Origin: Raillietiella orientalis
Lineage: Eukaryota
Direction: 5' to 3'
NCBI GenBank assembly: GCA_036172245.1
Contig: JAYWIR010000012.1
Coordinates: 434,001 to 498,000, forward strand
DNA: 64,000 bases
The stretch's first letter is position 1, and the number at the start of each line of letters is the position of its first letter. Shown one piece after another: positions 1 to 64,000 of the stretch. Under the pieces are notes generated by a model. That model saw only the letters and a list, made by a program, of their open reading frames with translations. It searched no databases and was not told the origin of the DNA. Made by a program: the position numbers and the translations under genes.

Positions 1-2649
1 GCCTGGTTCCAGTCTTTCGCGCACCCGTGCGGAACGGACCCGCGGGCGAGCCGGTTCGCGGCTTCCCGCACGAGGTCACGTGCTTGTGGAATGGTCACGT
101 CTCCTCGCGTGTTTGCCGATTCTCCGGGATCGTGAGAAAAGGAAGAAAAAAAAAGACCTCAGGTTGTTTATCGACGGATAGCGGCGACCGCGGCAGCGTT
201 CCAGTTCCGCGAGCCACCGACTGCCGCCGCCACTGCCCGCAGAGGCGTGGGGAAGAATCGAAGGCGTCACGCCCGGGATTTTCTCGGCTCCTCCAGTGAG
301 ATTCCGGTCCAAGGAGCACCTCCTGCCGCTACTGGCGTAGGATCTCTCTTTATCTTCCGGTCCGGGAAAAATTACGTTGGCTGCGGAGGTGGAGGGACGT
401 GCGCGCGCGCGGTACGGGGTCCAGAGTTGCCGAGATGCTCGAGGTCCAGTCCTAAGCATCGAGGCCGCGTTCCTTCGGCGCTGGCGACGACGGTCCGCAG
501 CGAAGATCCCGCGCCTGCGGACTCCCGAGGCGGCCGACCGTCGCCGCCGGCTCTGCTCCTGCGCTCGACGCCACCGATCCCTCCCTCCTGAGGCGGGCAG
601 CTCGCAGAAGCTCCATTGCTGGTCCGGAGGGCCGCCGAACTCCCCAGAAGGAAAACGCGGAGGAGAAACGCGTCTCCAGACGGCTCCACGGCGTGTCCCG
701 AACGCATCCTTCCTAGCCTCCCCCCCAGAGTTCCCATTACAGTTGAGATTCGGCTCCTCTCCTCCCAGATTTCTTTCGCTCACTCTGTCCGACCCGGCAG
801 CGCGTGCCTCCGCCAAACGACGACCCCCTGTGTGTCACACGCGGTAGCGAACTCGCGTCCGCCGCTATGTTCTCGGGAAAGCTTGAGGAGCGCGCGGCGC
901 CTCTCCCGGGATGGAAATGACTACTCGTCCCGAACTACTCCCTGCCTTTTGCGTTTCGCTGCAGGAAGGGGAGTGGCCAGCGCTCCTGACTCCCGCCCTC
1001 GCGGAGGTCTTCCATTTGAATCCTGAGAGGAGACTTCACGTGTGAAGCCTCCAGGACTGCAGGGTGTCCGGCCACGAGTCTCCATGAAAGTCACTGGAAT
1101 GGACACTTGGAATGATTCGCTCGCAAAGAGCTCCCTCCGCATTCTCATCCTTTCTTATTTCTTTAACGAAGGGAAGAGGGGATTTGCCCACCGGCCCAGA
1201 CGGCATCAACACGTCGGCCGAAAACGCAATCCAAAGACTCGACAAGTTGGCGCAGTCACATCTCTTGGCTTGGGGTTTCGTGTGCAGAGTTTCCTTTAAG
1301 TACTTTGAGAAACGGTGATACACATTGCGCCTGCTTGCATCCCTCTTTGGATAGCGGAGGAGACACCAGCTGAGGCGCTTCATAGTGCCCGCTAGCGTTC
1401 TTTCTTGGGCTGCAGCTCCACTCCTCCGCTTCGCGCAAATTCGCCATCGGACGGGCGGTGGGCGGAGATAGGCGTTTTGTTGGCGTCCGCCCGTCTCTTC
1501 CGAGTTCCCCACGGCAGACTCTCGGCTGCCGGAAGCAGCACCTTCCAGGGAAAGAACGGTGGGGGATGCAACCATCCGGGTTCGCGCGAGACTGGGCGAC
1601 GGCGGAGGCAGAGAACGCAGCCATCCCACGCGCGCCGGCGGGACGAGCCGAGCTGCGCACTCAAGCGCACCCGCGTATGCCGCGCGTTCCTGTCGAGATG
1701 CAATTATGAGCCCGCAGCGCCCGGTTCCTGCCCGAGGACCGGCAGGTGCGCTGGCGGCGGCGAGCGCCTGCTCACTCCATTCTTCTTACGGCGCGGTGTG
1801 AAGTTTATGGTCACTAAACGGCTGGGCGTTAATGAGATACTCTTTTACGACAAGAGGAGGCGGCGGCGCGGCTCCATTGCGTCGGCGACCTCTCTCGGCC
1901 CGCGAAGGAGGCGCACGCGGTGCTCCCGGGCCGAGCGCTGCCGAGTCCGGCAGTTCCGCCCTCCTCTGCGGGCATCTCAGAAGCAGGGAAAGGGCCTCAA
2001 GGCCGATCCCTCCCCCCGTCTTCCGCTCGCGAACCACTCCTTCGGGAACGCTCCGCAGCATCCCACAGTGCAGGCGCTGCTCTGACCACCTCTTCCTCGA
2101 GAACCACGCACCCCGATGGTACTCCAATGTGGTACAGGCGAGGAACTCCTCAGGAGTCTTGCTCCCTGGCATCTCCACGTCGTCCCTTGCCGGAGTCCCC
2201 GGTAGAGCGGGGCAGAAGGTGTCAGATGTTCAGAGGTCACGAGCATCTGTCGCTCGCCTTCCTCCCATCTTCCCCCCCTCCCCTCCCTGCAATTTGGAGG
2301 GCTTGCTTCTTGCGCACACCTTCCCCTCTTTGAGCTTTCGAATCCTGGAAGCTGGAGAGAAAGAGGGGTCAGTGCTTGGGGACGCTCGTACTCCCGTTTT
2401 CGTTTCGCTTCCATGGAGACACAGGCTCGGAAATCTCTTTCGATGGCGGGAAAAACGAGGTAGAAATTTTCTCGTTTCTATTCAGATCACGTGATCCCCT
2501 GTCTGCGCACAAACAAATCCGCGATTTTCCCAGTGCTCTGCTGGTAGCTCCCTCTGCTATAGATGGCGACGAGCGCCACCAGGGTCTTTGCTTTCCTCTT
2601 CTCGGCACCGCCACCTCCGCACATTCTCAGCTGTCTCGGAAGTGCGTAC

Positions 2650-3381
2650 GAATTTCCCTCTTCCTCCTCGTCCTCCACCTCTCTTCAACCCCTTTTTCTC
2701 TTCCTTTTCTACTCCATCTCCTCCTCCTCCTTGTCATATTTCCCCCCTCCTACACCCTTTCCCTTCTACCCCTTTTTCTTCTCGTTTCCTCTTCTTCCTC
2801 TTCCCTTCATCCTCGTGTCCTCCCCTTCCTTCTCTTTATTTCTTCTTTTCCTACTCCACCACCTCCTCCTCCCTGACACGTTCTCCCCCCCCCCCCTCGC
2901 CTCCTCTTCTTTTCCTCCGCCTCTTTCTCCCCTCCACTTCTTTCCCTCCTACTCCTTCTCCCCTTTTACTTCTTTCTTTCCTACTCCCTTTAATTTTTCC
3001 TCCCTCCTCATGCATCTTCCTCCTCTCTGCCACGTTTTTTTCCTCCTCCTCCTCCTGGCTCTTCTGTCCGCACGTTTCATCCCCGAGGCTTTTTGGTTCA
3101 TCTCCTGGTCGCTCTTCCACCGCGCGCTCTTCTTCTCGGCCTTCCTCCTCACCTTCCTCTCCCGGGAACCAGGTCTCCCTCCATCCAGCTGCCTCTGTTG
3201 CACTCTCTGGAGTCGGCAGCTCACTCTTGAGAGAGCCTGCTCAGCGATTTTCTTGCCCGATGCGTCCCGAGGTGTCCTTCCCCTGGGCTGCATCGCCTTC
3301 CTCCTCTTCTCCATCCATTTGTTTTTGTGTGGCCTTGCTGTTGTTGTTGTTGTTGCTGTTGCTGCTGTTGCTGCTGCTGTT
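2650..3381. repeat. Polypyrimidine low-complexity tract followed by a (GTT/GCT)n microsatellite
   Basis: Almost pure C/T at 2650-3060; GTT/GCT triplets at 3337-3381. Confidence 0.9.
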
Positions 3382-5261
3382 TTCCTCGCGGCCTTCTTCT
3401 CCCGCTTCAGGGAGAGCCTCTTTTGCATTCGTTCTTCGAATTCCTGAGCGGAGAAAAGAAAAAAAGAGAGAAGAGAAAGAGGCGTTCATGGCAACGTGGA
3501 GGTGTATGCGATCCCACACAAACAAAGCCGATGGACCGTTCTTGGGGCTCGCGTTGGACGCGTCCTGCTCTCTGAGGCTGACCCTCCGATCTGGCTCCTC
3601 CTTTCTGGCCGCTTTTCCTAAGGGAATAGAACTCTCTCGACCCCTCCCCTCCTTCCTATCCCCGCAGCACGGTGGCGTTTCCCGTGCTCGCTCCAGGAAG
3701 GGCGCGCTTCTCAGTCGATGCCGAAGGAGCACCTCCAAAGAGCAGCCTGGCCGCAGCACTGAGGCGGGAAGACTTCCAGATGCATCGGGTCACTGGCGAG
3801 CAGTTCCCGGTCTGCTACCTCCCGGGGAGACCGAGAGGCGCGAAAGAGTACTCGGGAGGGAAGAGCCAAGTTTGCCATCGGCGAGGCGATCCGCCACCGA
3901 GACCGCCAGGCGCATCTGGTCCAGAGGCGGCGCTCTGCGAGCGGGGTGGGCGGGCGCTGAGCGCCATCTTCGAGACGCAGTGCGTACGAACAGGAGCGTC
4001 CGGGGACGCGCAACCCGCCTGCGGGCGCCTTCCGAGGTCAGCAGCGCCTCCAACCGGCCGAAGATGTCCGACCCGCCCTGAAGCGGTGATCTCTCGCCCG
4101 GCTGCGAGCGAGGGGAAACCTCCCGAGGAAGACGGCCAGGTGACCGCAGTGCCGTCGACTTCGGCCACATCCCCTTCCCTGTGGCCAGCGCCAATCCTAT
4201 CACAGCGCCGCCCAGGAGCTGCACGGAACACGCCGGGGAGGCTGAAGAGCGCAGGCGCCGTCCTTCCGACGGAATCCTGCTGGCAACGAACCCACGGGAG
4301 CGTCCCGCCCTCCCCTCCTGAAGGAACGGAAACACGGAAGCGAGTTCTCCAGTTTCTCGTCTCCTCGAATCCGAGGTTCTTATTTCGCTCCTGCTTCTCG
4401 TTCCCATGGTGCCGCCACGTCCGCGCCACCATGGGAACCCCGGTCTTTGCTTTCACTCTGCGGGCTGCTTTGCCGCTGCGAGGAGAGGAGGAATCTCTGC
4501 TCATTTCCCTTTGGCGGCAGTCTCCGGTAGAGGGCGAGTGGGGTGACCTTTGCGCCCCTCGGCAAAAACCACTTGCCAACTACAGGAGCCCCGCACCCTT
4601 CTTGCTGCACGCCAGCGGGCCGAGGAGTCTGACGAAAGGGCGGGCGACGACGCTCGGATTCCTACCCGCAGCGGAAGGAAGAACTCCCTGCAGACCCACA
4701 AAGCACCCGTTGCCCGCAAAAGTAAGGCGGCAACGTCACACGGTGGGGATGCGCAAGCATCGGTTTCGCGTTCCCTCCTGTACGCAGCTCCACCCTTCCG
4801 TCCCCTAACCTAACCCAACTCCAGCATCTCTCCTCCAGAAGGCCAGTCTGACCTGACACAGTCTTGGCCGAATGTCCGAAACGGCACTCCAAAGCTCGCG
4901 GTCTCAGCGACGGGAGGGACTCATCCCTTGAGTGCAGGCTCAGTGAAGCCTCCGGGAACGCGCCTCCTGCCTGCTGCAAGTCTTGTTCCCTTAGGCGTGT
5001 TTGCAGCCCGCTTCCCAAGGAACACTCCGCGAGCGGCAGCGCTTCACCCGCCATTGCGTCGCGCGCGTTGGAGGAACTGTCGGTCCGCCGTAGCTCCAAG
5101 AAGGTGGACGCGATCCTTTCGACTGTCCTCCACCCACCCCCCTCCACGATGTCTCGCTGTCCCTTTCCTTCGAAACTCTCAGAAGGAAGGGGGGGGGGAC
5201 AAGATCTGATGTTCCTCTCATTCTGATTCGATTCCCCAGGGTGGTGACTGTCGAAGAGAAG

Positions 5262-5640
5262 ATGGCCAGCCATTACACCGAAGAAACGTTCCCCGCCACC
5301 GCATTGCTAGCTGACTCTCAAGAAAGGAGCTTCGACTCGTACGGGGAGTTTTGCCACGAGTTGGTATACTCAGTGACCCGCCTGAACGGGTTCGTGAACC
5401 AAGTCGCCCCACCCGAGAGCGGTGGTCCCGCCGCTGCTGCCGCAGACCCCAACGATTACTGGATCCTGAAATCGGCGAGCCTGGGCGTGCCAGAAGCCAT
5501 TCTGTCCGAGAAGACACGGAACAAAGAGCAGCGGATTCGAAGACCCATGAACGCGTTCATGGTCTGGGCAAAAGTGGAACGTAAAAAGCTGGCCGATCAA
5601 AATCCAGACCTGCATAACGCTGATTTAAGCAAGATGTTAG
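5262..5640 (+). CDS. SoxF: SoxF-group HMG-box transcription factor, first coding exon (N-terminus and first half of HMG box)
   Basis: ATG at 5262 opens a frame reading ...[40 protein letters not shown]. It ends TTA G|gtaag at 5640/5641 (phase 1), the HMG-box intron position typical of SoxF genes. A pyrimidine-rich acceptor (ttccccag, ends 5239) precedes it, so an upstream exon probably exists. Confidence 0.95.
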
Positions 5641-8600
5641 GTAAGAAGTTCACTTCCTTGGACTCCAGGAGGGGATTTATTCTTTCTGCCTGCAGAGGAC
5701 ATGACGTGAGGCGATTTCGCATTCCGCTTGGCGAACGATTTATGCCGCGAGTATTGTGTTTCGCTGGAGAAAAACTAACATTTGAAACGAGATAATCATC
5801 ATTGAATCGTAGCGTGGCGCGAAAGGTTTCGAATTAATGAGGCGTCGACGTTCGTCAGCGTTCGCTCTACCTCGCAGGAGTTGCATGGAGGCAGCAGCCA
5901 CGCGCTTCGAAACGCAAGGAAGCGAACGACTTTGGTTTTTGTGTGTATTTTTTTTTCTTTTTTAGAAGAAAAAAGAAAAGAAAAAGGAAGCGGGAGAATT
6001 TGGTTTTTGTTTTTCTCTTTTTTAAAAAAAAAAAAACAAAAAACAAATTTCGCTTCCTTCGGGCTGGAAGCACGTGGCAGCCGTGCAATGGTTGCGAAAA
6101 AAAAAAAGAGGGAAAAAAGCGGTTATTCCGTCATGTGTCGAAGCTCGCGAGGCATTACGTTCTCGTGAGCTTCCCTTAAAAAGATGAAAAAACTATAAGC
6201 TGGCCTCCGTAAAGTCCTAATTTGCGTTTTCCTTTCCTTTTAATTGCAAAAACGGGAAGAAGGAAAGAACAAGAGGAAGAAGGAGAGAGAGAGGAAAAAA
6301 AAAATATGTGCATGACTTGTTTCTCAGTTGCAATTTCTGAACGATGTGTTCCCATTCATTTCCTTTGTTGCTTTCCGCCCATTGAAATATTCAATTACCG
6401 TTAATGGTGTATCTATCAAGTGGCGAATTTAGGTGGTCTTTTAAAATTGCGGGGCATCTTTTTGAAGAAAGATTCCGGATTTGCATCGGGTTGGCTCATT
6501 CGAATTCACAGCGCAGTGTGCGCGCGCGTTAATAAACCCGCGTGATCTTCGGTTCTGCGCAATCCTCTTCTTTCCCTTGGAGATTCCTCCGTCGCCTGGA
6601 GACGCCGAGCAGCATGCGCACCACCTGGGTCCTGGCCGGCATGTCGATCCCTCTGAGAACCCGTCCTGTAGATGGAAGCCGCTGCTTTCCCCCCTTTATC
6701 AACCCTCTTTTTTTTTTTTTATTCCTTAAAAAAAAAAAAAAAAAACAGGTAAATAATTAGACGACTGGCACGATTACTTTGTGCGACTTCCGTTCGCGAA
6801 CTGGGATGTTCCCGGGGAGACGCGTGAAGGGACTGAAGTTTCTTTTCAAAGACTGCAGTCTTTCCGAAACACGAGAGGATAAAATAAAACAAAATAAATA
6901 AACGATGAGGGGGAGCAGATGCTCCAACAGCCGCGTTCCCGCCCAGCTTCCCTGCCTTCGAGCACGCCTTCCGAAGGGACAGATGGATCCTGGAGAGTCC
7001 GAGCGCCCTGGAGAGGTGCCTGTGACCCCCCTTGGTTCATCGCGGTGCAGGCATCGTGTGGATCCCACGTGTCGAGGTCGCTCTGGGAACGGCGAAAAGC
7101 GGCCGCGCACCGAAATCTGCAGCCGGAGTGCCGCTCGGACCCATCTCGGGAATTCGTCTCGATTCTCCCTGAGACTGAGCCGCTCTCTCTCCCCCCACCC
7201 TCTTAACCGAGGGAGCTCCCCACGAGGCTCGTGCCCTCCGCCCCCGTTGCGGTGGCTGGCTGGCGGAGGCGAACGCCCACCGAACCTCTTGAGGGCAGGA
7301 GGAACAAAAGCGCGTCGCGGAAAAGGAGGCTTGTGTGGTGCCCTATCCGGAGCCTCCGAACGGCTCCCGGCTGGCTCTGAAGGGCCCCTTGGACTGCCGC
7401 ACAGCTTCTCGTACCAGTCTGCCACCAACGGATCTGCCAGAGGAGGAACGCTCGCCAATCTGCTCTCAGGTTGCTGTTACAACAACAAATTTCAGTCTGA
7501 TATCTTTCACTCTGCTTCCCAAATGGCTACCCTGCACCTGTCGGAACGTTCTCTATAATGTGGTTATCCTGCATCTGTCGCGATACCTTCAATAATCTGG
7601 CTACCCTGAGTCGGTAGAGATGCCTGGAGACTGAGCCTCCTCTTTTACAACGCATCTGTGAATTTCCTCAAAGAGTATGGCGTTCGTCGCCCCGCGTTTC
7701 CTCTGTCAATGGCCACAGGCTGCTTGTGCAGAAAGGGGCACAGCAAAGCGAGACACCCAAAAGTGCTTCTCCCTTCATCCGCCACTGGCAGTCCCACGCG
7801 CGATTCCAGAAAGTTGCCTCCCGGCTTTCCTGACTTTCATTCTGCACCAGGGTGGACTTTCTGCTGGAGGTGACCCACTGCACCGGATGCTGGCATTCTT
7901 TCTCGGCGCGGCTCATCTTCTTTCGCAGATTCCCTTCCGCACAAAGAGGGAGAGGCTCCGCTGCGAGTGAGAGGGGGTGGCCGCCCCGACAATGAAATCT
8001 CTCGCGCGTCTTCCATCGGATGGTCGTGCGCCGGTCCAAAGACCGCCACCTGAAAAAGGCAGCTGCATCGCGTGGAAGCTGCATCGCGGGACGTGGAGAC
8101 GGCGCTCAACTCCCCCCTCAGCTGCATTCACCCGTGCGAGCGTTCAGCGCGACCTCACACCGGGCGTTCACGTCGGCGTGCTGGTGGCCGGTGGCCGCGC
8201 CACCAGTCTCCCACACAGTACTCTCCGCAGCGCGCTCTGCTGGAGTCTTTGCCTTTGTCAAGGGACGCCGAGCTGCATCCCTGCATGGCTGCGCGAGAAT
8301 GCCGGAGGGTGTCGTAGCCGCTCTTCATGGAGGTCAGGAGGCAGCGGTACCAGGCAGTGCGTCATGTGGGGCAGGTGGTGGCAGCGGCTCGAAGACATCC
8401 GAGTTCTTCCGGCGAGGGGTGAGGTGCTCCGGGGCCCGTCGATCCACTGCTTTCCAGCAGAGGATCCGAACCCAGAGGCAGGTCAGAAGGCCTCCTAATT
8501 CCTGTAGGAATTATCGCTCTCGTCTTCTTGCTATACCACGCCTTCACCGCAGGGAGCACCACTTTGGTGGCAGCCCCGCCAAAGTCCTGCACGTACACCA

Positions 8601-8985
8601 ATGTCTGGTGTATCGAAGTCTGCTACACTAAGCACCGGTACATCAACGTCCGATGCACCATAGTTCGTTAGCGTCGAGGCCTCAGCTCCAAGCTCTGAAT
8701 GTCTAGCGGACTGCGGTGTCACGAAAAATGCGTCTGAGTATCCTCTGTACCATGGCAAGGAGAAAGTAGGGAAATCCTCTCTCGGCGAGCAGTTTGTCCA
8801 CAGATTTAGTCGCTTTCTGGGTTTCCCTGGACAATGGCAACGGTGGTGTTCAACTTCAGCAGACCCACGGGTTTCGATGAGGCAAACAAACCAAAATAAG
8901 GCGAACGTATTTTTCCTCGCAAAGGGGAAAAAAAAAGTGGCTCCTGCGCATCTTCTAGTGTGGTTTTTATATACATACATATATA

Positions 8986-10060
8986 TTCGCATCTTCCAAA
9001 AGAACGCGGGGTGCAAAAGCGACCGCGAGAAGCTCCTCTCGTCTTCAGGCAGGAAGAGGGACTGACAACTCTCCCAAAGAAGTCAAATGACCACGAGGTG
9101 CGGTGATAAAATTTCTTGTTCTGATACAGAGTGGAGGAGCCGAGATTCGAGTGGTGGCAACACGCTGACCGCAGTCGTGGGTGCCCTGAGCCACACACAC
9201 GTTTGCCTCCTTTCCACCTTTGGAATTTTCTCTCGGAAAATCGTGTTTGAAAAAGCAGCTCCATCTGCAAGGCTCTGAGAGGGAAACAAAGAGCTCTGGA
9301 GCTCTTTTTCTCACTGCGGTGTTTTCCAAACGTATCTTCTCTCTTAAAGTATTTTCCTTCCGACAATTTCCGCCTCCTACATTCTCATTTCACGGTTCCC
9401 GTTTTATGGCTTTGCATTTGTACACTCCCGCGTGTTTACCGACGCCAGCAGTCGCAGCCTCGCTCTCTCCCCATCTCGATTTCTCTCAGCTCTTCTGCAT
9501 CCACGCCGGCGTTCTCCGTTCTCATTGTTTCGCAAGGTCTTTCTCTCTCGGCAGAGCCAGCGTTCTCCCCGCTCCCCCATAGCGGTCGGGATGGGAAGGG
9601 AATGGAGGGGGGGGGGAGAACAAGGAGGATCGTGCATAAACCCCCGTTCCGGCACCGCCGAGGTTTTTCTCGAATCTTCCCGTGGGAGCTCCCCACGGGC
9701 TGCGCCTCTCGCGCGTCCCGTTTCGTTTTCCATCCGACGCCGGAAACAGACGCGGCATTCCTCGCGGCACTCTTAAGGCTGCTTGGCGGCGCCCTCCGCT
9801 CGGGACGTTCTAGGTGAAGGAGCTCGAAAATCCCACGGACAAGATGCGCGGGGTATTTGAGCGGCTGGGTCCCCCGGTCAGCGTGTCGCCACCACTCGCC
9901 TCTCGACCTTCGACCCCGGATCAGAACAAGAAATTTTATCACCGCACCTCGTGGTCATTTGACTTCTTTGGGAGAGTTGTCAGTCCCTCCTCCTGCCTGA
10001 AGACGAGAGGAGCTTCTCGCGGTCGCTTTTGCACCCCGCGTTCTTTTGGGAAGATGCGAA
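8986..10060. repeat. Near-perfect ~140-bp inverted repeat (arms 8986-9125 and 9920-10060, spacer ~795 bp)
   Basis: Direct comparison shows one substitution and one 1-nt indel between the arms; the peptide QNKKFYHRTSWSFDFFGRVVSPSSCLKTRGASRGRFCTPRSFG appears on both strands of the ORF track. Confidence 0.95.
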
Positions 10061-10497
10061 AATTTCGCAGCTTTCCAAAGAAATGCCTCCCAGAGTGCGG
10101 GAAACTGTCCTCCCCCCCCCCGTGTGTTTCCCACAAACTCCCCGCGGCTCACCACCTCGAAGTGTTTCTCTCCCCTCCCCTCCCCCCCTTCTCCCTTTGC
10201 TTCTTGTGGTTGCCCAGCAACTGCCGTTCCACTCGGCGCGTAAAAAGACCAGCTTGACTGGGTTTTCTATTTCTTACATCTTTTCTGGAATTCTTTAATG
10301 GAAGGAGGGACTTCCGGATTCCGCCTCTCTGTTTCATCATTTCGGGAGTACGAGAAGTCGAGACGGAAAGGGCGAGATCCTTCGCAGCTTCCACCGTCTT
10401 TTTCCGATCCGTCTCCTGTTTCAGTAGTCGTGGGCGGGGCATGCCTCCCAAGGATGGCGAAGATCCCACATTAAGATGGCAGCGCTGTTTGACGAGT

Positions 10498-10575
10498 GTC
10501 GCTGTCGTGCATTCGAACCCTCAACCTTCGTCTCAGCACCGGGGAGGGTTCTCGCCACTGGGCCAAGCATACGTG
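10498..10575 (-). mobile_element. tRNA-derived SINE-like head
   Basis: Minus strand has A-box TGGCCCAGTGG (10565-10555) and B-box-like GGTTCGAATGC (10519-10509) at tRNA-like spacing. A partial duplicate lies at ~10702-10748 and a related B-box at ~42293-42303. Confidence 0.55.
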
Positions 10576-10769
10576 TGCCCAGCCTTGTCATTTAGAGGGC
10601 TCTCGCCTCTGGACCAAGCGTGCGTGTGTCCATACCTGTCGTTGAGAAAGCCTAAAGGCACTGTTGGGTGCGAAGTGGCTTTGCCGTTGAAGCGGACGGT
10701 TCGTCATCGCCGGGATTTGAACCCGCAGCCTTCCTCTCTCAGCACCCCCTCGGAACTGCGCTTGTTCTC

Positions 10770-13700
10770 TTGAGTTTTCGGCGTGGCGCCGGTCTAAAGC
10801 TAGGGATGGTGGTCTCCTGCTCTTGGCAGTCCGTCGGCTGAAGAGCGTTTGTGCCCGATGCTTCCGTTTCAAAGACTCGCGATCGCCTCACGGAGATGCG
10901 AGAGCATCCCGTCACCCGTGGTGAAAACGCTCGTTGGTGACACGGTCGTCGCAGCCGTTCCAGCCCGCACGCTTTCTGCAGGCGTCGGGAAGGGGCTTTT
11001 CCCACCGTTGCTCCAAGCGTGCCATCCGTCATGCCGGTGTAAAGTCTGCCTTCTCCTCTGGAGACCCGACTAGGTAGGCACGAGCTCGGTCCCTCGGAGA
11101 GCGTCTCACCCGTCAAGCGAATGTCCCTGCTGCGTTAGACTATCGTTCTGCTGCTGGAGCGAGCTCGTCCTTTTCTAGGACACCTGGGCATCGGTTTCCC
11201 CTTTTCACAGGAAGGGCTCCCGCCTCGTCTTTCCCTTGGGGTCCTGAAACTCTTTCTCTGTTCTTTCCTTCGTGTGAGGAAGAAACCCGCGGGAATCAAA
11301 GGGTGTGTTGTCGATCCAGGAAACTCCTCTCTGAGAGAACAGCGAATCTTAGACGCTTGATGGACCATGAGTGGGAAAGGGAGGAATCGTTCTAAGGGAC
11401 CAGCGACGTACGTGGCTGGATCTGCTTCTGTGTAGCTGTTCAACAGCCTCTGGGGCCTGCATCTGTTGATGGAACAGCTCCTCCCTTCGGCTGGAGCCAT
11501 GCAGGCGAAGGCAGAGGATGTTGGATGTCTTCTGCTCTTATTAACGAGGACCAGGTGGACAGATGAGGTCGCTGGCGTTACACAAGGGAACAGAAATGCC
11601 CTCGAGTTCCTAAGGAGAACCGAGCGCGAAAATTTGATGCTCCCTCCTTAAAGATCTCAGATTGCAGAGGCAGAGATCCCTTCCTCCTCTGTAACCAAGG
11701 AAAGCCAACTAAATCCTGTATAGGGAGTCGGTCCCGATTTATTTATTTATTTGGATAATTTCCCATTCGCGAGCAGTGACCGAAGGTCCTTGGAGTCCAA
11801 AATCTCGCTGACCAACCTCAGGAGGGTCCGGTCCATGTTCTCTTGCTGGTTTCCGAACGTTGGGAGCGCTGCCTTCTCTTTCGGACGACGTCTTTCTCCC
11901 GGTGCAAACCTCTGGCCAGTTCTCGACAGTGCTGAGCATACACCGCGAGGAACGTTCCTTACGGTGGATGTCAGTCCCGCCTGGAGCATCCGAATCGCTG
12001 CGTTTTTGCTGATGGCTTTCGTGTTTATTCCGCAGGGCCTTCTAGCCCTTGGATACCATTATCTCTTCGAGCTCGCCGTTTCTGGAACCAATTGCGTGGT
12101 CATGCTGGCTTAGCGCTCTTGGTGTCACCCCCACATTCCACGCAGAGACCACTTGCCCGCGTGTTCCGCGTCTCCGAGCAGCAGCTGAGCGCGGATGTGG
12201 CCTCAAAGCGTGCAGCCGTGCGAGCGAGAATCTTCTTTCCCTCTCACGTGCCCGGAGATCCGTCGGATTGCGCAGAAGGCGCGCGCGCATCCCGCCTTGG
12301 GCTCTCCTGGCTATTTAGATTGTCTATGGCCCGGGGAATTTATCTCCGTCTACGGGAGGACAAGCGTGGTGCCTTGTCTCGTGGAGACTGCGCTTGTACA
12401 TTGCAAGGGCTTTGTTTTGCTCCAGCGGAGACTGCGGACGGGATGGTTTTTTTTTGCTGAGATATGAGGTTTCGGTATTTACATATGTAGGTTCGGATTT
12501 GCGAAACACAGTTGTGTAAGGAAGCGAGGTCGTATCCAGACCGAATTCTGTGGCACCTCGCACCCATCCGGCACCCACCAAAGCCGTTTTTTTTGCAGGA
12601 TGGGGGGGGGGGAAGGGTGTTTTTTTCCTTTTATTACTGAGAGGTACGGTGGTGTTTGCTTTGTGCCACTTTTTCGTTTCTGAATTTTCGCGTTTTATTT
12701 AATTTCCTCAGCTTCTAAGGAGTTTGAACTCCGGGACTTGAGGTTTCGAGATGAATTGCAACTGGGCGCGACTAGGCAAATTCCTACTGAGGGTCCTCGC
12801 GTGAGTCGACGACGTCCCTACGGAGGAGTTGTCGCTGGATGGGGTGTGCTGCATCAGCTAGGTGCCGCGCATCCTCCTCAAAATCCTCTCTGTCAAACCC
12901 ACTGGTAAAAGAACAAACCGAACAGCTGTGGAATTCCACCACTCTCTTAAAGCTTCAATGCTCGATAGGAATCAGCAAGCCTTTCGCCACCACCCTAAGT
13001 CTGCTCTTCTGCTCTTGCCCGAGTTGAGCTAGACGGAAGGAAGCACCAGCCCTCTTAGCAAGCCTAAAGGATCTCGGAGAAGAGGGCTGGCGCTTCCTTC
13101 CGTCTGGAGGTTGACCGCCGGTATCCGAACCCGTTAAACCTTTGCAGCACCGGGGAATTTTCGCCAGCTTGCCACCGCCGTTTCTGCCACTGCAGATGGC
13201 GGAGATTCCATCCGGCGCTTCCAACCACGCACCCCGGGAACGCTGCTCGCTCGAGCTCACCAGCTCTTCTTCGATGTGCTGCCTCCTGCTTTTTGGCGAT
13301 CTTCGATCTCTCGATTTCTTTCTGGACCCGTGCTTCGTTCCCTGCGCTCTCGTGAATGCAGACAGTCGGCTCGGGCGGCTCCAGAACCCTATCTCCCCCC
13401 ATCCCCCACCATCTTGAGGGATACGTGGACTCCGAATCTACAGTTGCTGCGGTGTGAATTCACGAGACCGGCGGGTGGAACAGCCTCCACAGAGATAGTT
13501 CTATCCAGGCTCCGTTGCGGTCTTTACTCTTTGTGCGGCGGTTTTCCGCCATAATCCAAATCCGCGATCTTCCCTTCGTTACTGGCCTTTTTTGTCTTCC
13601 TTTTTTCCTCTTGGCACTGCGCCAGATCTGCTTTGCCCGTTCGAATCCCGTCACTTCCGGGATTTCCCCCTTGTTCGCTTGAGTTTTGGCGTGGCTCTGG

Positions 13701-13903
13701 TCTAAAGCTACGGATGGTGGTCTCCTGTTCTTGGCGCTTCGTCGGCTGAAGAGAGTTCGTGCCCGCTGCTTCCGTTTCAAAGACCCGCGATCGCCTCGCA
13801 GGGATGCGAGGGCGTCCCGTCAACCGTGCTGAGGACGCTCGTTGGTGACGCGGTCGTCGCAGCAGTTCCAGCCCACACGCTTTCTGCAGACGCCGGGAAG
13901 GGT
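10770..13903. repeat. Dispersed direct repeat of ~225 bp (copies ~10770-10994 and ~13679-13903)
   Basis: Colinear match from TTGAGTTTT..GGTCTAAAGCTA.GGATGGTGGTCTCCTG through CACGCTTTCTGCAG..G.CGGGAAGGG, with scattered substitutions. Confidence 0.9.
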
Positions 13904-16900
13904 TTTTCCGGCCTCCAGGCAGAATCCGTGGCGGTAAATCCGGTTGCTCTGCCTGTTCTGCCAAGTGGCCAGTGTGCGTCGCTTAGTAGAAGGCAAGGCG
14001 ATTCGATTTGTGACTGTTAAAAAAGCCTGCGAGATGTCCATCCCTTTCGACAGCTCGAGAGGAAGACCCACCTCCGTTCCAGTTTCTCCGCGACCATCAC
14101 ACCAGCTTCTCCCTCCCGTGGAATGTTTGATTCACACCGTATGGGAAACGAGGGGTCGTAGGGGAAAGAACCCTTCGAACTTCACTTCATGGAGGTTGCG
14201 CGGGAAAGCTTCGGAGATGCCTGACCTGCAGCTCCCGGGAGTCGAACCTCGTTGTCTCTCGGAGTCCTCCGCGAGAAGAACAAAAAAGAAACGAAAGGAT
14301 CCAGTAGCTTCAAAATGGTTTCCCAGGAAATTGAATTCAAGACGCGAGATCGGTTTCCATGTCCCTGGGCAGGAAGAGATGCGCAGTGCGAGCTCCCAAC
14401 GACGGCCTTCCGTATGGGCTTTTCGTGTCCTGCACGAGGCGCGGCATGCCACTGGCTGTTGCCATGCCTCCAAAACGTTTGCGACCATCTCCTTTGCGCA
14501 CCACCGCACCCGACATGGAACTCCAGAATCAACTTCTTTCCAGGAGCGCTTCCTTGATCCCCGCCCGCTCCCACTTCCATGGCAACAAATTTTCGCCGGC
14601 GCGAACGGACGCTCGCCGGTATTCCACGGGACCCTAGGGTTCTCTCCGTCGCCGTCTCCGAAGGGCTAGAGATGCAAAGTGCACCCTGTTTCCCCACCTG
14701 CATCCTGCACCGCTCAATCCCTCCTCCTCTTTCTGCCCCTCTTCCCTTCCTCCTCCTCTTTCTGCCCCTTTTCCCTTCCTTCTCTTTCCTACCTTCTCTT
14801 CCCTTCTTCCTTCTCCTCCTGAGCTCGGTGTATTCGCATTCGAACATCTCCCGAAGGCAACTGCGAGGGCTAATCGCCAGTCGAGGGAGCCACCAGAATT
14901 TTTCGGCTTCCAAGCCAAGGCGCCGGCTCACTTCCCCTGTCGCCGGATCCTTCGCGAGAGCGATGGGAACTGAGGGAAGGATCCGGTAATCCTTCTGCGA
15001 AACGTCTGGAAAACCTTGGCAACCGAGGACCTCGAGCACCTGCTCCGTCGGGAGCCTGAAGGAAGGAGCTTGGCACTCCCACTTCCCGACTAGAAGCAGC
15101 CCAGCTGCCGGTCGGGTAGGGAGGGAAAGAAACGCCCGAGTCTCGAGGACTCTTCCCGCCATCCAGCGGAGGTGGTCCTGGAACTTAGCAAAGGGGGGCA
15201 CCAGTAGGTTCACCTTTACGTAGGTGAGCTGAAATGTCGCCGTCTCCGAGGGAAGGGATTTTCCCCCGGGAACTCGAAAGCGAAGAGCCCGCACCTCTGT
15301 GCACTGGGCAGCAGGCGTGGTTGAAGTCGGCCTCCTCCCACCAAAGAGTTCCAGAGCGAATCCGCCTTCTGCATCGATAGATCGGGGGAGGGAGGAACGC
15401 GGGGAGCCGACACTGCGATGCCGGGGAAACGCAACCCTCCTGCGTCCCCGTCCCCCTTCCCCCTTCCTCATCAAAAACAGAGGGAGATTTTTGCTTCGAG
15501 GAAGGAGGAGTTGACTCGATGTCCTCCAAGGAACAGGAACTCTCCCTGAATAATGCCGTGGCTCTCTTGGACGGTCCCCCGCTCATACCCTTCCATTCTG
15601 GAGCCGAACACCTCCTTGGGTCCTCGGCGAGGGAGGAGCGACCTTCCCTTGCCGAGAGGATTCCTCAGAATCGCAGACGCCTCCGGAGAAATCGCTACGC
15701 TCTTCAGAAGAGGAAGGTGCCGAGTCGAAATGGTCCAGGGAGAATTCCCGGCTCGGTAGCCGGGGTAGCGAAGAGACTGAAAGAGAGAAAAGATCCATCC
15801 AGCCTTGCACGACGGGAAAGGCTCTCGGAAGTCCGGAGTTTCCGGGAGCCACTCTCAGTCTGACTTGACACTGAGGCAGAGGTTTTCGTTCTTACGAGTC
15901 GGAATCCCCCCCCCCTTTTTTCTCTTTGGTCATTTCAAGTCTTGCGGTCTCTCTCGAAATGTGCTGATGCGAATGAGGACTCTTGCGAGACCAAGGTGGA
16001 CGGCAGCAAGAAGAGGATTCAAGAGCCATGCAGCCAGCGCAGGAAGACCAAGCTGGACAGCAACAACAACCACGAGAACAGAAAGAGCAGCAAGAACAAA
16101 AAGAGTGCGGTGCAGTCCCCGATTCCCCGCGCGAGTGCGCTTCGCTCATCAGAGTTTCACCTGTAATCCTCTTGTTGCTGCTGTCCACCTTGGTCTTCCT
16201 TATCTGCTGTTTCTGCAATCCTCGTTGTTCTTGTTTCTGTCCTTTTCGACATCGTTGTTGTGTCCATGTTGTTGTGGTGCTGCGGAAGGGTAGGTGATGT
16301 TGTCGTTGTTGTGAGTTGGTAGTGGGTTGTTGGTATTCTCGTTTCGCTGCTGATGATGATGATCTTGCCGTGGTGATGTTGGCGGTCGTAGTTGCTACGG
16401 CGATGATGATGGCGGTCCTACTGTGTCTTTATTGTCGTCGTTTTCGCCGCTGTGGGCATCGATGGTGACAGTGGCGCTGCCGTCGTGGTTCCACCGCAGC
16501 GAGCGACCCCTCCAGCCTCTGCCTTCCGGGCGCGCACCGCACTCTGCTGGCCCGCCACCTCTCCCAGTCCCCGGAGACGAGGATGAGCGTGACGCGCAGA
16601 GATGAGGACACGGCATGGCTGCAACCGGGCTGCCGCAGGAGGTGGGGTCTTCAGGAGGCGCTGTTGTCGGGTTGCTGATCTGGAGAGGCGCTTCCTCGCC
16701 TTCTTCCCTCTTCGCTCTTTCCTCCCAAGTTGGTTCCGCCGGGAAGAGTTCCGTCCAATGGTCCGAGCCCCCCCGCCCGGCCTCTCCGCGAGCAGCGGCG
16801 TGGCGTCGCCCACGCACACTGGCTGTCACTGAGGAGAATTCGAAGCCCCCGACTCGTGCGCCGCCCGGTGTTCCGGGAGCGAAGCTTTCCCGTTCACCTC

Positions 16901-17951
16901 CGCTCCATCCGTCAGGTGCCTCAAGAGGTCTTCCTCCACCTCGCAAGGGAGCTGCTCAGCGCCGCCACCCACCCGGAGCGTGTCCCCAGGGTCTGTGGTC
17001 TCCTCGCATTCTGCTGTAAGGGCCGCGGGCTGCCTCCCTGCGAAAGGAAGGAGGCGGACGGCAGCAGCCGGTCGTAACCTCGGCAACCGACCGCGGTCTC
17101 GTCCCGGCCGCTCGCCGACTGCACGCGCGTGCTGGCGGGCGGGTGCGTTTTCTGCTCGCGACCGCCGCTCTTCGTCGTACCATCGCAGCAAGGAAACATC
17201 TCGTCCTTTTGATCTTCCCGGTCGGCCCCCATCTCGGGTTTCGATTTCGACGCGCGAATCAAAAATGGGAGAGAGCGGAGAAGGAGCGGGAGGGGAGCGC
17301 GAATGCAGATGCCGAGAGCAGCGTCCGCTGCCAACAGTGGACTCCTCGTGAAGACCCGCGCGTGAAGCGCCCGGCGGCCACGAGCAAGCGCAACTCCAGC
17401 GGAGGAGCAGAGAGCGGATCGTCTCTCAGCATCCATGCCTCTGACGATATACTTTGTGAAGAGCACCTACGGAGGCAAGAAAGGTTTTCCCTCTTCCTCT
17501 TCCCTTCCTCGTCTCCTGCTCTTCCACCTCTTCCCTTCTGTCGTGACTCCCGTCTGCAGACGCTGCTGTGTCACAGCCGCCCGTGGCCGCTCGCCGCCCT
17601 GACGAGAGATGAGGCGGCACCCCATGTTCCCACCTGATCGCCGCGTGCGCCTCCTGCTTCTCCATTGGATGGGCACGAGGCTGTTTCCGACACGGGGAAA
17701 AGAACAGCTTCCTGCGGTTCGTCTCAAGAAGAGAGAAAGTCCCCTAGGAGGCGAACTCCGTTTGCAAGACCCGCAACATCCGCTTGGAAGTGGTGGCTTC
17801 GCGCTTGCAGAGAAGTCTTCGTGTCCCTTCTGTCCATAAGGAAGTTGTAAGCAGTGGTGCCACACACTGAGCTGAGAGCGCACGCCCGGTGACAAAGCCG
17901 TGCGTTTGCCTTTTTCTCAACGTGCGACAGTGCTGACATCTCTCTTCCTCC

Positions 17952-17953
<2 letters not shown>

Positions 17954-17989
<36 letters not shown>
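17954..17989. repeat. (GA)n microsatellite
   Basis: Uninterrupted GA run of 36 nt. Confidence 0.95.
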
Positions 17990-17990
<1 letters not shown>

Positions 17991-20900
17991 GTGTCGCGAC
18001 ATCTCTCCGCGAACCGATGCTCCAGGTTTCTCCTTTTCTTCCTCTCCCCCTCCCCTACCCCCTATTTAAGAACATGAATTTTGGAAGCTCCTGGCCCAAC
18101 CCCCGTCAGAAACTCCCCCACGGAAGAAGAAAAAAAGGATAAAAAGTGGGGGAGGAGCTTGAATTTTTTTTTAGGAGAAGAAGCCGCGAACGATCCCTTC
18201 GTTCCTAGGGATCCGAGTAGGCGCTCCTGTTCCTCAAGGTTCCCCGCATCCTTTTCCGTTCTTCGGCCGAGTGTCTTGGCTGCTGACGTCCCCTCCGACC
18301 CTCGGAAAGGCTTCCCGGGGCGGAAGCGGAAACTGCCTCTGCAAGCAAAGGCGCTGTCCTCAAGGGGGCAGCACCGAAGAACGCGACAGATGGGGTCGGC
18401 CGTCTTCCGGACACATCCCACGCGTCGCGTGCGGGTGGCCCGCGAGTGGGGGACGCCTCCTCGAGATGGGCGGTCCTCTCCGGGGCGCAAACGCACGCGC
18501 GCCGAGGGCTCTCGGAGCTGCTGCTGCTGCTGCTGGAGAGGGGGCAGGCGAGTCAAGCGATGTGCGGACGGAAGCTTCTCTGCGCTTACGACGCCGTTTC
18601 CCTGGGAAACCCGGCAGTCTGTCATCCTTGCCCGGGAGGTTTTCCTTCCTTCGCTGAGCCTCGACCGGGCGCTGGCGAGAACAAAGGGAAAACGCAAACA
18701 CGTGATTGACGGTTCGCCAGGACGTCGCGTCCGAAGGCGGCGGTCGGCTCGCCAGCGCTCCCCGGCGGAGAATTCCGCGGAAGTCAGCCGAGATCGGACC
18801 GGGCCGCTTCCCGGCCGTAGGAACGCCGGGAAAGAACGGGAACCGCGCTCGTTCCCCGAAAGCGCTCGACGCGACGTCCCGGCTGGAGGAGAGGACGTCC
18901 GGGCGGGCGCTCCGGAAGCTGGGAACCAGCTCGCCTCGACGAACGGGCATTTCCGCCCTCCGGGCGAGCCGTTCCCTCCTGCCCCGGTTGCATCCCGCCG
19001 CGGCGGATGAAACCCCCTCAGGCGAGCCGTGACGTCACATGCGTTCGGGAAGGAAAAGCCGAGTGACGTGACGGCCCGCGCGCAAGTGCGTCGAAATGGA
19101 AGTCGCTCCACGATTCCGCATTGTTGCGTAGCTGCCCACTTACCTCGGTCGTGGGGCAACGCCGAGCACGCCGCCATCTTTATTGAGCGCAGCTTCGGGA
19201 AGCGAGCTTTCCTCTCTCCGAGGACGGCACGGCCGTTGATTCGCTGATCATTTTGACGTCACGGTTCCGTCATCGGTTCCGGTGTTGCTGCGAACGGTTC
19301 GAGGCGCGCGTCGTCCGTCCGTCCGTCAGACCGTGGTCGGAATGCTGCTTGTCTCTTTCTCTCTCTCCCTCCCTTCCCCCCCCCCCCCCCAATTCCTGAA
19401 GAACCGACACCGGGAGCGAAATCTCAGGAGCTTCCCAGGAAGCTGTTGGTTCCTTCGGGACACCGAAGCGGTCCCAAGGAGACAGGCGAGTTCGCACCAA
19501 GAGGAGGAGGAGGAGCGCTGGGTGGGAGGCGAGAAACTCCCTGCGGGGATTGATGGGAACTGCTCATTCGAAACGGCGGTTTTTTTCCGGACTGAGTTTA
19601 CAGTTGGCTGACCATGAGGAAACAGTAAACTCCGGACTGCTCCCATCAGCCACAACCGACCATGGAAACAAAGTACGCACTCGATAAACAGAGCCGGTGA
19701 AACCCGACACAGCGCGAAAGAATAACAGAAAGACTGGATTTCCTCATCGCCGCGTGCTGTGTCGCCATAGCGGTGAGGGACAGATGCGGTCGACAGAGAA
19801 ACCAAGGAGCGCGTGGCTTCTTCCTCGAGAGATTCGCGGCAGCGGCGTTCGCCAGTGGAGGTCACGCTGCCATCTCGCGGAACGCTGGCGAACTAAGCTG
19901 TCCGGAGCTTAGGGGATGGTGACCACGCGCCGGAGCCGCGATTTCCCGACAGTACCGCATTCCTCTCGGTGCTTTCCAGCGAAGATTCGAGCCCAGCCTT
20001 TTTTCGCACAACCTTGGAAAAACAGAGGTGGGTGACCGTGCTTTTCCAAGTGGATTTTACAGAACAGTGGATGCGGCCGGGGAATGGCGCTCGTGCTGGA
20101 AGCGGTGGCCGTGCTGACTCACACAGTCGGTTTTCGCTCTGTGGAGCAGAGATGCCGTGGAAGATGCCTCGAGGGGTGCAGGCGACCTCATCATCAGAAC
20201 GCAGGAAGCACGCCAGAGAGAAAGGCATCTTTTCTTCTGGCCTGCGCCCGCCGATCCGCGTCCCGGGATCTCAGGCCCACCGCCTCCGAGGTCTGCCGCA
20301 CATAGGAGGGAACACTTTCGCCCGGAAAGGGCACTACTTCCGGGCAGGAGACCTGCCCCCGAACTGCGCGACTTTTCCGTTTGTCTCGCGTCCAGGAGAC
20401 CGAGGAAAGCGGGAGCTCCCATGCACGAGACCCGGCCGTCTCTCAGGGACGGCTCCAGGCATCTCAAGAGCGCAGCGCGCACTCTGTGAAGGATCCTGAG
20501 AGGCTATGCGATCTCCTCGCGTGCTCGTCAGATGGAAGAGGCGGCGGCTTCTAAGCGGTGATGAGTCTCCCCACCGAGGTGCGAGGCGACCGAATGCCCG
20601 AGAGCGCGACGCAGGATTGGGGCGTTTGTCGGAAGACTTCCAAGCAGCTCCAATCGAAACCCTTCGCTGAAATCTCTGACCTGGGGTGATTGGGGCACGG
20701 CGACGAGAGGTGACAGGAGCTTCGGTCTTCACAGAGTTTGTGGAAGCGTCCGGGCCACTCCCAGACCTTCGTGAGCGACGAAGATCACGCAACCCTGAAT
20801 GATTCGTTGGGATGCTCCTCAGGACCAGCGTGTTGAAAGTGGCGTCCCTTGGGACAGCTTCTGCGTTCCCTCTTTTCTTACAGGCTCCGCAACAGTCGGT

Positions 20901-21007
20901 TCATTTTATTTTATTTTTTGTCTTCATCCGTTTAACTCGACCGTGCAAGGCGCGTCCCCAATTCCAGAAGGGAAGTTGTCATGCCCATTGTTTTTGTGCT
21001 CTTCCAG

Positions 21008-21817
21008 GGAAGAAATGGAGGAGTCTGACCCCTACGGACAGGCGACCATTCGTCGAAGAAGCCGAGAAGCTGAGGATACTGCACATGCAGGAGCACCCCA
21101 ACTACAAATACAGACCGCGGAGGAAGAAGAATTCCAAGCAGAGGGCGGCGAGCAAGAAAGCCGACTTGCAGGACGCTCCCAGCAATGGTGTGTTGGTCTC
21201 GAAGCCGTTTGGATCGATCGTTCCCTTCTGCTGCTCGCCTTCGAGGAACTTCTCCATCTTCAACTCCTTCCACACGCCCGAGTCGTCTCCGAACTGCAGC
21301 CCAGAGCCCAGAATCTTCTGCCACAAGGAGGCGTACGAAACTTCCCCGAGCGCCCCGGTAGCGGACGCGAGCCAGCTGCCGGACAAGAACGCGGGACTGC
21401 CCTTCAGCGGTGCCGGCTTCCTGCCGACGCCCGAGATGTCCCCGACGGAGAGGGTCGGCGACCACTTCCCGTGCTTCGCCCGAATAAAGCCGCAGGGTCT
21501 CTCCTTGTTCTCCCCTGGGCTGCCGATGGAGTACGGCGACCTGCCTCACTTTGCCAACGTGTCCATCCCGAATTCTCCTCCTTGGTCCCAGTCGCATGCC
21601 GATTTCTCCGCTGGACTGAGTCCCATGAATTTCTGCATCGGATACGAGCTGGCGGAGGGCAGGACCAGACAAGGAGGCTGTGGCCAGAACGCGCTGCCTT
21701 ACGTCCACAGGAATCCTGCCCAGGAATGCCTGTCTTCGCCTTCCTCGTACAGCACTCCGGATGTCTGCAGCTCCCCTGCTGCCTTCATGAAAGAAGGACT
21801 GAGCTCCGCATACCTTG
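21008..21817 (+). CDS. SoxF: SoxF coding exon 2 (second half of HMG box and S/P-rich region)
   Basis: Acceptor ...gtgctcttccag|GG (phase 1 restores Gly) is followed by [40 protein letters not shown], then HTPESSP and LPTPEMSP motifs. Donor CTT G|gtaaat at 21817/21818, phase 1. Confidence 0.95.
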
Positions 21818-23441
21818 GTAAATTCGCTTTTCTTTGCCTGTTACCACCCCACCCACCCTCTCTCTGTCTCGGTTTTCGCGTCGCCGCAACGAAACCTCCA
21901 AAACTCGCGTTGACGAGGCCATCAAGGTTTGGTGGTTATCTTGGTTGAGGGATCAATTGAGCGCGTCTCGAAATGTCTTCCCCTTCTTGATGGCCTTGCG
22001 CTCCTGTTTGATGGAATCAGCGGGGCTGCTGAGAAGTGCACGGAGAACCTATCTCGTGGGGACGTCGGCCCCTCTCTCGAGCTGTAGATCACGAGAAGTA
22101 ACCATCGCCAGTTTAGAGATGAATTTAGTGTTTTTTACTGTTGGAAGCTTTCCCTTGCTCAACCAACGGTGGTGGCGAACTGATGCCTGGCAACGGTGCC
22201 TAAATCAACGAAAGCCTGGCAACAGTGCACGTACGAGAGGGAGCTGTGCTCAAAGCATCGCAGAATTCGAAAACACGAATTTGCTTTCAAGTCGTAGTAT
22301 TTAAAGAATAAACAAATTATAAACATAAGTATTATGATGATGTGAGAATGTAATGACAGTACGGTGTACAAATCATATATAATCACAGTGTAAATGTATA
22401 TATATAAAATAATTTACATATCAACCTAGAAGTAAAAAGAAATAGAACTTATTTCTAATCCAGATTTTCACCAATTGAACGAAGGACAAACTTTTCCCCT
22501 CAGTTGAGTTTCACGAGCTAAAAGATGCAGCCTTCGTTCCAGGACCAACTCGTGGCAACGCGATGCTGGTTGCCGTCACCCAGCCCGCGCTCCCAGTTTC
22601 CCTCCCGGTCACCGGGGTTACCAGTGCGGCTAGCCACGTGGCCAGCGCACGGACAAAACTTCAAAACGAACAAGAGCAAAAAAGTGTAGCCAGATGAAAG
22701 ATAAGCGAAGTTGCGCCCAAGTTTGCCGCGCGTCTGCAAAATTTTGCCGCGCTCCGAGAATGGGCCTTCGTGCCTCGGGTCTGCTGCTCAGGACTATTAT
22801 CGCCAGGGGGGAAGGCCTCATAGGACAGCCATCGAGCATCCTTGCAGATCCGCACGCAGCGAAAGGGAGCAAAAGTTTCCGATTCAGGTGCACGCCTGCC
22901 TGCGATGCGCAGGTCCAGAAGAGCAGCAGCATAACGCGTGTCGCATTGCTTCCCTGTGATATGTGGCGTGACAGTTAACCAACTCCTGTGACGCGTGAGC
23001 ACGCACAGGAAAGCACTGCGCAGCGTGTACATGCTGCACGTAACCGAATGAGTGATCTGCGCAGAGATGACGGCCACACGAAGAGGATCTGTGTTTGTTG
23101 GGCGTGACGGGTTCGTGGTCTTCATCATGCGTCGAAGACCCTGTGTTCACTCTTTTAACTCTTGAGGGTTGGGTTGCATAGGTGGGATTCGATCCGTTCT
23201 CTGGGTCGGCTGGACTGTCCAGCGAGGTTTGGGAGAATAGCGATGTTTTTGGTAGGTCCAAGTGGGGAGGGAAGTGGCCGAATCGTGGGTGATACCCATG
23301 GATTCGTTCGGAAGATGGTGCGCCTTCCTACGCCACTTCCTCGGAATTCGAGCAGCACCCTCCAAGCGATTTGCACGGCTCAACCTCAGTAGGACGAACT
23401 CAACTCGGAACTTTCTCTTCGAGCGAGTCCGCGGCTTAGTG

Positions 23442-23523
23442 CATCCGGAGTGCTGTAAGAGGAAGGCGAAGACATGAATTCCTGGGCAGGATTCCTGTGG
23501 ACGTAAGGCAGCGCGTTCTGGCC
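23442..23523 (-). repeat. Inverted 82-bp copy of SoxF exon 2 segment 21682-21763
   Basis: 79/82 identity by manual alignment; [25 protein letters not shown] appears in both ORFs. Confidence 0.95.
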
Positions 23524-26500
23524 TTCCGCGCCACGGAAGGTCAGCTTCGCTGCCAGATGTAGGCAGGAGAGGGGCGTTGTTTGAGAATTCTCCGTCGCCA
23601 AGGCGCGCGAAGGGGTGGGAAAAGACCGCGCGGCTGGAGTCCGGGAGCAGGGCTTTCGGAGGCGCTTCTTCTCTTAGGGAGGGAGGCCATACGGAGAGGC
23701 TGCAGGAAAAACGCGGACGAATGAAAGGAAGTCTCGCAGATGAAAGTATGCGAGACGCAACTTCGGATGAAAGAAAGGCATCGCCAGACTGCCGAGTTGC
23801 GTTGGGGATTGATGGAACGTGGTGCAAGATCCGAGATGCCTTCCACTCACCGGCCTTGGAAGGCATCCTTCGATCGAGGATTCCACAGAAGCAGCAGTCT
23901 CCAGTGGGTTTTTTTGATTTTGTTTTTCCGGCTTGCCATTTTTAGCTCATTATCCCTCGAACGAGTGCCACGGGGAGACTGCAGAATCCGAAACCCGAGC
24001 GAAAAGAAACTCTGTTTCTTTCCGAACCGAACTAACCGACTTGACGCTCTCTCGGACGGTGGAGGCCGCTGATGTTCTCACTCGAATCTCGAACACACGC
24101 AGCACGTGCACCCACCCAAAGTGAGAAACACCAAAGTGATCCGTCCTCACTTCTAAACGCGCTTTCAAATCATGAGGCATCCGCGACGTTTGAGGTCTCC
24201 CGGAGTGTCCCGAAGAGCTTTCTCCGCTTCGAAGCCGGTCATCCTCCAAAGGCTTTCTTTTTCCTTCTTTTCCAAAGCTGCTGGAGACTTCGGAGCTGCG
24301 TGCCTTGCCCTCAGCATGATGCTCTCGTAAAGTGCCACGTCTTAGTATCGCGGGCCTTCAGGGGGGAGCCGAAGCTCGGAAGCTGGCGAGTAGCGTCTTC
24401 TCGACAGAGTCACGGCCGGAGCTTGAAAAGGAGGGAGGAGCCGGGAACATCCGACCGTTCCCGATGTGCGTTCGTTCCATCCACGCCCTCCTCCTCGTCT
24501 TCCGACCGAGGAACAGAAGCGGGAAACCCTAGAAGACCTCGCTGACAAACCCCGGAGCTCCTTTCTATCCTCCCCCTCGCCGGCGACTGGTCTCCTGGAG
24601 TAGTTTCCCCCGCGAGCTCTGCAGCCAAAAGGGGCTCCAGGAGCTTCGGGACAGGTTGTGGACAACCTTGCCCTCTGGAGCGCAACGCAAACAGGAGGTC
24701 GTTTTTCCGTATCCGAACTCGGGCCCCAAGAGAAACATCGCATTCCCTTCTTTTGATCACCGTCCAGAACCGCCACCCTGCGTGTACCGGAAGTCTCCGC
24801 ACGCTTCCCGGTCCCCTCGAGAAGGGGTCCGGGTCAAAATCCCGAACGCCGAAATCCCTAACTACCAAAACCCACGAAAGGTCATGGGAAGTAAAACACA
24901 CACGTGCTTATTCTATGCAGGTCAATATACAGGTTTACTTTAGTGATTATTCATGTTTATTAACGTACGCATTATGAACGGTAATATTATCGAACAGATA
25001 CATTTTCCCCGCGGAAATGCTGTCCCTCCTACTTCGTCCCTCTAGGCTCCAGCAGTGATGGGGGTCGAGACGCTTGGACGTCGGCTGGACTGGACCCCAG
25101 ACGACTCTCTGGTCACCCCACGACCTCGAAAAATCCATTCTTCATGTTTCACTAGCTCCCTCGACGCTCTCGTCCGCCCGAGCGCTCCGCGCGTTCTCCC
25201 TTCCGGTCTTCCCTGTTTGCAAACTTTGCTCGTGGCTTGGCTCCACCCCCGGCAAGGCTACGGGAGGGTCAGACGTCCACGGTTCTGCTGACTCCCCTCT
25301 TCTCCAGCGTAAGTGGAATCCGCAAGAAGCGCCTTTTGGGTTTCCCATTTTACGACCCACCCGGAGATGCAAGACTTCTCGTCGCAGTCATGCATCTCCG
25401 GGCAGATTTTGAGACCAGCGAATGGTCTGCGGAGTGTTTTGCGACACTTCTCTTCTGCAAAGATTGGCTTGCGACTTCAGGTTCTGTTTCGTTTCAATCT
25501 TCTTGCCTCTACAATGAGCACCTTCTGGAGGCTTCGGCCACCATCTCGTTGGCCCTGAGGAGGCTCGCTGAAGAGTGTTAACCCTGGCAGGCGGCGACCG
25601 AAGATGCGTCCCCACTCCGTCATTTTCTCCTGTTCCTGTCCACCGAGGATTCCGACTCCTCTGAGCATCCTGTCGCAGTCCGGGGACCAGAATTCGGGTG
25701 CTCCTTTGCTCGTGTGCACGCGTGGTCTATCGGCACGGTTTCCACTCGATGAGGCCTCGTGCATGAAGTGAAGGGATGCCCAATACTGGACCGAGGATGG
25801 TGCGCTCCTCTGTCAGCGGCAGCTTCCTTCTCTCCTGACCTCTCTCCTTAGCCGCGCTCTCAGACGTGGACATCCGTCACGTCTGGACTCTCTCGTTATG
25901 CAGAGCCAGGTCCGATGGGAGTTTCAAAGTCGTCTTCCCGGACTGGCTTTCGCGTTTCCCTTTCCGCGACGTGACTGACCGCGCAGTTAGCCCCGTCTCC
26001 TAGCGATGGTGCAAGAATTCTGCGCGCAGCACTCTTGAGGACTCCTTCCGGTCAGCACCGATTCTTGCGGACGTCACGCTCTCGGTAGCGTGTGTGAAGC
26101 TTCCAGCTGGACAACCCCAGGTGACCTCCGGTGGGCGACGAGTGGCGACGCCATCCAAGGCAGGACATGGGCTTGCGCGGACCTGGATATTCCTCCATGA
26201 AGGAAGCCATGCTTCCTTGCTTTGGAGAGTCCGAAGTGCGAATCGGTATTTCTCGAGACCTCGAATGGGTTGCGCAGTTCCCGGAGACGCGCTAGAAGGT
26301 TGCGTGCGCGTGGCCTTCGAAGCGGGAAAAAAGGGGCCCTCGAAAGATGAAGCGGAGGGAGGCTGCCTTGCTCCGCGTTCAGTACACACTCGCGGAGGGC
26401 GCATGAATGCCTCATCGTAGGGTGCGCGTATTGGGTGGAACGCGCGTAGTGAGCCACTTAAAACCGGCCCGTTCCTTTTTTTCTACCCCCCTTTCCTTGT

Positions 26501-28200
26501 CTCGTAGGGCACACCCTACTTTTCGTTACAAGGCGTGGATTGGGTCGAAACGGTTCTAAAATGACACACCCTACATTGTTACGTCGAGCGTGTCCAGGGC
26601 GACCACAAATTACCCGCTGTACGAGGTGAACGTGTTGAATGACCACTCGACGTCGCAAGCGTTGCAGCGGCGTGGCGTCTCCGGAAGCTGCGGAAAAGGA
26701 CGTGCTCAAGTTATGGACCAAAATTATCCTTTACTGTCTCACTAGTAACGTGCGCATGCGTGTTGCACGACTCCTACCCGGATGCAGTCTCGCGAGGGAA
26801 GAACCTCCTGGAAGATGCTGCACTGCCCGTGAAGACTTTGAGCAGATGGCGATGCCGAAGGGAGGGTGGGACGTCGGAGGAGCGATCCCAGTCCCGGAAA
26901 AGCGGGCACAGGCTTCGCAGCTGCACCTTTCTCGGGAAAGACGTGGGTCCGCGCTTTCAGCGGCAAGGTCGCGCTGCACGCTCACTTCTCGTACGAGGTG
27001 AAAGTCGGAGAAGAACATCGAAGAAGAAACCTCAAAGGCGAGACAACTAGGAGGGTCATCTGCGTTTCCGCCTCTCCGTAAGGGCGCGAGGGTGTTAGGT
27101 TCGGAGGGCTGTACGTAGTGCCCGTCAAGCAACGTGTTCCTGCTCGTGATGCGTTACCCGCGCCGCGCGAGGACTGCAGGCGGCGCAGGGAACGACTTGG
27201 CTCGCTCGCTCGGCATTCGTCCCTCTCTGGATGTGTCCAAGGATTTCTGGAGCTTCCCTTCCTGTTCGACCTGTCGTGGGTTACCCTCATTCTTTCGAGC
27301 CTTTTCGCTGGCTTCCATCCCGTATCCAGAAGACCAGCACCCCTGTTCCCTTCTTTCTTACTGCCACTTGTTTCCACAGTTGTCGTCCACCAGCCCCGCT
27401 GCTCTGTCTGGCCTACCGAGCTCTGCGTCAGTCGTTTTGTTCTTGTTGCCGCACTGTTTCGCGCCGGAGGTCTTGTGCCCCAACTGTTTGAATCCTCTGG
27501 CGTAGTGACGAAACGGGAGGCTGCGATCTCCGTTACAGCATTGGTCCCAGGAGGTCGGAAACGACCTGACGGGAGAGAGCCAAGCGTCGAACGCGTATCA
27601 GGTCGCGCAGACCTTCGCCGCCTCCCGCGGAACGCCGAATTCCAGCTCCAGCTCCGGGCACTGAAAAAGCCCCGGCACGCAGGTTTGTCCCGACCGAGAT
27701 GACCCCCCCAGCGCCCAATGGAAGCCCGCAGGTTCGCACCTTGGCGACGACATGGGCCGGACGATGATGCCGTGCCAACGAGCAGCCCACATCCTCGCCC
27801 GCTCTCAGGTCGCCCCTTCGCCCCGGTGACCACGCGAGGACGTGTTCCCTCGTAGCTCCGCGGTCCGATTCAGGATCTAGCATTGAACAGCCCAGAGAGA
27901 GCAAGCGAGATCCCCCCCCCCCCCCCTAAGGTGCGTGCGTGCGTGCGTTGCCAGGCAGCCATGAATTTTCGATGGCGCCCTCATACGAGCGTCGCCGAGA
28001 ACAAGGAGGAGGAACACCAAATCGATTCCTTCCGCCATTTACGGGAGAGGCGTTTGGAAAAGGCAGTTGCCTTCGAGCAGATGCCTTTTCCTAAGGGAGA
28101 ATGACCGTCAAACCCGCACCAGGTGACAAACGGGAGTACGGAATTCGTTGATGATGCTGCTGCTTGACTAAGGCTTCCTTCTGCATGTCATCGCGCACAG

Positions 28201-28631
28201 ATCGTTTCCCCGTGACACTGCGATGTGATCCAGAATGCAGTTTGCGTAATCTTGAATGTCTATTTTTAGATGCCGATGGCAGCGGTCACTCGGATAAGAA
28301 GGTATTCGATTCCATAAGCACCAACGAATTCTTGGACGTCGACCGCAGCGAGTTCGATGCGTACTTGAAGGAGCAGGATGCAGATATCAAAGACAGTTGT
28401 GAAGAGACGCGAATCCAGCAAGGCTACTTGTGCCATCTGCTCCGAAGTGGAACGGAACACGCCAGTGCCAAAGGCAGTGATTTCGAGACGCTGAAGACTT
28501 TAAATAATTACCGCTTTTGTGATTACTGTCCTGATTCTGCTGAAGACGTGATTGCCCTAAAACAGGATGCTGTTTGTTCTAGTCTTATATCTGCACTGGC
28601 AGATGCTAGGGAAGTGTATTACAACGCTTGA
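28201..28631 (+). CDS. SoxF: SoxF last coding exon
   Basis: Phase-1 acceptor gcacag|AT at 28200/28201; a second in-phase acceptor tttttag|AT lies at 28269/28270. Encodes DVDRSEFDAYL (SoxF DxxEF[D/E]xYL motif) and the SoxF-type tail SLISALADAREVYYNA-TGA. Joined CDS is 1620 nt (539 aa), or 1551 nt (516 aa) with the downstream acceptor. Confidence 0.88.
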
Positions 28632-28980
28632 GGTCTGTTTACCCTGCGCCGAAGCGTGCGAATCGCATCTCTCCCCTCCGTGAACTGTGACCACTTTTGA
28701 AAGCAGACTGAATGCAGCAAACAGTGCGCCGTGCTCCCTTCGTTCCCTTGTCTTCCCGAAAGAAGAAAGGAGAAAGAGTGTTTTTTTTTTTTTTTTTCCA
28801 GGCGTGCACTCGGATGTTTTTGGCTCGGAACATTCCAATGAGTTGTCTTCCAACTGCCTTACAGCACAAACAGCCTTACGAAGTGAATGAAGACTTTTAG
28901 AGCGGTACGCTTTCTTTTAACACAACAGTTCGGCAATCGAAAACTGCGTTTGCTTGTTAACAATTATTGATTATGTAAGA

Positions 28981-28986
28981 AATAAA
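28981..28986 (+). promoter_or_regulatory. Candidate SoxF polyadenylation signal
   Basis: AATAAA ~350 nt after the stop, followed by a T-rich tract. Confidence 0.45.
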
Positions 28987-29063
28987 TCTTCTTTTTTTTT
29001 TTTTAGATGCTCGTTTCAGAGATTAGCAACAGTCTGCTTGCGCTGTTCCGTGGGTGGGGTCTG

Positions 29064-29760
29064 GTTTGACACCCGGTCACGCCGGGGCGTTTGTTTATTA
29101 AAAATAAAACTTGGACATCAGTGGCAAGATGCGTGACCATGCCACGTACAAAAGGTGCAGAAAGAAGCTGCCGAGAACCGGCTAGCAGGCCGGCGAACTT
29201 CGGCACTGCACTACAAGGGAAGGGGAAGCAAACGAAAAGAAAAAATAAAACAAAAACATACAGTCAAACGAATGGGGATGGCGGTAGTGGTTCGGGAAGG
29301 GATCACTGTGTGCTGGAGAGTACTCCTCTGCATCCTTGTAAGGATGCCGGCAAGTTCCTGTTTCACGATTGCCAGATGGGGCCATCTTGACGCTGTCCTC
29401 ATGAAGGGGACAGCAAAATAGATGGCGTCCCTATCGTTCTGGACTCCTCTGCAGTTACTCTATGCAGCCACGGTCCCGCCTAGCAGCACAGTGCTGCTAG
29501 GGATGCGGCCGGCATGAGGGTGTCGCGCAGAAAGTGGTGCTTTACAACGTCTCTGGCGTTGCCGCCGGGGGTTCCAAGGGTCGCGACAAAGCATTCCCAC
29601 ATGGAGCGGAGGGCAACACAATCCATAAGCAGATGCGGGAAGGACTCTCTCTCGCCTCACCTGCTGCAGTTTGGACTTACACTCTCCCAGGTCCAGTGAT
29701 GCCTGAGGGAGTTGCATGGGAAGTCCCAGTGACAAACGCTGACTCCTGCCCAGGGGTGGG
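29064..29760 (-). mobile_element. Decayed 3' fragment of the same non-LTR family
   Basis: Minus strand reads PNCSR*GERESFPHLLMDCVALRSMWECF and RWPHLAIVKQELAGILTRM, homologous to the 37779-38132 ORF. Ends in AATAAACAAACGCCCCGGCGTGACCGGGTG. Confidence 0.8.
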
Positions 29761-31377
29761 GTCTGGTAGGGAGGTATCGTCAAGCCACCTACTCCTAACG
29801 GAGCCGAGGCGAAGGGTTTCCCTGTCCGGAATACGAACCGAGGTCGCAGAAACATGCTACTCCCTAAACTGAAGAGTTGACTTGCACCCATGGGTAGCGT
29901 GGGCAGTGTTCCAAGAGCTTCACGAGCCTTCCCCAGGGAGGAGAGCCTTCCCTAGGCCTCTCGGCACTCAGTGAGACAAAAGAAAAAGAATGATGGAAGG
30001 AAAACAGAAGAACCCAGGAGGATTCCCGTCATCCTAGGGTCTCTCGCTGCCAACTCGGAAACTTTCGATTTTAGAAGGAGCTGAGGAAGAATTTCCTCCT
30101 CGCAAAGAAGGAAGATCTCTCTCGACCAGCTGTCTCTCGAGAGAGCAACAGAATCAACAGATCAGGCGGAGAACATCAGAGCATTGCGGAATTAATTAGG
30201 TTTAGATGTGGCTGTAATTTTTCGAAAATACGTGAAAACATGAACTTTCATAGGTTGGTTGAATCCTCCGGGAAGAAGAACAAGTTGACCAGCCCCGACG
30301 AGCAAACCAGGAAAACGCCACGTCGTCCACCGAGGGGGATTAACTTCCCTCATGGGGGAGGAAGAGGCTTTCACCACAAGCCACTCAAGAGTGAGGGTTG
30401 CAATGGTCGCCGAGCTACGAGACACAACGGATTCGCTCAGAAGAACCACCGGTAGCGACCGTCTTCGCAAAGCGCATCGCAGCGCAGCGAAGTTCTTATT
30501 CACCTCACTGCTAGTCAGCGATTCTTCCCCAGCGTCGGCACTTTGAGACGAAGTTCAAGAGGACATGCGGGAGAATGAGAAAAGAATTCTCTGAGAACCT
30601 TCTCAGTCTCGTCCACTCTTCCTGCGCCTTTCAGTTCTTTCACGGCGGACGGTGGGGCCATATCGAACGTGCAGTTCCTTTCTCGTGTGCCACGCCACCT
30701 TCAGTGTTCTACCTTCCATTCTCTCAGCATTTCTTCGTTTTCCAGATATAAGGATCCAACGGATGCTGGGAAGATTGCTCTTAGGATAGGCAAATCCTAC
30801 ACATACATAATAAGCACATACATTAATTTCCCATATTTCCTCTTCGTCCCTTGCTCTGGAGAAGGCCATGGGATTATCCAAAAATTTCCAAGAGCTAACT
30901 CGTTGGTGGCCAGGTCGATAACTTTCCTGGAGGGTAAATGCCTGCCAGGATGCCTAGAGGGCATTCTGCACAGACGGCATGTCTTCATCGAAGGCGGCAG
31001 CCCATAATCTATCCATCATCCACAGCTGGACGAACAGCAATGAGAAACCGTCGCGCATTTACTGATTAGCAATGATTCCAATACCAATGAAAACGATGGT
31101 TGTGTTCCAAAGCGCCTTCGATAGGGCAGCAGTTGCAGGGATAGCATTGCTCGCTGCCAAAAAACTGTTGCCTCTGGCCCATCAGGTGTTCCGGACAAAG
31201 TCAAATCCTCAAGTTCACGCTGCACCTGTTCACGTCTCCATGGCATGAGTTCTGAGGGCATCCCCGAAGCGAGGAAAACATCTACGAATTTCTGAACTTC
31301 CGCCTATGTTCGCATCGGTTAGTACCAGAGCATCTTCGGCATCCATATTCAATCGAGCGGAAGCGCAATCTATGCGC

Positions 31378-32539
31378 TGCCGATCAAAACCCGAATGCCG
31401 AAATCTCGATAGATCATAAAAAATACATACGTCTCCTTACTATATATGTTCATAAAAATTTATACATATAATAAAAAGATATGCAATGAATGCATAAACA
31501 TAGAATTATAAACACCTATGTTGACCGAACGATCAAAATCTCCAAAATAGTCCATCAGTTGTTGAGGAAGTTTCATTGGTTGCGTGTTGGGTACGACAGG
31601 AACATGAAGTACCAGATTTCTTTTTTTTTTCTTTTTAATTTGTCCCTTTATTTTTCCCACATTTCTATTATCTCCATTGTTTTTCTTATTTTTTATGATT
31701 TGATATTTACATATTCATTTAATATATGTTTGTCATATAGTAAAAATGTATTTATTTTTATCGTCTTTAATATATATATTGATGCATATTATTAATAAAT
31801 AACAATAATATATGCGTCAAGAAACATTAATAAATATGTATGTTTAAATGAGTTTGTATATTAATCTCTCTACATATATATACGTATACATATATAATAA
31901 GAATATATATCTATTTTTTATAATCTTATGCGCTAATTATATAGAGAGATGTATAAATTTACGTATAGAGTAATGTACATCATAAAAATGGTAAAAATAA
32001 ACATACTTACTCATGTATATACGTATAGATTAATATGCAAATCTGTTTTAACATACGTATTTATTAATATTTATTAAGACACACGTTTTCATGTGTCAAA
32101 TTTTCTTTTATTTTTTTTTCATTTTCATTTATTTTCCCCCCTATTTTTACTTGTCACCATTATTCTCCTTATAATTCGATATTTATATGTTCATTTAGGA
32201 TATATTTATTATACAGATAAATATACATAATAAGCACATACATAAATTCACCTTCATAATCTTATTTCTATTATTGAAATATTCACATATATTATTAATT
32301 TTATCAATAATGTGTATGTTAAATTTGCATATCACTCTGAATATAAATATAGATATTAATATGCATATTAATAAGCATGCATATGTTTTTTAATATCTTT
32401 ACAATACATATTAATCTATACACAATCAATATATAAACATACGTATTAATACATATAATGAATATATGAATAATTAGAAATATGTGAGTATATATTATAA
32501 ACATATACGTCTATTTTTATGGATTTCGATTGGACCCGG
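31378..32539. mobile_element. AT-rich non-autonomous DNA-transposon-like (MITE-like) element
   Basis: Left end GATCAAAACCCGAATGCCGAAATC; right end reverse-complements to CCGGGTCCAATCGAAATCC. The internal segment ~31525-31650 is homologous to ~61915-62040 (CAGTTGTTGAGGAA.TTTCATT). Confidence 0.55.
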
Positions 32540-33021
32540 TTTATCTCGTCCTTCACCTTCAGTCCGTTTCTAAGCATTTCCTCTCCTTTTACCCTTCTTT
32601 CTCATGGCCCTTCACCCCGTTTGGTTCGCGTCGCTCGGTGACTTTTGTGACTTTGTCTTTCCAGAAGTTCGCGAACCCTCGATGCTCCTCCCGTCGGTAG
32701 CTTTCACTTTCCTGTCGGAGATGCCTCTGGACCTCCAATCGAATACGAAGCTCTTGGAGTAGCGAGGAGGTCTCACCCACGTCTTCTTCCGGCGCTTCAT
32801 AGATCCATCCTCTCGATTGCGGCGATCCAGGGGGGTAAGCAGACAGCCCCCCCACCCGTGACACCCTCACATTCACGGAGTGGGATTCCAGGATCACGTC
32901 CAGCCGCTGGGGGCCGCCTGACAATCCTCAGATGCCTGCTTCAGTTTCCTGATTCGGTGTCTCAGGCTGACTCAGTATGGATGCTGAGTTCCCAAGGCCC
33001 TCAATCAGAGGGAGTGTACAT

Positions 33022-33395
33022 AGATTGACATGGGGATTGGCACGTGGATTAGTATGTGGGTTATCATGAGGCTAAAAATGTAGGTTAATGTGTGGATTTG
33101 GATTTGGGTTGACGGGAGATTATCATGTAGGGTAACATGTGAATCAAATTGTGGATAATCATATCGGTTAGCACGTGGATTAACATTTGGATTATCATGT
33201 GGCTAAAAATGTGAGCCAGTGCGTGGATTAGCATTTGGGTTAATATGTGGATAATCTTTTGGTTCAACTTGTGAATTAGCATGTGGATTAACTGTGGATT
33301 ACCTTCTAGGTCAACATTGGATTGAATTGTGAACAGACACATGAATGAACATGTGTGTTAACGTGTGGATTGGCATGTTCATTAACATGTGGGTC
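33022..33395. repeat. Degenerate 12-bp minisatellite, consensus GATTA(A/G/T)CATGTG
   Basis: Units such as gattagcatgtg, gattaacatttg, gattatcatgtg and gattggcatgtt; explains the HMLI-repeat ORF on the - strand. Confidence 0.85.
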
Positions 33396-35239
33396 AATAC
33401 GTTATACAGAGGGGTTGAGAGTTCCACCGACGCAATACGACCGACAGCGTGCCTCATAGGTGGGATCCCTGACACTTGGCAGGTCAGCCCGACGCCGCTC
33501 ACTTCTGCGCCAATGGTCGTGGTTGATAAAGATTTTCCTGAGCCAATGGCCATTCCTCCACTCCGAAGGCAGGCCTACTGCACCTACATTTAAGTACGAG
33601 TCCTATCAAAGGGAACGAGATGATCTCCCCGACAGCAGTGGGTATCCGAGTGCTCCTGTTTACCCACCTCTGCCCCTCACCCACAGCACCGCTGGGCAGC
33701 CAGAGGGCCCTGAGTTCCACGGCACGTTCGTATCTCCTGAGATTACGAACCTCATCCTTCCGTATCTCCGCTCTCGTATGACGAATCGGCAACCTGCCGG
33801 TGGGGGATGAGGGCCACAGGCGCATGAAGATCATGCCATCGTCCTCGATCACCACCGCGGGATCCACAAGGAGACTCTGTTGCCACTGACCCGGATCCAG
33901 AAGGACCTGCAATGCAAGAGGCTGGGCCGAGAGCCGCCCGAAGCTCACACGACGTCTCCTCCGGAGAGTAGGAAGGCGAAAAGTCCGCGGAGTTGCCTGC
34001 TCGCGACCCGGGTCCCGTTGAACTGTCAACACCGCGAAACGCTGCCGGCTCGTTGAATGGAGAACCACCGCCTTCCCCGATGAGACCGTCGGTGAGGTCA
34101 TTCGCTTGTGAAATCAAACAAACACCAGAAAAAAAGGCGCGCGCGCTTGCGCAGCGGTTGCGAACTGCGAGCCATTGGGAACGCCGCTGCCTTCGCACTA
34201 TCTGCTGAGCTTTGTTTATTTCGCGCCATGATGGGTCAATGGAGTAACCTCCCCAGAAGTTCCTTATCCTCCTGGAAGACTCGGTGACGCCGCATCAGGA
34301 GGACGCCTCGGTCATTGGACCAAGATCGGTTTGCAAGCTCAGCTCCGGCAAACTGGCATCCGGTGTCAGTTTATGGACCACGAAACGTTCCTGCACACCT
34401 CACCGTTCAGCGCAACTTCGGGAGTGAAAGAGTGCGCACGAGTGCCTGCGTTGAAGGCCACGTGGCGGCGGTCCCCGCCCGCGTGGCACCAAGCGTTGCG
34501 GCTTCAAATCCCCAGTGGAGGATCGATCCCGAGGGACTCCGCATCCTGACTCTGGAGAGAATGGAACGACAGCAGCTCCAACGTGGAAGGTTAGCCCTAG
34601 CGGCGAATTTTCGGAACATCTATCGGTGCGTCTCAGCCAGACTCCCTGCCAAGCGAGCAGCCGGCTCCGAGGGACTCGACATGTTCCTCGTGCGTGGCCA
34701 CCAAGAGTGGGCGCCAACCCCGGTAGATGGTCGCCATGGTCCAGGAGAACCAGTGGATTTCCTGCCGCTCTGCCAACCGTGGTGCCCGGAAACAGAAAAC
34801 GGGTCAGGCGTGGGTGGGAAGAAACGGCCGGAGCCATCGCGCTACCTGCGATTCTCGAACTGAGCTCGCTGCTCGCTGCAGGAAACCGTGGACTGCCCGA
34901 GGAAAGCCGCCTGGGCGCGGAACGCCCCACTTGCAACCACGCTCAACACAATCCAACAAATTGAAAATAGCGATGGCCTCGAGAGATGGGAAGTCTCCTG
35001 CAAAATGGCAGGAGAAAAGAAGCGGCTGGGATGCTGGACGGCTGACGCATCCACCCGCACTGCCCTCCCGAAAGGGATTCATTCGTCGCTGCGTAAAACT
35101 CCTGGACATTCCTCCTGAAGAGATACAGACTCCCCCAGTGTTTGTGGACAGCCCCACGCTTCCCTGAAGGACTCGGCATTGCAGTTGTTGCACTGGGCGA
35201 TCCCTTGCAACGCACGAGTCCCCCACTGGACAAGAGGGA

Positions 35240-35860
35240 GTGGGGAGTGAGTGCGGGGAAAAAGGGAAACCTTTCGCCACCTGGTGCTGGATTGTGTTGC
35301 CCTCCTGAGCGTCTGGGAACGCTTCGCTACGGCCCTCCTGCTGCCGATGGACAACGGCGGAGAGGTCTTGCGGCGCCTGCTCGCTCGGGACTCGACGTCT
35401 CCTGCAGCTTCGCTCGCGGCCCTGTGCACTGTCTTTGCGGGATCGTGGAGACGAGAAGCCACGCCGAAAGAGGCCGTTCGAACGGTGAAATCGTCCCCGA
35501 TCGCCTGCTGCTGCATGAGGAACGAGACAAGATGTCCACATCTCTGCCAACAAAAGGAGCGAGTTGCCAACATCCTCCAGAGGATGCTGAGGACACCAGG
35601 AAGAAATCCGTGATCCTTTCGACTCCTCCTAAACGTTTTTGGACTGAATTTTTGTGGGTTTTTTTGTTTTTGTTTACCCTTCCCCTACTCTTCCTGCGCG
35701 GACCTCATCAAATGAGAATCAGCTCCCCTGAGGCATTTCCTTCTCGTAGTGGACCTGCTGTGAAACCACCACGAAAAAAAGCATTTTTTACATTTTATAT
35801 GAGTGTTTTCTTTGTAAATATTTTTTTTAGGATGAATGTTCCGGAGTGTCCGGGTGAACA
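35240..35860 (+). mobile_element. Decayed 3' fragment of the same non-LTR family
   Basis: RETFRHLVLDCVALLSVWERFATAL...RCPHLCQQKERVANILQRM, a T-rich 3' UTR, and terminal motif variant GAATGTTCCGGAGTGTCCGGGTG. Confidence 0.75.
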
Positions 35861-36229
35861 TAAAGGATCCATGCCAGGGAAATAGGGGGTGCGCCATGGT
35901 TCGTGTTCCTCTCGCAAAATGACGCTGGCTGACCCTTAATCGGGGCAAGACACTGGGAGAATCTCGTAAAATCCGGATGCCCCCGTTGGCTGGCAGGGAT
36001 TGGAATTCGATCCCCCAGGGTACTTCCAGGAATCAAGGAGTTCCTTTGGAGTCCCCTTGTTGTGAGAATGGAGCCGTCTTTCCCTTCGGAAGGACCCTCC
36101 ATCGCGTACCAGGGAGCTGATGGATAGATACTTTTCCAGAGTGTGAAGAAACGTGCTGCTCCCTTCGGGGAAACTTCGGAAGCGTCCCTTCGGGGCTCTG
36201 TTCAGAGGAGGAACTCCCTCCGAAAAGGT

Positions 36230-36440
36230 TCCCAGGACCGCAGCAAAGCACTTCCAGAGGGGCCGGAGGGCAACACAGTTTACTAGCAGGTGGGGGAGGG
36301 ATTCATGTTCCCCGCACCTGACACAATTGGGGTCCACACACACCCGCGTCCATTGATGACAGCGGGCGTTGCAAGGGAAACCCCAGTGCAGCACCAACAG
36401 CGCCGAGAGTCAGTACCCTCCTGCCGGGGATACGGCAGGG
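36230..36440 (-). mobile_element. Short inverted fragment of the non-LTR ORF2 zinc-finger region
   Basis: VLHWGFPCNARCHQWTRVCVDPNCVRCGEHESLPHLLVNCVALRPLWKCF. Confidence 0.8.
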
Positions 36441-36479
36441 CAACAGCTTGAGCTCTTTGCTCTTCAGCACCTACTTTGA

Positions 36480-38374
36480 GCTCGTGCTGAGGCGTACAGG
36501 GAGACTCTAGCTCGTCTGCCGTGCGTGTGCTCGGTACACCGGCCGTGTCTTCGTATGCGGACGATCTTCTGCTGCTGCTCCCCATGTCCACCCCCGCGTG
36601 GGCGCTCGAAGATTTCTTCGAGCTGTCAAGCCGCAGGACAGGACTAGAGGTGAACAGGGCGAAGTCGTCCATGGTTGCAGTCGATTTGTCGTGGACAGGG
36701 CAGCAGGACTGGTTCCTCCTAGGGATCCCCACGGTGCGGTACTTCAAGTACCTCGGTGTGCCGCTGGGGGACTACTCTTCGGCGGAAGTGTGGTCCAGCT
36801 GCCTCCAAAAGGCCGAGAAGGCGATCGTCCCGTTCCTGGATGGCGAGTTTTTCTTGCCATAACGGGCCGTGGTGCGGAACACGTTCGTGGCCCCCCTTTT
36901 TCGCCACTTGCTTTTCGTTTGCCCTCCACCCTTTGGTGTAAAGAAGCGGACGAAGGACCTCCTGAGGGTCGCCCTTTGGGGCAAAGGGAGGTCCCGAGTC
37001 CGCCTGAAGGATTTGTGCGCTCCGCGTCGCGACGGAGACCTCGGCCTCCTGGCGCTGGAGCGTCTGGGTCTGCAGCTCCAGTTCAGGACTTTAGCCCCAG
37101 TGGCGAAGTTGTGGAGCGCCAGCTGCTGCGAGCCCGCACGATACCTGGTTCCTCCAGCCAGCGGCTGCGCGGCACTGTCTACCTTCCCAGCGCGCCGCAA
37201 ACGTCGGTACCTGTTCCACTGCGGACTGGAGCTCCGGCGAGTGATCAAACTGACCAGGATGAACACCTGAATCTCCTGCCGGGCCGCGAACGGCACTTCC
37301 TGGTTGCAGGAAAGCCTTCGCATATGGGCCCAGATTGAGGGAGCGAGCCCGGAGTTGCGGCAGCGACTGCTGAACTCCTTTTACAACAGCTGCTCGCTGC
37401 AGGACATGATCGTGCAGCCCGCATCGAGTGCGTGGGCTGAGAGGACCTCCCTAGCCGCGGCTCTGCCCTACCTCAGGGAACACCTGGGTAGTAGTCAGCC
37501 TCGCAAAGTGGGAGGTCCGATGCAGACTCTTGTCGAGAGAGAGAGAACAAGGTGGTTGGACCACGGGCCAGCTAACTGACGCTGTGACCCCAAGTGCCCT
37601 ATCGAAGGGATTATTGCGCTAGGAAGAGCTGCTGAGCATCCCGCTTGATGTACTCCAGTGGTCCCTAGTGCGGAAGAATACCCGGACCCTCCCCCTGAAG
37701 TGGCAATAGTCGGCGTTTCTGGTGTTGCATTGGGGACTCCCCAGCAACGCCCGCCGATCTCACTAGACGAAGAGGGCAGTGGACCCGAATTGTGTCAGGT
37801 GTGGGGTACGGGAATCCCTTCTGCACCTGCTTGTTGACTATGTTGCCCCCCGGACCCTGTGGTTGCGCTTTGCAACGGCCCTAGGTGCACTCTTGAACTC
37901 TCCCAGAGACGTATTCAAGCGCCTCTTTGTGCGCGACGTCCTTTCTCCTGCCTCAGCCCTAGCAGCCCTTTTCTGCTTACGTGCGATTGTAGCGGTTTGG
38001 AGCAACGCCACTGATGGACCGCACGATAGGGACGCCATCTGCTCCACCCTACGCTTCCTGAATATGGCAGCCGGATGGTCCCATCTGGGACACATACGGA
38101 TGGAGCTTGCCAGCATCCTGGAAAGGATGTAGAGGGCGGCTTGCAGTAGAACGTGATCCCTTCCCTAGCCCACCCCTGCTTTTGTAAATAGTGTCTGCTT
38201 TATTTCTCTTTCTGTTTACCCCCTCCCCCTCCACTGCCGAGTCGAACCTCGCCAGCCTGCTTTCCGGAGACTCACTCAAGTTCCGAACACTTTCGGACGC
38301 TGTAGGACCTATAGCCCCACACATGCTTGTTTGTTTATTAAAATAAACTCCCCGGTGCACCCGAGTGTCAGAAC
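36480..38374 (+). mobile_element. 5'-truncated, decayed L1/Tx1-type non-LTR element (RT 3' half to 3' end)
   Basis: SYADDLLLL, GLEVNRAKS, FKYLGVPLG, LWGKGRSRVRLKDLCAPRRDGDLG, finger remnant CVRCGVRESLLHLLVD. Several stops; 3' terminus AATAAAC-TCCCCGGTGCACCCGAGTG. Confidence 0.88.
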
Positions 38375-39583
38375 AGTGCCGACTCCTGCCACTTCAGGGG
38401 GAGGGTACGGGTGTCCTTGAGCACTAGGAGCCACTTCAGGTGTTCCAGAGGGACATCCAGTAGCTCCCCCCAGCCCAAGAGTTCATGGGGTGGTGTGCTC
38501 AGGGTCGAAGCGTCGTTGAGCGGACCGGTCTTCCACTCACCTAGTCCTTTCTACTTTCCAGAGGTGGTCACCTTAACTTCCCATTTCGCCGCAATGCTGC
38601 TGCTCAGCTGTTTCCTGAGGGAGGGCAGCGCTACAATAAGGAGGTTCTTCCTGCCCATGTGCTTCTTCCGAGATCCCCCAGGATCCCTTGGAGCGCGCAG
38701 CGGCTGTTGCGCACGAACAGGAAACGGCGCACCTGTTCCGTGCGTTTCTCCTGGCTCCTCGCCCACGTGTGAACTGTTTCCTGTAGTCAGGTGCTACCGT
38801 TCGCAGGGAGGACACCCTCCGAAAGGAGGGTCTTAATGCCCAGCAAGCCGCAACGTGCGCGGGGGTGTGGAGAAGTCCTGACGGGAACATGGCGTGGTCA
38901 GCTGTGGACTCCAAAAGCAGGAGCGAGGACACCCTGATCACTGCTGCACGCCTTCCCCCTTTTACCCGGGGAAGGCAAGGGCATCTCTGGGCTTGCGTTT
39001 GCGCACTGAAGAGGTTCAAATCCGTGCCGGAAGGAACTGCACGTCTTTCACATTTCTTACAAGTCGCACCTTGAGAGCCCGTTTTTTAGTCCAGGGAGAT
39101 CTTCATCTTGCGATGGGGAGGAAAAAAAAAAGGGAAAACTGACGACTTCGATGCTCGGTTTTTTAAAGACGGTGGTGGAGGTCGGTGAGTGAGGGTGTGA
39201 GATGGCGAGTGGGCAAGTGGCAGCGAGACCAGCCCCCAATGATGCGAAGGTCTCGGAAGCCCACAGAGGTGCAGACAGTGGTCCCGAAGACCTGGAACTC
39301 TTTAACGAGGTTCCACGGCACCTGAGGGTGAGTGTTGATACTCCAAGTCAGAAGCGACCCCGGAGGGACCACCCTATGAAACCCGGAAGGCATCGGAGGA
39401 AGCAGTCCGTTCCTCATACGCTTGGGAGGAAACCCCGAAGGGAATTAATTCTTGCCCTGGTTGTCTCCTGAGGGAGCACTGAAAGCAACCGCCGCCCTGG
39501 TTGTCTCGAAAGGAAACCCTGAAGAGAACCGCCGCCGGCTGAAGCAGTAGTGTTCCGTGAAACGAGTGGCGATGGATGGATGG

Positions 39584-41100
39584 TCACCCGGGTGAGCCGG
39601 AGAATTTATTTCATATAAAATATGCAATCACAATCTCTGTGGTTGTGCCGGTGATCCAACCACGTCCGTTTTACCGGGAGCAGAGGCCAGAGCGGTGAGA
39701 TCCACCACCACGGTAGCAGAGACCGGGGGGGGGGAGCAAACAGAAAAAGAAAAATGGAAACAAAAAAATAAATAAATAAACTTTGGGAAGGGGGTGCGGG
39801 AAGCGGTGACGTCCTGCTGAGGGCGTCCCTCTGCATCCTTCCGAGGATGCCGGGAAGCTCTTGCTGCATACCGTCCTTCAGATGGGAGCATCTTGTTGCC
39901 ATCCTCAGGAAGCGGACAGCAAAGTGGATGTGGCACACCTGTCTCTCGGTCCTCCTCTTGCATCTCTCCAGTTCGCTACAATCCCGCGTAAACAGCAGAG
40001 TGCTGGGACCGCCGGCTGAAGAGGTCATACAGGATCCCTAAACTTGCCTCATGACGGAGGGTCCCGGCAAAGAGTTCCCAGAGGAGCCAGAGAGCGACAC
40101 AATTCACAAGCACATGCGGGAGGGATTCCCACTCCCCACACTGCCAAACCTTCGTGTCCAGAGATGCCAGCGCGCGTTGCACGGGAAACCCCAGTGCAGC
40201 AGCATCACCGCAGACTCCTGCCGCTTTAATGGAAGGGTGAGCGTGTCCAAAAGCACTGGGGACACTGCAGGTCTCCTTTCAGGATACCCAACAGCTCTCT
40301 CCAGCTCAGAAGCCCTCGAGGTGAGGCACCTGGGATCTCAGCGTCCGTAAGCTAGCCCATCGTCCATTCATTCCTTTCCTTCTGGAGCAAGAATTCCACT
40401 CTGACCTATCCAGGCACAAGGCTGCTGCTCATGTGTTCCCGCAGGGAAGGGAGGCGGAAGCCCGAGGCGGTGTTGTTTTTTCTTGAGAGTTTCCGGTGCA
40501 ACCAGCGCCCACACGTCTCTTCCCGGGGAAGTCGCTCTGGAGGTGCGACCTGTCGGAGGTCAAATGGCTCCTCATGATCCTTTTCGGACCGCGATGCTTT
40601 CCGGGAACTCTGGCAGAGGCCATCTTCGGCGCCACCTCACCAGGAGGACACCTCCGAAGAGGTGCTGCGGCAGTCCAGTCGCTTTGAGGTCGCAACGGCG
40701 TGCCACCTCCGCCTGCAGTCTTCGAAGACCAACGCCGCCATCTGGTAAGGTCTCGGACGCAGCGAAGGGAGGCCGGCGGGGGAGTCTCACCTTGGATGAC
40801 GTCGAACCGCTGCGGAGATTGCTTCAGTTCCGCCCCCTCCCCATTTTGAGCGAGATTGCTGCCGAAGATCCTTGTTAACCCCTTCTCCTCCCTCTCCGGG
40901 ATGTCGCACAATCACACGCAGGGAAGACGGCGCCGACTCCTGGAAGACCAGTGTCCCGTTCTTCAGCTAGAAGTCCTTGGCCGGCTTCACCTGCCTGAGG
41001 CCCCGAAGAGTAGAAGTCGGTGAGCCGACACTCCAGATTCTAGATTCCCCTGTTTTATCTGAGAACTACGTGGCCAGCTCGTTGGTTCCTTCGTTCCTAA
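39584..41100 (-). mobile_element. Decayed non-LTR copy
   Basis: LLHWGFPCNARWHLWT, CGEWESLPHVLVNCVALWLLWELF and RFLRMATRCSHLKDGMQQELPGILGRM. Terminal motif AATAAATTCTCCGGCTCACCCGGGTG at 39611-39585. 5' limit is approximate. Confidence 0.75.
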
Positions 41101-41499
41101 GGAAACGCCTCTGGGGAGACTGGGTGAAAAGTGGTTTTCCCTGGATTCTGCGTGAAGCTGGTCGCTGTCGGTAGCGTCAGGCGTCCTCTCTCAGCCGTCG
41201 GAAGCAGACCGCTTAGGGCTACAGCAGCCTGGGAGTCCTAGAGATGGCAGTCCTTCCACATGGAGCGGTTCGTGACCGGTCACCGATAGGTCGACTGGCC
41301 CGCGCCCCAGCCGACCTCTTAGCGTGTGGACTCGTCTCCTCGTCGATTCAGCGCAAGATTCCCGGTCGAGGAGGAGGCGATGACCCTTCTCTTTTGGCCG
41401 TTCTTTAACCAGTTTCTTCAAGCTGGCTGCTGCAGACAGCACCCCACGCTGCAGCGCCGATCCGGGAGCGAAGCCAGGTCGACGAGGAAGTCGGCGCCC

Positions 41500-43420
41500 T
41501 AGGCTCTGTGAAACTTCTAGCAGGTGAAGCTGACCAAGGGCTTAGAGCTGAAGAACAGGACGCTGGTCGTCTTCCAGGAGTCCGCGTCTTCCGCCCTGCG
41601 TGTGGCCGCGCGACCCTCCCCGGAGGCGTCTGCCCTGAGAGCGTCCAGGACTTCCCCGCCGAGATCGCCACGACGGACAGCGGTCTTTAACGAGCACCCC
41701 GCTAGGGCGCATCTCCGAGAATTTCGTCCAAGGGAGCCCGTAGCCGATGCCCTCACGTCCCTTCCGGGAGCACCCGTAGGAGACCACTGGAGCTTTGTGC
41801 TAGAGTCCCGGGAGCTCGCGACCAGCTGCTGCCTCGCACCGGGACGCGAGCTCGTGCTCATGTGCTCGCCAGCAGCTGCTCTCCGGCGACATCCTCGACG
41901 GGCGCTCTGAAGACGCGGATGACCCCCCACGGACTCCAGGGAGAGGAGGACGGGGCGCGTGCCGGGAAACCGTCCGAAAAAGTGCCACTCCAGGCCGAGC
42001 TGCAGTTAGAGCGCTCCCGGATCGCCGTCCGGGAGCCGCGGCTCACCAAGGAGAAGAGGGACACCGACCAGGTCGATGCCTCTCCTGCCACCTTCCACAG
42101 TCGGACGCCCTCGTCACCTCGGCCTCTTCCCACCTCCGTTGAGCTTGTGTCAACCCACCCGGAGGCGGATGATCCAGCGAACCACTACCTCCCGAGTGCC
42201 ACACCCCAAGCCAACCGAGTCCGACCAGCGTCTTCTTGCAGGGGGCACTCGAAGCCCACGACGCCCTCCCCTCCTGTTCTTGTCGCTACGGCGGGATTCG
42301 AGCCCGCGTCGCTCGGTGCCGCGTGCGCAGACGGCAGCCACACGCGAAAGGAGAGCAAAGGCAGCCAAGGGAGACAACCGGAGCTCGCCACTGCCCTGGG
42401 ATGCGGAGGACGACGGTGTTCCTCGGCACCTCTCGAGATGACCCCGAAATCAGCTCTCTTTATCGAGTGAACCGAGGAGTTGCAGAAGACGAGGGCAGAG
42501 GGAGGGGGGGAGGAGAGATGGTCTCCAGCGTCTCCACCTCCGTGGGAACCTTAGCCCACTTCCGCACCGGTTGGCACCAGTTGGTTCTTCTTGAGCGTTG
42601 GAGTTCTGGGCGATTCCCTAATCGGAGGGACACTCCGAACTGCATCCGATGCTGCAGGCAACCGTGAGGCTACTCCTGTCGGAACGTGGCCGCTTGACCT
42701 CCAGGTCTAGCGTTTCCGGGTCGCAAGACCCCAGTGAGCGAACGGTTTAGCTCAGATGTTCGCCTGGAGCTCCGCCGGAGACAGGAGGCCGACGGGATCT
42801 CTGCGTTCGGCCCATCCTCTGCTTCGAGCTCTCCTGGAGACACGCCAGGGATTCGGATGCTGGAGGGACCGACGGAGTCTGGGATGGCCACTCTGCAGTG
42901 CGAGGGCGCTGCCTGCCAGGGCAGAGACCAGCCCGAAGCCTTTCCACGCGCGGACTTCCACTGCCTCCTGCGGAACGCCGCCTTCCAGTCCCAGGCATTG
43001 ACAGGACCCCGACACGCAGGTTTGTCTCGACCTTGATGACCCTCCCAGTGCCGAACGGAAGCCCGCAGGTTCGCACCTTGGCGACGACATGGTCCGGACG
43101 ACGCTGCCGTGTCAACGAGAGCCCACCTCCTCGCCAGCGCCCTGGAACGTTAGGAGGACATTAGGAGCGAGATCACCGGCATCCACCGCCGGTTCTGAAG
43201 GAAAGGAACGGCTAAACCAAAGACCCCTGTCCCCTCCCCCACATCTTTATCTCTATTTTTTATATGTGTATTTGTGGTCCCCTCCCTCGCGTTCCGGACT
43301 TTCCGTATACCGACCTGCGTGTCGGGGAACCCTCCCTTCGTTTCTTCTGTGCGCTTTGTACGGGAACTCTGTTCCTGGATAGTTTAGGAATAAACGCCCC
43401 GGCGCACCCGGGTGAGAAAC
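41500..43420 (+). mobile_element. Decayed repeat ending in the non-LTR family 3' terminus
   Basis: 41519-41604 is an inverted homologue of ~40910-41000, and 43013-43092 is homologous to 27677-27757. 3' UTR hairpin at 43310-43325; terminal AATAAACGCCCCGGCGCACCCGGGTG at 43389-43414. Confidence 0.6.
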
Positions 43421-45199
43421 AGTTAGCTCTTTAGCCCCGGCAACCGCGCGAGGACGTGTTCCCCTCTTGGCTCCATGGTCCGAAGTCAGGCCAGCCTCCC
43501 TGACGAGACAATGAACCCTCCTTGACCGCCGCCCTTCGACTGAGTCGACAGGCGCTGCTCTCTCTCGGGCCACTGACTTCAGATGCCTCCGCTACCGGAG
43601 TGAGGTCAAGCGCACCACGGCATGCACTTGGCAGACAGCTCATTGGTGTGGTGCAGACCTCGGAGGAAATCACCAGGCAATCTGTGTCACGTTAGTGGCC
43701 ACCGGATGCAATAGCACGGCCATCCAAGCAGCGCTCCTCGCCAATGAGGGGCTAAGGGCTGGCGTAGCGAGCAGCAGCGGGCTATCGGGCAGGTCTTGTG
43801 GGCGCCGCAGAAGCATCGAGAGGGCCCACACACCGGGGGCTCCAAGGGGAGGAATCCCTCGCGCCTGAGGGTGGGAGTTCTCCTGCAGGGATCCCCCCAC
43901 TGCGTTGCTTGCTAGTCCTAGGTGGATGGAAGGTCCTTCCCTTTCCCACGCGGCGGTCGGCCACTCGCATGAATAGCGACAGACCTTGGGGAGCTCCCGG
44001 CGCGAGGAAGTGCGTTGCGGGCTTGCATCCCGCGAGCGCGTGGAAAGCTCCCCCCCATGCTACAGGGATGCGATGGAGCCCCTGCCTGCTCGTGGTATGC
44101 GACCAACAGAGACGCCCCGAGAAACGGCACCGCTGTACCGTCGAGCTCCGGCAGTGTTGCCAGTTGAGAGATGGGTAGGAAAACCAAACAAAGGCAGCAG
44201 AAAGGGAAGACGAAATGAAGGCAGCAAAGACGCCTTGGTGCCCACGTTGGTGGCGGACGTGCGGCTGCGTCTACTGTGCGTGGCACCGAGAGTCGCGCGG
44301 GCTCCAATTCCACCCGGGGGAAGGATCGACTCCGGAGAAATGAATGCTCCGTGGGCTCGAGTTCCTCTCACCAGATGACGCGAGTGTCGTGGGTTTGAGT
44401 TCTCCCCGCAAGATGACGCTGGTTGTCTCGTAATCGGATGAGGCGCCGGTAGAAGCTGGTAAAATCCGGATGTCCCTTGACGGGCCAGGATTGGAAGTCG
44501 GCCATCCGGAGTCCTTCCAGGAATTAAGGATCCCTTCGGGGTTACCTTCTGGTTGTGAAAAGGGAGCCGTTACCATGGAGCTGGTTGCTGCCTTCCTCGG
44601 GAATTTGCCTCTCCAGAGCGTTAAGAAGAACCCTGCTTTCTTAGTGGTTCTCTTCAGAGGAGGAAACCAGATGCGGTTCCCTCGAGGATTTCCTCAGGAG
44701 AAGAAATTCCAGGAGCGGTCCCCTCTGGAGGATCAGTTTGGACAAAACAAGGAAGGGAACCACAAAGGGATCCCCCCTTTGTTCTTCCCTTCGGAGACAA
44801 TCAGGGTGGAGGTTCCCTTCGGGTTTCCCTACCGAGCGTGAGAGGAACGGTCTCTTCTTCCTCCGGAGCTTTCCTGGATTCCTAGGGTGGTCCCTTCCCG
44901 AGGTATGCCTATCTTAAAGAGTCACGAGTGCCCTCTGGTAGAGTGGACAGCGTCAAAGAGCTGCGTGAGCCTCCAGGCGAGCGACGGTCCTTGGGGTACC
45001 CAGTGAACCAAAGGAAAAGAAAAGCAGGAAAAAGAAGCTGCGAGGACAGAGAGGAACCCAAAAGGATTTTCCATCATTCTAACCTTCGCTCCGGGACCGC
45101 AGAAGAGGCAAAGGGAGGGGGGGAAGGCAAAAGATGGAAGGTGAAGGAAGGCCGCGAATTTCTTCCCGGCGAAAGGGGAAAACTCTAGTGCTGCCGGAA

Positions 45200-46530
45200 T
45201 TGCGGTTCGATCTCGCGGAACTTGGCTGTCGGGAGACCCCGGCGCTGCTGACGGAGAAGCGGTCGAACCGCCCTCGAAAAGTCCGAGGCGGCTCTTGGCT
45301 ACGGCCCTCGATGGCGAGTTCGCCTTGCCGGGATGAGCCGCCATTTGAAGAGCTCTCGCTGACCCCTTTCTCCGCCCCCTCGGCTAAGCTACAGGCTCGG
45401 CGCCTGCCGGGGAACGCCCTCTGAGGATCTGCGATGTCCAGAATCCGCCTCAAAGACTGGGCGGCTCCGCGCCGGGACGCCGGCTTCGAAGTGCCGACGC
45501 TAGAAGGAATGAGGAGGGGGGGGAGGACTGCAAGTGCACTCCAGGACGGCGACCCCCTGAGCCAAGCGGTGGACTTCCTCGCGGTGCGCACCCGCGCACC
45601 CCACCCTTCGGCGCTGCTTCGGTAGCGAAGAGCCGCACTCCTTGCCGCGGAACTTCCCGGACCGCCTGGCACAGGACGCGGAGATTGTGGCTTCCCTCCG
45701 AGACAACGCGCCTCCCGCCTGGAAACCTACCTGTGGGTCTCCGACCACCCGAAGAACTTCCGCTCCCGGCTCCAGGAAACGATTGCTTCCTGGGCTGCTC
45801 CCGGAGGAACTTTTTCGTCTGCTGCGTCTCTTCCCCAGCCATCATCCCTTGGACGAAGGGCTTGGGCGAAGTAGTCGAAGCTCCGAGGGCAAGCAACGAC
45901 AGCTGACTGCCTTGGGGGTGAGAGCTTTCCCGCGCCATCGCAGGAGCGACAGAACCTCCGGGCGGCGGCTGGAAGGCGGGCGAGCCGGTGGACGGCGCCA
46001 CTCCTCCGCATCCCCGGTCAAAGGGACTCGACCTCCAGTGGTCCGAACTGCTGAGTGCGTCCTCCGAGGAGCCCGAGGTCCCCTCCCCAGAGTTTGAACA
46101 CGTCCGTGCCCCCACTGACGCGGAAGCAGAGCTCTTCCTACACTGGGAGGGGAGGGGGGGGTTCCAAGGCAACCGGCTAGGCGCTTCGCCTCCGGAAAAG
46201 GGGTGCTTCCAGCGGCGCCCTCCAAGAACTGTTCCCGGAGGCCTTATTTACTGTCCCTTCCCTCCTGTTCCGGAGTTTTATCCCGGTTGTCCGTGAAAGA
46301 ATGGGACGTGAAGTCGAAGATCTGCGCGGCTGCCCTCCGTTGTTTTTCTTTTTCCTTTTTTTTGCTTATTTTTGTTTATCATCCCCGCCCACCCGTTCCG
46401 GACTTCTGGAGTGACCGACCTGAGTGTCGGTGCACCCTCCCCTTGAACCTCCCTTTGTTTTCCTTCGGGAACCGCGTTCCCAATATATTTGTTTATTTCG
46501 AGTGAACGCTCCGGCGTGACTGGGTGATAA
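45200..46530 (+). mobile_element. Heavily decayed non-LTR copy
   Basis: RIRLKDWAAPRRDAGF resembles RVRLKDLCAPRRDGDL at ~37000. Shared 3' UTR hairpin CCGAC-N6-GTCGG (46415-46430) and terminal motif at 46501-46530. Confidence 0.65.
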
Positions 46531-46706
46531 ATCCAGCGCGTATCCACGTGGAGACCGTGCGCTTCCTCCAGATACTCTTCCGGGACCCGGAGATGAAGCA
46601 CCTCCTCGCGTCGGGCTGCGCGGTCGCTGATGTTACTCACGGCCAGGAGGAGCGCGCGCGTATAGGTCAGCAGTCCCGTTAATTCTGGGAGGGAAGCAGA
46701 GTGGAT

Positions 46707-47440
46707 GGGCCCAGGAATTCCGAACTCCGAAATCCCGAAAGGGAAACAAATACATATGCTCACTATATACGTTGATATATAAATCCACATATCGATTAAT
46801 GCATGGATTAATATATATTATAAACATTATAAAAAATAATTATTTGTCCTTATTCTTTATATTAACTTATATGTGTATATAGATTCACATGCAAATTTAT
46901 TTATAGATATTTTTTAATACTTATTAACATGCGTATTATAATTATAATTTATAATATCTTTGTTATATATAAATACATATGTAGATTAATATATGAATTA
47001 ATACATCTTATAAGCATTATGAAAAAATAAATATATACATTTGTTACATATTTTAAGATAATTACTAATATGTTTATCACTAATGTGTATATAGAGAGAT
47101 ATGTATTATACGATTATTTGAAAATACATCGGTTCAATATGAATATGTAGATTTATATATATTAAGAAAATAATATATGTGTGTTTACTGTCGATATTAA
47201 TATAATATTTTGATATATACATTAAAGTACATATTTGTTTCAACTTACATATTTATCAGCATATTATCGGTATAAATAATGACGATTATAAAACTAAATC
47301 CATGTTTATTAGATATTAGTATATGTTCATACATATAATATATATGTATGCAACGCCTATATAAATATCGAATTGCAGTCCTGTACATGTATAGAACGAT
47401 CAACATACCGAAAACAGAATTCATTACTTCTTAGGGATGC
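46707..47440. mobile_element. Partial copy of the AT-rich TIR-like element
   Basis: Begins GGGCCCAGGAATTCCGAACTCCGAAATCCCGAA, then a very AT-rich body; GAACGATCAA.AT.CC.AAA at ~47394 matches ~31527. Confidence 0.45.
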
Positions 47441-48977
47441 TGCCAAACTCTTGGAGATTAACATCAATAATTCAATAGAAATACTTGTAGATGCTACTCA
47501 AAAAATAAGATGAGTAAGTTTTTTCAAAGCATTCATGAATAAAGAATGGAACTAATTTTCCTCATCCTATGCATGGAGAAGCAAGCAAGCGTGCAGGTTT
47601 AGCATAATATAATCGAACAAAATAATAGTAAATGAGTCCGGGAATTTCACATGGTAAAAATTAGTATGAACTCTCCAAGAATTTTTCGAAGAAAACGAAT
47701 TTTTCCTAATGGAAGCCAGTTAAACAGATGACTCATAAAATATCCTCATATCAGTGATGTAAACACATGATTTCTGAAAACAACTTCGAAGTTTAAAATA
47801 ATAAGAAAGCAGAGGAAAACTACAAATACATGAGTCCTTTGAAAGAGCAAGGCTTACTTTTCAAGAATTCCAACTGATATATATGTGCATTTTGTTTTTA
47901 TCGCATCTGTTTTTCAGAGATGAGTAACGGAAAAAGTTCTTTTTAAAGAGGATCAAAAGTACTTTTTGCAGCAATATGTCGAGATACTAGCAGAACTTCT
48001 GCAAAACTCGAAATGAACTCGAAAATTGTTTTCAAATTTTTTAATAGTGCATGCCAATGTTCATGGTCTCATGCTTATTGCAAGAAAATCAAGATATATC
48101 CGGGCATTGTCTTTTAATGTGAGACTTGCAGTTTTCTCTCATTCTTATAGGCAGGAGACTTATCTCTCATTTCTGGCATTTAGAGAGATAGTATAATGTA
48201 CCCAACTGTATGGAATTTAAATCGTTTACTACCTTTTATGAGCTAAAATGATTCCTCTAAAGGAATTCATGTAGGTGTTTTAGGCACTGTACGAGAAGAG
48301 CAAGCTAAAATATAAAAGTCTTAATCGTAACTTAGGCAATTTCAAATGTAAAGACATCTCAGATGAGTATTCATCAAGTGCTGATGATGTTAGATTTTTT
48401 GTAAATAACCAAAAACTTCAAAGAGTACAAGTAAAACTCTCTATACTGGTGAAGTTTCTTATGCGCAAATGTATTCTTTTTGTATTTCTTATAAAATATT
48501 TTGTTATAATGAAGAATATATGAATGGAGAAATGCAATTTTCAGCTTTAATTATTATTCTTATCTAAATTATCTGTCTAAGTTGTATCTAATTACTGTAT
48601 CCATGTTGTCTTCGGGAGAAACTTATTCTCAAAATTTAGCCGAATAATATGAAATGTTTGGTATCTACAGTGTTCAGTTGTGTAATGCTGGTATTAAAGG
48701 TAGACAAAGACGTAGGTTTAATTTGTGGAGTGTCAAAGATAAGTTTTCCTTGAAAAATTTCTTCGGATAAAATAAAGAGCAAAATTCAAATTGGAATCAC
48801 AAATTACAAGCCAACGGATATCCTGCTGATCATCATAACACACAATGTAAACAATGATTTGAAAGACGCCTACGTATCCCAAAACAGTAACTCAGTTTAA
48901 TGTTTTGATGTGTGAGTAAATGAATTATGATCACAACTTTTTAATCGTACGTGAACATTAAACGATAACATTACAAA

Positions 48978-49020
48978 ATGTCAAGACACAGAAACGTAAG
49001 GTCTTTAAATTACCAAGAAG
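48978..49020 (+). CDS. HBS1L: HBS1-like translational GTPase, exon 1
   Basis: caaaATG, MSRHRNVRSLNYQE (HBS1L-type N-terminus M[AS]RHRNVR), donor G|gtaggc, phase 1. Confidence 0.9.
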
Positions 49021-49114
49021 GTAGGCATCGAAATTTCTGAACTTGAAGTTTGTGGGAATGTGGTAAAAATAATAACGTCATAATCACTTCATCATACATC
49101 ATTTCTAATTTCAG

Positions 49115-49183
49115 AATACGATGGATATTTTGATGTGTATGGGCATTCCATGGAGGAAGATTCATGCATTTCACCATCAATTG
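49115..49183 (+). CDS. HBS1L: HBS1L exon 2
   Basis: Acceptor tttcag|AA, EYDGYFDVYGHSMEEDSCISPSI (YGxSxExDxCISPS pattern of HBS1L), donor G|gtaaaa. Confidence 0.9.
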
Positions 49184-49323
49184 GTAAAAATCACTCATAG
49201 TACTTCCAATAATATGAAGCAGCTTTGAGAATTTATAATACAGAATCACGAAACTTTTACTTAAAAGATTCTTATACTTTCTTAAAGTTTGTTCCGCTAC
49301 TAATGTGCATCTCACTTTTCCAG

Positions 49324-49665
49324 AAGCACAGTATTTGTATGATCGTGATAAACACCATCAGATGTCCACTTTTGTACCTAATCAGGACAACATTCAAGAA
49401 GTTGATGAATACGAGGAAACACACATGTCAAATGATGCTGATATGACTGTCAAATGGAATAATCACAGCGATGAAAAACTTCAGTCATGTTTAGAGAAAG
49501 TCTTGGATGTAGTTGGAGAATCAGTGTCTGAGACTGAATGTCTAATTGCAATTAGGGCATCAGAGTACAATGTAGAAAAAGCCTTGGATTACATTTTGAC
49601 CAAGAAAGAGAAGGGCACAGTGCCATCATCAGCTTCTGGATGCAGCAGTTCTGCACAAATAAAAG
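49324..49665 (+). CDS. HBS1L: HBS1L exon 3 (HBS1 N-terminal helical domain)
   Basis: Acceptor ttttccag|AA, EAQYLYDRDK...LQSCLEKVLDVVGESVSETECLIAIRASEYNVEKALDYIL..., donor AAA G|gtaatt, phase 1. Confidence 0.9.
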
Positions 49666-49727
49666 GTAATTGGTTCAATTAGTTAACATAAGTAGGGAAG
49701 TGTATCCAAATTTTCATGAACTATCAG

Positions 49728-50551
49728 ATTGCAGACAGAGAACACTAAACATTGTTCAACATAGCTGGAAAGATGTATCTTTTGGAATGAGTGGCTCCCA
49801 GCTTCAACTTCCAAATAATATACATAAGAAAAAAGATATGTTGCAACAGAAAGAGTCAGAACAAAATACTTGTGACAATCTTCTGTGTTCTGACTTTCAA
49901 ACATTTTGTTTAACTAATCGTACTCTGCCAACTTCGAGCACAACCTTATTTCACCCAACAAAGTTACACCTGGACAATAAGCATTCTCAGGATTCATCTC
50001 CCTCCCTTCATGCTTTGGCTCAAATGCATCTGAGTGAAGTACAAAAGGACTGTGTTCCAGTAGAGGGCAGCACTTATACAGTTTCAAAAAGCAATGCATT
50101 TATTATTCCCTCTTTGGATACTGAGAATGTAGGCAGCCAGTCTCTGAGTTCTCCAATCAATCCTATTATAGATCTATCTGTGACTCTCAAATCATCTTCC
50201 TCTAATTCAAATTATTTACAAAATACTCCCCCAAGAAACACATCCACTAAACTGAAAGAAGGGCAAGCCTTCCTCTCTCAGCGACCCTCCATGCCTCTTA
50301 GAGGTTCTTATTTGTGGCCTATATCGAAATCCCATTCACCCATGAGATTTGTAATATGTGCCCCCAAATCAGACATGAAATCCGATTCTGTAATGTGTGT
50401 CAAATGTGATCAAAGGTGCCAGAAATTCATCCAGCAATTTGACTTTTCGTCTCCTTCTCCTGATGATATAGTACAACAAAAGAGAAAAAGAAACACATCT
50501 CATACCTTTCATACGACACATGTTTCCTCTTTTAATACGAATATGCAATAA
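49728..50551 (+). CDS. HBS1L: Alternative terminal exon of HBS1L giving a Ski7-like (HBS1LV3-type) isoform
   Basis: A 62-nt intron (49666-49727) ends at a phase-1 acceptor atcag|AT. The long open frame is S/T-rich and ends with FDFSSPSPDDIVQQKRK (motif at 50438-50473). The TAA overlaps AATAAA (50547-50552). Confidence 0.85.
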
Positions 50552-50614
50552 ATGGCATTTAGAACACATAAATGTGAAATGGCTTTGCATCTGATTTTAT
50601 CATCTTATCCTTAG

Positions 50615-50755
50615 GGGAACTGATGCCATCTATGGATCAAACACTTGGTAACCTAACTGATAGGCTGCGTGAAATACAGGTTGATGACGTTAAAGTGATA
50701 GCATCAGCTGCTGTGCCTCGAGGTGGTATGGCTGTGGATTTTTCCAGTTGTTCAG
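50615..50755 (+). CDS. HBS1L: HBS1L long-isoform linker exon (3' boundary uncertain)
   Basis: Phase-1 acceptor cttatccttag|GG is compatible with the exon 3 donor; open frame GELMPSMDQTLGNLTDRLREIQVDDVK.... How it splices to 50946 could not be resolved unambiguously. Confidence 0.6.
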
Positions 50756-50945
50756 GTATCCCATGTATGTAATATCATTGGTTAATAATGCAAGTGGTAG
50801 GCCTTCCTGAAAGGAATCTTCTTGCATCAGGTGACAAATCAGCTGAAAATTCAGAGAAGACTAACTCGACAGATGCAACATCAGGAGAACTCAGTGCCAC
50901 ATTTACAAAGATCCTTAAGTATCTGTTCCCATGTTTATTCTGCAG

Positions 50946-51205
50946 CTGAGCATCTCTGACAGGGAGAAGAATGATTCAGACACACTTACAGAATTCCAGA
51001 AGGAGCGTGGGTGTGCCAAAGAGAATCTCAATCTAGTTGTTATTGGTCATGTAGATGCAGGCAAGTCTACTTTGATGGGGCATCTTCTGTGTGAGCTTGG
51101 GATCGTCTCCAACCGACTCATGCATAAATATGAACAAGAAAGTCAGAAACTAGGCAAACAGTCTTTTCTGTATGCATGGGTTCTTGATGAAATGGGAGAA
51201 GAAAG
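50946..51205 (+). CDS. HBS1L: HBS1L G-domain exon (G1 P-loop)
   Basis: Acceptor ttctgcag|; [20 protein letters not shown]...[18 protein letters not shown]; donor AG|gtggga, phase 2. Confidence 0.92.
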
Positions 51206-51254
51206 GTGGGAATGATGGTCCAGGCACAGTATCATCTGCCTCTACACATTGCAG

Positions 51255-51484
51255 ATCCAGAGGTATAACAATGGATGTGGGACAATCAAGTTTTGAAACT
51301 GCACATAAAGTAGTGACTCTACTGGATGCACCAGGACACAAGGATTTCATCCCCCATATGATTGCTGGAGCTGCTCGGGCAGATGTAGGCATTCTAGTTG
51401 TTGATGCCACATGTGGAGAATTTGAAGCTGGTTTTGAGAGTGGAGGGCAGACTCGAGAACATGCTCTTTTAGCTCGCTCATTGG
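51255..51484 (+). CDS. HBS1L: HBS1L G-domain exon (G2/G3)
   Basis: Follows a 49-nt intron; RSRGITMD...[54 protein letters not shown]; donor G|gtaaga. Confidence 0.95.
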
Positions 51485-51526
51485 GTAAGAACTAGCCTTT
51501 CAGAAACTCCCACAACACAAAATTAG

Positions 51527-51937
51527 GTGTAACCCAATTGGCTATAGCTGTTAACAAAATGGATAATGTTGACTGGTCAGAGCAACGATTTCGTACTATC
51601 TGTGATGCCTTGTCCCGATTTCTGATTCGTCAAGTGGGATATCGGCAGTCAGATCTGAGTTTCATTCCTTGCTCTGGTTTAACAGGCATGAATCTCACTT
51701 CCCAAAATCAAAATAAGATGTTGCTAAGCTGGTATCATGGACCCTGCTTACTGGATGCAATTGATAACTTTCAAAGTGTTGTACGGCCACTAAAGAAGCC
51801 TTTGCGTTTTTCTGTGTTTGATGTATGTCGTGGTCCTGGTACTGGACTGTATGTAACAGGAAAAATGGAAAGTGGTTCAGTTCGATCTGGTGATAAAGTA
51901 CAGATAATGCCTTATGGAGAAATAGCTCAGATAAAAG
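51527..51937 (+). CDS. HBS1L: HBS1L exon (G4 NKMD, G5, start of domain II)
   Basis: Follows a 42-nt intron; GVTQLAIAVNKMD...FIPCSGLTGMNL...WYHGPCLLDAID...KPLRFSVFDV; donor G|gtcaga. Confidence 0.95.
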
Positions 51938-51983
51938 GTCAGATAACATTTCATCTGTTCCTGATGGTAACTGATTTTCTCAG

Positions 51984-52444
51984 GGATTCATGCAGGTGAA
52001 AATGAAGCCAAAGAATTTGCTTTTGCTGGTGACCAAGTCCAGCTAACTTTGTTGGGTATAGATGCTGCTCATGTAGGAATAGGTTCTGTGATTTGCTATC
52101 CAGCCAGTCCAATTAAGAGTGTAACTCGATTCTCAGGAAGAATTGTGGTTTTCAATACAGCTCAGCCAATTGTTGAAGGTGTCTCAGTGTTGTTGCACTG
52201 CAAGGCACTAACTGAACCAGCAACCATCTGCAGGCTGGTGCAACAACTGGACAAAACTACTGGAGCTGTGCTTAAACGCCATCCCCGTTATCTTTTGCCC
52301 AACTCAAGTGCAGTAGTAGAGATTGAAGTAGGCAGACCTATTTGCCTAGAATTGTATGCAGATATGAAAGAATTAGGTAGATTTATGATAAGACAAGCTG
52401 GACAAACCATTGCTGCTGGTATTGTGATCAAGGTTAGTTCATGA
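51984..52444 (+). CDS. HBS1L: HBS1L terminal exon (domains II/III)
   Basis: Follows a 46-nt intron; GIHAGENEAKEFAFAGDQVQLTL...RPICLELYADMKELGRFMIRQAGQTIAAGIV, stop TGA at 52444. A possible donor AAG|gttagt at 52433 could instead add a short last exon near 52589. Confidence 0.9.
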
Positions 52445-53594
52445 ATTCTCCAACTTCCTGGTGCATATGTGGTTGCAGATCTAACACATATCAAGAGTTT
52501 ATCTTGTGATTATCCCTTCCCATTCACAACTTTAAGATCAAAAGGATGGTGTCTCTCAGATAATTTCTTCTATTTGCTTTTTAACAGAAATCTGGGCATC
52601 AATGAAATACATCAGAAAATGTACAATTGTCATTTCATTTAGCTGGATTTTATGCATTGCAGTACTCAGATTGCATGTGAATAGAAGCACTGACAGAGTG
52701 TCAGGTGCTTGCTCATGTGCATTTTAAAGGATAAAAAGAAAGCTCAGACTAGACCTTTGTGATGTGTAAACTGATCCCTAAAAGTGATGCCATGATTTTT
52801 TCATTGGTAACCAGGAAACAGTTATGTCGAAGGGTAATGAGAAATGCAAGCTCTCCCTCAAATTATTTAGATTTCTCCCAACATACATTTTCTGTAAACC
52901 ATGATAAGCAATTACTTCTAGCTGCAAAGTCAGTTTTCCACTATTTTTTTTTTAAGAAACCAGGTATTTGAGTTAGTGGCTATCTGTGGTTTCCAGTAAT
53001 TCAGGGCATCAGCATGTGTACCAATTATATGCTAATGTTAGACAAATTCATGGAATCCCTTTCCAAACTCCTACATGCTAAGAATGAAACATTAGCAGAA
53101 CAAGTAAAGCATATTCAGGCAAGCTGTAGAATGATCATGCAGTAGCAGTACATGTGAATTGTGGAATCATGATTTACTAATCATGTACACTTTAAGGTTC
53201 ACCGCTAGTTAAGTTAGTAGCTAGAGACTGTAAATGTAGTAAATATGAAAACTAGTATGCGATATCAACAGAAACAAGTAAATAATCGGGATTTCCAGCG
53301 AGCTATCAACGCTTGCATCCTGTGAATGAAACTATTCAGCTCTGGAATCTAGAGAGCTTTCTTGCAAAAACATCTTCCATTAACACCATTCCATCTTCCG
53401 TTAACACCATTTTGAGCCCCATTCCTTCGCGATTAAGGAGAACGCAAACAACATTTTTGCTGAAGAAAAATTATTATAGTGTCAATTTCTTGGAAGATTC
53501 TTCGGAGTGCTTTCTAGAATTCTGAAACTTCTCAAGCAGCTCAAAGATATTCTAAACATTATGAAATAAGACAATTCTTGGGAACCAAACTTTC

Positions 53595-53608
53595 TCCTAG
53601 TATTTTGT
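53595..53608 (+). repeat. Candidate target-site duplication, left copy
   Basis: TCCTAGTATTTTGT, identical to 59385-59398. Confidence 0.7.
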
Positions 53609-53756
53609 TTTTCCCCAAGTCCCACAAGGGGTGGGGTAAATTTATTTTCATTTTTTTTTTTTTAATAGCATTCACACTACAGTCAGTCACATTCATACAA
53701 TACACTACTTGTTCTGTATTCACTGGAAGACCTTGGGATTCACTGAAGTTCTGCAC

Positions 53757-56700
53757 TTAGGGTGGGTATGCGGGTGTTTGGTCCGGGGCGTCGTCTTCAA
53801 TCCTCTTAAGGATGAGTCTGTACGTCCAGGCTGCTCGTCTTCCACAATTTCTTATGCCGATTTCCTTCTTCAGGAGTCCTTGCAGGATCTCCATCGGAGG
53901 TGCGGCTCTCCTGGCTTTCCTCATCTTCCACCACCGCACCAGAATGGCAGTGATGAAGAGGGCAATGGTCGTCCTCACCATGGGATTGTAACAGAGAACA
54001 TTACCATCCCCCTGAAACATCCCGGCTAGGATCTCCATCGTGGAACTGGTGGTGCGTCCAATGATCCGTTTAAGGATCAGCCAGTCGTGGAGCAATGTGG
54101 GACACGTCAGGATGTGAAGTCTGGTATCCGTGTCTCCACATGCCGGGCAGTCTTCGTCTCCTCTTCTTCTTGTGAAGTACTTTAGTCTGGACCCGCTCAG
54201 GATTCCTCCGTGATAGAACATCAGGAGGTTGTCCTGGCTGTCCGGCGGAGGGTCACTCCTCCATAGGGTCGTGCCGATCGCCAACAGGTTGATCCTGTTG
54301 CTTCCGTAGCGATTGGCCGCTTCCTGGAGGGCACTGGTGTCTTCATCTTGATCCTTTATCATTCTTCGGAGGTTTGTTTTGGTTACCCTGGACCACGCAA
54401 AGTCATCGTGGTTTATCCACACTTCGCGGGTCCGGTGGGTGAACCTACCTAGCATCTTCTCGATATACCGAAGTATACGAGCATGATGTAGGTGGCCTCC
54501 TTTTCTCCATTCCTGGATTCGTTGCAAGGTAACTCTGTGCCGCCGGTAGATCCATCCTCGGGTATCGTACGGGACCGGAAGCATCCAAGGGATCACGAGG
54601 ATGGACTCCTGTTGCCAGAGTTCCCTGCTTCTTGGCACGATCTTGATCTTGTACTTTCGTACCAGCAGTTGTTTCCTCCTCCAGGTCGGGTCGATGGTCA
54701 TCCACTCCCCTACTCGGCCTAGCAGCGCAGTCATCAGACCTTTCGAGTTGTTAAGCAACATCGAGTAGGCCCTATGCGCCACGTACGGCCAGTCGTCCCA
54801 TTGTTCGGCGATATCCAGGATGTGTCGCGTGTCCATGAGTGCCATGGAGTGTGCAAGCGACTTCATCCCGGTTCCACCTTCTTCTTTGGGACGACATAGG
54901 GGTTTCAAACGAACTCTTGGGCGATATTTGCCCCATAATGTCTTCCTTTGCAGTTTTTCCAGCTCCCTCGAGGTGTCCCTTTTCACTCTCGCAAAGGCCG
55001 CCCCGAAGAGCACCTTAGGAAGGAGGACTCCATTCCAGAGGTTGGCCTTGCGTTTCATTCCAAGGTCCTGTCGGGTGTACTTCGCTGCCTCTTTCGCCGT
55101 TTTCCCCAGGGTTTCATCCCACAAAAGCTTCGACGCAGGGCCGTCGCCAATGTAGACTCCCAGGTATTTGGCTGTGTCCACCGTTCGGAATCCTCTCCCC
55201 TTGAGGACGGAGAGGTCCAGGATTCCGACGGGCAAAAGTTGGCTTTTCCTTGCATTGATCTTTAATCCTAGTCCTTCTTCCATGAGCGTCACCACTTCCA
55301 GGAACGCACGCTGATTTCGTTCTCCTTTCATGAAGAAGAGAAGGTCATCAGCGTACGCCAGGTGGGTGAGCCGCTGGTCGTCGATCTGAATGCCACGTCC
55401 ACTCTTCTCGATGTACGAGGACAGCGCCTCCATGTAAATAACGAACAGCATAGGACTTAGCGAGTCGCCCTGGCGGACTCCTCGTTCCATCCTAATTGCT
55501 GTCGTGTCTTCGCCGTTGATCTTGATTCGGCAGTACTGGTTCTCGAGTACCAATCTCACGAGGGTGCTGAAGTATTCCGGAAGGCCCAGCTTGTCCAGAA
55601 TCTTCAGCAGCATCCCATGGTCGATGGAGTCGAAAGCCTTCTCCATGTCAGTGAACACCAGCACCAGGTCCTCGCCGACGTACCGGCTGAGTCCCACGGT
55701 GGCCTGGGCACACTTGACATTGTCCAACATGTGGCGTCCGGGCACCGCACATGTTTGGACCGGAGAGATGAGCTTCGGCATGACCTTGCCTAAGCGGTTC
55801 GACCAGATCTTTGCCAACCACTTGGCATCGGAGTTTAGGACGGAGATTGGCCTCCATTGGGCGACCTGCGTGAGGTCGCCTCCTTTCGGCAACAATCTCA
55901 TCCGACTCTCGTAGAAGGACTCGGGTAGTCTTCCTTCTTCACGGATGCAGAGGGTGAGCTGATGGAACAAGCGCAGGTAGGCGTGCAGGTACCGCTGATA
56001 GTGCGTGATGGGTACACTATCAGGGCCCACTGCCACGTCCTTCCGCAGTTGCCCAAAAGCCGTTTTCACCTCATCTTCGGAGAAATCCTCCTCCAGTTCA
56101 TCTCTCTGGAGATCGCTTGTCCTCTTCTCGAGGTAGCTCAGGAAAGTTCTCTGCATAGACTTGCACGTGTGTTGCCGTCGAAAGTGTTCTTCGTAGTGCT
56201 GATGGAATGCTCCCACGATGTCTTCCGACGTGTGCCGCTTCTGGCCGCCGTACTGGATGCAGAAGATGTCTGTCGCCAGATTCTTCTTTTCCAGCACGCC
56301 GACCTCCCCTTTCACATTATTGAAGACCTACCGACTCTCGTATTGATCGTAATACTTGGAGAGGGAGCGGTCTTGGATGTTGAGCTCCTGGTACGCTTCT
56401 TGCCTCAGTCGCTTGCAAAAGTACTGCATGTTGCAGAACAGGTGGAACCGATGCTTCAACCTGTCCCAGTCAGTGACTCTGCGGATGGTGGTGTCATGCA
56501 GAATCGCCTCGATCACCTCCTGGTGACAGGGAAGCATCTCAAACCAGGCGGGCATGCAGATGAGCGCCGCCCTAGTGGCCTTTCGCCGTCGAGGATTTTC
56601 CGTGCGGAGGGAGAACCGAACCAAAGGGTGATCGGACAGCAGGTGAGGAATGTCGCGAAAACCCTGGATTCGGTTGTCGATCTCCACGCTATGAAGGACA

Positions 56701-57269
56701 TGATCGATCGGTTTGTGGCTGGCTGTTCGCCACACGAGTCCGAAGTCGTCGGACAACCGTCGATACGCCTCTCTTTCTCTGATGTCTTGACGGTACTTGA
56801 TGTGGTCTAGAATATTCAGGTCACCTGCGACGATGACCATGTCCTTCGGTGCTACACGTTGGCGGAGTGCCTCGTGGAGAGCCTCCGCGCACCGATGCTT
56901 GTTCTTGTGCGGTCCGTACACGTTCACCAGAAACCGGTGAACGTTGTCGGACCAGGACAGTCGCACGCCGATTATCCTTCCAGCGAGTGGACAGAAGGTT
57001 TCCAGAAGGGTGTGGACGAGCTCGTTCTTGATGAGGATCGCCACACCCATGGTCTTATTTTGTCCCTCGCTGACAAACAGTTGCCCATTGAACCGGCGTT
57101 CCATCTCCTGGGCGTTTTGTTGCCCGAGACGGTGGGTTTCCTGTAGGCACACTACGTCTTGTCTTGCGATGGTCCGCAAGATTGTCTTCCTTTTGCCTTG
57201 GTCTGTCAATCCATTGATGTTCCAGGAGGCGATGTTTAGCCTCCTGGCGTTCGCTAGCGACGAGGACAT
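53757..57269 (-). pseudogene. Retrotransposon ORF2 (APE endonuclease, reverse transcriptase, C-terminal zinc finger) with one in-frame TAG
   Basis: APE motifs SWNINGL, CLQETH, NVYGP, AGDLN, IDHVL, SDHPLV. RT motifs WRPISVLNSDAK, DMEKAFDSIDH, GVRQGDSLSPMLF, YADDL, YLGV. Finger CPACGDTDTRLHILTC. The two track ORFs (57269-56328 and 56315-53757) are in the same frame, separated by a single TAG at 56330-56328. Confidence 0.93.
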
Positions 57270-57284
57270 GAAAGGGTTCGAAGT

Positions 57285-59086
57285 CTAATGCTTCGCTTTC
57301 CTCAGCTTCTTCTGACGGGGAGACCTTTCGCGTCTCGCCGTCGAGGAAGCTGGCTTCTCACTCCCGGCATCGCTCTCCGTGCCGGTGTGGTCTGTGGACT
57401 CCCGGTCCGTCTCCATTGTGCGTTCTGCCCTGGCGATCGCTTTGCGCGGAAGTGTCTCGAGGGAGACCTTCGCGCAGTACGCTGCTTTCACTTCGAAAAG
57501 CTGGTTCTCTAGCTTTTCGCGCTCTTCTTGGATCACCAGGGTGTTGATTCCCTGTTGGGTTTCATTGATGCGAGTCAGGAGTTGCTCCTGCTGCACCTCA
57601 CTTTTCTCCCCCTGCACTTCTTCCGCAAGCTTCACCACCTCCTCGGTGAGCTGCACCGCCTCCTGCGATGTCGGAACGGTTTCGGTGATTTCCATCACCT
57701 CGCCTTCCGGCACACCCTGCTTCTCGCCAACCTGCTCTACTTCGGCCTTCTCGCCAACCTGCTCCTCGACCTGCGCAGCAGAGGATTCTTGCTCCTTCAC
57801 GAGCATCCTCCTCTTGCCGCCCTTCCCCACCGTGGTGAAGCCGTCCGCCGAAACTGGGGCTGCCTCCTTCGCCTTCCTCTGCTTCATCGCCCTTTGAGGT
57901 TTGATTACCTCCTCCAACACCAGTGTCCTAACTGGGGATTGACCCCGCATCGTTCTGTAAACTCCGGGCAGCACCACTTTGCATGCCCCGGAGACTTGCA
58001 GAACGAACACACCTCCGGCATGCTGCAGTCCCGCACCTGGTGGCCCTGCTTCCCACAACGGAAGCACTTGGCCCTCGGGCAGACTCGCTGCCGGTGTCCA
58101 AAGGTTTTGCAGCCGTTGCAGAAAACTGGCTGCGCCCTATATCGAACGGAGACTCCCATGTCGTCCCCGTCGAAGTAGATCATCCCAGGAACCTGGACTT
58201 CCTCCTTCAACTTCATCTTCACCGTCGCCTCCCCCGAAAAGATCTTTCCCGATATATTGTGGAAGTTGCTGTCCAGTACCTCGCCGTACTGCGACAGTTT
58301 CCTCCACACAGCCCTTTGGGTGACGAACGGCCCGAGTCCGCTCAGGAATAGGGTGGTGTACGGCATTTCGCCGACGCCACACACTATCCTGCCCTGGATG
58401 TTGATCCCTTTTTCAATTAGGGATTCCCTTATTTCTTCACAGTCGGTGTACACTGTGAATCCCGAGGTGTTCGGGACGATCGCCTGCAGGCGGTCAAAGT
58501 CCACTTGCTGTTTGTAGAGAGCCAGGTATACCTCTTTGATGTTGTTCATTTTTATAAGTCCAGTCTTGAACGTGACCGTCTTCACGTTCGGCCCTAGTTG
58601 AATTATGGGCTCGTCGATGTCTCGTATCGGCCCAGACTCTGGCTTCCCGAATTTCCTCTGCGGCTGGGTGGTCGCCGTCCCAGCCGCCACCGCCGCATAG
58701 GAAAAAGCTGCCGCCGCTGCCGGTGGCCGCCCCACGGTCGCAGCCACCGCGCAAGATGGCGTCGCGTCACTAGCAACGGTGGGGCCTACGGGCCCTCCCG
58801 TCGCTACGGCGACCGCCGTCGCCGGGGACGCCGCCGCCGCCACCGCCATCGTCGTCTCCACCGCTTCCATCGGAGTCGCGCCGGAAGAAACACACGATTG
58901 CCCTACCTCCATGGGCTGTGGCTTCTCCGTGGCTCCCATCCACCGCTGCTCTTGCATCTTGACGGAGTGCTGCTGCACCGCCGCCGGGGAGGGTCGCGAC
59001 TCCTCCACCTTGGACTCCCTTTCGCTGCTTCTGCTGCTGCAGTCGCTGTGGGACGTCCTTGGTTGCGCACTCACTGTTTTTTTCAC
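57285..59086 (-). pseudogene. Retrotransposon ORF1 (gag-like, RRM-like region and three CCHC zinc knuckles) with one frameshift
   Basis: CNGCKTFGHRQRVC, CFRCGKQGHQVRDC, CSFCKSPGHAKWC. First ATG is at 58957. The frame shifts near 57960 into the E/Q-rich coiled-coil-like C-terminal part (ORF 58067-57285). Confidence 0.88.
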
Positions 59087-59094
59087 TCAGCACT

Positions 59095-59221
59095 TGCCCT
59101 CTAGGGGCACGCAAAAATTGCCGCGGCAGTGATGTTACTCACTGCCTTGGCGGGGTATTGGGTAAAGTTTTCAACTAGCAATAATCACGGCTCAGTCGCC
59201 TTCCTCGCCTATGATACTGCC
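59095..59221 (-). ncRNA. U4 snRNA-like sequence (lacking the canonical 5' U6-pairing arm) in the retrotransposon 5' leader
   Basis: Minus strand reads GGCAGTATCAT-AGGC-GAG-GA-AG-GCGA-CT-GA-GCC-GTGATTATTGCTAGTTGAAAACTTTACCCAATACCCCGCC-AA-GGCAGTGA-GTAACA-TCACTGCC-GCGGC-AATTTTTG-CG-TGCCC-CTAGA-GGGCA. This is the U4 order: k-turn stem-loop, TGCTA[A/G]TTGAAAACTTT core, central stem, Sm site, 3' hairpin. Match made from recall of metazoan U4, not from a search. Confidence 0.88.
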
Positions 59222-59384
59222 CGTGCCCTTCTCCTTTTTGACCAAGTCCTTAAAGGCTGCGGTCCTTAAAGTCCTTAAATACAAGTTTGAATTTATAATT
59301 TCGCAGATTCTGTCGTCTACTACTTTTTGCATGCCCCACACTTCCTGTCAAAGTGCGAACTGTGACATTTTCCAGCTTTCTGGA

Positions 59385-59398
59385 TCCTAGTATTTTGT
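59385..59398 (+). repeat. Candidate target-site duplication, right copy
   Basis: TCCTAGTATTTTGT, identical to 53595-53608. Confidence 0.7.
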
Positions 59399-61699
59399 AT
59401 TATGCTCTTGGTGTTTCCAAATAATTTCACATAACTTTTTTGAAGCTGTCTGTTCAATCAAAACAAGTCGTCTATGCTTGGCTTGTACGTGAGTTGGCAC
59501 AAATAATATGAAATCCTTTGTAGATTCTTGAGGCTATTCTTATTATTCCAATTAATGTCTATAACTCTAGAATATTTATGATTGGGATCCTTGAATTGCG
59601 ATATGCTTACCAGAAGCCCTTTGCAAGGATCACTTCCATGGTACAGCGGAGCATTTTTGTTTTTACATTCGGGTGTGTGGTTTTAAGACATTCAATTTTC
59701 AAATGAAGTAAATTATGCAAAAATTCTTGTATTAACACTGCTGTTGTTAGCAACCGCATAGCCACTTAGTTTCTTATTCAACAAATATGCCATGTTTGGC
59801 ACCAAATTCCCATAGCAAAAAAACAAAAGTAAAAATAAAGTAATGGACAATTATTCACATATAAATGTTGCACCGACTAACCTCCATACATTTTATCCGA
59901 GTTTTCCGATTCTGGAATGGGAACTGGAATGCACATAGTTCGCAATATTTAATAAAGCAATATCTCAAAAACATATTTGGTAGAATTGATAAAATAATAT
60001 GAGGTGAGAACTCCGATTTGGAAGTTTTATTGAACAAACTTTTTCCTCAGTAAGAATTCCAGCAATAATCTTTTGTGCCGTTTTTGGTCCTTCATCTAGG
60101 TCTGTTAATAATACCTCATCCCCCATTTACTAGATAAGCGGTTCCAAATAACAATCGACACCAATGCATTCGGCAGCAAAGGCTCTTGGATGACCGCGCC
60201 GTGCCATCGCGTGGACTCGGCCGGCGAGGAGACTTTCACCAGTGCGAAACTGGTCAAGCCATTTTTCCCGGGGTCAAATTTAAATTGATGGTCTCCTCGT
60301 TCCAGTTCCAGCTGGGCTGTGACGTGTGTGCCTCTTACAAGACTCCTCTCAAGCTCGAGAAGAAAAGCATTCTAGTTGAAATCAGCACGAATAATGACTT
60401 TTTGAAGAGCTATGAGCAGCAACAGCCTTGCGTTTTCATGAAAATCCCGAAAGTTTGGTTTCAAGGAAGCTCAAAATTAGTATTCAGCGGTTTCAAGTGC
60501 ATTTGAGAGCCAACCGAACAGATATTGCTGCTCCGCATGAGACATTAGGTTATGCTCGCCAGTGTAGGGTATTCTAAGCCTATCAACCTTCTAAGCTTGT
60601 TTTCCAGTGAGGTTGTCAAAATGTAATCCGTTTCGAACCCTTTTTTTTTTTTCTTCTTCTTTTTTTCAATTTAGCACTTGACATCTCTCTTTTCACCGTC
60701 TCCAGCCATGAACCGACATCAATGAGTCAGGTCGTTTGCATCATCAAATTTTTCGATCATTTACGACTGAACGTGACCGGGAGTCTTAGATATCCCGAAA
60801 ATACGCAGTATCTCCATCACTACCAGCTCTTCTTCACCTGGATCTTGCGGAGACCTGGGTCACAAAGATTCTACCTGTACAGAGTCATCTGAATGCATCT
60901 CTGGCTATAAGAAACGTGGATAATCATGCTTTTCTTAGAAGAAAAAAAAACACACAAAAAACGAAGGGTTACAGCAAAACTTGTGTAGCAACAGGCCTAT
61001 GACAGGAAAGTCCTCCAAGTTTGGTGTTTGTGACCTGTAAATGAAATTCGAAATAAGACAGGGTATACTGAGGGAAGCGAACGACAGTGGCGAGATCACC
61101 ATGTGGTACGTGTTTATTTTTTCAAAGAGATCTTGTACCAAAGAATTTTTCTAAAAACGAACGGGAACGTATCATGGCAATACGCTGCTGCTCCTACTCT
61201 CGCGCGCACCTGCGCCTAAGCCTCGATTGCAGTCTTCCTTCTGGTGTGCTGGGGATCTCCATGCAGTTCCATTACATCGGAAAAGCTGAGCCGTTGCCCT
61301 AGCAACGGAGATGGAAATATGGTAAACTCCATGATAGCTGGACAAGCATCTCATGAGGGCTGGTCACCGCAGCAGTAGCCTCTTGGGCAAGCTGATGGTG
61401 AAGGCCGTTCACAAGGCTTCCCTGCCGCCAGCATTGCTGCATCTAAACAAGGCTGTGTCACCTGCGCAGCATCATGAGCAGGAAATGGCTCGAGGAAATG
61501 GGGTTGCAGGCGAGCTCGAGGTCACTCATCTCCTTCATGGATCAAGCAACACGACTGCTCCCTAGCCGAAGGCCGGAATGTACCAGAATCCCGTTTTTGT
61601 GGAACCTTCTATTTGGTGTGTTAACTGGAGTGGTTTTCAACCTTCCTTCCCTTTCCTCTTCTCTCTCCTGCCGCAGATGCTTGGAAAATGCTTGGAAGC

Positions 61700-62290
61700 A
61701 TAAATATATATTAATAAATATGATAGTAGGAAAGATAGTAAATATTCATTATCATATATTAATATATATGATAGTGCGTATTTAGTACGCACATGTACGG
61801 GTGTATTTATTAATCTTTCCTACTATCATATATATTAATATATATTTATACATATGACAAATATATATTAAATAGATATATAAATATGGAATTATAAACA
61901 CAATGTACCTATCAAGCGGTCAAAATGCCGAAAATGCAATGCAGTTGTTGAGGAACTTTCATTTGTATTGTTAGAAATGACGGGAAAAGGGAGTGCCAAT
62001 TTTTTATCCTCATTTCAATTTGTCTTCTTTTTCAATTTCATTTCTTCCCACCATTTTTAATTGCCACCATTGTTTGTTTTTCATTATTTGATATTCATAT
62101 ATTCATTTCTACAAATTCATTTATGCATTAATCTACATATAAATATATATTATCTCTATATAACATCATAATATATATAAATATATATACTACCATCTAT
62201 CTATCTATCTATATACACATATGTATTAGTATATACAATAAACATATGTATTTATTTTCAAGGACGTTCGGGATTTCGAACTGAACCCTT
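61700..62290. mobile_element. Partial copy of the AT-rich TIR-like element
   Basis: Shares internal sequence with 31525-31650; ends TTCGGGATTTCGAACTGAACCC. Confidence 0.55.
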
Positions 62291-64000
62291 TTATTTCACG
62301 TGTTCCAGCCTTCGAAAGAACCCCCTTTGCCTTTCTGAAAGGTAGACTTCAACCGAAATCAAGTCTGCTCCAGACTTGCTCGGATTTTCTCTCTCCACCG
62401 TTCCCGCAACCAGAAGGCAGTGGATTCACCTTGCTCCCATCCGCAACCTTTTGTAGATCGCACAAAGTATCAGTCACCCTTGAAACCAGGTGACCTCTTC
62501 ATCGGGACAAAGTGCAACCCGGTGTGCGAGCAGCATCTTCTCAAGGACTCCAAGTGAAGGATGGCTTTTGTTGTTGTTGTCTTTTGTGATAATTATTTTT
62601 TTTCCTTTCCGGTTTGTTGCCCTCGCAAGCACTGACCTCATTAAGTAGTTCCCTGACCGGACACTGCGCGATCATGTCCCAACCCTTCGAGAGGTTCAAA
62701 CTAGTGCAAGTGAAGGAGAGAGAATGTCAGCTATCGTTTCGAGTTCAAATCGCATGGTGCACGAGGGGTGATCATCATTTTCCCCCCAACATTTTCGTGT
62801 AGAAGACTATGAGCGACACGTAAGGGCCCGTGGCGCAGGAACCCAGAGTCGCAAGACACGCTTTCGGAGTTCCGGTTCATCCTCCGAGGTCCGAACTCCA
62901 GTCTATCTCCCACAGTCAGGGGTCAGCATGCCATGGTCGATTCTTGAGGCATTCCATATGCTTATTTTTATTTCATGTTTTCTTTTTTTTGGAAGCCGTT
63001 CGCTAGGAGCTAAAGAACCGTTCACCTCCTTTCGGAAGGATCAAAAAGATCTTAAAGACAGTCTACAGGGGTGCATGAAACTCATCAAGTTAGCGGGTGA
63101 CCGCATAGAGAACACCTCATGAATACAGGAAGGCTTCAGAGGAAGGGACTTCCTCTTACGCTTGGGAGGGAACCCTGAAGAAAATCCTCCAACTTGGTTG
63201 TCTTCCTGAAGAACCACTTCCTAGTACTCTCTGGAGGAAACCACAAAGAAGGCCACCCATTATTCCTTCATCTGAGAGAACACGGAAAGGACCCTCAAAA
63301 GCAATTCCTTCTCAAGACAGAACCCTCAAGGAAACGCTCCTCGTTTCCTACTCTGAGAACAACCAATAAAAAAACAGCGCTCTTCTTGACACTCAGGAGA
63401 GGCGACTCCCCAATGGGGGTACCAACCACGTCCATGGTACGCGCTAGACGAATCTCTCCCAATGGTCCTACGCCTCCATTTTCGCAATTGGGAGGGAACC
63501 AAGAAGGATTCTCGCAAATCGACCCGCCCGGACAATCAATCGGGGACATTCGACTTCCTTCCGTGCCACACCCAAATAGGCCAGCCAGCGTCACCCGGCA
63601 TGAGAGGGGACTCGGAACCCACGATGAACCCATTTTCATGGTGTGAATGCTTTCGCGGGGGGGATTCGATCCCGTGACGCCAGGTGCCACGCACAGGAGA
63701 CTGCAGCCGAACGGCCTCCGATGCGGGCTCGCGCCATTCGCCTCATGCAAACGACACTGTGCAGGTGCCTCCTGCTAACCAACAGCTCACAAGGGTCGAT
63801 GATGATGGGGAGTCCAGAAACATCGAAGCTCAACGATTAATCGGGTAGGACCCTCTGCATCTCTGTTTGGCCGACGACTTCCACCCGCACTGTTCCAGTC
63901 GCGGTGCGGTAGGGTGCACGTTTGTGTGATGGAGCCCGAGGTGCAACCCGGCTGGATGATGGGATCGGAAGAAGTGAGATACGTCCCCAGAGGTGAAGAG

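Follow-up and report, generated by a model that had tools for sequence, protein, structure and literature searches.

Retrocopies in which a small nuclear RNA (snRNA) is joined to LINE-1 have been described in mammals, as U6/L1 chimeras and, more rarely, as chimeras with U1, U2, U4, U5, U3, or 5S (Law and Burns 2025). In Magnaporthe grisea, a tripartite chimera of WEIRD, Mg-SINE, and the MGL LINE is flanked by identical 14-bp direct repeats and was explained by two template jumps of the LINE reverse transcriptase (Gogvadze et al. 2007). SINEU are crocodilian SINEs with heads derived from U1 or U2, which were most likely added by template switch (Kojima 2015). Finally, Keno, with an APE-type endonuclease, and Utopia, with a restriction-like endonuclease, use U2 snRNA genes as insertion targets (Kojima and Jurka 2015).

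The locus reported here lies in a 64-kb stretch of DNA (the window; all coordinates are positions in it) and carries a U4 snRNA homology on the 5' side of an L1-like LINE. As in the mammalian chimeras described by Law and Burns, a sense snRNA sequence stands directly 5' of the LINE, the 3' end is A-tailed, the target is A/T-rich, and a short repeat flanks the whole. Unlike those chimeras, the present LINE is full-length with both ORFs, the U4 sequence is clipped by 6 nt, seven A residues (A7) lie between the two parts, and a further 150 nt precede U4; moreover, the host is an invertebrate-like animal and the element is a distant L1-like one, with at most 33% identity to database reverse transcriptases. 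With the Magnaporthe chimera, which can be compared at the level of its description in the abstract, the locus shares the head-to-tail fusion of three retro-copied RNAs and identical 14-bp repeats, but the partners in the fungus are others and include no snRNA. SINEU likewise have an snRNA-derived 5' end on a retroposon and raise the same question of transcription without an internal snRNA promoter; however, as described, they are short, non-autonomous, multi-copy elements with U1 or U2 heads, whereas here a single copy of an autonomous-type LINE is joined to U4. Keno and Utopia are LINEs tied to a spliceosomal snRNA sequence, and Keno, like the present element, is of the APE type. These elements, however, split their target, so that target sequence follows their 3' end, whereas here U4 is found only on the 5' side and is whole to its 3' end.

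The U4 homology and its 5' end

The U4 family (RF00015) was the sole Rfam family that reached its gathering score in the 64-kb window. The match, on the minus strand at 59234..59096, scored 84.6 bits (E 2.3e-17) against a gathering score of 46 and covered positions 1-138 of the 138 in the model; the sequence thus belongs to the U4 snRNA family in sequence and structure. An earlier note, made from the sequence letters, had proposed a U4 architecture at this place from a core, an 8-bp stem, an Sm site, and a terminal hairpin. The search with the Rfam U4 model bears this out, and all four parts lie where the note had put them; of its 127-nt U4-like stretch, the identity stands but the length does not, the model match being 139 nt.

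On the RF00015 alignment, the homology begins on the minus strand with the 5' stem-loop that holds the K-turn, at 59215-59184, and continues with the stretch that pairs with U6, at 59184-59166. The central stem-loop spans 59151-59120, the Sm site follows at 59119-59112, and a 3' hairpin occupies 59109-59095. The core was searched with 37 of its 38 bases (59185-59149; the g at 59186 was read from the sequence) and gave a single perfect match, while none of 100 shuffles contained it. As read from the sequence, the central stem consists of eight perfect pairs (GGCAGTGA/TCACTGCC), the Sm site is AATTTTTG, and the 3' hairpin is formed by TGCCC and GGGCA. In the alignment, the Sm site (AAUUUUUG) agrees at eight of eight positions, with the central and 3' hairpins flanking it as expected of a functional U4 snRNA gene. 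The 139 nt, folded as a free strand, have a predicted minimum free energy (MFE) of -50.7 kcal/mol (z -2.9), and one of 200 shuffles folded as well.

Conserved positions were defined as the upper-case consensus positions of the RF00015 alignment and were compared by hand. None of the five agrees in model positions 1-6, all nine agree in positions 7-19, and 45 of the 49 from position 7 to the end agree. Thus, the sequence has a breakpoint rather than a gradual decay, and no intact gene 5' end is left. The U4 homology proper covers model positions 7-138 (59096..59228), and the six bases GGAGAA aligned to model positions 1-6 (59229..59234, minus strand) represent junction filler or foreign sequence. 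The first positions of U4 (model 1-6) form part of U4/U6 stem II, and in this region the intact 5' end expected of a functional U4 snRNA gene is absent.

The four mismatches past model position 7 are located at positions 29 and 31 in the K-turn bulge, at position 71, and at one base after the Sm site. The K-turn of the 5' stem-loop, with its bulge and tandem G-A pairs, is the binding site of Snu13/15.5K. In the present copy, its tandem G-A positions (model 32, 33, 43, and 44) agree with the consensus, and its stem pairs, with changed bases; both conserved bulge positions (29 and 31) differ from the consensus, and the loop is one base shorter. The unusual K-turn bulge and the "missing" 5' end might in principle be lineage features that the host's own U4 shares.

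The LINE and its surroundings

Downstream of the U4 homology and on the same (minus) strand is an L1-like LINE, in which an ORF1 with CCHC motifs is followed by an apurinic/apyrimidinic-type endonuclease (APE) and then by a reverse transcriptase (RT) domain. The earlier claim of a same-strand LINE downstream of U4 is confirmed by these ORFs and Pfam domains; the U4 homology had also been placed immediately upstream of ORF1, and it is indeed upstream, but not immediately, as the U4 match ends 138 nt before the ORF1 ATG (58957). As read from the sequence, 12 nt (59095-59084) and then A7 (59083-59077) follow the end of the U4 model. This stretch (59077-59095, minus strand) may be either a short 3' extension and oligo-A tail of a copied U4 RNA or the start of the LINE leader. 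A GC-rich leader then runs from CAGTGAGTG to the ORF1 ATG (58958..59076, minus strand; 61% GC over 58958-59095), and the ORF1 frame is open back to 59086. The 8-mer CAGTGAGT is present twice on the minus strand, once in the U4 central stem (59135-59142) and once at the start of the leader after A7 (59063-59076). GTGAGT would serve well as the core of a 5' splice site, and CAGT is similar to LINE starts of the initiator type.

ORF1 (57905..58957, minus strand) encodes 350 aa with CCHC zinc knuckles near the C-terminus (zf-CCHC, E 6.6e-05). It is overlapped at its end (57905-58136) by an open frame of 283 aa (57285..58136, minus strand), which lies in another frame than ORF1 and in the same frame as ORF2, is rich in E, K, and Q, has no Pfam family, and is closed by a TAG at 57287-57285. 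This frame may represent the tail of ORF1 after a frameshift, an independent middle ORF, or a stretch that extends ORF2 at its N-terminus. The first part of ORF2 (56328..57269, minus strand) starts with an ATG at 57269 and encodes the APE-type endonuclease (Exo_endo_phos, E 1.6e-18) up to an in-frame TAG at 56330-56328. The second part, in the same frame (53757..56327, minus strand), encodes the RT (RVT_1, E 1.8e-32) and a C-terminal Cys/His motif and ends with a TAA at 53759-53757. Thereafter comes a 3' UTR of 93 nt (53756-53664), which ends in ATTAAA and runs into A13 (53663-53651), so that this 3' part as a whole occupies 53651..53756 of the minus strand. Over about 4.4 kb, the ORF2 frame has, before its terminal TAA, no stops other than two in-frame TAGs, both at domain borders: one (57285-57287) precedes the endonuclease domain, and the other (56328-56330) lies between the endonuclease and RT domains. 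We set aside stop-codon reassignment as their cause: five codons past the former, an ATG opens the endonuclease, and this TAG is thus probably an ordinary ORF end, whereas the latter looks like a lesion.

The order of the CCHC-type ORF1, APE, and RT, together with the A-rich 3' end, is that of the L1 superfamily. The RT has 108 relatives among database proteins at E <= 1e-3, the best of which are only 26-33% identical; these relatives are L1-like, and many of them are plant L1-type proteins with a zf-RVT domain. Judged by its sequence, the element may be placed in the L1 superfamily, a placement at the superfamily level, which covers both the L1 and the Tx1 clade.

The short distance between the U4 homology and the LINE bears on the possibility that U4 is a resident gene or pseudogene, downstream of which the LINE inserted by chance or by targeting U4; the 14-bp repeat described below would then be a chance match, or the block would be a 5' transduction. 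Past the 3' end of U4, it takes no more than about 20 nt to reach the LINE leader, which thus starts where snRNA genes have their 3'-end signals, and this would suit such an insertion. That elements targeting snRNA genes exist (Kojima and Jurka 2015) also speaks for it. However, the copies of Keno and Utopia are followed by fragments of the target gene, and the snRNA targets listed as of 2015 in the available text are only U2, U1, and U6 (Kojima and Jurka 2015). At the present locus, the 3' junction carries no target sequence: no U4 was found on the 3' side of the LINE in 53300-53800, where none of 10 sub-threshold Rfam matches was to U4, and the U4 sequence on the 5' side is uninterrupted as far as its 3' terminus. 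Furthermore, the 5' end of U4 is absent (0/5 conserved positions), so that this is no intact gene. A resident U4 gene or a targeted insertion is, in our view, unlikely.

Several other features of the window were observed. Apart from the element itself, a tblastn search of the window with five relatives of the RT detected a single weak RT-like stretch (36427-37096, plus strand); this stretch was matched by two of the five relatives (best E 8.3e-08) and points to a second, decayed LINE fragment. An HBS1-like gene with HBS1_N, GTP_EFTU, and eEF1A C-terminal domains (49239-52444, plus strand) ends about 1.1 kb from the LINE, on the opposite strand. The best named relatives of this gene, from a bivalve, spiders, and an octopus, are about 50% identical. 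The gaps between its aligned coding blocks measure just about 46 and 61 nt, as would suit an animal genome of compact build. When the 142 frames outside the LINE were scanned with Pfam, the domains detected were limited to the HMG box and HBS1/EF-Tu. Two frames on the plus strand, at 5094-5792 and 20803-21945 and thus about 15 kb apart, encode halves of an HMG box that complement each other (2-42 and 36-69 of the profile); they may be exons of one Sox/HMG-type gene or belong to two separate genes. Positions 1-46000 contain many long frames on both strands with almost no Pfam domains and have a GC content of mostly 52-63%, with a dip to about 42-44% at 30-34 kb. The composition changes sharply from this region to 46001-54000, which includes the HBS1-like gene and has 33-41% GC. 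A 48-bp tandem repeat (3.1 copies, 68% matches) lies in an AT-rich stretch at 33150-33299.

Flanking repeats, A-runs, and outer segments

The composite is enclosed by an exact 14-bp direct repeat, read as ACAAAATACTAGGA on the minus strand, with the upstream copy at 59385..59398 (16 of 17 positions agree if it is extended to 59401) and the downstream copy at 53595..53608. The earlier note had placed U4 about 150 nt inside 14-bp repeats, and the exact copies found here agree with this. A match of 14 was reached by one of 500 dinucleotide shuffles of both flanks and by none of 31 control window pairs at equal spacing, among which the largest match was 11. With some reserve, we regard the repeat as a real target-site duplication. 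The single shuffle that did yield a 14-mer is a point in favor of a resident U4, for which the repeat could be due to chance. An extension of the repeat into the 5' segment was also tried and rejected, as it gains only 2.5 score units with gaps.

Between the upstream repeat and the U4 homology is a segment of 150 nt (59235..59384, minus strand) with 40% GC, which contains three TTTAAGGAC units and ends in GGACTTGGTC and A5 (59239-59235). No Rfam family was found in it, even at E up to 10. The three TTTAAGGAC copies lie within 34 nt (59246-59279, minus strand) just upstream of U4, and a degenerate form, TTGTGGGAC, is present in the 42-nt tail. This tail (53609..53650, minus strand), which lies between A13 and the downstream repeat, contains AATAAA (53646-53641), a C/G-rich inverted stretch, and GGACTTGGGG with A4 (53612-53609). 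Either the LINE truly ends with this tail, or a separate short retrocopy was split by U4 and the LINE and has its 3' part here.

Aligned with the 42-nt tail, the final 60 nt of the 5' segment gave a score of 11, which one of 656 control windows reached; this likeness rests on about 20 nt and on that control rate. The two sequences share their ending, namely GGACTTGG, two bases, and an A-run. When the whole 5' segment was aligned globally with the LINE 3' end, two of 500 shuffles, and none of 394 and one of 395 control windows, scored as well; the MAFFT alignment of the two is weak. The first 105 nt of the segment match the 93-nt 3' UTR of the LINE at chance level (296 of 595 controls were as good). 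We dropped the idea that the 5' segment is a copy of the LINE 3' UTR, the signal being confined to the last 60 nt and the 42-nt tail. Instead, the segment appears to be the terminus of a further retro-copied RNA with an A-tail and resembles neither a U4 promoter nor an obvious LINE 5' UTR. An upstream sequence that ends like a retroelement tail with A5 also argues against U4 being a resident gene.

Every junction has an A-run: A5 (59239-59235) directly before the U4 homology, A7 (59083-59077) 12 nt past its 3' hairpin, A13 (53663-53651), and A4 (53612-53609). The GC content drops at both inner borders, from 0.55-0.61 inside to 0.40 and 0.44 outside. These features might be explained by separate, successive insertions. 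An older retrocopy, consisting of the 150 nt and the 42-nt tail, would own the 14-bp repeats, and an A-tailed U4 retropseudogene and then the LINE would each have inserted into an A-run, so that U4 and the LINE were never part of one RNA or cDNA. L1-type endonucleases favor A/T-runs, and the presence of an A-run at every junction would be expected from such insertions, as would the drop in GC content at the inner borders. A13 after ATTAAA looks like a normal LINE 3' end, and the 150-nt segment is related to the 42-nt tail and not to the LINE 3' UTR, both of which suit this explanation. However, two or three independent hits within about 20 bp would be needed, and target-site duplications made up of A residues are unverifiable. 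The one candidate for an inner duplication, TGAAAAAAA against TGAAAATAAA, is short, imperfect, and A-rich, and was not counted. We regard successive insertions, and with them the separate histories of U4 and the LINE, as possible though fairly unlikely.

Origin of the composite and its meaning

The explanation that we prefer, to which we assign about half of our confidence, is that the U4 part is not a U4 gene but a reverse-transcribed RNA copy, which was joined to the full-length LINE by the LINE's RT and is a passenger at the junction. Its basis is the U4 identity, the breakpoint, the A-runs, the repeats, and the likeness of the tails, all of which are observed at the locus; from them we infer a joining at the RNA level and an order of events. 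A U4 RNA that lacked its first 6 nt and carried a short 3' extension and oligo-A (A7) would have been reverse-transcribed, and the LINE's own RT would have joined this copy to the 5' end of the full-length L1-like LINE. One possible route is a single target-primed insertion, in which the template switched from the LINE RNA to the U4 RNA and then to a third, A-tailed RNA; the product would be a tripartite chimera flanked by a 14-bp target-site duplication. Alternatively, the 14-bp repeats may belong to an older short retrocopy, in one of whose A-runs a chimera of U4 and the LINE landed. From this single locus, the two routes fit equally.

The breakpoint, the A-runs, and the tail-like 150 nt are the marks of reverse-transcribed RNAs joined end to end, which LINEs are known to generate as by-products of their activity (Gogvadze et al. 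2007; Law and Burns 2025). Because joined A-tailed RNAs would leave A-runs, the A-runs at the junctions count for the joining. Furthermore, as in a chimeric retrocopy, a sense snRNA copy stands 5' of the LINE on one strand, short direct repeats flank the block, and the 3' end has an A-tail; with the 150 nt 5' of U4, the block is tripartite. A7, however, could equally be the start of the LINE leader, and we know of no A-run reported between the snRNA and LINE parts of human chimeras. A further point against a joined-RNA origin is that human chimeras usually have a 5'-truncated LINE and often a full-length snRNA (Law and Burns 2025), whereas the present locus has a full-length LINE and a clipped U4.

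The composite of U4 and the LINE is known from one copy, in which, at the sequence level, a one-off event and a propagating lineage would look alike. A blastn search for a second LINE copy within the 64-kb window gave the self hit only. In metagenome contigs, a search with the RT protein gave 50 pattern matches, none of which was confirmed, and a pattern of the U4 core and central stem gave no match. Our search of the literature found no paper on a LINE headed by U4 or targeting U4, and the supplementary tables of the cited work (Table 2 of Law and Burns; the Kojima papers) may list U4 cases.

These results bear on another explanation, the one favored by the earlier note: the U4-derived module, either by itself or together with the 150 nt, would be fixed in the 5' leader of a LINE lineage that is active and passes it on to its copies, and it may load Sm proteins and Snu13 onto the element RNA. 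The location of U4 inside the 14-bp repeats and the full length of the LINE part are consistent with this, as is the preservation of the module: from model position 7, agreement extends to 45 of the 49 conserved positions; the stretch that pairs with U6 is intact, as is the Sm site with the hairpins on either side; and in the K-turn the tandem G-A pairs are retained, while the stem has changed bases but is still paired. In addition, near-full-length LINE-1 chimeras may stay competent for retrotransposition and thus provide a route to new 5' UTRs (Law and Burns 2025). On the other hand, according to the same source, U6/LINE-1 chimeras do not go on propagating, and a general passage of Kojima (2015) states that snRNA genes have no known internal promoter. 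At the present locus, the lack of a second copy within the window by blastn, the absent U4 5' end, the difference at both conserved K-turn bulge positions, and the in-frame TAG between the endonuclease and RT domains of this copy all argue against an inherited leader, and the A-runs at the junctions resemble what a joining event would leave behind. We consider it rather improbable that the module is inherited in this way. If the composite is, or descends from, a master copy, the LINE lineage might keep the U4-derived domain, with its intact Sm site and hairpins and its altered K-turn, for snRNP-like handling of its RNA, and this we consider more doubtful still. Were it true, the element RNA could be subject, for example, to Sm-ring loading, cap hypermethylation, or nuclear retention or re-import.

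Taken as a reverse-transcribed U4 copy joined to the LINE, the locus would be a case of an snRNA/LINE chimeric retrocopy, a kind that, by comparison with the published descriptions available to us, is already in print. For an snRNA/LINE chimera, however, the full-length LINE, the clipped U4, the third part, and the invertebrate-like host are unusual. The locus would thus be an example, from beyond mammals and fungi, of a LINE RT that attached a spliceosomal RNA to a full-length element, and probably a third RNA as well. The joining of snRNAs to LINEs is one proposed route by which LINEs and SINEs obtain new 5' ends (Kojima 2015; Law and Burns 2025). If the U4 leader proves to be common to many copies in the host, the element would provide the first case of an snRNA-derived head on an autonomous LINE, or on any autonomous retrotransposon, and such a shared leader would let one ask whether mRNAs that bear an Sm site receive snRNP-like handling.
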